Source of the DNA: Nemertoderma westbladi
Lineage: Eukaryota > Animalia > Xenacoelomorpha
Assembly: GCA_032718475.1 (NCBI GenBank)
Contig: JAUCBJ010006894.1
Coordinates: 1 to 50,946, forward strand
Length of the DNA stretch: 50,946 nt
Direction: 5' to 3'
Part shown: piece after piece, positions 1 through 50,946 of the stretch
Layout: each line of letters starts with the position of its first letter
How positions within the stretch are numbered: the first letter of the stretch is position 1
Notes under the pieces: generated by a model
The model's database searches: none
Seen by the model: the letters and a program-made list of their open reading frames with translations, nothing else
Told to the model about the DNA's origin: nothing
Made by a program: the position numbers and the translations under genes

Positions 1-558
1 ACCCCATCATAATTATGATGATCTAAGGACATGCATAGAACGTAGTCAACCACAACTATGAACAATAATGGCGCAAGTGTGACTCACTGGAGGACTCCCC
101 ATAACACTTTAAATGGTTGTGTCACCGTCAATAGTAGACACAAATGTTGTCGAACCATCGTATACTGATATTGCTGCAATAATTTAATCAATAATCCTAT
201 ATAATGAAAGTATGCGAGTGAGCGAGAGTCTAAATCAAAGGCCTTGAAGGAGTCAACAAAGATAACCGCCATATGCCTTTCTTTCTTTTTTGATAACTCT
301 TCAATTATCCACAGTGCCAAAATGGGCTCCATGGTCCCACGACCTTTACTGAACACATTTTGGTTCTCAACGTTACAGTTTCTCAGTGGGATCCCTGATG
401 CGATTTAATAGAATTCTATTGTATAGCTTTGCAGCAATCGAGAACAATTAGATTCACCGAAAAGAACCATGGAGTGTTATGTTGCCCTTCTTGGGAACTG
501 GCACCAACTTATTTGTTTTCATTTCTTGTGGGACTCTTATTGTTCTGTACATGACTAC
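1..558 (-). pseudogene. RTE-like LINE family A, decayed RT fragment (inverted)
   Basis: Reverse complement matches ~20917-21490 of the longer copy (GRGTMEPILAL, VIFVDSFKAFD, VLWGVLQ); it has stops and frameshifts. Confidence 0.85.
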
Positions 559-1069
559 TTATCTTATCTCCCAAGGCAGTCAGCAAATGGACCCAGGGCA
601 AATACCACACCCTGGTTTGCCATTCTACAGGGTGGTGTCGCGGTGGAGTCAGATATGAGGCCCATCACCCATACCTACTCTGAAGCACATGCCATAACCA
701 TTAGCTGTGTAGCTCATCTGCTGGGCCATACCCTGTACCCCTGCTGCCAGGTGCAGGTCGCAGTGAAGTGCACTCAGAGTGGACATGAGAATACTCTACT
801 CCTGACCAGCCAGCCATTGGTAGATCACCATCTGCCTTGCCAGCCATATACCCCTGCATCCAGGTATATTGGTCCTTATTCCAGGACCAAGGGTGTCCAT
901 ATCCCAGAATGAAGGGGGTCCTAGTTACAGGACCAGATTTGCCCTAGTAAGTGGGTCTATTCAGCCACAGGTGGCACCTGCATGGAGGTGGCAAGTTTTC
1001 TTGATCATTGACCTAGAATACATAAAATGTTTCATCGGTTTAGTACTCATTAGACCTTACTTACTTATA

Positions 1070-1465
1070 GGAGTCCATGCTGGGCTCTAACTGCTGAGGA
1101 CACCAAATCTCTGAATGGCACATTCACAAGAATGCTACGCCGGTTTCACTGTGTCAAGTATAATGCAAACATCTCCAACCAGACACTATATAACATAATA
1201 GGTGTCTTGGGGGATTCCCCAAGCATGACACTAGAACAAAGCCGCCTCGCCTCCTCTTTGCAGGACATTGTTTTCGCCGAGAGGATCAGCTTGTTTACAA
1301 TCTTGTGCTTTGGTAGCCCCATGGAGAAAATAAGCATGGTGGACAGCCCATGAATTTAGTGAGACGCGTTTAAAGGACACTGGCCTTGAAGGTGCGGATA
1401 ATCTCGCGAAAGTCACGGGGATAACGAGTTGTGGCGGTGTAATTTTGTTGATAAGCCTGCATACT
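1070..1465 (+). pseudogene. RTE-like LINE family A, 3' fragment
   Basis: Matches ~21920-22310 (MLRRxHCVKYNA.ISNQTLYNI). Confidence 0.85.
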
Positions 1466-1870
1466 ACTACTAGGTCGAGCGAACTCGGACAGTGGAAATG
1501 AGATCCTTCCAGGCTTCCCGATTCTCCATAGTTGTCGCAATTTCGTTTCTCCCAAGTTCAGTATCCCTTTCAAGTTGATTTATATATGTTATGGCCGGTC
1601 GTCCACGACTACGCTTTCCATGAGTTGGTTGCCAGAGGAGTAGATCTGGTATGACCTCGTCTTTACTTCGCCAGCAGTGCCCACTGATTCTTAATCTGCG
1701 TTCACGGAGGGTGGTTGATACAGGTGGTATTGTACCATAAAGCTCGGCGTTTGTCATGTGTTGTCTCCAGCTGATGTTTAGGGCTGCCATTAGTAGTCTT
1801 GTGTAGAAACCATCAATTCGCTGTTCAAGTGATTTAGTCAGTGTCCAGGTCTCACCCCCGTATAAAAATA
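1462..1870 (-). mobile_element. RTE-like LINE family B, 5'-truncated copy with (AGT)n tail
   Basis: LYGGETWTLTK...ERRLR.SGHCWR...RGRP C-terminal motifs; near-identical to 34590-34995. Confidence 0.9.
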
Positions 1871-2607
1871 AAAATATATAAACCGGCATAGCATTGTTAA
1901 TGCTCGCTGCATTGGGCTTGGCAAATGTGGATTGCATGGTGGTGACAAAATATTTTGTTAAAACTGGTATATAGCATCTCAATGGTGCAGATTCAATGCA
2001 GCAGGCCGATTATAGTACTGTAGTAGTTAAATATATTAAAATACAACCTGCAATTTTAAAATGAAGTTTATGCAATGGTATATTATTCAATTATTTTTTA
2101 AATTAATTTATTTGTTTGATATACCACACTTTTTAATTTGAAACCGTGGCTGCTCCCATTGGAATAATAGTGAATAAAAACGTTCTGGAACACACCCTTG
2201 TGAAACCGAAAATCTAAGTGCTTTTGCATATAAAGTCGATACGGTATAGAATTTGGTAACTTTTAGGGAAATCCTCAATAATGCCAATTAGGCATCAGTC
2301 GTATTATTGATGACAACAATATTACCAACCCGAATCAGTTCAAACATTTTCTACTGTATATACTTCCATGCAAGGTCTGCTGGACTATTGGATATATTTT
2401 ATTTATTTATGTGAATACACATGGCATCCTTTGGGCTACCATTACTTAATTTATATCAGGTTTATTTAAAAATATTTACAGTGAAACTATAAACGCGTTA
2501 ACGCGTACTTTACTTTAAATTTATTCAAATTTATCGTGTTTATCAGGATTTTTACCAACATTCTCATCTACAATCTAACCTATTTAACCTGCAGCATCTT
2601 ATCCACA

Positions 2608-2677
2608 ATGAAGATGTTACTTTGCGTACTGTTGTTTTCTACATTATTCGGGAATATCTATTCACGTAGAGCAAGAG
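2608..2677 (+). CDS. First coding exon (signal peptide) of a secreted ShK-domain peptide
   Basis: ATG at 2608 gives MKMLLCVLLFSTLFGNIYSRRAR plus 1 nt, then a GTAAGA donor at 2678 (phase 1). Upstream acceptor-like CTGCAG at 2594. Not in the ORF track. Confidence 0.7.
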
Positions 2678-2829
2678 GTAAGAAGTAATTAATTGATATT
2701 TATTATTCCAAAATAGTAACATTACTCAACGCCGTTAGTATTAACAGCGAGTTGTTATTTAGCACTTTACAACTTTAGAGGACATTACAGCATTGTATTG
2801 GCCTGTACATTTAGTATTATATTTGGTGT

Positions 2830-2920
2830 TATTGTTCACGCGGTAACCCAAGACGGCGTTAAGTAATGTCCACTAAGGGGACATTACTTAACGCCGTCAT
2901 GGGTTACCACGTAAACAATA
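2830..2920. repeat. 42-bp-arm palindrome (3 mismatches, 7-nt loop)
   Basis: tattgttcacgcggtaacccaagacggcgttaagtaatgtcc / ggacattacttaacgccgtcatgggttaccacgtaaacaata. Confidence 0.9.
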
Positions 2921-3567
2921 GGTGGAAATTTGCCAGCCAGATAGATAAGACAGCCAGATAGGCCTACTGCATTACATACCGGTAGACGGGGTATAGCTAT
3001 TAATAACCAGTAGGGCCTAGCTAGTAGCTATATTATTATAACATGGCTCCAAACGCCAACATAAATATTAGCTAACTTATTTATAACATAATTTATGTCA
3101 TTTTTACATTTATTTATGCAGCAACTAAAATAATTTGTGCAGTTTCTATCACTTATAATGTATATGTACAATCATTTCGTAATGTTAAAATTTTAGAATA
3201 AAACTACATACATCTTGCTGCAAAGTACTTTACAGTGTTCTGATCCTCGTGGCTTTATTTTCACTCACTCACTAACGTTCGTTCGTGTAACAAAGGATCA
3301 TCACACTGTAAAGTGCTACTTTACACACAAGTATGTAAATAGTTATTCATCTTCAGATTTTATAGGAATAAGGTACCTTGCTTTAAAGTCTGGGTCACTA
3401 TTTGTAATTTAAATCTACCCATAAATGCGGAAATGTCATGAGAGCATGTCTGCAGTAGGCCGACCGTAGTTAAATTACAGTAGATACAAGCTGAAATGCG
3501 CCGCTAACATATAGAAGCATGTAGTTAAGAGTCCAGCAACATTTTCCCTTCTTAGAAATCGAATAAA

Positions 3568-3678
3568 TGTCATGGAACAGACGTGTGTGTCATGGCGCAA
3601 TACCCATGGAACAGACGTGTGTGTCATGGCGCAATACCCATGGAACAGACGTGTGTGCCAGGGTTCCGAAAGGGTTAA
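3568..3678. repeat. ~36-bp tandem repeat ending in a piggyBac-like terminus (AGGG-TTAA)
   Basis: catggaacagacgtgtgtgtcatggcgcaatacc x2.5, followed by ccgaaagggttaa. Confidence 0.55.
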
Positions 3679-3883
3679 CATAGAACGCTTCTCATACAAT
3701 AATCATTAAAAGCCACCTGTCTCCAATTTTTGAATTTCCATTTTTTTCTCAACTACTTGGCGATTGAATATTCCTCCACATCCAAATTCGAATGACTCAA
3801 TGCCGACGCAAGGTGGCGCCTTTTGTGCCATTGATAGTAATCCAGGCTAACAATATGGGTTGTGATTTCAGTGATTGATTTTC

Positions 3884-4142
3884 AGTAACGACCGACACCT
3901 GTAACGTCCGTCCGACGCCTGTAACGTCCGACACCTGTAATGTCCGACATCTGTAACGTCCGACACCTGTAACGTCCGACACCTGTAACGTCCGACACCT
4001 GTAACGTCCGACACCTGTAGCGACCGACACCTTTAACGTCCGACATCTGTAACGTCCGACACCTGTAACGTCCGACACCTGTAACTTCCGACACCTTTAA
4101 CGTCCGACACCTGTAATGTCCGACACCTGTAATGTCCGACAC
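3884..4142. repeat. 16-bp minisatellite, ~16 copies; possibly a subterminal array of a foldback/MULE element
   Basis: Unit tccgacacctgtaacg; it accounts for the repetitive ORFs at 3797-4142. Confidence 0.9.
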
Positions 4143-5324
4143 ATGATTATTTAAAATGATTTGTTGTCCAATTACAGCGTACTGTATTATATAAAGGCAT
4201 ATTCCTTATCTGTATTGTTTGTTTGTAATGTAGGCCTACTACTAAATACTAGACCACAAAATAAACATTTTTCTTTGTTCAGGACAGAACCGAACAGCAT
4301 AAGTATATTTTTGCTACTAAGGTTTCTATCGCTGTTAAAAAGTTTTATTAAGTACACACAATACGAAATCATACGACAAGAAGTGCGGATAGATGGGAGC
4401 GTTTGAAGTTGGAAGCAAGAGCCAAGAGCAAGAGGCAAGAGCCTCATACCTGTTTAGCACCAGTGTAATGCGATAATGATAAAATTACCTACAGTATGCC
4501 CACCAATTCTGGTGCGACAGCCAGAATAAAGGAGCACTCATCGGCGACTTTTGTTGAAGAGAAAGTTCAGCGCAAGTACTAGCAGCTAGGGTCTAAGGTC
4601 CAATAGTGGCCATCAATAGCGCCGCTTCGTCTTATCAGAAATTTTACAGTACAGTAAATAATTATTGCCTCTTTATTGCTTTGGTTAGAAAATAACGTGC
4701 CATTGTAACCTGCTCCTTTCCTTTAATCTACCTATTCAATGCACATACCGGACTTTCGTACTGTAACCATTACTAGGAAGGGGGGGGGGGGGGTAGCGGT
4801 AGCCCCTCAAACTCCTCTCGATTTTTTTTCTTATTTTGTACCTCTTACATATCTCCAATGTAGCTAAAAATGCATAGGAAACGATATACCATCGGAAAGA
4901 GACTCATCAAAAGTCGATAAAATTTGAAAAAAAACATTTAGTGGCGTCCCCTACCGGTCTGCGTGAGATTTTAAAAATTTCACTTCAGAATTTCACTTTA
5001 AGGGGGAGGGGGGCTGGGGGGGGGCTGGGGGGGCTGGTACCCCCTCAGGAGATGTTTTTTTAAACAGCTCTAACTTCGTGTTGTAGGTCAATCAATGTTA
5101 TGTGGTGTTCAGCCAACGTGGGGAAGGCCAAAGTGCGAGCGAGTGGCGGAATTAAATATTTCACTAAAAACAGTCTATAAACAGTCCCTTAATATTTATT
5201 TCAAAAAAGTGCTGGATAATCTTTCATGATCTTCAGAAAACTTTTCAAACGAGCCATAAAATTATCGAATCAGGGTGAAAAACGGCGGAGGAGTAGTATT
5301 TTGAAAAATGGAAATCTCGTGAAA

Positions 5325-6440
5325 TGTAATTCCGAGATAATTTGCTTTAAAGTTTGAACCTGCCCGCTCAAACGTCTGTAGTCTGTTAATCGGTCAGTGA
5401 TGTTTGACACTGTGGCTTCATACCAACTGTCTGTAGTCTGTTAATCGGTCAGTGATGTTTGACACTGTGGCTTCATACCAACTCACTAAAATTATCAATA
5501 TGGGGGTTTTCGGGGTCGGTGATTTCATTTCTGATGTCAGTTTCAATATTTGATGGTAACTAATATGTCTGTCTGACAGTTTGTCTGTCTGTCTTCTATG
5601 TTTTTATGGACAAACTGGTAGACGGAAAGACAGCGATAACTCGAGAACTAAAAAAGATCTCGCCAAACGGTTTCAAGATTTGAACTCCCTATTAAATTCT
5701 GAATCAGATGAAAAAACCAAAAATGTGACAATTTTACCCAAAGAAGGGGTAGCCCCCCCCCCCCACCCCCCTTAACAATTTCAGTTATTTTCCATTTTTA
5801 TTTTCCGATACCATGTTTTTTGTTTATATTCATCATATTTTTCACGCACTTTTTGTATTGTCGTTTTCTATTTCTGAAAATTAGCAATTTTGTAAAAATA
5901 AATTCAAAATATTTTAAAAATATAAAAAAACCCTTTCTTGTAATTTTTCATACAAAAAATAGGGAATTATTATTAAATTAAGAAATGTGCTTGAAATTTA
6001 TTGTATAGCTTATGAAATTAAATTTCATAATTAATGCGAGGGTGAGCGGGGGGGGGGGGGGGGGGGAGGGTTAGTCCCCTTCGATAAAAATTTCACAAAT
6101 TTGCTTTTTATTGCAGAATTTAATGGGGATTTCAGATTTGATATGCGTTTAGAGATATCTCTTTTAGTTCTCGATTTATCGCGAATATCTGTCTGACAAC
6201 CTACTTGTCAAAATGTAATACAGGCAGACAGACAACCGACCCACGGATAATTTACATTCTACAAAAAATAAAACTGACATCGGAAATGAAATCAGCGACC
6301 CCGAAAACCCTCATTAATATAATTTTAACTCGGGTGGTGGTGTACTTCCATGTCAGACAATATTAACCAACCTGACCCAGATGGGTAGTTTTGAGCGAGA
6401 AGCTTTGAACTTTTGAAGACAATTATCTCAGAATGACATT
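5325..6440. mobile_element. Foldback-type non-autonomous DNA element with long degenerate inverted arms
   Basis: Reverse-complement pairs ~5328-5372/6390-6436, ~5487-5545/6270-6327, ~5634-5680/6130-6182. Related fragments at ~7040-7200 and ~19425-19580. Internal ~56-bp tandem duplication at 5373-5483. Confidence 0.7.
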
Positions 6441-7686
6441 TAGTTTTGCACGAATGTGAGCGTATTCAATTCCGCCACACCAACCCCCATAAAGTTGGCG
6501 TTAGGCAATATTGGAACTACAAGGTTGATTACCAATCAACCTTGTATCACCCCAATAAGCGGGGCAACAATAGGCCCCAAGTGGACATACACACAATGGG
6601 GGTCAGAGGTTACACCTCCGGGAGGGAGAGAGAGACAGCAGCGGGGGGAAGTACACCCAGGGAGATGGGAAGGTGACAAGTGAGTTATTAGCCAATGGGG
6701 GGAAGGCATCGGCTGAGTAGTGTAATGCGGCCAACCGGTGCAATATATTACCATGTCAGTGTATCATTCATTCACTCTTTAGTCAGATAGTTAGGGTGGT
6801 ACCGAGACTCTTATCACCGTCTCCGTCCACTGCTATCAGCCTATCTCATCAGTGCAATACCGGTACTCACGTTATTCTATTTCAACTGTGCTTTATATTT
6901 ATATTCTATGGACCAACAATAGCCAGAGTTAATAACACCAGAACTCTTTTCACGCACACGGCGGGGACGCGTAGATAAGAAACCGGATAAACCGGGATCC
7001 TCGGTGGATCCCGTCACAACGAAAAATACTCCTCCGCCATTTCTTAACCGTTTTTTTTGCAATTTTTGCTTTATATGCAAGTTCATTTCATAAGCTTCAA
7101 TAAATTTCACAAACTTTTCTTAATTAATAACATTTCCCTATTTTTTGAATGAAAAATTAACAAAAAGATTTTTTTTGTTTTTGACTAATGTTGAATTAAT
7201 TTTTACAAAATATTCAGTAACTGTTTTACAAATAACTACGATATGATGCGTCTATTCTAAGGAAAAATATATACTATACATAGTATTACTATACAATAAT
7301 AGTTTGATACTTCTTGAAAATAATATAATATGAGAGTTACGATTTAGTCAATGTATTTTGTTATGAGATTTATAATTATAATAATATTCTAATTTTTTAT
7401 AATATATAATTTAATGATACTAATTTATTATAATTTTAAATTTTGTTGTATCGTCTGACACGTTTACTTTATAAATTGAACAACTTCCTCAATATCTTAC
7501 CTTAATATTGATTAATTTATGAATTTATTTTCATCCTTTTTTTTGCTTGCTCAGATAATGAGGACGGGGTGTCATGGAGACCGTTTAATAATGAGAACAA
7601 TACTAATAATAATTATATGTATTATTTTTATTATAAGTCTACAATTCTTAGCTGCCTGACATCTACTCAAGCCTTATTCATTGCAG

Positions 7687-7815
7687 AGCGAGTTTGTGTG
7701 GACTTCCTAATACGAAAATATTGTGCTCATTGGAAGTTCCTGGGATTTTGTGAAAGATATCCAGCGAAGATGTCCAGATATTGCCTAAGAACTTGCAGGT
7801 TCTGCACGGAGAAAG
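7687..7815 (+). CDS. ShKT (ShK toxin-like) domain exon, phase 1-1
   Basis: TTGCAG acceptor at 7686; RVCVDFLIRKYCAHWKFLGFCERYPAKMSRYCLRTCRFCTEK has the six-Cys ShKT pattern ending C-x3-C-x2-C; GT donor at 7816; phase matches exon 2608-2677. Confidence 0.85.
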
Positions 7816-9946
7816 GTTGGTTTGTTTGTTTTAAGTAATCTCCAACTATTAATTAATTATTATGTTCATCTAACAATTTGATTTGTTAAAAGCCGATATA
7901 TAAAAGTCACTTAGTGCTACTTAATTAAAAAAGCAGTGAGTTTGTTCCACCTTACCCAAAGAATTCACGCCATATTTAAAGAAGCATTCAGTAGCCACGT
8001 TCTGCTTATATTATATGAGTAGGCCTATATATAAAATGATGACTGGAAGAGCGCTTTTCCACTGAATGTATTACTGAGGTCGCATCTAATCCAAAACTTA
8101 GAGTCCACAGATAAGTTTAGAAGGAAAATTGTTGTAGAACCTTGACGTCAAATATCTGTTTATATCATTGTGTATATTTTTTCAGCGTTATGATCCACCG
8201 AGTGTATTTATGAATTTATATACCAAGCGAGTGCATCGAGGGAGGTTTACATAAATATACAAGGCCCATAAACGCTGAATAGTGCACATTTCACACAATG
8301 ATGAATGTAATCTTTTTACATTATGTATACTTATCGGCGTTCTGATTGCTTAATGATGAATTAGCATTAATATTGCGGTTCCGTTCAATGGGTACAACGG
8401 CAACTGCGTACAGTGAGTCAAAGGGAACAAAACGAGTTAAAGTGTACAACATCAAACGGTACAACGAGTCAAAGGATACAAACCACGCGGCCAAAGGGTA
8501 CAAAACAGGTCATCAGAGGGTGTAAACGATACGAGTCAAAGGCTACAAAACGCCTTTTCAGAGTTCCGGTAGGTCTATACATACATCTGACTGCTGATTC
8601 TAAATTAAACTTGGTTTTCTATTCTACAACAATTCCTAATTCACGTTTATTGTTTTGGTTCCTTTCAACTTGCCTCTGTAACCTGCTCCTTTACTAATGT
8701 TAAAGCTTTTGCGGCTAAAATGTCCCCTTTTTACACAATGCTCTGGATACTCTAAACCTTAAAAAACTCTTTTAAGAACGTTATATTTTATGAACTGATA
8801 TAAACTTTCTCCCCCCAGCGTTTATTCTAAGTATAGAACTTTATCGTACACTCTTACAGAAACGCCAGTTGCTAAGATTACAAAATCACCACCAGCTATT
8901 GGACAGGATTCTCTTTGTCTTCATGCCTCTGTGATATTCACCATCCAATCAGTATACTTTCCCCTCTACGTCACACCATAGCCTGAATTACCGGATCCCT
9001 TGGTTACGGGTTGGTGGCATGGTTACTGATCCCTGATTGGAAGTTCTGACGGATTCCATAGGTTCTACAGCGTTCGACGTGATTCATGCTTTCCCGGCTA
9101 TTTCAGGCAAGAACATTATTGCAACCCCTCGAGTTGTGTGCGAGTGTTTATACACTTCCTGACTTTGCACCCAGAAACACCAGCGGCCAGAGAGACATAG
9201 AACGCAAATCTATTAACGTTTACACGTACATACTCACGTTTACATTCTTATTTAACGTCCACATGTCCTGTCCATACTACTTCTGACTAGCACTGCAACA
9301 CATCCTGACTGTCTGATATTGCCGCAACACCGCATTTTATACTGTTTTATGCTGTTATAATCTGTTGTAATTTGTAACATATGAATTAATGTTAATAGTT
9401 GGAGAATACTTACGAATAACCGGTACCGGTAGATGTCTTGGTTTTCATGATTTATTGAGGTAAGCGGAGGGGAATACTATTCACAATTGCCTAGCTCAAA
9501 TAACAGTGGTTTGTATGAGTTTATGCTGTATCATAGTCCCCAACGTACGTGAGTTAAGTTCTCCTTATATGCGAGTAAAATTGGTGACTGTTGGCAAATT
9601 AGCGTGTTTCAGTACTATTGTCAGTTGTGTGAGTATGAACGATTAATATTACATCCCTAAAGGATGTAAACATTTGCATTGTCTTATGTCCACCCGTTGT
9701 AATTGTTGTATCCTTTACATCGGAAGTATAGAAGAAATAAAGTGAAATGTATTAGGTATTAATTATCCCAGATTTATTAATACAGGTCCAGTTTATCAAC
9801 CGTACCAGACACGGTAGGCTGGTTTAAAGGGAAGTACAGAAGTACTTAAATAATTCAGCATGTCAATACAGCAGTATATTCATCAGACCATATCCCAGCA
9901 CGTAGACGGTAGTTATATTAAAAAACTGTTAAAGTACTTAGATCCA

Positions 9947-10078
9947 ACTACTAGGATCGGCATGCTGCATTGCAGCTGCATTTTTAAGAATGCTGTGCCG
10001 GCTTGTCAACAAAATTGCACCGCCACAACTCCCTATCACCCATGACATTTGCTCGATCATCCGCATCTTTAAGGCCAG
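9947..10078 (-). mobile_element. RTE family A extreme 3' end
   Basis: Reverse complement of ~22225-22356, including gcagctgcaatgcagcatgccgatcctagtag. Confidence 0.85.
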
Positions 10079-10829
10079 ATCTTAGATCCAAACCACCACC
10101 TTAAAGGAAACTGAAAGTAACTTATCAGTATATAACAGTAATTAGTATAAGTCATAACTCATAAGTCATAAGTCATATTTAAAGCGCAGCATCTGAAAGG
10201 AACTGTTGATATTGCCCGGAAAATAAACATAGTTTTTGGAGATTATATAGTAAAGATCAATCGAATAATACAATGTGTCCTACGGCTCCCTCTGCCATCG
10301 AATCCAGTCTCCCACTTCCGGTGGGTCATACGCCGCGCTAGACTGGCTTTGGCTGTGTTCATTTTGTACGGGCTGTCAGGTATTAATAGACATATAAATT
10401 AGCAGGTTAAACTGTTAAAAGGTCTAAAAGCGCGAATAACTAACATGCCTGGTTTTGGAGGCCCCCCTACAGGATAATCCCAAATTCTGCGCCTGGCAGC
10501 TGGGTACTGTATAAACAGTACTTTGACGTGTTTTTTGTACCCTTTGGTACGTATGTTGTGCCCTTCGACTTGTTGTACCCTTTCTGTAACATTTGTACCC
10601 TTTGACATGGTATTTGAACTCTTTGACATGGCTGTTGTTCACTTTGACATGTTGTACCATTTTTCCACTTTTGTACTCTATGACCTGTTGTACTCTTTGA
10701 CTCTAAATCACATGTAAGCTAATCTTATACTTAGCCTACAATGGCTAATCATAGTTGGATAATACTCAAAGACTTCTAAAACTTCTAGAACTTCTAGAAC
10801 AAAACTTCTAGAAGTTTATTTATTACTAA

Positions 10830-11070
10830 AAAAAAAAGCAAACAGTCGGCCGAAGCCGGAGGCGACCCGAAGGCTCCTCTCCTCTTTCGATAACTGCTAC
10901 CCGAGGGTAGGGGTGGGCGCTACTCCTATCCCATGATTTGCTCCCAGTTATTTAACTGGTACTCATTTTATCGACCCCAGTGGATGAAAGGCTGTGTGGA
11001 CCCTGGCGGGGCTGAACCTACAACCAATAGATTGCAGGCCCGGCGCTCTACCAACTGAGCTAACCCCGCC
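10830..11070 (-). mobile_element. tRNA-derived SINE
   Basis: Head ggcggggttagctcagttggtagagcg (A box), ggttcagccc (B-like box); central cagcctttcatcc..ggggtcgataaaatgagtacc domain shared with 23040-23082; T-rich tail; possible ttactaa TSD. Confidence 0.8.
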
Positions 11071-11502
11071 TTTACTAAGTTAGTTACATACTAAGTTACT
11101 TTGCAACGTTCCGTCCTATAGGCTGCAACGCTGCAAATTGGTACTTTGCTGCGTTTCGAGGATATCAGCAGAAAGCTGATAATTAAGTTAATACAATGTA
11201 ACAAAATAGTTTATCACGACCACTGCGTTCTAGAATCGCCAAACTTATGTGGGGAATTCTACTATTAGCCATATAGACCGGAAGATCTGTTGGTAGTCCA
11301 TCTGACAACCAACCCACTGTACATATAAAAAATATAGCTAACTAACTATAATATTAGTGACTGACATCACCACAACACAGAAACCACTGGCTATGTAATT
11401 CATTCCAACTGACTGTTTATTGCTGATGTGTCATTTTAGCTTAACCCTATTACCACTGGTGGGGGGGGGGAATCGGCCCCTTCCTAGTTTTTAGTTGCTG
11501 TA

Positions 11503-12017
11503 TGTTCGCGGTATTTCAACTTTCCATAACGCGAGTTGAATATTTTTGTATTTATTTAAAATTGATTATTCCGATATTACTACTGGGTGCGGGACCATGG
11601 GTTTTGGGCACATTCAAGAAACTGGGGGCGATTTATGGGCGAACTTTGGGGCAACTTACAGGGTACGGGAATAATTTCATAGTTATAAGGGCCAGGGGTG
11701 GATGGAAAATGCAAGCAGTATTCAGGGATTTATATTATCGTGTATAATTATTGTGAATATTTGGTGTATATTGATTTGGGGAAGCCCAAAATTATTCTTA
11801 ATCAAGTTTCAATGATGTTGAACGGGTTTCAACTATAGGAAGTTACATTAAAGAGTATATCCAACTAATGCAGCTTTTTATCAACCGCAAACTTGCATCT
11901 CAGAAAATATTCCCTCCCCACAATCAATATCCGGTGACTGGCCGGGGCTCGGTGGTCTGTTAAGTCACGTCTCCAGCATCGGCGTTTTTCCCCCCTGGTG
12001 TAGGGATAACGGCAACA
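11503..12017 (+). repeat. 5' LTR
   Basis: Direct repeat of 16862-17376; TATA-like motifs at 11743 and 11767; ATTAAA at 11847. Confidence 0.97.
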
Positions 12018-12019
12018 AA

Positions 12020-12032
12020 ATTAAGAATAATT
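12020..12032 (+). promoter_or_regulatory. Putative self-priming primer-binding site
   Basis: ATTAAGAATAATT, 2 nt after the LTR, is the exact reverse complement of LTR 11790-11802; there is no TGG tRNA-type PBS at the boundary. Confidence 0.65.
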
Positions 12033-12268
12033 CACGTGGTTAATTTTGACAGGGTGTCAAAATTAAGAATAATTACGGTCAACTTCAACTGGTGGAAGTT
12101 GAGAATCCTTCAATACTCTTCAAAAACTCTCTACGTGCTTGCCAGCACCCACTACGAGGAAACTCTGGTATTTGAGTTGAGACAAAGTCGTGGTTTAATT
12201 AATCAGCAAACTCGATCTAACCAACTCGTAGTCGGCAGATCACATATTTGGAGAGTTGTTAACAGGGA

Positions 12269-12460
12269 ATGGAAGTATCGATCACACCCATTGATATAAT
12301 TCAAGTTGAGCCAGGAATCTGGCACGTCGAAGTTGAGGTACAAGGAACGAACGTTGGACGATTCAGGATTACTGTTCGGGTGGTCCAAGCTGAGTACAAT
12401 ACCTACGAGGAACTGTTTTACGACATCGCGTATCTAGCCATCGACGAGGCGTTACAATGA
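12269..12460 (+). CDS. 63-aa upstream ORF overlapping the gag start (ATGA)
   Basis: Good initiation context (GGAATGG); alternating hydrophobic pattern followed by an amphipathic helix-like segment; stop overlaps the gag ATG. Confidence 0.5.
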   Translation: MEVSITPIDIIQVEPGIWHVEVEVQGTNVGRFRITVRVVQAEYNTYEELFYDIAYLAIDEALQ

Positions 12461-15099
12461 CAACAAATAACGTATCCGATACCGACGAGATGGATCACCA
12501 CACAGACTCGGAAGCCGACGAGGTACCAAACGTCAAGAACATGACCCGTCGGTTAGGGGCTCTTAAAGGCGGAGTAACCCGAGCGTATCAACGGATGGAG
12601 AAACAACTCAAAGGAGTCAAAACCCCCCTCAATGAGGTACAAACTCAGCTTCAAAGTATCCGAAATATCCTACAGCGGTACGAAAGAATGATACAGGCGT
12701 ACCAAGAGCTCGTTCCCCCCACCGATCAGGAAAACTACCCCAAGTTGGAAGAACACGTTGTACATCTAGATGGGTTCCGCAAACAACACCGGAGGACCCT
12801 CAGCCTTGTGAGAGGCTATGAGGAACAGTATTACAAGAGGGCTGACGCGGAATCAGTACGATCCTCCAGCATCATGACAGCAGTACATCGTAAGAGAACG
12901 GGGTCCGCTAGAAATCAGCACTCCAGCGCTAGGAGCGAGATATCCGGCTCGGCGCGCAGTTCTCAAGGGGCGCCGCCACTCCGAGACCAACTGCGAGAAC
13001 GGAAGGCATTAGCCCTCAAAGCTCGGATGGAAGATGAGTATATTCAACTGCAAGCCGAGCACGATGTATTAGCCGCCGAAACACAAAAGCGAGAGGCCGA
13101 ACAAGCGGCCGAACGGCAGGCCGAACAACGCGAACAGGAGGCCGAACAACATAGACGAGAAGCCGAACGGCAGGCCGAACAACGTGAACAGGAGGCCGAA
13201 CAACATAGACGAGAGGCCGAACGACAGGCCGAACAACGCAAACAGGAGGCCGAACAACGCCTACGAGAGGCCGAACGAGAGATCGAACAACGTAAATGGG
13301 AAGCGGAAATGCGTAAACAACACGCCGAGGCCCAAGCAATTCTTATCCACAAAAAGAATGCGGATATTGCAAAACTCGCAGAATACGAAGCCGCACTTAT
13401 AGAACGAGATATTCAACTCTACGAGGACTGGGAAAGGGATATAGATCAGGAATATGAACCAATTCCGGTACCGGAGTTAGAAAAGTCATTTACACCAACA
13501 GCGGCGAAACCTCCGAAACCCGAGATCCCGCCTACCAAACAGTCTACGCTATCGGCGCAAGCCCCGGTGTTCCATCCCCCACCAGCTACGCTAAAGAATG
13601 AGGAACCTTATTTCCCATCCAACACCACGACAGCGAGTGTACCCAAGTACGAGCCTGAAAGGGACTCGGAACGGGACGCCACTCCCCGATCTAACAACCC
13701 ATTTACATCCACACCACAAACTCGTAGCCGCGTCATTATTAAAACTCCACCTATTATTGATCCATCAAGTATGGGAGTGAGTGCCAATAACTATAACCCT
13801 CCGAGTCACTCCAGTTCAGACGACGTCAGCATCATCCGGGCGTTGGAGAACCGCCTTGCCATGCCTAAGATGGAGATTCGCACCTTCGAAGGAGATCCCG
13901 TTGATTACCTCAGATTCAAGAAACGGTTCTTTGCGCAGATCGGATCAACGGACATAGCCGACGCACAGAAATTGGTATATTTATCGCAATACCTGGGTGA
14001 CAAACCACGCAGAATTGTTGCATGTTTTGAAGGAGGTTCTCATGAGGCATACTATGACGCATGGAAAACTCTAGATAAAAGATACGGAAATACCGGAACT
14101 ATAATTAATAAAACTCTAGAGAGACTGATACAGGACGCGGGATCACTAGGGGACCCACAGAACATACAGGAATTCTCCGACTCTATGAAGGATGCCTACT
14201 ATACTCTGAAACCCTTAAATAAAGAGGACCAGGTGAACAACATTCTAAACCTCCGACAGATCGCCAAGAAGTTCCCCGGATGGCTACAAAGTAAGTGGGC
14301 TTATAAATGTGTAGATCTCCGGCGCAGACATCCAGATCGAGATCCTAGCTTCCTTGAAATGTCGGCATTCCTGGACGATATCTCCGAAGCCATGAATGAC
14401 TCGATGTTTTCAAAACAAAGTCTCGCAAAGTTGGACGGAATAGAGAGCAACTCCAGGAGTAAGATAACCCCTCCGAAACCGAGATTCCGCCCCCCACCGG
14501 TAAGTACGATGGCCATTACCATGGCAGAGGATTCCAACGACGAAGACTACGAGGAACCGACATCCGCCGAGGAATGGGCATGTTATCTCGCGGGTTGGGC
14601 ACCCGAAAGGGAAGGCATCACAAATTCCCTGCTCTGTCTCTTCTGTGGGGAGAAACACAAAGTGGAATTCTGCAGAAAGTTTCAGTTCGCCGAACTCGTC
14701 CCACGCTTCGAGGCGATAATGAAACACCGAGGATGCTTCCGGTGTCTTGGAACAGGTCACTATGTTCGGGAGTGCGACCAAAGATCATGCTGTACTGTCT
14801 GTAACGACCAACGCCATCACACGCTCCTCCACATCCCCGCGAACTTCGATTTTACTACCCTCCCCTTTCGGATCGAAGCCAGGCGAAGAGGAGAAACAAA
14901 CCACATCTTCAAAGGAACCCGGACAACCCAACGGAGAGAAACCAACCCGTTTAAAATCTCCACCGATACACCACAAGTAACCAATATTTCGGCCACGATT
15001 AATCTTATAAATCGCCGCTACATGGTTTTCGCAAAGGTAATCCCAGTAAGGATCCAAGGAGTCGAAATGGACGATACACCAAAGGTGGGAGAATCCTGA
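12457..15099 (+). CDS. gag: Bel/Pao Gag, 880 aa, truncated near the start of the protease
   Basis: Coiled coil; DUF1759-like PKMEIRTFEGDP...KLVYLSQYL...AWKTLDKRYG; triple knuckle CLFCGEKHKVEFC / CFRCLGTGHYVREC / CTVCNDQRHHTLLH; ends just after VIPVRIQG. Confidence 0.92.
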   Translation: MTTNNVSDTDEMDHHTDSEADEVPNVKNMTRRLGALKGGVTRAYQRMEKQLKGVKTPLNEVQTQLQSIRNILQRYERMIQAYQELVPPTDQENYPKLEEHVVHLDGFRKQHRRTLSLVRGYEEQYYKRADAESVRSSSIMTAVHRKRTGSARNQHSSARSEISGSARSSQGAPPLRDQLRERKALALKARMEDEYIQLQAEHDVLAAETQKREAEQAAERQAEQREQEAEQHRREAERQAEQREQEAEQHRREAERQAEQRKQEAEQRLREAEREIEQRKWEAEMRKQHAEAQAILIHKKNADIAKLAEYEAALIERDIQLYEDWERDIDQEYEPIPVPELEKSFTPTAAKPPKPEIPPTKQSTLSAQAPVFHPPPATLKNEEPYFPSNTTTASVPKYEPERDSERDATPRSNNPFTSTPQTRSRVIIKTPPIIDPSSMGVSANNYNPPSHSSSDDVSIIRALENRLAMPKMEIRTFEGDPVDYLRFKKRFFAQIGSTDIADAQKLVYLSQYLGDKPRRIVACFEGGSHEAYYDAWKTLDKRYGNTGTIINKTLERLIQDAGSLGDPQNIQEFSDSMKDAYYTLKPLNKEDQVNNILNLRQIAKKFPGWLQSKWAYKCVDLRRRHPDRDPSFLEMSAFLDDISEAMNDSMFSKQSLAKLDGIESNSRSKITPPKPRFRPPPVSTMAITMAEDSNDEDYEEPTSAEEWACYLAGWAPEREGITNSLLCLFCGEKHKVEFCRKFQFAELVPRFEAIMKHRGCFRCLGTGHYVRECDQRSCCTVCNDQRHHTLLHIPANFDFTTLPFRIEARRRGETNHIFKGTRTTQRRETNPFKISTDTPQVTNISATINLINRRYMVFAKVIPVRIQGVEMDDTPKVGES
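13090..13290 (+). repeat. In-frame 54-bp (18-aa) tandem repeat in gag
   Basis: AERQAEQREQEAEQHRRE, about 3 copies. Confidence 0.9.
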
Positions 15100-15124
15100 T
15101 CGACGGAACTACGTTTACGTCGTT

Positions 15125-16696
15125 ATGGAGTGCTACACCGTCGCTAAGTTTATCTGTAAAACTCTCGATAACCTTATTACGGCGGTCCCCCTTTCCTTCG
15201 TCGACTACGACTGGAATGAGGTTTTAAACCACGCGTTTAAAGTGGTCGAGAACATTACACCGGGAGAATCGAAAACGCCCGCCGTTATCGATTCCTGGGA
15301 CGAGAGCGGACCTTACGACATCCCTACGATTACCGAACTTCTCGGTGCGGAGGAGCCTCTGATCTCCTCGGAAGGGGAAGAGATATGGCTAAACGAGGGT
15401 GTTCTACTCTCCACCCCGAAGCGACAACTCGAGCCGGAGGCCGCGTATGGACCGGCCGCCAAACGGGTTGCCTCGGCCGAACCGATGAAGAGAGCAGGCG
15501 TTTACACCCCACGCGGCTCCGGTAGCCCCGCGAGGGAGGTAGCCGCTACAGCTGCATTGAGCGACTTCGGCGACATATGCCAACGGTTATCCCCGTATCC
15601 TTTCCCGGGTGGTGAAGATTGGTCATCGGAGATTCCGAGTACCAGCCACCAACGGACCCGCTCAGCGATACTGGTCGAGGAGGGCCCCAGCGATGCGCCG
15701 ACACCCGACGATCTCCTCGGTATCCCTCCGTCTAAAACCCCGGCACCCCTTCGCCGACCAGCGGTGGCTACTACACCCGCCGTTCCTCAGGACCCTATGC
15801 GACTAACCCGTTGGTACGCCGAGCAAACTGAATGGATCCACCGCCAGAAACGGTCATCCGAGTTGAGACCAGCGGGACACAAAGAAGGTTATCGGAGCGA
15901 GAACCTACTACGCAAAAGCCTAGCATTCCGCGGGCTACCGACCACCGAGAATATTCCGAAGAGCGACCGACGACTCGAATACTACGTCGGCGTCCCGATT
16001 CCGATATTTCCTGGTCGAGAGATGCAGTTGGAGGTATGCGGCGACTGCGGTTCGGAGCAGTGCCCACGCAGCAGAAGGAATCGGGTTACCGATTCTTGCC
16101 TCCAGCTCCTCGGGATACTCTATTGCCCATACTGCGCGACATCGGGCCACGACGTTTCCGTCTGCCCGATCCTTTATAACCTCTGCACCACGTGCGGTTT
16201 CCGTGGACATTCCTCTAGCCCCCGCTGCTATATCAAATGTCCAACCAAAGACGTTACCGCTATGGGCAATATGGTCATGTTTGAAACATACGCAAACAGC
16301 CACTTAAAGACCAAGGTTCGGAGAAACGCTCGGAATATCGCGCAGGAGATGGCGTGCGGATATTTCTCCTTCCCGGAACGCCTCCACACGTCGGCCACGC
16401 TACCTTTCCATTACGTGGATCTGCTACTGAGCGCCGGATTATTCGGTCCATTTGAAGTCATTAGACGATTATACTCGTATAAAGAGGAGTTCGGTGACGG
16501 AGAATGGTTCCTAGAGGCACGCAAATCTGAGTTGGAGAGACGAACCGACATGATCCCGATGCCTTCGAAAGGAAGAGCCGCCAGGAGACAAGCCGAAGCG
16601 TTACTCACGATGGATGTTGACGCTCCTCTACCAGCCATAGCGATCGATGAGAGTCGACGGGCGAAGAGACGAAAGGCGTATCAGAGAAAGAAATAG
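15125..16696 (+). CDS. Accessory ORF, 523 aa, with tandem CCHC zinc knuckles; function unknown
   Basis: Uninterrupted ORF in the env position; CPYCATSGHDVSVC (Cx2Cx4Hx4C), CTTCGFRGHSSSPRC, upstream CGDC..C..C; basic NLS-like C-terminus RRAKRRKAYQRKK. Confidence 0.85.
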   Translation: MECYTVAKFICKTLDNLITAVPLSFVDYDWNEVLNHAFKVVENITPGESKTPAVIDSWDESGPYDIPTITELLGAEEPLISSEGEEIWLNEGVLLSTPKRQLEPEAAYGPAAKRVASAEPMKRAGVYTPRGSGSPAREVAATAALSDFGDICQRLSPYPFPGGEDWSSEIPSTSHQRTRSAILVEEGPSDAPTPDDLLGIPPSKTPAPLRRPAVATTPAVPQDPMRLTRWYAEQTEWIHRQKRSSELRPAGHKEGYRSENLLRKSLAFRGLPTTENIPKSDRRLEYYVGVPIPIFPGREMQLEVCGDCGSEQCPRSRRNRVTDSCLQLLGILYCPYCATSGHDVSVCPILYNLCTTCGFRGHSSSPRCYIKCPTKDVTAMGNMVMFETYANSHLKTKVRRNARNIAQEMACGYFSFPERLHTSATLPFHYVDLLLSAGLFGPFEVIRRLYSYKEEFGDGEWFLEARKSELERRTDMIPMPSKGRAARRQAEALLTMDVDAPLPAIAIDESRRAKRRKAYQRKK

Positions 16697-16861
16697 TGGA
16701 TCGGGATATTCCAGGAACATTTATCGAACATTTATTTTTATACAAACTCTAGGCCAAATTAATTAAAAACTATGCAATATTAAATTTGGGTTTTTTATAT
16801 TGGGAATGACCTACGCAAACTCAATCGACCGACAGACTTCACGAAGGTCATTGGGGGGGAC

Positions 16862-17376
16862 TGTTCGCGGTATTTCAACTTTCCATAACGCGAGTTGAAT
16901 ATTTTTGTATTTATTTAAAATTGATTATTCCGATATTACTACTGGGTGCGGGACCATGGGTTTTGGGCACATTCAAGAAACTGGGGGCGATTTATGGGCG
17001 AACTTTGGGGCAACTTACAGGGTACGGGAATAATTTCATAGTTATAAGGGCCAGGGGTGGATGGAAAATGCAAGCAGTATTCAGGGATTTATATTATCGT
17101 GTATAATTATTGTGAATATTTGGTGTATATTGATTTGGGGAAGCCCAAAATTATTCTTAATCAAGTTTCAATGATGTTGAACGGGTTTCAACTATAGGAA
17201 GTTACATTAAAGAGTATATCCAACTAATGCAGCTTTTTATCAACCGCAAACTTGCATCTCAGAAAATATTCCCTCCCCACAATCAATATCCGGTGACTGG
17301 CCGGGGCTCGGTGGTCTGTTAAGTCACGTCTCCAGCATCGGCGTTTTTCCCCCCTGGTGTAGGGATAACGGCAACA
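16862..17376 (+). repeat. 3' LTR
   Basis: No differences from the 5' LTR seen by eye. Confidence 0.97.
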
Positions 17377-20064
17377 CTGTAACTATGCAACCACATTACG
17401 TACCGGCCCAATTTTTATTGCTAATTAGCCAAATTTAATGCCGAATCTTTGCAAAAAACGACGTTGCAATTGGATTTCTACTTTTCGATGTGGGTGCCAC
17501 CTCAAAATTTGGCCTCCAGCACCAAATTTTTTGAAATTTTCGAATCTTACAAAGTCATTCGTGATTTAGTAATTATTTATGTTTGGGCTATTTTTATTTA
17601 TTTTTGTTGGTTTGGATCACTCTAATGCTCTATACAAGTATGTAAGTGTAGTGTTACGTAATTTTTGGAGTACCAAAATTATGGCGTGGCACTTTAAAAT
17701 TTCAAAATTACTTTATTCGGAAAATTTACTAAAGTTTTGATTTCGAAGCATTTTTATTGGTTTTCTGGAGCGCTGAATCGATTGAAAGTAATATAGAAGC
17801 CTGAAGACTTAGAGGTTCGCCATTTTTGGTGCTCCAACATTTTTCATTTCATTTTTCAAAATTTGAAGTGCCACGCCCTAATTTTGGTACATCAAGAATG
17901 GCTAACCTCTAAGTCTTAAGGCTTTATATTACTTTCAATCGATTCTGCGGTCTAGAAAACCTATATAAATGCGTTAAAATTTCAATTTTGGTTTATTTTC
18001 CGAATCTCGTATTTTTCAAAATTTGAAGTACCACGCCCTAATTTTGGTGCACCAAAAATGGCGAACCACTAAGTCTTCAGGCTTCTATATTACTTTCAAT
18101 CGATTCAGCGGCCCAGAAAACCTATAAAGATGCGTTGAAATAAAAAATTAGGGGCATTTTCTGAATATCTAATTGTTCAAAATTTGAAGTGCCACGCCCA
18201 CATATTAGGTGCACGAAAAATAGCATCCACTTCAATTTTTGGAAATGGAATATAATCACATTCGATTCAGCGTCTTGAAAAACCTACTAAATCTAGCCAA
18301 CACTGCCACACTTAGTTTTCAGAAAACGAAAAATTTTGTAATTTTGTCCTGGGACTACTTTTATTTTTCATCAAAATTATGATTCCCTGCTTATGAAATT
18401 TTAACTTTTTAAGGTTTGGTAGTGTTCATCTATAGTTGTTTCACCAACAGCCCAAATTTTGTAGGATTTCATTGGACGATTACAAAAATATAGTGGGTGG
18501 GCCGAATCGAAACATTATTTTTTATTTGCCCATTTATAACCCCGTATAAATATCTATAATATAGGTGAGCGACGCCTACGTAGGCTTATTGCGGCGGTGA
18601 GGGTCGGAGGCTAATAAGCGTCATATTATACACACCCCGGGTTGTATGTTACTTGAATTACAGGTAAATAATACATTATAATATTTATAAATAGTGTCTG
18701 TTAGAGATTTTATCATTGTTTTTTTTTTATCTTTACCATATACGGAATCGTATTTTAATTGTGTGAGCATTCTAGGATAGGCATGTGAGTGACTCTGTTG
18801 GCTTCAGTGGGTGTTATTAGTTTATTTCGGCAACAGCAGCCATAGTGTTACTGCATTATATTAATCCTCACTGGGTCACCCCAATAATTTATATTTATTA
18901 TATTACAGTGGGAATTTCCAATTAAATTGTTCTGGAGATCAAATCATGACTTGGACTTGGATTTCAAATGAGTATAAAATAACTTCTTTGGATTTATTCC
19001 CCAGGCAAAACATCATCAATCGTTACATAAATTGGCAATATGTAACATAGATTAATTTTATAATAATATAGTGGTTGAAGTTAATTTCTTAATATTGGTG
19101 AGGTTATATATACATAATGTATCGGTAATCAATATATTGCTAAATATATTTTTATATACGTTACTTTTGTTCTACATAATTGTATCACTCCAACCCTTTC
19201 GATAACATCAACCTATTGTTACACCGTGTATTGTTACACCTGCTATGTACCATTGTTGAACCCGGTCATTTCATTGCCGAGGAACAAGGCTTTCTTCCTC
19301 CTTGTGTGAGGTAAGATTGTCTCAGATTACCCAAATTCTATGAATGTCTCTCATTAGTATCGCATCTTTGTCGAGTTGGATCTCGCCTTGTGTCTCGCAT
19401 CGTGTTGTCAATTATAGCCTGGTCTTTGATTTCATTTCCGATGTCAGTTTTAATATTTGGTGTAATGTAGTCTGGCGGTTGTCTCTCTGTCTATCTTACA
19501 TTTTAACAGACAGATTGGCAGACAGATATTCCGCGATAACTCGGGAACTAAAAGAGATCTCTCTAAACCCAAATTTCTGAAGTTGTTTCAGTTGTTTCAG
19601 ATTACGATTTTTATTTGCGAAATTATTGGCGAATATAGGCAAAATGTTACAGTTGCTGGTCATTGATCATCTATTGAGCACTCATAGCAGTAATATAGAG
19701 CTAACGTGTTGGCAAGTAAATCAAATGAGTCAGTTTATAAACACCACCGTAAAATCTACAGTTTTGTTGCACGACAAATTTATTGTTAGTAGAATAATGT
19801 ATTAGTTAGTCCTCGTCCATTTCTCTGTCCATAAGCTTACTGTGTGTATGTATGTGGAAGACAAGCTCGACACACAACAAAAGGACACTAAGGAGTATTT
19901 GGAATTAACATTATTATTATTATTATATTTATTGCCCTTATATATGGGACATGGGACACTACTAATTGTACCATTTGTTGGTTTATAACGCAATGCGAAT
20001 ACAATTAATCAATACCTATGTACCTATATGGAGCTATATACAGGCTATATACAGCTATATACTA

Positions 20065-22366
20065 TACAGGAGCTCTATACAAGACTGTAATGCATTTACA
20101 CTTCGACCCTTCTCCAGTGATCACCGCCTTATTGTGGCCAAGGTAAGACTTAGTCTGCGTGCTAGCAGAACAACGAAATCTGCCTTGCCGCGGCATGACT
20201 GGTCCTCTCTGTTGCAACAGCCAAGTGTGAGATCCAGCTTCACACTACAGCTGAGCAACAGGTATGAGGCTCTTGCCTCTGAGGCGGCAGATCACTGTGA
20301 GGGCTATACTGCCTTTACAGAAGCAGTTAAGTTAGCAGCTGCAGAAACAGTTCCTGTATACCCTCGAAACAGGAAAAGGGCCCCCTGGACTGACAACAAA
20401 ATTCAGAAGTGCCGAAATGACCTTCATAAGGCGCAGAAAGAGTCCCGACTCAAACAGACTACAGCGGCCAAGAATGCAGTTAAGGCTGCATCTAGGTCCC
20501 TGAACAGGCAGTACTCTGCTAATCTACAGGAGCTAATAAACCAACAGGTTGATGCCATCAATGATGCTGACGACAGCAGGCAATCATCCCAGGCATGGAA
20601 ATCGATCAATCTGCTTACTGGGCGGAAAAGCCAACCAACCACCAAGGTTAAGGCTGAATCACCAGCCGATCGCCTCAATGGTTGGAAAGCCCACTTTGAA
20701 AAGCTCCTCAATAATGACAGGGTATTGCCTGATAACTTTATAGAAATAAAAGTGTCTGAGTCTGTACTCCCAGATATTCCCATTGGCGATATCTCCTTTG
20801 CAGAAGTGAAGGCTGCTGCAAAGAGCATTAAGACCAATCGTGCCAGTGGAGTAGATGGTGTTCCCCCTGAGGTCTTTAAAATACCTGAGTGTTTAAAGCT
20901 CATCTATCCCATCATAGTAGACATGTACCGAACAACAAGAGTCCCACAAGAAATGAAAACAAAGAAGTTGGTGCCAGTTCCCAAGAAGGGCAACCTAACA
21001 CTCTATGGTTCTTTTCGGGGAATCTCATTGATCTCGATTGCTGCAAAGCTATACAATAGGATTCTATTAAATCGCATCAGGGATCCCATTGAGAGACTGC
21101 TCCGTGGAAATCAGAATGGGTTCCGTAAAGGTCGTGGGACCATGGAGCCCATTTTGGCACTTAGAAAGGTAATTGAAGAGTTATCAAAAAAGAAAGACAG
21201 GCATCTGGCTGTTATCTTTGTTGACTTCTTCAAGGCCTTTGATTCAGTCTTTATATAGTCTTTATATATTCAGTCTTTCATTATATGGGATTCCTGATGA
21301 AATTATTGCAGCAATCAGATCAGTATACGATGGTTCGACAACATTTGTGTCTACTGTTGACGGTGACACAGAACCATTTGAAGTGTTATGGGGCGTCCTC
21401 CAAGGAGACACACTTACACCATTCTTGTTCATTATTGTGGTTGACTATGTTCTACGCATGTCCTTAGATCATTATAATGATGATGGGGTGATGATAACTC
21501 CACCTACTGGCTCCAGAAGTCGAGGAAATCCTGCCAAGTACCTAACTGATCTAGACTTTGCTGATGACTTAGGAGTACTCTCAGAATCATTAGAGGGAGC
21601 CCAATGGCTCCTCAGCTCATTAGAACATGCTACTTCTAGTGTTGGTCTTTTTATTAATTCTGACAGTTAACTTTGAAAGTCCTCAGCAAGTCTCTGATCG
21701 GTTGAGCATAAGCTCAAAGGATGGTATGCTTGAGCATGTGGACGACTTCTGTTACCTGGGATCATGGATCCGGAAGTCAGGTGAGGACCTTCGAATACGT
21801 AAGGGAAAGGCATGGGCAGCCTTGAATAGGCTTTCCAGGATTTTGAAGTCACCGAGAATTAATCGGAAACTTAAGGTCCGATTATTTAGAGCAGCAGTAG
21901 TTCCAGTACTCCTCTACGGGAGTCCATGCTGGGCTCTAACTGCTGAGGACACCAAATCTCTGGATGGCGCATTCACAAGAATGCTACGCCGGGTTCATTG
22001 TGTTAAGTACAATGCACACATCTCCAACCAGACACTATATAACATTGGAGGTGTCTCATTGGTTCCCCCAAGCTTGACACTAGAACAAAATCGCCTCCGC
22101 TTTGCAGGACATTGCTTTCGCCGTGAGGACCAGCCAGTGCATAATCTTCTACTTTGGCAGCCTCATGGAGTGAATAAGCATGGTGGACAGCCCATGACTT
22201 TCTTGAGAGGCATCTTAAAGGACACTGGCCTTAAAGATGCGGATGATCTAGCAAATGTCATGGGTGATAGGGAGTTGTGGCGGTGCAATTTTGTTGACAA
22301 GCCGGCACAACATTCTTAAAAATACAGCTGCAATGCAGCATGCCGATCCTAGTAGTAGTAGTAGTA
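20065..22366 (+). pseudogene. RTE-like LINE family A, longest copy; 5'-truncated and frameshifted
   Basis: Endonuclease end SDHRLIV; RT motifs ASGVDG, VPVPKKG, FRGISL, QNGFRKGR, VDFFKAFDS, GVLQGDTL.PFLF, FADD, YLGS; (AGT)n tail. Confidence 0.92.
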
Positions 22367-23092
22367 GGCTGCAGCTTGGTCTAGTGGTGACATTCATGGG
22401 CTTCCAATTAGGAAGCCCTGGTTTGATCCCTAGTTGGGAAAGCACTGTTTGGACACAGTGCTTTAACCCTATTAAAACCTATATTTAACCTATAACCCTA
22501 TATCACTGAAACAAACTCAGTTGGGAATCTGGAATTTTATGACTTTTCCTAAAAATCTATTGTCTTCCTAATAGTGAAAACGGTTTTCAAAAATATTGGG
22601 AAGATTTCGAGTTATATCACCATTTTTTTAACCCTACTTTTGGCACGTTTTGAGACGTTTTTTGAAAATTACATTTCATGAAATATGAATTGTAACATCT
22701 CTATTTTCAATTTACACCGGTTTTTTGGTCTTTGCAATCAGATGGAATTCATAGACATTTATATAGAAATTTCAAACTTGTTTTTTTCGGCGGGTGCCAA
22801 ATTTTGGTGCCAGCACAAACTTTTTAAATATGTCAATTTTGTAAATTGAAAATTTGTATTGAAAAACAATTAGCCGAAAATTGTAACTTTAAAAATTTAT
22901 AAGAAAATGAAAATTGAAATTTATCCACTACTTGTAATTTTGGTGCTGCAATATAACCACCCCAGTACATTTTTTGTATTACGTATTTGTACAACATTTT
23001 AAAGCCCGGTACTAATAGGGTTAAATGCTACAGCCTAGCCCAACCTCGGCTTTCATCCTTCAGTGGTCGATAAATGGGAACCAATGCATCTG
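22367..23092 (+). mobile_element. tRNA-derived SINE interrupted by a piggyBac-like element
   Basis: A box tggtctagtgg, B box ggtttgatccc; resumes at 23025 with ctttcatccttcagtggtcgataaatg. Confidence 0.7.
22467..23020. mobile_element. piggyBac-like MITE, 554 bp
   Basis: TTAA duplicated at 22463-22466 and 23021-23024; termini CCCTATTA / TAATAGGG. Confidence 0.8.
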
Positions 23093-26000
23093 AAGTGTTT
23101 ACTGTGGAAAATCACCAATGGTGGTGAACAGGCATTCCTTTAGGAAACAGAGTGGAAGGGTTTACTGTGGAAGATCACCAATGGTGGTGAACAAGCATTC
23201 CTTTAGGAAACAGAATGGAAGGGTTTACTGCGGAAGATCACCCATGGTGCAGTAGTGAACATGCATTCCTTTAGGAAACAGAGTGTAAGGGTATACTGTG
23301 GAAGATCACACATGGTGGTGAACAGGCATTCCTTTAGGAAACAGAGTGGAAGGGTTTACGGTGCAAGATTACCCATGGTGGTGAACAGGCATTCCTTTAG
23401 GAAACAGAGTAGAAGGGTTTACTGTGGAAGATCACCCATGGTGGTGTACAGGCATTCCTTTAGGAAACAGAGTGGAAGGGTTTACGGTGCAAGATTACCC
23501 ATGGTGGTGAACAGGCATTCCTTTAGGAAACAGAGTGGAAGGGTTTACTGTGGAAGATCACCAATGGTGGTGTACAGGCATTCCTTTAGGAAACAGAGTG
23601 GAAGAGTTTACTGTGAAAGATCATCCATGGTGGTGAATAGGAATTCCTTTAGGAAACAGAGTGGAAGGGTTTATTGTGGACGATCACCCATGGCAGGGGT
23701 GGACAGGCATTCCATTAGGAAACAGAGTGGAAGGGTTTACTGTGGATATCACCCATGGTGGTGAACAGGCATTCCTTTAGGAAACATTGTCGAAGGATTT
23801 ACTGTGGAAGATCACCCATGGTAGTGAACAGGCATCCCTTTAGGAAACAGAGTGGAAGGGTTTACTGTGAAAGATCATTCATGGTGGTGAATAGGAATTC
23901 CTTTAGGAAACAGAGTGGAATGGTTTACTGTGGAAGATCACCCATGGCAGGGGTGGACAGGCATTCCATTAGGAAACAGAGTGGAAGGGTTTACTGTGGA
24001 AGATCACCCATGGTGGTGTACAGGCATTCCTTTAGGAAACAGAGTGGAAGGGTTTACTCTGGAAGATCACCCATGGTGGTGAACAGGCATTCCTTTAGGA
24101 AACAGAGTGGAAGAGTTTACTGTGAAAGATCATCCATGGTGGTGAATAGGAATTCCTTTAGGAAACGGAGTGGAAGGGTTTATTGTGGACGATCACCCAT
24201 GGCAGGGGTGGACAGGCATTCCATTAGGAAACAGAGTGGAAGGGTTTACTGTGGAAGATCACCCATGGTGGTGTACAGGCATTCCTTTAGGAAACAGAGT
24301 GGAAGGGTTTACTCTGGAAGATCACCCATGGTGGTGAACAGGCATTCCTTTAGGAAACAGAGTGGAAGAGTTTACTGTGAAAGATCATCCATGGTGGTGA
24401 ATAGGAATTCCTTTAGGAAACAGAGTGGAAGGGTTTATTGTGGACGATCACCCATGGTAGGGGTGGACAGGCATTCCATTAGGAAGCAGAGTGGAAGGGT
24501 TTACTGTGGAAGATCACCCATGGTGGTGAACAGGCATTCCTTTAGGAAACATTGTCGAAGGATTTACTGTGGGAGATCACCCATGGTGGTGAACAGGCAT
24601 TCCTTTAGGAAACAGAGTGGAAGGGTTTACTGTGGAAGATCACCCATGGTAGTGAACAGGCATCCCTTTAGGAAACAGAGTGGAAGGGTTTACTGTGAAA
24701 GATAATTCATGGTGGTGAATAGGAATTCCTTTAGGAAACAGAGTGGAATGGTTTACTGTGGAAGATCACCCATGGCAGGGGTGGACAGGCATTCCTTTAG
24801 GAAACAGAGTGGAAGGGTTTACTGTGGAAGATCGCCCATGGTGGTGAACAGGCATTCCTTTAGGAAACAGAGTGGAAGGGTTTACTGTGGAAGATCACCC
24901 ATGGTAGTGAACAGGCATTCCTTTAGGAAACAGAGAGGATGGGTTCACTGTGGAAGATCACCCATGGTGGTGAACAGGAATTCCTTTAGGAAACAGAGTG
25001 GAAGGGATTACTGTGGAAGATCATCCGTGGTGGTGAACAGGCATTCCTTTAGAAAACAGAGTAGAAGGGTTTACCGTGGAAGATCACCCATGGTGGTGAA
25101 CAGTAATTCCTTTGGGAAACAGAGTGGAAGGGTTTACTGAGTAATTTCACCCATGGTGGTGAAAATGAATTCCTTTGGGAAACAGTGTGGAAGGGTTTAC
25201 TGTGGAAGATCACCCATGGTGCAGTAGTGAACATGCATTCCTTTAGGAAACAGAGTGTAAGGGTATACTGTGGAAGATCACACATGGTGGTGAACAGGCA
25301 TTCCTTTTGGAAACAGAGTGAAAGGGGTTTACTGTGGAAGATCACCCATGGTGGTGAACAGGAATTCCTTTGGGAAACAGAGTGGAAGGGTTTACTGTGA
25401 AAGATCATTCATGGTGGTGAATAAGAATTCCTTTAGGAAACAGAGTGGAATGGTTTACTGTGGAAGATCACCCATGGCAGGGGTGGACAGGCATTCCATT
25501 AGGAAACAGAGTGGAAGTGTTTACTGTGAAAGATCATCCATGGTGGTGAATAGGAATTCCTTTATGAAACAGAGTGGAAGGGTTCACTGTGGAAGATCAC
25601 CCATTGCAGGGGTGGACAGGCATTCCTTTAGGAAACAGAGTGGAAGGGTTTACTGTGGAAGATCACCCATGGTGGTGAACAGGCATTCCTTTAGGAAACA
25701 GAGTGGAAGGGTTTACTGTGGAAGATCACCCATGGTAGTGAACAGGCATTCCTTCTGGAAACAGAGAGGATGGGTTCACTGTGGAAGATCACCCATGGTG
25801 GTGAACAGGAATTCCTTTAGGAAACAGAGTGGAAGGGTTTACTGTGGAAGATCATCCGTGGTGGTGAACATGCATTCCTTTAGGAAACAGATTGGAAGGG
25901 TTTACTGTGGAAGATCACCCATGGTGGTGAACAGGAATTCCTATAGGACACAGAGTGGAAGGGTTTACTGTGGAAGATCACCCATGGTGGTGAACAGGCA

Positions 26001-28415
26001 TTCCTTTAGGAAACATTGTCGAAGGATTTACTGTGGGAGATCACCCATGGTGGTGAACAGGCATTCCTTTAGGAAACAGAGTGGAAGGGTTTACTGTGGA
26101 AGATCACCCATGGTAGTGAACAGGCATCCCTTTAGGAAACAGAGTGGAAGGGTTTACTGTGAAAGATAATTCATGGTGGTGAATAGGAATTCCTTTAGGA
26201 AACAGAGTGGAATGGTTTACTGTGGAAGATCACCCATGGCAGGGGTGGACAGGCATTCCTTTAGGAAACAGAGTGGAAGGGTTTACTGTGGAAGATCGCC
26301 CATGGTGGTGAACAGGCATTCCTTTAGGAAACAGAGTGGAAGGGTTTACTGTGGAAGATCACCCATGGTAGTGAACAGGCATTCCTTTAGGAAACAGAGA
26401 GGATGGGTTCACTGTGGAAGATCACCCATGGTGGTGAACAGGAATTCCTTTAGGAAACAGAGTGGAAGGGATTACTGTGGAAGATCATCCGTGGTGGTGA
26501 ACAGGCATTCCTTTAGAAAACAGAGTAGAAGGGTTTACCGTGGAAGATCACCCATGGTGGTGAACAGTAATTCCTTTGGGAAACAGAGTGGAAGGGTTTA
26601 CTGAGTAATTTCACCCATGGTGGTGAAAATGAATTCCTTTGGGAAACAGTGTGGAAGGGTTTACTGTGGAAGATCACCCATGGTGCAGTAGTGAACATGC
26701 ATTCCTTTAGGAAACAGAGTGTAAGGGTATACTGTGGAAGATCACACATGGTGGTGAACAGGCATTCCTTTTGGAAACAGAGTGAAAGGGGTTTACTGTG
26801 GAAGATCACCCATGGTGGTGAACAGGAATTCCTTTGGGAAACAGAGTGGAAGGGTTTACTGTGAAAGATCATTCATGGTGGTGAATAAGAATTCCTTTAG
26901 GAAACAGAGTGGAATGGTTTACTGTGGAAGATCACCCATGGCAGGGGTGGACAGGCATTCCATTAGGAAACAGAGTGGAAGTGTTTACTGTGGAAGATCA
27001 CCCATGGTGGTGAACAGGAATTCCTATAGGACACAGAGAGGATGGGTTTACTGTGGAAGATCACCCATGGTGGTGAACAGTAATTCCTTTAGGAAACAGA
27101 GTGTAAGGGTATACTGTGGAAGATCACACATGGTGGTGAACATGCATTCCTTTTGGAAACAGAGTGAAAGGGGTTTACTGTGGAAGATCACCCATGGTGG
27201 TGAACAGGAATTCCTTTAGGAAACAGAGTGGAAGGGTTTACTGTGGAAGATCACCCATGGTGGTGAACAGTAATTCCTTTAGGAAACAGAGTGGAAGGGA
27301 TTAATGTGGAAGATCATCCGTGGTGGTGAACAGGCATTCCTTTAGGAAACAGAGTAGAAGGGTTTACCGTGGAAGATCACCCATGGTGGTGAACAGTAAT
27401 TCCTTTAGGAAACAGAGTGTAAGGGTATACTGTGGAAGATCACACATGGTGGTGAACATGCATTCCTTTTGGAAACAGAGTGAAAGGGGTTTACTGTGGA
27501 AGATCACCCATGGTGGTGAACAGGAATTCCTTTGGGAAACAGAGTGGAAGGGTTTACTGTGGAAGATCACCCATGGTGGTGAACAGGGATTCCTTTTGGA
27601 AACAGAGTGGAAGGGTTTAGTATGGAAGATCGCCCATGGTGGTGAACAGGGATTCCTTTAGGAAACAGAGTGGAAGGGTTTAGTATGGAAGATCGCCCAT
27701 GGTGGTGAAAAGGCATTCCTTTAGGAAACAGATAGGATGGGTTTACTGTGGAAGATCACCCATAGTGGTGAACAGGAATTCCTTTAGTAAATAGAGAGGA
27801 TTGGTTTACTGTGGAAGATCACCCATGGTGGTGAACAGGAATTCCTTAAGGAAACTGAGTGTAAGGGTTTACTGTGGAAGATCACTCATGGTGGTGAACA
27901 GGAATTCCTTTTGGAAACAGAGTGGAAGGGTTCACTGTGGAAGATCACCAATGGTGGTGAACAGGAATTCCTTTTGGAAACAGAGTGGAAGGGTTTACTG
28001 TGGAAGATCACCCATGGTGGTGAACAGTAATTCCTTTAGGAAACAGAGTGGAAGGGATTACTGTGGAAGATCATCCGTGGTGGTGAACAGGCATTCCTTT
28101 AGGAAACAGAGTAGAAGGGTTTACCGTGGAAGATCACCCATGGTGGTGAACAGTAATTCCTTTAGGAAACAGAGTGTAAGGGTATACTGTGGAAGATCAC
28201 ACATGGTGGTGAACAGGAATTCCTTTTGGAAACAGAGTGGAAGGGTTCACTGTGGAAGATCACCAATGGTGGTGAACAGGAATTCCTTTTGGAAACAGAG
28301 TGGAAGGGTTTACTGTGGAAGATCACCCATGGTGGTGAACAGGAATTCCTTTTGGAAACGGAGTGAAAGGGGTTTACTGTGGAAGATCACCCATGGTGGT
28401 GAACAGGCATTCCTT
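23093..28415. repeat. 63-bp satellite, roughly 84 monomers, with higher-order repeats
   Basis: Unit gtggaagggtttactgtggaagatcacccatggtggtgaacaggcattcctttaggaaacaga; 255-bp and 1464-bp periodicities. Confidence 0.97.
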
Positions 28416-29591
28416 GGCTTAATGAGCCTAACAGATTCTCCCATTCATAACTGAATAATTAATTAACCCTAATTAAATAAATTAATTAAATCTTAGTTAA
28501 CATTTTGTCGATTTTTATTTTAATCCTTTGATTGCCAATATATTTGTAATAAATATTGCCCAACATTTTATTTAGCTTTGGGATGAATTAAGATTCTAGC
28601 AGAAAGTAAGGTTTACCCATTAGTCAACATATAAGTTATAAAATGTCATTTATATGGTAGTTTACTTTTCACAAACATTATAAACGCAACCCAGATTATT
28701 GGGCAATGTATAAACTAAAGTTATTAGTATTGACAATGTATAACTGAAGTTATGGTACCTACCAGTGAATGAAAGAGTGGCATTTGCGAAATTATTGGCA
28801 AATATATGCAAAATGTTATACAGTTGTTGTCAGCTACGGAGCACTCATAATATTAATATAGCTAACGTGTGTTGGCAAATTTTACCGATTTTATTTTAAT
28901 CCTTTGATCATCAATATATTTCCATCCAATCTGTAATTGGCCATAACAATTATTTAGATTAGGTATGTATAATATGAGAAGGCTCTAAAAATAGTAGGCC
29001 AGGCCGCTAATCAAACGGCACTTAGTAGTATATAAGCAATGATAATTATAATTTTTTAATAACTTTTATAGATTCCGTATGACTTATTCTAGTAGTAATA
29101 TTCTTTTAGTGTCTATTTTATTTATTTTTTAATTATAATATAAATTAAATGATGAACAAATGTATTATGCTAATGCTAATGCTAATTAATGCTAATGTAT
29201 TATCAAATTATCAAAATTATAGAAACGGCAGACAACCCACCCATATATACACACCACAATACAATATAATTCTATTAAATCGCACCAGGGACTCTGTTGA
29301 GAGACAGTTTCGTGGGAAATGGGTTCCATAAAGGTCGTGAGACCATGGAGCCTATTCTGGCAGTTAGAAGGATAATCGAAGAGTTATCAACAAAGAAAGA
29401 CCGACGTATGGCTATTATCTTTTTTAAATTCTTCAAGGCCATCGAGTCAGCCTCCCAACCATGGTCAGGATAATTGCAGCATATGGGATTCCTGAAGAAA
29501 TAGTTGCATCTATCAGATCACTGTACGATGGTTTCACCACGTTTGTGTCTACTACAGATGTTGACACAGATCCATTTAAAGTCTTATGGAG

Positions 29592-30806
29592 GGTGTTCGG
29601 ACACTTCCCCCCGGACACTTCCCCCCCGGACAGTTCCCCCCCGCTCAAGTAGGACACTTCCCCCCCGGACACTTCCCCCCCAGACACTTCCCCCCCGCGG
29701 ACACTTCCCCCCCCGACTGTTCTTAACTTCGCACATTCGTATTTTTCATTTTGTAAGGTAAACGGACCGCTTGTATCCGGATAAGTTGTATCCAATTTTC
29801 CTTTCGTAGCTCAGAAAGTGATCTTTTGCATCCCGATTTTACATTTTATATCCAAGTTGTATTTATGGGTTTTATCAATGCAATTACATCGTATTGTTTG
29901 CTAATCTTTCAACAATTAATTATATTAGATGACCTATAAATTCCATCCCCGGAATGATATACTGTTTTTATTAACTATAGAATTATAATAATTAATTGTT
30001 TTAATTATAGGTATTATTATGTAATAGTCTTCTTCAAATTGTAGCAGATGGGTTGAATATTATTGTTACAATCAAAATTATACCTCTCCAGGGTAAAATC
30101 GACATGCGTCGACCTGTATTCTGTGTTCAGCATTACATATTGATATACATATTACTATACATACTATATAGATATTATACACACGACATATTAAATTTCC
30201 TGGTTACTTGCAATATTTTTAATAGGATTTTGTTGAATTATATAATATTGTAGTAATTTATATATTAAATTGGTTAACATTCAATACAGCTCCTACTTTA
30301 GGCTTAGTCAATTTATTATCTTATGATACAAACATGAATTAATTATTTCAAAGTGGTCTTAAGTCTTTCACCACGGGCACTCAAGGAAATGCCGGGGTCT
30401 GGGGGCGATAACCCCCAAGAAAAGAAGCGGGAGTTTGGGGGCGGCAGCCCCCAAGAAAAGAAGCGGGGGTTTGGGAGAGGTAGCCCCCACAAAAAGAAGC
30501 GGGGGTTTGGGGGCGGCAGCCCCCAATTAAAAGAAATTAAAAGAATTAAAGGAATTAAAAGAAAAACAAACAAAATTTGACTATAAAAATGTTTCTTTTA
30601 TAATTTTGAAAAAACTTGTCTAGATACAACTTGTCCTGTAACCATCTTTAACTTTTGTTTATTGCTTTGATGCACCCAGATTAATTTTAACACTTTAACT
30701 GGGGGGGAAGTGTCCGGGGGGCAAGTGTCCGGGGGGGAAGTGTCCGGGGGGGAAGTGTCCTACTTGGGCGGGGGGGAAGTGTCCGGGGGGGAAGTGTCCT
30801 AGATCC
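29592..30806. mobile_element. MULE-like (foldback) non-autonomous element, 1215 bp
   Basis: 9-bp TSD CTTATGGAG (29583-29591, 30807-30815); GG...CC termini; inverted subterminal arrays of ggacacttccccccc; internal 39-bp minisatellite at ~30395-30525. Confidence 0.88.
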
Positions 30807-31768
30807 CTTATGGAGAGTCCTTCAGGGTGACATGCTTACACCATTCTTATTCGTAATTGTGGTTGCTTAAGTTCTACGCATGTCCTTAGACCATCTTAAT
30901 AAAGATGGGGTGATGGTAACACCCACTCCTGGGACAATAAGTATAGGAAATCAAGCAGAGTAACTTACTGATCTAGATTTAATGACTTAGAGGTGCTGTC
31001 AGAATCACTAGAGGTAGCCCAAAGGCTCCTCTGCTCATTGGAGCAGGTTGCTTCTAGTGTTGGTCTTTTTATAAATTGCAATTAGACCAGAAATATGACA
31101 GTATACCGACAGTGCCCGAGAAATGTCTGATCGTAAGGGCAACAGCTCCAGGGATGGTTTGCATTAGCATGTGGGTGGATGACTTCTGCTACTTGGGATC
31201 ATAGATCAGCAAGTCAGGTGAGGACCTTCGAATACGTAAGGGGAAGGCATGAGCAGCATTGAATTTTCTGTCCAGGATTTGGAAGTCCCATGAAATAAAA
31301 CAGAACCTCAATGTTCGAATATTTAAGACAGCAGTAGTACTAATACTAACGCTGGCCTATAACTGCAGAGGATACCAAATCGCGGGATGGCACTTTCACA
31401 CGAATGCTGCACCAGGTTCATTTCTTCAAGTACAATGAACAAATGTCCAATCAGACTCTATACGACATTATTGGAGGGAGGTGTTTCATTAGTCTCCACT
31501 AGCTCGAAACTTGAACGGATCCGCCTGGATCCGAAGGAATTTTTTTCGCCGTGAGGGCCAGTCAACACATTATCTTGTGCTTTGGCGGCCTAATGGAGAG
31601 AGTAAGCTTGGCAGACAGCCTAGACATTACTTTCTTGAGACGCATCTTAAAGGACACTGGCCTTGAAGATGTGGATGATCTAACAAATGTCATGGGTGAT
31701 AGGGAGTTATGGCGGAGCAATTTTGTCAACAAACCAGCACATCATTCTTCATATATATATATATATAA

Positions 31769-31949
31769 TATAATAAAAATAAAATAATAGGAAGGCATTT
31801 TATACAACCATGTTCAGCATGATCCGGTCTCTTAAATATAATTTTGAGTAGAGACTTAAGTAGTAATGACTTGAGTAGAGATTTAAGAGACCGGATCATG
31901 CTGAACATGGTTGTATAAAATGCCTTCCTATTATTTTATTTTTATTATA
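31769..31949. repeat. Perfect 69-bp inverted repeat with a 43-bp spacer
   Basis: 31769-31837 is the reverse complement of 31881-31949. Confidence 0.95.
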
Positions 31950-32093
31950 ATTAGCAACCATGCACTAGACAAATTATCTCATATAGTGTTGCTAAGGAAA
32001 TGATTGCTTATTTGATCTGGAATGCAATACTATTTTGTTTATTATGTATGTGTGTGTGTTTAGCTGGGTTTTGGTGTAGTTAGTTGGATTAAC

Positions 32094-32147
32094 ATGTGTC
32101 CTGCACGGGTTAGTGTAGCTGATGAGCCAAATCCCGGCGAAACACAT
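32094..32147 (+). ncRNA. Type III hammerhead ribozyme
   Basis: AUGUGUC^ CUGCAC-GGGUUA-GUGUAG CUGAUGA GCC-AAAUCCC-GGC GAA ACACAU: all core nucleotides and stems I, II and III are present; predicted cleavage after C32100. Confidence 0.88.
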
Positions 32148-32582
32148 ATGCAAAAATGTAACCAATGTGATAATTTTACTTACAGTATTTAAACAGGGTT
32201 GCGCTTTGTGTCCCTGCTTAAATAAAACGATGACTACTTACGGTTGAACAGATAGGAACATGTTGTTTCTCTGTTTCCAAATAATTTTACTTGCTTGATA
32301 TTGGTCTGTCAAAAACATAATTCGTTCAACTCAAAATTATATATATAATATATATAATGCAGCTGCAATGCAGCACGCCGATAGTAGTAGTCGTAGTAGT
32401 AGTAGTAACAGTAGTATGCTTATCTACATATTATTTTATTTTGTAGAACACACCATATATTATTATTATAAAGCTAGAATACAGATACAGGTCCTAGAAT
32501 TAATATTGACAATTTTATTTATAATTATTCCATAAACGATTGCAATATATATTATAATAACATTTACTATATTAATTTGGCC

Positions 32583-33899
32583 ATGGTTGATGGTACGAAA
32601 TATGAACGCCTATCAGATGCCCCGCCCACCTACACCAAACGAACCTTGGCCTTAGGTATAGTACTAGCACTATACCAGGGACTGCCCGCCATGTCTCTAT
32701 ACATGCCAGATACATTTTTCCCAATTATTGCCAAAGAACAGCGAGGATGGTCCCAAACGCTTATAGGCGCACTATACTCCGCTTACTCCATAACCAAACT
32801 GCTGATATTCATATTCCTGACCAGAAGAGTAACTTGTTGGAGTTCCCGTTTTGTATTCGGGGTTTGCAGCTTTGCTGGCACAGTGGGTGTAACTGGATTC
32901 GGCCTAATCGATCTCATTTCGAACGATATCATCTACATTGTCGTGTGTTTTGCCCTCCGTGTTATAGACGGCGTGGGACTTACTATCACCTTTATCTACA
33001 CATACAGTCTGTTAATGGAGTTATTCCCAGGGTATCGGGTATTTCTAGCTGGGTTCTCTCTTATTGCAGCCAGCGTAGCGGGTATGTTAGCCCCAGTATT
33101 TGGGTCAATGTTGTACAACGCTTTAGGCTTCAAGGCACCGTTCTTTATATTTGGGGCTATCATCGGTTTATCCACCCTATATTGTCTAATTGAGTCTCCG
33201 CGTCATATAGAAGGAGCGACAAACGGAGAAGATGAAGATGATAAAAACAACGGGATTGGAATATTCTGCCACGCACCGATTTTATTAATCGCAATCCTAC
33301 AAGTTCACGCTGGACAATGTTACCGATTCTATGGTGCTGAATATGCAACACATCTGTTTGAAGCCTATAAAACCAATCAGATTACAATTGGAGGAATATT
33401 CCTAATTGATCCAATCACAACAGCTGCTATAGGGTTAACCCTTAGCGGGATTATGCAACGCTTTCCACAGTTCAATCCTATGGCGGTCACACTGAGCGGT
33501 TTCTTTGGACTAATTCTAGCTATGATCCTGCTAGGGCCTTCTCCTTTTCTCCTATCAAACACTGAAACAAACGCAATGAGTTTCATTCTATCTTTACTGG
33601 GTTGTTTCCTATTGGGTATAGCGTTTGGGTTGTCAAAAACCCCAAGTCTTGGTCTACAGACTAGATTAGCTATAGACCAGTTGGCTTGCCCTGACAATGT
33701 AGACACTCACACAGTCTTGCAGGCGGGGAATCGTATAGCTTACGCTATTGGTCACATAACAGGACCATTAATTGGCGGCGTCTTGACTGACTCATATGGG
33801 TTTCCTATGGCTTCATCCATAATTAGTTTGTTTGGTATTCCCGTCATCATTAGCTTCATCAGCTGTATTATGTACATGAAGTACAAAGTCCAAAGTTAG
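32583..33899 (+). CDS. MFS transporter, SLC18B1-like; single coding exon, 438 aa from the ATG
   Basis: About 12 hydrophobic segments; motifs GWSQTLIG, ALRVIDGVG, GSMLYNALGFKAPF, LLGPSPFL, GPLIGGVLTDSYGF recalled as SLC18B1-like. First ATG is at 32583; the ORF track starts at a TTG. Confidence 0.85.
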   Translation: MVDGTKYERLSDAPPTYTKRTLALGIVLALYQGLPAMSLYMPDTFFPIIAKEQRGWSQTLIGALYSAYSITKLLIFIFLTRRVTCWSSRFVFGVCSFAGTVGVTGFGLIDLISNDIIYIVVCFALRVIDGVGLTITFIYTYSLLMELFPGYRVFLAGFSLIAASVAGMLAPVFGSMLYNALGFKAPFFIFGAIIGLSTLYCLIESPRHIEGATNGEDEDDKNNGIGIFCHAPILLIAILQVHAGQCYRFYGAEYATHLFEAYKTNQITIGGIFLIDPITTAAIGLTLSGIMQRFPQFNPMAVTLSGFFGLILAMILLGPSPFLLSNTETNAMSFILSLLGCFLLGIAFGLSKTPSLGLQTRLAIDQLACPDNVDTHTVLQAGNRIAYAIGHITGPLIGGVLTDSYGFPMASSIISLFGIPVIISFISCIMYMKYKVQS

Positions 33900-34577
33900 A
33901 GCCTTGATGTCATTTGCCATTAATATAACAATTATAAATTACAAAGTGATTTATAAATGTTTTCAATAATTGATATTTTGATATATGATAGAATATTCAT
34001 TCATATTTGCGGATTAAATAATTCTACTAGATTCTTAAAGATTTTCCAAGAGGACAGAATTGCTTCGGCGATATCAATATGGATTTCCTTCAAGAACAAT
34101 TTGTAGTTAAAAGTTTTCTGAACGTTTTTTGTTTTGTTTTTAATTAACTAACTATTTTTTTTGTTTGTAACTAACTTTTCATGCTTTTACAACTTTCGAC
34201 AGACCTATTACATTATTAGTTATAAAAATAATTCTCTGCATGTCAGACTCCATGTCATTGCAATCAATTTTAGCGTTTAATTTTATTTTTAGATTTTAGA
34301 CATATTAATTAATTTATAAATTGCAATACGTAAATGTACTTCATCTTTTCATCATTATTATTTAATACTAACTATAGGCATGTTCTTCACATTGTACTTC
34401 GTACATGCATGTTTACTTTCGTTTAATGAATTAACTCAACTATTTTTAAACTACTCTACATTGCCATTATTTACTTTGCAATATCTGTGTAAATTAAATT
34501 ATCTGTAGTTTATTTATTGTTAGTTTTTGTTTTGTTATGTATTGTTGTCGAGAATTTAATTTGAATTTGAATATTTT

Positions 34578-35662
34578 TACTATTACTACTACTACTTGGG
34601 GGAGCGAACTCTGACAGTGGAAATGAGATCCTTCCATGCTTCCCGATTCTCCATAGTTGTCGCAATTTCGTTTCTCCTAAGTTCAGTATCCCTTTCGAGT
34701 TGATCTATATATGTTATGGCCGGTCGTCCACGACTACGCTTTCCATGAGTTGGTTGCCAGAAAAGTAGATCTGGTATGACCTTGTCTTTACTTCGCCAGC
34801 AGTGCCCACTGAATCTTAATCTGCGTTCACGGAGGGTGGTTGATAAAGGTGGTATTGTACCATAAAGCTCGGCGTTTGTCATGTGTTGTCTCCAGCTGAT
34901 GTTTAGGGCTGCCCTTAGTAGTCTTGTGTAGCAACCATCAATTCGTTGTTCAAGTGATTTAGTCAGTGTCCAGGTCTCACCCCCGTATAAAAATACACTT
35001 TCCACTGTGGCTCGAAAGAACTTAGTCTTCAGGTGCCTGGAGAGATCTGATTTCGAGATGGTATCCATTTTTGATAGAGCTACCCAAGCCTTTGCTTTCC
35101 TATCTTCTATGTCCTTTTTGCTACTCTCTATCCATGATCCAAGGTACTGGAAGTCATCGACCTTCCTTAGTTGATTACTATTAATGGTTGTCAAGTTTCC
35201 ATCAACATTAAAAGTAATTAATTCGGTCTTGGTAGCATTTATATGCAATCCAACCTCCTTAGCAGCCCACTCCACTTTATTTAGTAGATGCTGTGCATCT
35301 GCTAGCGTATTAGAGAGCAGGGCGATGTCATCCGCAAAGTCGGTGTCTGTGACTGTAGTTGCTGGATATCTACTACTTCTGCGTTCTTGAAGTGTAAATC
35401 ACAGGTCTTCACCCTATGTGGCCGTCCTCATTGCACAATAATAGTAATTTACAATAGTAATGGCGCTAATGTGTCACCTCGCAGTACCCCATCCAGGATT
35501 GAGAAAAACTCAGTTTCACCATCTGGTGAGAGTACCTGCCTGAGCTTCTGTGTCACAATATAATAATCCAATGCCAGCCATAATTACCTCTGGTATTCCA
35601 TAAGCTCTTAAAATTTCCAGCATTTTACCTCTATGTATTGAGTCGAATGGTTTCTTGAAGTC
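34578..35662 (-). pseudogene. RTE-like LINE family B, 5'-truncated
   Basis: DFADDIALL, KVDDFQYLGSWI, LYGGETWTL motifs; (AGT)n tail. Confidence 0.9.
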
Positions 35663-36590
35663 CTCCATTTGAATATTTAAACCGAATAAAATGCTTTTCT
35701 TTTATTTAATTTTTCTTTTACATTATTTTCAGTTATTCTAATTACTTTTTAGACCTTTCCAGAACCTTTCCAGTGTTTTTATCGTCTTTTTATTTCAATC
35801 AACTGCCTTTTGTTTCATTTGATTCCGACCTTTTAAACTCTCTTTTATCACCTATTGCCCGGAATTTCCATTTTTTAAAAACATTTTTAAATTTTTAAAT
35901 AATCCATAATTATATATTTATATTCTGATGCAGTTTATTATTATTGTCTAATCTGAACTTTAAATAGTTTTATTATTAAATAATTATTTATTACCTGGGG
36001 AAATAGATCAATTGAAATTAAATTGCATAAATCATGTAATTTAAAATACCCTCAAACCAATAGGAATCCCTTCAAGCAATATTAAATTTACTTTTCTAGA
36101 CCAGTTTTTCCTGCCCAACACGAATATGAACTCCATTTTCATGCCCCAATAGTTATAAGAAAGGCGGCTGCCTCCCTGGGGGTCAGGATAATATATGTAA
36201 AGGCGGCACTCTGCCGTCCTGGGGGTCAAGTTATAATTAAATTACTAAACGCGGCTGTGTGCCGCCTTTTTTTTAAAGTGTACGCAAAAGGTTAAGGCGT
36301 TTTCTGTTTTTTCCGTTATACTACAGTACACTAAGTTACTAATAATAAATTTGGTGGCGGGAAATTTAATACTGTTGTATGTAATTATAATTTGGTCGTG
36401 GTTCTTCCGCAATTCCTAAAACACACACCTGCGTTCCACGGACAGTAAACCGGCTAAGGTTTCTCCTAATAGGATAAACTGTAATATTATATTCTCTAAA
36501 ATTTTTATTATATTACCCTACTATTCACTATATATCACGCCATCTCCCACTTTATAGGCAATATTACACGTTCGTGGGGACTTCGCGCAG

Positions 36591-37168
36591 CACGTAGTCG
36601 GCAAGCCTTGGCATACCGTTCATATAGAGCAAATGGGGCATGTCTAGTTTGGACCCAATATCCCATGCTATAAATGTATTCATTCGATATACAATCATAT
36701 GTTAATCCGCTAGGTGGTGTCAAATTGTTATTCTGCAATTTCGTACTTACCAGTGCAGCACTGTACAGCAGTACCGTACCGGTAGGCCTATGTCATTACT
36801 TCTGAGTCTCTAGCAGATCCCCAATTAAATGTCTTAACTTTTCAATTTCGTAAAAGATAGACTTCATGATTCTCTACAAGCAACCAAAATTTCAGCTCAG
36901 GAAAATGAGGCGTTCCCGAGAAATTTAACATTTTCTAAAAACCACATAATCTGTCGTAGCTGACGTCAGACTGCATGATTTTTCACCAAACTTTACAAAC
37001 TTTCTAAACTTTCTCTCTACTACTTACCTACTAAGTTTGGTTCAATTCCGAACGAGCGATGCCGAGAAATTCGCGTTCAAACATTTACCAGACAGACGGA
37101 CGGACAGACAGACGGACATGCCCCATTTGCCCTATATGAACCGTATGCAAAGGCTCGCCGACTACGTG
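36591..37168. mobile_element. MITE-like element with 54-bp inverted repeats and a (GACA/GACG)n tract
   Basis: 36591-36644 pairs with 37115-37168. The microsatellite at 37090-37117 recalls Helentron/DINE-1 elements. Confidence 0.75.
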
Positions 37169-37564
37169 TCTCGCCCCACATCCCCTGTTATTATATTACC
37201 CATCTAATATCCTTGTTATATCATATATGTTAATATTATTACACTCACAATTATTGGAACTAAACTCGTTTCCATTGGAACTAAATTCACATGAGGCTTA
37301 AATTGGAACTAGGAAAACGCTTCATATTATATCAGTAGTATATAATTGTGTGACACGGCTTCATGGTCACCCGTAGCCCATCATTACCATCCATTTCTAG
37401 TACTGCATCCAATCAGAAGCCACCATTTCAACCTTTAGCAGTAGTCGTTATTATTTCAACCAATCAGATGTCAGCATTTCATCCGTAACCATGGTAACTT
37501 CTCAAGTTCCCGCTTATTCCGCTAGAGGCGTTATTAGTCACCCAACGCTAGTACTGCATCCAAT

Positions 37565-37800
37565 CACCAACCTTTATTTTACAGGTGTTCGGGTGTCTAC
37601 ACTTAGCATCAGGTAACTTCTACTATTTTTCAAATCGCAATTTTTCACCAACCTTTATTTTACAGATGCTAGGAGTGTCTACAGGTAACGTCTACTATTT
37701 TTCAAATCGCTATTTTTCATCAACTAGTATTTTCATATTCACCAACCTTTATTTTACAGGTGCTACGAGTGTCTACAGGTAACTTCTACTATTTTTCACC
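37565..37800. repeat. Three imperfect ~85-95-bp tandem repeats
   Basis: caccaacctttattttacaggtg...caggtaacttctactatttttca, three times. Confidence 0.8.
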
Positions 37801-38383
37801 AGTAACTAAATTTAATTTTGCAATTTTTCAGATAACAAAATATTCAACCGGATTCGTTATAACTCCCCACATTTCTCCACTCACTCTCCCATCCAACCTC
37901 GAGAGAAAAAGGCGATAAAAATCCGAGTTATAGCTGTTGAATGCCAAGTAATAATTATTCAATATCGATTTATTCATCATAACTGGTCACAGATGTTTAC
38001 AAATAGCTTGTGGTAGTATCAATTATAAATTATTGTTCATTGAATTCTATACTATAGCATATGTCACCAACGAGATCCAATTATTCTAATGATTTCGATA
38101 GCATAAAATGCATATCAATTAATACGAAATACATCTAACTAATAATAATAATCTACTTGTTCTACATACATTATCACTACAATATTGACAGGTTAATTAC
38201 GTTTGAATATAAGATGGAATGACAATTAATGTTTAGATGTAGGGTATTGATTGTTGTGAGTATGTGCTAGATATAGCAGTAATAGTGTTATTCGATATGT
38301 AACATTATGAAACAATGTCTCATGTATACACTGTAGTGTTGCAACTATGTGTAGGTAAGTCAATGTGTCAGTGTTAATATAGT

Positions 38384-38837
38384 ATATTACATTTTTTATA
38401 ATATATTGGTTCTACAGAGTGATGCTGGGTTTTAGCACTATTAATTTAACATTTTTTTATTGCGAAATTAGATTCACTGAAAAATTCCATGAATAAACTT
38501 TGCGAGACATTCCTTAACTATTCTTTGACAACAAATTGTCTATCTATCTATTTTGAGTAAAAAATGTGAAAATTAAAGTACTGTTATATTTATTTAAAAA
38601 TATGAAATTTCGTCAGTAAATGCGATACTGCTGTAATCATCTATTTTTTAGTAAAAAAATAATAAACTTACTGTATATATGTTGAAAACCAAGCATCATG
38701 CTACAGAAAAAATATTAACTTAAAATTCTTCACAAACTTATTAACTGAAAATAGTATCTAGCATATATTCAACGTTTAATTTTACATTTTTTTAGTCAAA
38801 GGTAGATTCACTGACATTGTTCTAGAACTTAATAGAA
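38384..38837 (+). repeat. AT-rich module X, reused in both orientations downstream
   Basis: Direct partial copy at 40476-40713; inverted copies at 41143-41620 and 43477-43912, and in later units. Confidence 0.85.
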
Positions 38838-38839
38838 TT

Positions 38840-40440
38840 TGCTGTCATGTTGCAGATCATCCTTCATATGCTGCCTATGGCGACTGATTTCACTTCTCTG
38901 CAAAATATTACACGTATTTCCAGCATCTTTGAAATTTAGGTCTCCAGTTGTGATACTCGGAGCCAGCTTAAAAACGATTCCTAGCCATATGACTTCTGTT
39001 GGATCGGTTGTAATACCTGTTGTCATAGGTTATGTCACATTGGTCATTACTGGGGTACGAGGTATGTTCAGATTGGTCTCTTAGATGAGGGTTTGGGAAG
39101 TGTTGATGTGGATAATCATGTCTACTCACTCTGTGCTTCTGATACTGCTGGTATGTTTGACTTTGGTGTCGAGATGATTCTGGGGCATGTCTCCAAGAGT
39201 TCCTCACATACTCCGTATGCCTATTATTATCTTGCGGGATAGATTTATATTGATTACCATTATAGTTGGCTTAATTGTTATTGTGCCAGTATGAATCCCT
39301 AGAGGTTTTGTAGTGTAGATCAAACCCCTTTATTATTCCGCTTCATATCTGTGCTGCTTCTACTGCTTCCGTTTGTTGGAAGGGGTGCTTCGTTGGGTTT
39401 CTTGTTCGTATCTCGTTTGATGTTGCTTAAAGTTGTTGTGTTCATTCTTGCTACTACCTTGTGATTTTCTTAGATTGACAGTTTCTTTGGAAACATTATT
39501 TAGATTCGCCAAGAAATCAGTCTGTTATTGTAGAAGTATGGTAATTTTGGTATCATTATCTAGTTCACTATATTTGTTTTCAGTCTTAATGTTGTGCTGC
39601 ATCTGGATCTTTGATTTGAAGGTTGGTTTGGCAGGTCTTTTTGGTTCTTGCCAGGTGTCATTGTTTTTGAGGACTTGTTCTAGAGTAGAGGGACATTTCA
39701 CTGATGGGTTTGTGATTATTACAGAGTCTTTTCTTATGTTTGTTGGTACCTGACTTCCTTGCAGGGATTCACCATTCTTTTCCTTTATGCTGTATGAGTA
39801 AGTAGGATCCATTTCAGTTTCATTTGATTTGTCTGATATATTATCTACTGTTATATACTCATCAGTCTCTGATGGTGAAGATATGTCAGTTGTAGAAGTT
39901 GTGGACTTCTAGATATGTCAGTTGTAGAAGTTGTGGACTTTTTCTAAGCCATGTGGTACTAGGGACCTAGCAAAAATTTCTTTTGGATTTTGCATGATGC
40001 TCTCCACCCTGGCTGTTTCAATGAATTCATATGATGTCATAGCTTTGCTGAGTTTTGTCAGAGTCATATTCATTGCCTCTGTTGATGTTTCCTTTGGTTG
40101 TGTCTTCGGGGAATTAATAGTGGGATTCCTCGGATTTGGTTCTTGATAAATAAACTGCTGCCTGAGCCTAATATTATTATGTGCTTTACTGTCACAGCCG
40201 ATTTCAATAGCAACAGGCTTTGTGCAGGGAAGGTTATCTAATGAATTGGTGCGACGATGATTGCGTTGGTTAATCTTGCTAGCCTTTCTAGTGTTATGAT
40301 GTTCCGTTCCCTTCTTTTGGGAAGCAGATTGAGAAGTGTATACTGGTTGTGTAATTCGAACATCTTTCATACATGTTCTTAGCCACCCAGTTTCGAACAG
40401 CTATGCCTCTCTCCTTGGGATTGATTGGAGGGCAAGATGA
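38840..40440 (-). pseudogene. Decayed coding-like sequence, possibly a retroelement gag region
   Basis: Consecutive minus-strand ORF pieces, hydrophilic with strand bias; no diagnostic motif recognised. Confidence 0.3.
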
Positions 40441-41619
40441 ATGGCTTTTCAAGAAGAATGAATTTTTTTTGGCTTATGAAATTTCTTCAGTAAATGCGAG
40501 ACTGCTGTAATCATCTATTTTTTTAGTAAAAAATAATAAACTTACAGTATATATGTTAAAAACCAAACATCACGCTACAGAAAAAATATTAACTTAAAAT
40601 TTTTCACAAACTTATTAACTGTAAACAGTATCTAGCATATATCCAACGTTTAATTTTACATTTATTTTTAGTCAAAGGTAGATTCACTGACATTGTTCTA
40701 GAACTTAATAGAAATGTGAGCTAGACATTGAAGCACTATCTTAAGGTAGGTGTGACAATGTGTGAAATATAATTCATGTATTATGATCAAGTGAGATATT
40801 GTTATGATTATAAAAGCTAGTATGTTTGTTTAGTTAATAAAATAAGGTTTTAATAGTTAATAATAATAATTAATTCAATAAGGTTATGAAGTCATATTAT
40901 AAGATTATAAGGTTATAAGGTCGGTCATTCCATAATCGATACACAAATAGTATGTTACAACTGGAAATACAAGTGTTAACTACATTTGTTGTGGAAAATA
41001 AATAATCAACACACAGGAAGATGTTCTATTTACACCACCTAGAGAAATGAATAATTTGGCAATTATCAAAGATGAAATACACTCTGCTTCCGCTGGGCGG
41101 CTTTATCCTGAATAAATTTAGAAACGCCTTCAAAGGGAACATGAATCTAACTTTGACTAAAAAAAAAATGTTAAATTTAATGTTGCCTATATATAATGCT
41201 AGATACTGTTTTCAGTTAATAAGTTTGTGAAGAATTTTAAGTAAATAATATACAAGTTAATATTGTTTCTATAGGGTGATGTTTGGTTTTAAACATATAT
41301 ACTGTAAGATTATTATTTTTTACTAAAAAAAATAGCTGATTACAACAGTCTCACATTTACTGAAGAAATTTCATATTTTTGAATAAATATAACAGTACTT
41401 ACTCAGTTTTAAGGCTTACATTTTAATTTTCACATTTTTTACTCAAAATAGATAGATAGATAGACAGTTTGTTGTCAAAGAATAGTTGAGGAATGTCTCG
41501 CAAAGTTTATTCATGGAATTTTTCAGTGAATCTAATTTCGCAATAAAAAAATGTCAAATTAATAGTGCTAAAACCCAACATCACTCTGTAGAAACAATAT
41601 ATTATAAAAAATTTAATAT

Positions 41620-43150
41620 TGTCACCAAACGACCATGCAAGTAATGGTGGAAATGTTGACAAGCTCAGTTTAGAGCCCACAACTTCAAGTGTGGTGCATC
41701 ATATTGCTGTTGATCATTGTTTATATGTTTTGATGCATAAGCAATAATGAGGTGTAATTTGTTGTCAATGGTGCTAATCTGTGAAAGTATGGCGGCAAAA
41801 CCATTGCCACTTGCATCAGTTTCAAGTACAAATTCTTTGTTGAAGTCCGGGTATTGTAAAACCGGTGTAGTGATAAGTCGATTCTTTAGTTCCCAAAATC
41901 CTAACCGTGTTTAATTTGTCCAAACAAAAGGCGTAATTTTTTGGAGTAAATTATATAAAGGTTTTGCGATTTTTCCGTAACCTTCAACATAACGCCAGTA
42001 ATAATACGTTAATCAAAGAAACATTTACTCTTCTTTTATATTTCGAGGTTCAGGGTAATTTAGAACTTTTTCGATATTATTGCTGGATCAGGACTAATCC
42101 CATTTCGTGAAATAACATGTCCCAGATATTTTATTTATATCTGACTAAACTTACATTTCTTTTGTTTCAACTTCAGATTTACTTTCTTAATCCGTTGTAA
42201 GACAAGTTTCAGTTGCTCTGTTAATGTTGTTAACGGCATTTCAACTGAAGAAGATAAACAATTCCATGTATTTATTGATGATATATTAGTAAAATCAATT
42301 AGATATTATCATTGTTATTCCGTATTGATTTTACTAATATATCATCAATAAATACATGGAATTGTTTATCTTCTTCAGTTGAAATGCCGTTCAATAATTT
42401 CTCCATAGTTCGTTGGAAAGTAGCTGGTGCGTTACATAATCCGAAGGCAAGTACTATGAATTCATAAAATCCAGAGCAACAATTAAATGTTGGTTTAGGA
42501 ATGTCTCTATATGACATCGGGATCTGTCAGTAGCCGGTAGCCAAATCAAGTGTTGAGATATATTTCGAGGGCTGTAAATCATCTAATATATCATCAATAT
42601 GTGGTAGTGGGTAGTTATCCTTAACAGTGATACTGTTCAGCTTCCTGTAATCGACACAAAAGTGTGGAGTGCCATCTGACTTCTTAGCTAATAGTACAGG
42701 AGAAGACAAGGGACTTTGTGATGGTTGTATAATACTGAATTTCACCATTTTGTCAATTTCATTGGCAATTACTGTTTTAAAGAGTGTGAGGTGTTCTCTT
42801 AATTGCAATATTAGTACCAGTATCGATTGAATGGTCTGCTAATTCCATTCTACCAAGCTCATCATCTGATAGTTGAAGCACTTCATTGTATTCTTTTAAT
42901 ACATTAAGCAATTTTTCTTTCTCTTCTATGGTTAGGTCTGTATCTGATAGATCAACTTGCTCCTGTATAATATTATGTCTCTCATTGACATCAGTAACCA
43001 ATGAAACATTACTTTCTCCTATCTCAATTATTGTTTCCTCTTCATTTTTGTTATCATTCAAAGATAGATCCAATGTTCTCAATTTTTGTACATTGGCCTA
43101 TTATCAATCCCTCTGGTATTGACTTATGTAAAGAATCTAAATTTAGTACA
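41620..43150 (-). pseudogene. Ty3/Gypsy pol fragment (RT and RNase H), copy 1
   Basis: SSPVLLAKKSDG..FCVDYRKLN..YPLPHIDD; FGLCNAPATFQ; VFIDDILV; PVLQYPDFNKEFVLETDAS; frameshifted. Confidence 0.92.
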
Positions 43151-43199
43151 CCGAGCATGCTATAACCATTAGTTTCAGCTTCGTGTACCGAATCTGTGA

Positions 43200-43476
43200 T
43201 ACTACTACTGTACTACTAGGTCGAGCGAACTCGGACAGTGAAAATGAGATCCTTCCAGGCTTCCCGATTCTCCATAGTTGTCACAATTTCGTTTCTACCA
43301 AGTTCAGTATCCCTTTCAAGTTGATCTATATATGTTATGGTCGGTCATCCATGACTACGCTTTCCAAGAGTTGGTTGCCAGAGAAGTAGATCTGGTTTGA
43401 CCTCGTCTTTACTTCGCCAGCAGTGCCCACTGAATCTTAATCTGCGTTCACGTAGGGTGGTTGATACAGGTGGTAT
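43200..43476 (-). mobile_element. RTE family B 3' fragment (also 46740-47016 and 50185-50461)
   Basis: Matches 1462-1728. Confidence 0.9.
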
Positions 43477-45159
43477 GAATGTTAAATTTAATGTTGCCTA
43501 TATGCTAGATACTGCTTTCAGTTAATAAGTTTGTGAAGAATTTTAAGTAAATAGTATATAAGTTAATATTGTTTCTATAGGGTGATGTTTGGTTTTAAAC
43601 GATTATTATTTTTTACTAAAAAATAGCTGATTACAACAGTCTCACATTTACTGAAGAAATTTCATATTGTTGAATAAATATAACAGTACTTACTCAGTTT
43701 TAAGGCTTACATTTTAATTTTCACATTTTTTACTCAAAATAGATAGATAGATAGACAGTTTGTTGTCAAAGAATAGTTGAGGAATGTCTCGCAAAGTTTA
43801 TTCATGGAATTTTTCAGTGAATCTAATTTCGCAATAAAAAAATGTCAAATTAATAATGCTAAAACCCAGCATCACTCTGTAGAACCAATATATTATAAAA
43901 AATGTAATATTGTTACCAAACGACCATACAAGTAATGGTGGAAATAGCTACTTTCCAACGAACTATGGAGAAATTATTGAACGGCATTTCAACTGAAGAA
44001 GAAACTTTTTGGCTTATGAAATTTCTTCAGTAAATGCGAGACTGCTGTAATCATCTATTTTTTTAGTAAAAAATAATAAACTTACAGTATATATGTTAAA
44101 AACCAAACATCACGCTACAGAAAAAATATTAACTTAAAATTTTTCACAAACTTATTAACTGTAAACAGTATCTAGCATATATCCAACGTTTAATTTTACA
44201 TTTATTTTTAGTCAAAGGTAGATTCACTGACATTGTTCTAGAACTTAATAGAAATGTGAGCTAGACATTGAAGCACTATCTTAAGGTAGGTGTGACAATG
44301 TGTGAAATATAATTCATGTATTATGATCAAGTGAGATATTGTTATGATTATAAAAGCTAGTATGTTTGTTTAGTTAATAAAATAAGGTTTTAATAGTTAA
44401 TAATAATAATTAATTCAATAAGGTTATGAAGTCATATTATAAGATTATAAGGTTATAAGGTCGGTCATTCCATAATCGATACACAAATAGTATGTTACAA
44501 CTGGAAATACAAGTGTTAACTACATTTGTTGTGGAAAATAAATAATCAACACACAGGAAGATGTTCTATTTACACCACCTAGAGAAATGAATAATTTGGC
44601 AATTATCAAAGATGAAATACACTCTGCTTCCGCTGGGCGGCTTTATCCTGAATAAATTTAGAAACGCCTTCAAAGGGAACATGAATCTAACTTTGACTAA
44701 AAAAAAAATGTTAAATTTAATGTTGCCTATATATAATGCTAGATACTGTTTTCAGTTAATAAGTTTGTGAAGAATTTTAAGTAAATAGTATACAAGTTAA
44801 TATTGTTTCTATAGGGTGATGTTTGGTTTTAAACATATATACTGTAAGATTATTATTTTTTACTAAAAAAAATAGCTGATTACAACAGTCTCACATTTAC
44901 TGAAGAAATTTCATATTTTTGAATAAATATAACAGTACTTACTCAGTTTTAAGGCTTACATTTTAATTTTCACATTTTTTACTCAAAATAGATAGATAGA
45001 TAGACAGTTTGTTGTCAAAGAATAGTTGAGGAATGTCTCGCAAAGTTTATTCATGGAATTTTTCAGTGAATCTAATTTCGCAATAAAAAAATGTCAAATT
45101 AATAGTGCTAAAACCCAACATCACTCTGTAGAAACAATATATTATAAAAAATTTAATAT

Positions 45160-46690
45160 TGTCACCAAACGACCATGCAAGTAATGGTGGAAATGTTGAC
45201 AAGCTCAGTTTAGAGCCCACAACTCCAAGTGTGGTGCATCATATTGCTGTTGATCATTGTTTATATGTTTTGATGCATAAGCAATAATGAGGTGTAATTT
45301 GTTGTCAATGGTGCTAATCTGTGAAAGTATGGTGGCAAAACCATTGCCACTTGCATCAGTTTCAAGTACAAATTCTTTGTTGAAGTCCGGGTATTGTAAA
45401 ACCGGTGTAGTGATAAGTCGATTCTTTAGTTCCCAAAATCCTAACCGTGTTTAATTTGTCCAAACAAAAGGCGTAATTTTTTGGAGTAAATTATATAAAG
45501 GTTTTGCGATTTTTCCGTAACCTTCAACATAACGCCAGTAATAATACGTTAATCAAAGAAACATTTACTCTTCTTTTATATTTCGAGGTTCAGGGTAATT
45601 TAGAACTTTTTCGATATTATTGCTGGATCAGGACTAATCCCATTTCGTGAAATAACATGTCCCAGATATTTTATTTATATCTGACTAAACTTACATTTCT
45701 TTTGTTTCAACTTCAGATTTACTTTCTTAATCCGTTGTAAGACAAGTTTCAGTTGCTCTGTTAATGTTGTTAACGGCATTTCAACTGAAGAAGATAAACA
45801 ATTCCATGTATTTATTGATGATATATTAGTAAAATCAATTAGATATTATCATTGTTATTCCGTATTGATTTTACTAATATATCATCAATAAATACATGGA
45901 ATTGTTTATCTTCTTCAGTTGAAATGCCGTTCAATAATTTCTCCATAGTTCGTTGGAAAGTAGCTGGTGCGTTACATAATCCGAAGGCAAGTACTATGAA
46001 TTCATAAAATCCAGAGCAACAATTAAATGTTGGTTTAGGAATGTCTCTATATGACATCGGGATCTGTCAGTAGCCGGTAGCCAAATCAAGTGTTGAGATA
46101 TATTTCGAGGGCTGTAAATCATCTAATATATCATCAATATGTGGTAGTGGGTAGTTATCCTTAACAGTGATACTGTTCAGCTTCCTGTAATCGACACAAA
46201 AGTGTGGAGTGCCATCTGACTTCTTAGCTAATAGTACAGGAGAAGACAAGGGACTTTGTGATGGTTGTATAATACTGAATTTCACCATTTTGTCAATTTC
46301 ATTGGCAATTACTGTTTTAAAGAGTGTGAGGTGTTCTCTTAATTGCAATATTAGTACCAGTATCGATTGAATGGTCTGCTAATTCCATTCTACCAAGCTC
46401 ATCATCTGATAGTTGAAGCACTTCATTGTATTCTTTTAATACATTAAGCAATTTTTCTTTCTCTTCTATGGTTAGGTCTGTATCTGATAGATCAACTTGC
46501 TCCTGTATAATATTATGTCTCTCATTGACATCAGTAACCAATGAAACATTACTTTCTCCTATCTCAATTATTGTTTCCTCTTCATTTTTGTTATCATTCA
46601 AAGATAGATCCAATGTTCTCAATTTTTGTACATTGGCCTATTATCAATCCCTCTGGTATTGACTTATGTAAAGAATCTAAATTTAGTACA
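45160..46690 (-). pseudogene. Ty3/Gypsy pol fragment, copy 2
   Basis: Same motifs as copy 1. Confidence 0.92.
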
Positions 46691-48699
46691 CCGAGCATGC
46701 TATAACCATTAGTTTCAGCTTCGTGTACCGAATCTGTGATACTACTACTGTACTACTAGGTCGAGCGAACTCGGACAGTGAAAATGAGATCCTTCCAGGC
46801 TTCCCGATTCTCCATAGTTGTCACAATTTCGTTTCTACCAAGTTCAGTATCCCTTTCAAGTTGATCTATATATGTTATGGTCGGTCATCCATGACTACGC
46901 TTTCCAAGAGTTGGTTGCCAGAGAAGTAGATCTGGTTTGACCTCGTCTTTACTTCGCCAGCAGTGCCCACTGAATCTTAATCTGCGTTCACGTAGGGTGG
47001 TTGACACAGGTGGTATGAATGTTAAATTTAATGTTGCCTATATGCTAGATACTGCTTTCAGTTAATAAGTTTGTGAAGAATTTTAAGTAAATAGTATATA
47101 AGTTAATATTGTTTCTATAGGGTGATGTTTGGTTTTAAACGATTATTATTTTTTACTAAAAAATAGCTGATTACAACAGTCTCACATTTACTGAAGAAAT
47201 TTCATATTGTTGAATAAATATAACAGTACTTACTCAGTTTTAAGGCTTACATTTTAATTTTCACATTTTTTACTCAAAATAGATAGATAGATAGACAGTT
47301 TGTTGTCAAAGAATAGTTGAGGAATGTCTCGCAAAGTTTATTCATGGAATTTTTCAGTGAATCTAATTTCGCAATAAAAAAATGTCAAATTAATAATGCT
47401 AAAACCCAGCATCACTCTGTAGAACCAATATATTATAAAAAATGTAATATTGTTACCAAACGACCATACAAGTAATGGTGGAAATAGCTACTTTCCAACG
47501 AACTATGGAGAAATTATTGAACGGCATTTCAACTGAAGAAGAAACTTTTTGGCTTATGAAATTTCTTCAGTAAATGCGAGACTGCTGTAATCATCTATTT
47601 TTTTAGTAAAAAATAATAAACTTACAGTATATATGTTAAAAACCAAACATCACGCTACAGAAAAAATATTAACTTAAAATTTTTCACAAACTTATTAACT
47701 GTAAACAGTATCTAGCATATATCCAACGTTTAATTTTACATTTATTTTTAGTCAAAGGTAGATTCACTGACATTGTTCTAGAACTTAATAGAAATGTGAG
47801 CTAGACATTGAAGCACTATCTTAAGGTAGGTGTGACAATGTGTGAAATATAATTCATGTATTATGATCAAGTGAGATATTGTTATGATTATAAAAGCTAG
47901 TATGTTTGTTTAGTTAATAAAATAAGGTTTTAATAGTTAATAATAATAATTAATTCAATAAGGTTATGAAGTCATATTATAAGATTATAAGGTTATAAGG
48001 TCGGTCATTCCATAATCGATACACAAATAGTATGTTACAACTGGAAATACAAGTGTTAACTACATTTGTTGTGGAAAATAAATAATCAACACACAGGAAG
48101 ATGTTCTATTTACACCACCTAGAGAAATGAATAATTTGGCAATTATCAAAGATGAAATACACTCTGCTTCCGCTGGGCGGCTTTATCCTGAATAAATTTA
48201 GAAACGCCTTCAAAGGGAACATGAATCTAACTTTGACTAAAAAAAAAATGTTAAATTTAATGTTGCCTATATATAATGCTAGATACTGTTTTCAGTTAAT
48301 AAGTTTGTGAAGAATTTTAAGTAAATAGTATACAAGTTAATATTGTTTCTATAGGGTGATGTTTGGTTTTAAACATATATACTGTAAGATTATTATTTTT
48401 TACTAAAAAAAATAGCTGATTACAACAGTCTCACATTTACTGAAGAAATTTCATATTTTTGAATAAATATAACAGTACTTACTCAGTTTTAAGGCTTACA
48501 TTTTAATTTTCACATTTTTTACTCAAAATAGATAGATAGATAGACAGTTTGTTGTCAAAGAATAGTTGAGGAATGTCTCGCAAAGTTTATTCATGGAATT
48601 TTTCAGTGAATCTAATTTCGCAATAAAAAAATGTCAAATTAATAGTGCTAAAACCCAACATCACTCTGTAGAAACAATATATTATAAAAAATTTAATAT

Positions 48700-50135
48700 T
48701 GTCACCAAACGACCATGCAAGTAATGGTGGAAATGTTGACAAGCTCAGTTTAGAGCCCACAACTCCAAGTGTGGTGCATCATATTGCTGTTGATCATTGT
48801 TTATATGTTTTGATGCATAAGCAATAATGAGGTGTAATTTGTTGTCAATGGTGCTAATCTGTGAAAGTATGGCGGCAAAACCATTGCCACTTGCATCAGT
48901 TTCAAGTACAAATTCTTTGTTGAAGTCCGGGTATTGTAAAACCGGTGTAGTGATAAGTCGATTCTTTAGTTCCCAAAATCCTAACCGTGTTTAATTTGTC
49001 CAAACAAAAGGCGTAATTTTTTGGAGTAAATTATATAAAGGTTTTGCGATTTTTCCGTAACCTTCAACATAACGCCAGTAATAATACGTTAATCAAAGAA
49101 ACATTTACTCTTCTTTTATATTTCGAGGTTCAGGGTAATTTAGAACTTTTTCGATATTATTGCTGGATCAGGACTAATCCCATTTCGTGAAATAACATGT
49201 CCCAGATATTTTATTTATATCTGACTAAACTTACATTTCTTTTGTTTCAACTTCAGATTTACTTTCTTAATCCGTTGTAAGACAAGTTTCAGTTGCTCTG
49301 TAAATGTAATTGATTTTACTAATATATCATCAATAAATACATGGAATTGTTTATCTTCTTCAGTTGAAATGCCGTTCAATAATTTCTCCATAGTTCGTTG
49401 GAAAGTAGCTGGTGCGTTACATAATCCGAAGGCAAGTACTATGAATTCATAAAATCCAGAGCAACAATTAAATGTTGGTTTAGGAATGTCTCTATATGAC
49501 ATCGGGATCTGTCAGTAGCCGGTAGCCAAATCAAGTGTTGAGATATATTTCGAGGGCTGTAAATCATCTAATATATCATCAATATGTGGTAGTGGGTAGT
49601 TATCCTTAACAGTGATACTGTTCAGCTTCCTGTAATCGACACAAAAGTGTGGAGTGCCATCTGACTTCTTAGCTAATAGTACAGGAGAAGACAAGGGACT
49701 TTGTGATGGTTGTATAATACTGAATTTCACCATTTTGTCAATTTCATTGGCAATTACTGTTTTAAAGAGTGTGAGGTGTTCTCTTAATTGCAATATTAGT
49801 ACCAGTATCGATTGAATGGTCTGCTAATTCCGTTCTACCAAGCTCATCATCTGATAGTTGAAGCACTTCATTGTATTCTTTTAATACATTAAGCAATTTT
49901 TCTTTCTCTTCTATGGTTAGGTCTGTATCTGATAGATCAACTTGCTCCTGTATAATATTATGTCTCTCATTGACATCAGTAACCAATGAAACATTACTTT
50001 CTCCTATCTCAATTATTGTTTCCTCTTCATTTTTGTTATCATTCAAAGATAGATCCAATGTTCTCAATTTTTGTACATTGGCCTATTATCAATCCCTCTG
50101 GTATTGACTTATGTAAAGAATCTAAATTTAGTACA
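48700..50135 (-). pseudogene. Ty3/Gypsy pol fragment, copy 3 (no foldback insertion)
   Basis: RT frame continues IDDILVKSITFTEQLKLVLQRIKKVNLKLKQKKCKF. Confidence 0.92.
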
Positions 50136-50946
50136 CCGAGCATGCTATAACCATCAGTTTCAGCTTCGTGTACCGAATCTGTGATACTACTACTGTACTA
50201 CTAGGTCGAGCGAACTCGGACAGTGGAAATGAGATCCTTCCAGGCTTCCCGATTCTCCATAGTTGTCACAATTTCGTTTCTCCCAAGTTCAGTATCCCTT
50301 TCAAGTTGATCTATATATGTTATGGTCGGTCATCCATGACTACGCTTTCCATGAGTTGGTTGCCAGAGAAGTAGATCTGGTTTGACCTCGTCTTTACTTC
50401 GCCAGCAGTGCCCACTGAATCTTAATCTGCGTTCACGTAGGGTGGTTGATACAGGTGGTATGAATGTTAAATTTAATGTTGCCTATATGCTAGATACTGC
50501 TTTCAGTTAATAAGTTTGTGAAGAATTTTAAGTAAATAGTATATAAGTTAATATTGTTTCTATAGGGTGATGTTTGGTTTTAAACGATTATTATTTTTTA
50601 CTAAAAAATAGCTGATTACAACAGTCTCACATTTACTGAAGAAATTTCATATTGTTGAATAAATATAACAGTACTTACTCAGTTTTAAGGCTTACATTTT
50701 AATTTTCACATTTTTTACTCAAAATAGATAGATAGATAGACAGTTTGTTGTCAAAGAATAGTTGAGGAATGTCTCGCAAAGTTTATTCATGGAATTTTTC
50801 AGTGAATCTAATTTCGCAATAAAAAAATGTCAAATTAATAATGCTAAAACCCAGCATCACTCTGTAGAACCAATATATTATAAAAAATGTAATATTGTTA
50901 CCAAACGACCATACAAGTAATGGTGGAAATAGCTACTTTCCAACGA

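What the first reader, a model, noticed from the sequence alone, without database searches (positions are those of the whole stretch)
11790..12032. Apparent tRNA-independent self-priming in a Bel/Pao element
Seen: no TGG PBS follows the 5' LTR. After a 2-nt spacer, ATTAAGAATAATT (12020-12032) is the exact complement of AATTATTCTTAAT (11790-11802). That segment lies between TATA-like motifs (11743, 11767) and ATTAAA (11847), where the transcript should start. The polarity is right for the primer 3' end to extend into U5. Known: S. pombe Tf1 and the Tf1/sushi Gypsy group prime from the first ~11 nt of their own mRNA, whereas Bel/Pao elements are generally described as tRNA-primed. Inference: self-priming arose independently here. 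Caveat: a 13-nt AT-rich match could be chance, though its position is very specific.
Basis: partly seen in the sequence, partly recalled or inferred. Interest (0 to 1): 0.85.

Follow-up and report, generated by a model that had tools for sequence, protein, structure and literature searches.

The report
Likely self-priming Bel/Pao retrotransposon
A freshly inserted, cut-down Bel/Pao jumping gene in an animal genome has no tRNA landing site; at that exact spot sit 13 bases that match a stretch of its own terminal repeat, so it likely starts DNA copying with its own RNA, a trick I found described only in other retrotransposon groups.

Summary
The element (11503-17376) has identical 515-nt LTRs and a 5-bp target duplication. 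It carries a Bel/Pao gag and a Cys/His ORF but no protease, RT, RNase H or integrase. No TGG follows the 5' LTR; 12020-12032 is the exact complement of 11790-11802 (15 of 20,000 shuffles). Both ends have 2-nt spacers, which fits a primer end at 12020. Not shown: the transcript start (no TATA consensus; usual spacing gives about 11774 or 11794-11798, not 11790) and covariation. The only sister copy found does not cover the site. Of 16 distant Bel/Pao relatives with a visible junction, 15 have tRNA-type sites; one is decayed. The site also shares 7 nt with a published internal tRNA-Lys primer site, a weaker rival. Verdict: self-priming about 0.55, unproven; a new variant of a known mechanism. 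The scan noted the same signature before in Bel/Pao elements of other genomes (unchecked notes).

The parts
11498..11502 (+). left target-site duplication CTGTA
11503..12017 (+). 5' LTR, 515 nt, TG...CA
   Evidence: identical to the 3' LTR
11731..11774 (+). three TATA-like words (11731, 11743, 11767); none fits TATAWAWR
11790..11802 (+). putative self-primer, exact complement of 12020-12032
11847..11852 (+). ATTAAA, likely poly(A) signal, the only such hexamer in the LTR
   Evidence: function inferred
12018..12019 (+). 2-nt spacer AA between LTR end and primer site
12020..12032 (+). putative primer-binding site, no TGG
12040..12066 (+). 12-bp hairpin (12040-12051 with 12055-12066), predicted to lock the second 13-mer
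12058..12074 (+). 17-nt direct repeat of 12016-12032, holding a second copy of the 13-mer at 12062-12074
12079..12102 (+). 8-bp leader hairpin; its loop holds the TGG at 12090
12457..15099 (+). ORF1, 880 aa from the first ATG: Bel/Pao Gag (DUF1759 plus zinc knuckles), ending just after residues that resemble the start of the protease region
   Evidence: DUF1759 E 2.6e-15; homologues; protease resemblance by eye against P0004
15050..16696 (+). ORF2, 548 aa stop to stop: Cys/His cluster shared with the 3' ORF behind integrase in full-length Bel/Pao elements
   Evidence: E 6e-22 over residues 328-528
16853..16861 (+). polypurine tract (7 G) plus 2-nt spacer AC before the 3' LTR
16862..17376 (+). 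3' LTR (copy of the primer segment at 17149-17161)
17377..17381 (+). right target-site duplication CTGTA

Best explanation
This is a recently inserted Bel/Pao element without polymerase genes that likely primes minus-strand DNA synthesis with a piece of its own RNA, using enzymes likely borrowed from a full-length partner. Shown: identical LTRs, target duplication, no pol, no TGG site, an exact 13-nt complement two bases from the LTR end, 2-nt spacers at both ends. Inferred steps: (1) transcription starts at or somewhat upstream of 11790; (2) 11790-11802 folds back on 12020-12032 while the second 13-mer is held in the 12040-12066 hairpin; (3) a cut just 3' of 11802, by the partner's RNase H as in Tf1, frees a 3' end paired to 12020; (4) RT copies the spacer, U5 and R back to 11803; (5) about 60-70 nt of R (11803 to a poly(A) site behind ATTAAA 11847) serve the first strand transfer; (6) integrase trims the two spacer bases. 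The primer need not be the very first bases of the RNA; it only needs to be transcribed and cut.
For: Match rarer than shuffles: 15 of 20,000, 18 of 200,000. It begins 2 nt after the LTR end, mirrored by a 2-nt spacer after the G tract at the other end. The partner lies downstream of the TATA-like words and upstream of the only poly(A) hexamer, the one region where a self-primer leaves an R overlap. With starts at 11774-11790 the helix has mean pair probability 0.49-0.94 in 11 of 12 folds, and the second copy at most 0.03 in all 30. The element moved recently (515 of 515 LTR identity), so its RNA was primed somehow, yet TGG lies 19 nt or more from the LTR end. In 14 distant tRNA-primed relatives the same statistic gives 5-8 nt (only part of each LTR was held). 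The mechanism exists: Tf1 uses its first 11 bases after an RNase H cut (PMC7175516, passages).
Against: No transcript start is known; no word fits TATAWAWR or TCAKTY, and usual spacing (recalled, about 25-31 nt) gives starts near 11774 or 11794-11798; the only nearby YYANWYY puts +1 at 11794, which would leave 9 paired bases. Starts at 11796 or later lose the helix in 8 of 9 folds, and starts at 11717 or 11760 give 0.03-0.44. The duplex is weak: 12 A-U pairs of 13, about -10 kcal/mol. The whole 5' fold is no better than shuffles (z -1.26; 11 of 100). No covariation was seen, since no close relative with this junction was found. Real window DNA reaches 13 nt at 158 of 10,062 positions. The leader shows direct and inverted local repeats, so it may have been rearranged. 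The first 7 nt also fit a published internal tRNA-Lys site.
Confidence: 0.55

Rival explanations
1. The leader of this deleted copy was rebuilt by template switching or slippage; the 13-nt complement is a by-product or a chance match, and the family is primed in some other way.
For: 12016-12032 recurs at 12058-12074 and 12040-12048 is an inverted copy of 12016-12024. The element has lost pol. The match is AT-rich; 1.6% of real window positions reach 13 nt. All 15 readable junctions in distant relatives are tRNA-type.
Against: Identical LTRs and two open ORFs leave little time for damage after insertion. Sister contigs in run X1 match the leader and gag start from 12116 on at 98-100%. The match starts exactly where a primer end is needed and its partner lies between the TATA-like words and the poly(A) hexamer.
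Confidence: 0.22
2. The site binds a host tRNA fragment, most plausibly a tRNA-Lys cut in the anticodon arm, as reported for fungal FunCo1 Copia elements; the LTR match is secondary.
For: FunCo1's site ATTAAGAGTCT, stated to pair with an internal region of tRNA-Lys (PMC5445492, passages), shares its first 7 bases and 8 of 11 with 12020-12030. 9 of 15 distant relatives carry TGGCGCCCAAC, the tRNA-Lys,2 site of Gypsy, so Lys-tRNA use is common in this kin.
Against: The implied duplex is 7 bp and -4.9 kcal/mol, against -12.4 on FunCo1's own site and -10.2 for the self match. PMC6317226 found half-tRNA primers only in Copia among plant elements. A 7-nt AT-rich match to one of some dozens of tRNA halves is not rare (rough estimate, a few percent; not computed in a call). 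The host's tRNA set was not available.
Confidence: 0.13
3. Another host RNA (spliced-leader RNA, snRNA, small RNA) or a protein primes at this site, and the post-LTR hairpins act as its landing structure, like the Conserved Hairpin Site of fungal GalEa elements.
For: Two hairpins follow the LTR; GalEa elements lack a tRNA site and carry a hairpin there (PMC5445492, passages). The host is unidentified, so such RNAs could not be checked.
Against: Rfam gives only two chance-level matches in 11400-12500. This reading leaves the 13-nt LTR complement unexplained.
Confidence: 0.1

Closest known systems
Tf1/Tf2 of S. pombe, Tj1 of S. japonicus and the Tf1/sushi group (Ty3/gypsy)
   Same: No tRNA site; the primer site pairs with a short LTR segment in the polarity that extends into U5 (PMC7175516, PMC4600332, passages).
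   Different: Other superfamily (Bel/Pao Gag). 13 nt, nearly all A-U. Not shown to be the first bases of the RNA. A second, hairpin-locked copy follows. No RT or RNase H of its own.
Tcn1 chromoviruses and TAR Copia elements (Houba, Osr-1) of plants
   Same: Self-priming predicted from sequence alone, outside the tested Tf1 (PMC6317226, passages).
   Different: Plant Gypsy and Copia lineages, predicted over many members; here one animal Bel/Pao copy.
Belpaoviridae (Bel/Pao; ICTV profile PMC8742986, whole text)
   Same: LTRs of 0.2-1.2 kb, Gag with DUF1759, polypurine tract, metazoan host (host inferred).
   Different: The profile gives an 18-nt site for the 3' end of tRNA-Arg or tRNA-Gly and a pol gene; neither is here.
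Bel/Pao elements with a 3' exonuclease-like plus Cys/His ORF in metagenome contigs (L007-L076)
   Same: Share the Cys/His cluster of ORF2 and Bel/Pao Gag.
   Different: They have gag-PR-RT-IN (L050: Peptidase_A17, RVT_1, DUF5641) and TGG tRNA sites; they are distant (window Gag on a long branch, at most 25% identity).
Fungal FunCo1 and GalEa Copia elements (PMC5445492, passages)
   Same: FunCo1's site starts with the same 7 bases; GalEa has a hairpin in place of a tRNA site.
   Different: Copia superfamily; the paper found no LTR complement for the GalEa hairpin.

Membership tests
Bel/Pao (Belpaoviridae) | two LTRs of 0.2-1.2 kb with target duplication | tested here: met
   515 nt, identical, 5-bp duplication
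Bel/Pao (Belpaoviridae) | Bel/Pao-type Gag (DUF1759, zinc knuckles) | tested here: met
   PF03564 E 2.6e-15; 4 of 5 homologues carry PF03564 and the fifth PF05380
Bel/Pao (Belpaoviridae) | pol with PR-RT-RH-IN, RT placing it in the family | tested here: not met
   no such domain in either ORF. It is a non-autonomous derivative; the assignment rests on Gag and ORF2
Bel/Pao (Belpaoviridae) | primer site complementary to a tRNA 3' end | tested here: not met
   no TGG within 19 nt of the LTR end
Bel/Pao (Belpaoviridae) | polypurine tract before the 3' LTR | tested here: met
   7 G at 16853-16859
Tf1-type self-priming (mechanism) | primer site next to the LTR complementary to an LTR segment | tested here: met
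   13 nt
Tf1-type self-priming (mechanism) | the complementary segment is the 5' end of the transcript | not testable with these tools
   only contigs were available; motif spacing is ambiguous
Tf1-type self-priming (mechanism) | fold that favours the primer helix and a U5 stem | tested here: inconclusive
   depends on the start chosen; overall z -1.26
Tf1-type self-priming (mechanism) | RNase H cut that frees the primer | not testable with these tools
   needs biochemistry; the element has no RNase H
Tf1-type self-priming (mechanism) | pairing kept by paired changes in related families | tested here: inconclusive
   no close relative with the junction; distant ones are tRNA-primed
Tf1/sushi group (lineage) | Ty3/gypsy chromovirus proteins | tested here: not met
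   Gag is Bel/Pao type
half-tRNA priming (Copia type) | 11 or more bases paired with an internal tRNA region | tested here: not met
   7 contiguous, 8 of 11, against the FunCo1 motif only; host tRNAs not available

The most novel reading that the evidence does not exclude
A Bel/Pao lineage in animals has dropped tRNA priming and cuts its primer out of its own RNA, a further independent invention of self-priming beside Gypsy and Copia. The primer ends in the same seven bases that a tRNA-Lys half would offer, so it may have arisen as a mimic of that tRNA piece, and the pol-less copy shows that the trick works with enzymes supplied in trans.
Probability: 0.4. Interest if true: 0.75.

Novelty: new variant of a known kind. 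Interest (0 to 1): 0.5.

Why it matters
The ICTV profile describes Bel/Pao replication as primed by a host tRNA, and my searches of the open library found no paper on self-priming in this group. If true, tRNA-free priming would occur in all three LTR retrotransposon superfamilies. Such elements would escape silencing by tRNA fragments aimed at the primer site (inference), and annotation tools that require a tRNA site would miss or down-rank them. The element gives exact, testable predictions: primer 3' end at 11802, first copied base 12019, strong-stop DNA of about 217 nt.

Tried and rejected
No host genome is held, so other copies, host tRNAs and SL RNA could not be searched. The look-up of sequencing runs listed one run, X1, and no RNA holder on record. 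X1 is contigs only: it cannot show starts; nothing covers 12005-12115. Its LTR contig leaves 11790-11802 unchanged, but with about 8 differences in 281 nt that is expected by chance and counts for nothing. On the flank 6400-11502 only short pieces fit; lack of cover proves nothing. The loose end that would have shown the extra LTR segment was among 6 rows not printed. Homologue searches: ORF2 none, its alignment none among longer proteins, Gag 5 distant hits. Viral contigs: nothing for Gag, two motifs or the RT alignment. Prokaryote genome contigs: nothing. The RT motif matched none of 120 loci, so one search was a weak test; a wider motif scan for Bel/Pao RT was not run, which leaves open whether other collections hold closer kin. 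No tRNA gene in the window or in 59 loci. Rfam: chance hits only. TGG at 12037 and 12090 rejected as primer sites: too far from the LTR end set by the 3' LTR and target duplication. A splice-junction primer, as in earlier scan notes, is not needed: the 13-mer is contiguous in the DNA. The N-terminus of ORF2 does not match P0009's exonuclease-like part by BLASTP, so the deletion breakpoint in the 3' ORF is not mapped. Pfam and PDB sequence searches did not name the exonuclease-like domain. PMC554778 and PMC3118150 hold none of the primer terms. A recalled case of a C. elegans Cer element with its own tRNA primer was not found in the library. No supplements were read; those of PMC6317226 list self-priming predictions and bear on how such calls are made.

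Full report
The element. Window 11503-17376 is one LTR element: two 515-nt LTRs, identical at every base, TG...CA, flanked by CTGTA on both sides. ORF1 (12457-15099) is a Bel/Pao Gag: DUF1759 at E 2.6e-15, and five distant homologues of 23-25% identity, four with DUF1759 and one with the Pao peptidase family. It ends shortly after residues that look like the start of the protease region of P0004 (by eye). ORF2 (15050-16696) has no Pfam match but six relatives in a full HMMER search, sharing a Cys/His cluster. No protease, RT, RNase H or integrase is present. The host is an animal by inference only; no genome is held.

The observation. After the LTR come AA and ATTAAGAATAATT (12020-12032), the exact complement of 11790-11802. 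The first TGG is 19 nt from the LTR end. At the other end seven G are followed by AC and then the 3' LTR: both ends have a 2-nt spacer, as expected if integrase trims two bases and the minus-strand primer ends on 12020 (inference from retroviral rules). The leader holds more: a 17-nt direct repeat with a second 13-mer at 12062-12074, a 12-bp hairpin 12040-12066 and an 8-bp hairpin 12079-12102.

Chance. 15 of 20,000 LTR shuffles reach 13 nt within 30 nt of the end; analytic values are 2.5e-4 to 1.1e-3; 18 of 200,000 shuffles of the AT-rich promoter segment do so. On real window DNA 158 of 10,062 positions reach 13 nt, a count that includes the element itself and inverted repeats. The match is unusual, but in a scan of thousands of elements a few such would arise; what adds weight is that it coincides with the loss of the tRNA site.

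Transcript start. None of three TATA-like words fits TATAWAWR, and there is no TCAKTY. With usual spacing (recalled) the starts fall near 11774 or 11794-11798; 11790 is 23 nt from the nearest word. The one nearby YYANWYY has +1 at 11794. Folding depends on this: starts at 11774-11790 give the primer helix a mean probability of 0.49-0.94 in 11 of 12 folds; starts at 11717 or 11760 give 0.03-0.44; starts at 11796 or later lose it in 8 of 9; the second copy never exceeds 0.03 in 30 folds and the hairpin over it stays at 0.52-0.88. The duplex is about -10 kcal/mol, and the whole 5' fold is not better than shuffles. PMC3601003 (passages) warns that U3/R borders need RNA data.

Relatives. One public run, X1, holds a sister copy as six contigs, five of them 95% alike or more. 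Its LTR keeps 11790-11802, lacks 19 nt just behind it and has about 381 extra bases at 11725; no contig covers the primer site. A motif scan of metagenome contigs returned 120 loci from 24 of 64 parts of the collection, 80 with flanks. I mapped domains in the 56 of 3 kb or more; 21 have a Gag hit. In five (L019, L032, L033, L045, L065) the printed stretch did not show the 5' junction; L024 is decayed and unclear; the other 15 all have a TGG site. Nine read TGGCGCCCAAC, the tRNA-Lys,2 site of Gypsy (PMC1635307, passages). Their longest LTR complement is 5-8 nt in 14 of 15 (L010 was mis-parsed; only part of each LTR was held). L050 is a full Bel/Pao polyprotein. But these are distant kin: in a 14-row Gag tree the window sits on a long branch, at most 25% identical to any row. 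They show that the tRNA site is the norm for Bel/Pao elements with this 3' ORF. They neither confirm nor refute pairing in the window's own lineage.

Rivals. The fungal FunCo1 primer site, ATTAAGAGTCT, said to pair with an internal part of tRNA-Lys (PMC5445492, passages), shares its first seven bases with 12020-12026. The implied duplex is -4.9 kcal/mol against -10.2 for the self match; both put the primer end on the same base. The local direct and inverted repeats leave room for a rearranged leader. Other host RNAs could not be checked; Rfam shows nothing.

Mechanism. Most likely (0.55): the RNA folds 11790-11802 onto 12020-12032, a borrowed RNase H cuts behind 11802, RT copies about 217 nt back to 11803, and some 60-70 nt of R before the poly(A) site allow strand transfer. 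Only the sequence layout is shown; every enzymatic step is inferred from Tf1 (PMC7175516, passages; PMC4600332, passages).

What is known. Self-priming is shown for Tf1 and predicted for Tj1, Tcn1 and Copia TAR elements. The ICTV profile (whole text) gives tRNA priming for Bel/Pao. Searches for self-priming with Bel or Pao terms (listings) returned no paper reporting it for this group; passages read in PMC5443660, PMC3601003, PMC6934838 and PMC3286476 did not either. The library lacks most subscription papers and Repbase, so absence is not proven. The scan's own notes list seven such Bel/Pao cases in other genomes, some with claimed covariation or a splice-made primer; none resembles this stretch by sequence. 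I did not check their claims and do not count them as support; the splice lead made me look at the extra segment in X1.

Verdict. A real feature; a Bel/Pao derivative that works, most likely, like Tf1 but is no member of its lineage. New variant of a known mechanism. Interest 0.5: surprising for the group and directly testable, but it rests on one copy, with no start site and no covariation.

Noticed in passing
window 11724-11726 (run X1, 886-nt contig): A sister LTR carries about 381 extra bases here. The two aligned pieces overlap by AGG, the pattern that a spliceosomal intron or an insertion with a 3-bp duplication would give; the letters were not shown. If an intron, the window's LTR is a spliced form.
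   Followed up: partly
window 11805-11826 (run X1): The sister LTR lacks 19 nt just 3' of the putative primer, between two GTTTCAA repeats.
   Followed up: no
L050:7841-10231 and other loci: Many Bel/Pao elements in metagenome contigs carry a long 3' ORF behind integrase with a Cys/His cluster that Pfam does not name; in L050 its front part resembles WRN-like 3'-5' exonucleases (atlas score 0.93, PF01612 on 38% of the top cluster). DEDDy ORF3s are described for rotifer LTR elements (PMC5408684, passages).
   Followed up: partly
window 13047-13316: Tandem 21/33-nt repeats in gag code a charged, likely coiled-coil stretch.
   Followed up: no
window 10850-11070, minus strand: tRNA-headed SINE-like repeat by eye; ARAGORN calls no tRNA; similar pieces occur in run X1.
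   Followed up: no
window 23000-28500: Tandem array of 63/66-nt units, over 70 copies.
   Followed up: no
window 40438-50946: Near-identical 3540-nt tandem units with inverted-repeat pieces inside.
   Followed up: no
window 32478-33899: Open MFS transporter frame of 473 aa, SLC18B1-like by atlas.
   Followed up: no
window 19966-22319 and 34592-35398: Broken RT-bearing fragments (RVT_1), with related pieces at 1-1870 and 29259-31749; likely non-LTR elements.
   Followed up: no
L024 (oriented 5187-10931): A decayed element with gag remnant and the Cys/His ORF but no pol hit, the same layout as the window's element.
   Followed up: partly

Follow-up and report, generated by a model that had tools for sequence, protein, structure and literature searches.

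A type III hammerhead motif, predicted to be self-locked, in a retrozyme-like repeat of the animal Nemertoderma westbladi

A type III hammerhead motif in the genome of Nemertoderma westbladi was found to be part of a 460-nt non-coding repeat that also carries a 51-nt arm complementary to the ribozyme. The repeat is likely to be a retrozyme, that is, a non-autonomous retroelement with an RNA that would be cleaved into unit-length pieces, circularized and probably pasted back into the genome by a Penelope-type enzyme. The stretch of DNA analysed, hereafter the window, comprises 50,946 nt (contig JAUCBJ010006894.1 of assembly GCA_032718475.1, positions 1 to 50,946 of the forward strand).

Results

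A complete type III hammerhead motif

The preliminary description of this DNA reported a complete type III hammerhead with stems of 6, 3 and 6 bp, a GUC triplet and the CUGAUGA and GAAA core. The sequence and a structural descriptor bore this out.

32094-32147, plus strand: type III hammerhead motif, predicted to be cut after C32100 (sequence, structural descriptor and shuffles)

Stem III is formed by 32094-32099 and 32142-32147 (6 bp) and precedes the GUC cleavage triplet, of which C32100 is the last base. Stem I (32101-32106 with 32113-32118; 6 bp including one G-U) is closed by loop I (GGGUUA, 32107-32112) and stem II (32126-32128 with 32136-32138; 3 bp) by loop II (AAAUCCC, 32129-32135), whereas the core is made up of CUGAUGA (32119-32125) and GAAA (32139-32142). 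The conserved core of the class (CUGANGA, GAAA, NUH), the three helices and the open helix III of type III are all present. On both strands of the window this was the sole match to the type I and type III descriptors; the descriptor detected neither a type I hammerhead nor a minus-strand hammerhead in the window. The bare core pattern is not rare (6 matches against 3.3 expected), and the hammerhead is taken as real because of its helices: among 1000 dinucleotide shuffles of the window, 7 contained a type III match with looser 4/3/4 stems and 2 a match with 6/3/6 stems. Comparison with the Rfam hammerhead models, which had been proposed as a check, did not recover the motif, neither at the gathering score nor among the 15 matches with E ≤ 10 in 31500-32700. 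These models follow other stem and loop sizes, and an Rfam match is not a defining feature of activity. The best Rfam matches were to microRNA models, at the inverted repeat 31797-31921; they remained below the gathering scores and are explained by the inverted piece described below.

The two loops had been described as complementary. Pairing between them is indeed possible (5 pairs, 4 Watson-Crick and 1 G-U), with a contribution of about -4 kcal/mol as estimated from a duplex. The complementarity exceeds chance only modestly, as random loops of 6 and 7 nt reach the same pairing in 4-5% of draws. Among look-alike motifs no excess was found in a first test (6 of 36 complementary against a mean of 4.4; reached in 248 of 1000 randomizations), and a later one, designed post hoc and with a constant 6-bp stem I (28 pairs; 22-28 of 2000), gave a small excess in which relatedness was uncontrolled. 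Pseudoknots between stems I and II are described for about 40% of hammerheads and as required for fast cutting where tested (PMC3088659). Type III pseudoknots are mostly tied there to a 2-bp difference between the two stems (PMC3088659, legend S4); the difference of 3 bp in the present motif counts against a pseudoknot. The minimum-energy fold of the isolated 54-mer is a misfold in which the complementary loop bases extend into stems (-18.6 kcal/mol versus -13.9 kcal/mol for the hammerhead without pseudoknot or tertiary terms). A kissing contact between loops I and II is likely and fast cutting by the motif plausible.

Contigs of phages and prokaryotes commonly contain this core together with a GCC/GGC stem II and a 7-nt loop (e.g. 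L001 581-635, and L002-L248), with several hammerheads on one contig in some cases (L027-L030; L131, L132, L173-L175). The 221 distinct pattern matches listed comprised 115 type I motifs, 44 type III motifs and 62 that were neither.

The motif is part of a 460-nt repeat

The motif lies in a unit that recurs in many copies.

31881-32340, plus strand: 460-nt repeat unit, the retrozyme-like monomer (depth, contig counts, head-to-tail joints, circular fold and ORFs)
31881-31949, plus strand: head of the unit (69 nt), also present in the inverted piece (depth bins and sequence comparison)
32324-32332, plus strand: motif resembling a Pol III B box, which may be due to chance (0.054 expected per unit)

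The unit has a GC content of 33.7%, and its longest ATG frames encode 41 aa (plus strand) and 51 aa (minus strand). It was seen in three DNA runs (two samples), where depth was summed over contigs and is not a copy number. In X1 the summed contig depth was 2,118-18,473 over 31884-32335 against 11-104 over the neighbouring MFS frame. The number of contigs on 486 bases of the repeat was 156 in X1 and 223 in X3, and identity was at least 99% in 62 and 113 of these, respectively. A short, non-coding, low-GC unit in many copies is what characterizes metazoan retrozymes. Only three variants reached at least 8% in the X1 and X3 contigs (32068, 32228 and 32281). None of them is inside the ribozyme and one falls in the locking arm, where it would break a G-C pair; this indicates that ribozyme and arm represent the family consensus.

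Head-to-tail joints, in which the right end of the unit runs back to 31881, were found in contigs of X1, X3 and X4. In four of the listed joint forms (from 32327, 32328, 32331 and 32335) the letters between add up to an end at 32340 and hence to a unit of 460 nt, the remaining forms being longer or shorter variants of the unit. None of the contigs or stretches examined spans two ribozymes, and the joints could all belong to partial tandems with a single ribozyme. Just past the head the depth drops about 3.5- to 4-fold (bins 31935-31951 versus 31952-31968 in X1 and X3), as if many copies end there. X4 is RNA by guess and may be DNA; it has one contig on the repeat (depth 5.6) with no cover over 32029-32105 or the MFS frame, and X6 has two contigs, neither over the ribozyme. 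Their gaps carry no evidential weight.

A Pol III promoter was considered and rejected: the unit has the B-box-like motif, no A box was present upstream of it at a fitting distance, runs of 4-5 T occur before the ribozyme, and a search for tRNAs found none. No relative of the unit was recognized among the listed matches of the pattern scan (metagenome, viral and genome contigs, flanks unaligned), which did include hammerheads with the same core.

The unit was inserted into a LINE

31881-32340 and its flanks interrupt a decayed retroelement.

30808-31749, plus strand: left part of the target, a decayed LINE fragment with 75.8% similarity to 21386-22317 (the family encodes RVT_1 and has relatives with an APE-type endonuclease)
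31750-31768: left (TA)n-rich flank of the insertion (sequence comparison)
31769-31880, minus strand: inverted piece on the 5' side of the insertion (sequence comparison)
32341-32355: right (TA)n-rich flank of the insertion (sequence comparison)
32356-32402, plus strand: LINE 3' end with a (TAG)n tail, right part of the target (directly joined to the left part in two copies without an interruption, 22296-22370 and 9940-10007)

The sequences to the left of 31750 and to the right of 32355 constitute one LINE 3' end. The two halves are continuous in two other copies in the window. The 606 nt between them are an insertion, around which no target duplication is visible. Read on the minus strand, the inverted piece contains tail-like repeats and the final 12 nt of the unit, followed by the 69-nt head. 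This order implies that the inverted piece spans a head-to-tail junction as well. A second layout with an inverted head piece is present in record 18 of X6. Penelope-like insertions are described as being marked by inverted 5' pieces, partial tandems, an extension at one end and AT-rich or (TA)n targets (PMC8557442). The inverted 5'-side piece, the partial tandem and the AT-rich, (TA)n-containing target were all found here, together with an extension at one end only, which measures 69 nt versus the 30-40 nt described for Penelope-like tails. The latter have been traced to two starts of reverse transcription (PMC11167929). Neither a Penelope-type protein nor a GIY-YIG domain was found in the 73 frames scanned out of 90 window frames of at least 75 aa (those outside the arrays, 17 alternative frames inside known ORFs being omitted).

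Two DNA transposon assignments were discarded. The apparent terminal inverted repeats of a MITE (a match of 12-14 nt) are the unit's own junction inside the inverted piece, and a supposed Helitron 3' end at 32356-32400 is the tail of the LINE. Further copies of the target LINE family are located at 19966-22367, 1-1461 and 9947-10078, one of them with a 430-aa frame bearing a reverse transcriptase.

The insertion marks would also suit the unit being a pLTR, the terminal repeat belonging to an autonomous Penelope-like element; the present copy would then be 5'-truncated and the ribozyme would serve the element, with no free circle. Xenopus retrozyme families are reported to match pLTRs (bioRxiv 10.64898/2026.07.22.740005), and some contigs match the repeat only from 31984 onward, preceded by 400 nt of other sequence. 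However, in X1 and X3 the sequence with the best support ahead of 31881 is the tail of the unit itself and not a coding frame, the hammerheads that have been described in Penelope-like elements are of type I, and the lock described below makes most sense for a circle. We therefore regard a terminal repeat as an unlikely identity of the unit.

Breakpoints near the predicted cut site

Several breakpoints lie close to C32100. One side of an inversion joint is at 32101 in X1 and X2. In X2 and X3, the match of diverged contigs begins at 32099, and the single X4 contig, which is RNA only by guess, begins at 32106, runs over the junction and ends at 32028 with zero differences. These breakpoints at 32099-32106 hint at copies made from RNA that had been cut after 32100. 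Alternatively, they could reflect template switches at a hairpin tip without cutting, or alignments ended by diverged arms.

An upstream arm is predicted to lock the ribozyme

The region directly upstream of the cut site is complementary to most of the ribozyme.

32049-32099, plus strand: locking arm, pairing with 32103-32152 (folds and pair list)

The predicted fold is a rod of 44 bp (32 Watson-Crick and 12 G-U pairs) between the 51-nt arm and the ribozyme, in which the predicted cut site is situated in the 3-nt tip loop 32100-32102. The rod has a folding energy of -56.3 kcal/mol (z -9.51; 0 of 200 shuffles as good), compared with -24.4 kcal/mol for the same region with the hammerhead forced; the minus strand gave a z of -2.25. 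The 48 opposed positions comprise, besides these 44 pairs, four other mismatches, none of which is A-C. Neutral decay of a DNA inverted repeat should presumably produce G-U and A-C alike, so the rod looks as if it has been kept at the plus-strand RNA level, with the caveat that the arm is G/T-rich, which favours wobbles, and that the register was taken from the plus-strand fold.

The rod persisted in the circular fold of the 460-nt unit, with 44 pairs between arm and ribozyme (-123.7 kcal/mol, 67% paired), whereas the rest of the unit folded no better than shuffles (z -0.8 and -0.5). Plant retrozymes likewise have a type III hammerhead that a complementary sequence blocks within the circle. 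Folding of successive prefixes predicted that the arm zips onto the ribozyme during synthesis and that, as soon as the ribozyme has been made, the local rod is the favoured fold of each prefix. In a lone unit, i.e. a strand folded alone, forcing the hammerhead costs 24.5 kcal/mol. In the presence of a second strand that bears the ribozyme half of the previous unit and takes the arm, the cost falls to 5.6 kcal/mol before the loop-loop term. These models predict that a lone copy such as 31881-32340 is locked, whereas in a tandem pair the second ribozyme would be freed. Of the phage, prokaryote and metagenome matches listed, 44 are type III motifs that agree with the present one in core and stem II; none of these 44 has a comparable upstream arm, the maximum being 20 pairs.

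The same folds allow for a mobile repeat in which the ribozyme, being misfolded or locked, rarely or never cuts, its spread depending on uncut transcripts or on amplification at the DNA level. The preference of the isolated 54-mer for a misfold and the advantage of the rod at every prefix fit this reading, as do reports that a Penelope-like element did not depend on ribozyme cutting in vitro (PMC11167929) and that 8 of 9 Xenopus retrozyme dimers did not cut in vitro (bioRxiv 10.64898/2026.07.22.740005). An idle ribozyme is nevertheless improbable in view of a perfect core and three helices that are the consensus of the family, of a dedicated arm kept by wobble pairs, which implies an active ribozyme worth locking, and of the breakpoints at 32099-32106.

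A type III ribozyme in a rod is also the design of viroids. The unit might then be an endogenized viroid-like RNA (an infectious or symbiont circle) that still replicates from RNA to RNA and has been captured by host retroelements. Phages and prokaryotes have hammerheads that agree with it in core, 3-bp stem II and 7-nt loop II (the fold is of type III in 44 of the 221 distinct matches listed), and termite genomes are described as holding type III motifs related to HDV-like RNAs (PMC7936874). Against this, the window contains no minus-strand hammerhead, the unit outside the rod does not fold beyond its shuffles, and the core in common, being short and chosen through the search pattern, is a likeness and not a sign of descent. 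Such an origin is considered very improbable.

The neighbouring transporter gene

The insertion is followed on the same strand by an open reading frame.

32583-33899, plus strand: MFS transporter frame, SLC18B1-like, 438 aa, intron-free, outside the element (domain match and relatives)

The closest relatives of the frame are only 23-31% identical. The ten best include seven named clusters, of which six are from invertebrate chordates, arthropods or an annelid and the seventh bears a gene-model label without a species; several are named SLC18B1-like. The frame is complete without an upstream coding exon, as the relatives align from residue 10-20 of 438. A second version that differs by about 12-14% is present at lower depth in X1-X3 contigs and is probably a paralogue.

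The ribozyme had been placed about 480 nt upstream of this frame, and the distance from the cut site to the first ATG is 483 nt; the acceptor-like ttttgtag that had been noted was likewise found, ending at 32446. From this position it had been proposed that the ribozyme cuts read-through RNA or the MFS pre-mRNA and thereby regulates the transporter, the acceptor-like site being able to put the insertion in a 5'-UTR intron. This proposal is not supported and has very little probability left, as the motif is the cargo of a young many-copy family to which the present copy is nearly identical (identity of at least 99% in 62 of the 156 X1 contigs and 113 of the 223 X3 contigs), the copy sits in a decayed LINE and, alone, is predicted to be locked. 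The copy at 31881-32340 is predicted to be a passenger beside the MFS gene. A perfect ribozyme next to a gene can thus be the locked cargo of a recent insertion, which corrects a tempting reading.

Other elements of the window

Otherwise the window is composed of retroelements and tandem arrays. Two long frames (12394-15099, with DUF1759, and 15050-16696) are situated at 11503-17161 between direct repeats (11503-11802 and 16862-17161) that are identical over at least 300 nt, and this looks like a young LTR element, which we take to be of the BEL/Pao type because of DUF1759. An array of about 70 units of 63-66 nt with a strong G skew and long open frames on the plus strand occupies 22997-28500; Pfam matches in this array (zf-nanos and others) look spurious, none having a passing stretch. 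The region 40466-50902 contains about three tandem units of 3540 nt that are nearly identical; at 41668-43097 its minus strand bears broken reverse transcriptase and RNase H pieces that belong to an LTR-type element. A short frame with an ShK-like domain (7512-7835, plus strand; E 7e-07) is probably an exon of a host gene. C-rich short repeats at 29598-29730 and 30699-30801, separated by about 1 kb, are inverted relative to each other and 95% complementary over 85 nt, and they resemble the termini of a small DNA transposon.

Discussion

The retrozyme reading, which we favour, can be formulated as a series of steps. The unit is repeated in the genome, also head to tail. A transcript through two tandem ribozymes would be made, in which the arm of the second unit is predicted to pair with the ribozyme half of the first unit that has already been synthesized, so that the second ribozyme is free to fold. 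Pairing of loops I and II would help this freed ribozyme, which would then cut after GUC. In the released monomer, the rod would hold the cut ends together at its tip loop, where they could be joined by a host ligase or by the ribozyme itself; RtcB is a candidate host RNA ligase for joining cut ends. In the circle, the rod would keep the ribozyme unfolded and the circle consequently stable. Finally, a Penelope-type reverse transcriptase/endonuclease would prime at AT-rich DNA and copy round the unit, which would give rise to monomers, partial tandems and inverted 5' pieces such as those in the 31750-32355 insertion.

A more specific form of this reading is that the unit specifies a viroid-style RNA circle that lives as a genomic parasite of an animal. 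The 44-bp rod would then act as a three-way switch, which restricts cutting to tandems, presents the ends in a 3-nt loop for ligation and locks the circle, before the RNA is copied back by a Penelope-type enzyme. This form is put forward tentatively. If true, it would represent a third retrozyme design, in which a ribozyme of the plant and viroid kind is combined with the animal route of mobilization, and a living model outside plants of the link that has been proposed between retrozymes and viroids. Such elements would escape searches based on type I motifs or Rfam models. A type III, self-locked, non-LTR animal retrozyme was not found in the literature searched, which consisted largely of freely accessible papers.

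Comparison with known systems

The type III topology and the potential for base pairing between loops I and II are shared with the pseudoknotted type III hammerheads of phages and prokaryotes (Perreault et al., 2011, PMC3088659), and the core and short stem II are as in many phage motifs; unlike the present unit, the 44 phage and prokaryote type III motifs listed are without an upstream lock. Topology and potential loop pairing are also common to hammerheads of termite and dipteran genomes and of toad and termite HDV-like RNAs (PMC7936874). However, the type III motifs of insects and HDV-like RNAs have long helices I and II, and those in termite genomes are isolated motifs. Animal type III motifs are thus described as isolated long-helix forms in termites, flies and HDV-like RNAs, with more announced as 'in preparation' (PMC7936874), and a split form in Clec2 is another example (PMC6155905). 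In the literature searched, animal retrozyme motifs are of type I. The preliminary remark that type III is unusual for an animal holds.

With Penelope-like elements and their non-autonomous derivatives (Craig et al., 2021, PMC8557442; Frangieh et al., 2024, PMC11167929) the unit has the insertion marks and a hammerhead within the repeat in common. It differs from them in being without a reverse transcriptase/GIY-YIG frame of an autonomous element (no frame exceeds 51 aa), in its type III instead of type I motif and in the length of its extension.

Animal retrozymes have been tied to Penelope-like elements (bioRxiv 10.64898/2026.07.22.740005, Li, Clavereau and Pollet). Like these metazoan non-LTR retrozymes, the unit is short, non-coding and low in GC, occurs as monomers and in head-to-tail forms, has no visible LTR, contains a hammerhead and shows a probable link to Penelope-like elements. 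The metazoan motifs are of type I and predicted to be free in most circles, whereas that of 31881-32340 is of type III and predicted to be self-locked; as metazoan retrozymes are defined by a type I motif in the preprint cited above, the unit falls outside that definition. Most animal retrozyme circles are described as having no block of the hammerhead, some mussel circles excepted, and how animal circles avoid being cut again was left open (Cervera and de la Pena, 2020, PMC7229834).

In the circles of plant retrozymes the hammerhead is blocked by pairing with a complementary sequence (PMC4918200, PMC7229834). The unit agrees with the plant LTR retrozymes (Cervera, Urbina and de la Pena, 2016, PMC4918200) in that a type III hammerhead is paired with its complement in a long blocking hairpin. 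The plant elements have LTRs of 300-400 nt, a PBS, a PPT, 4-bp target duplications, circles of about 700 nt and a GC content above 55%, and are thought to use Ty3-gypsy enzymes (PMC4918200). In contrast, the unit has 460 nt, 34% GC and Penelope-type insertion marks, and shows neither a pair of LTRs with a spacing of about 700 nt nor a 4-bp duplication. The literature consulted is split between plants, with type III motifs, LTRs and locked circles, and animals, with type I motifs, no LTRs and mostly unlocked circles. The N. westbladi unit crosses this split, and its predicted rod provides an explicit, testable geometry for locking and ligation in an animal.
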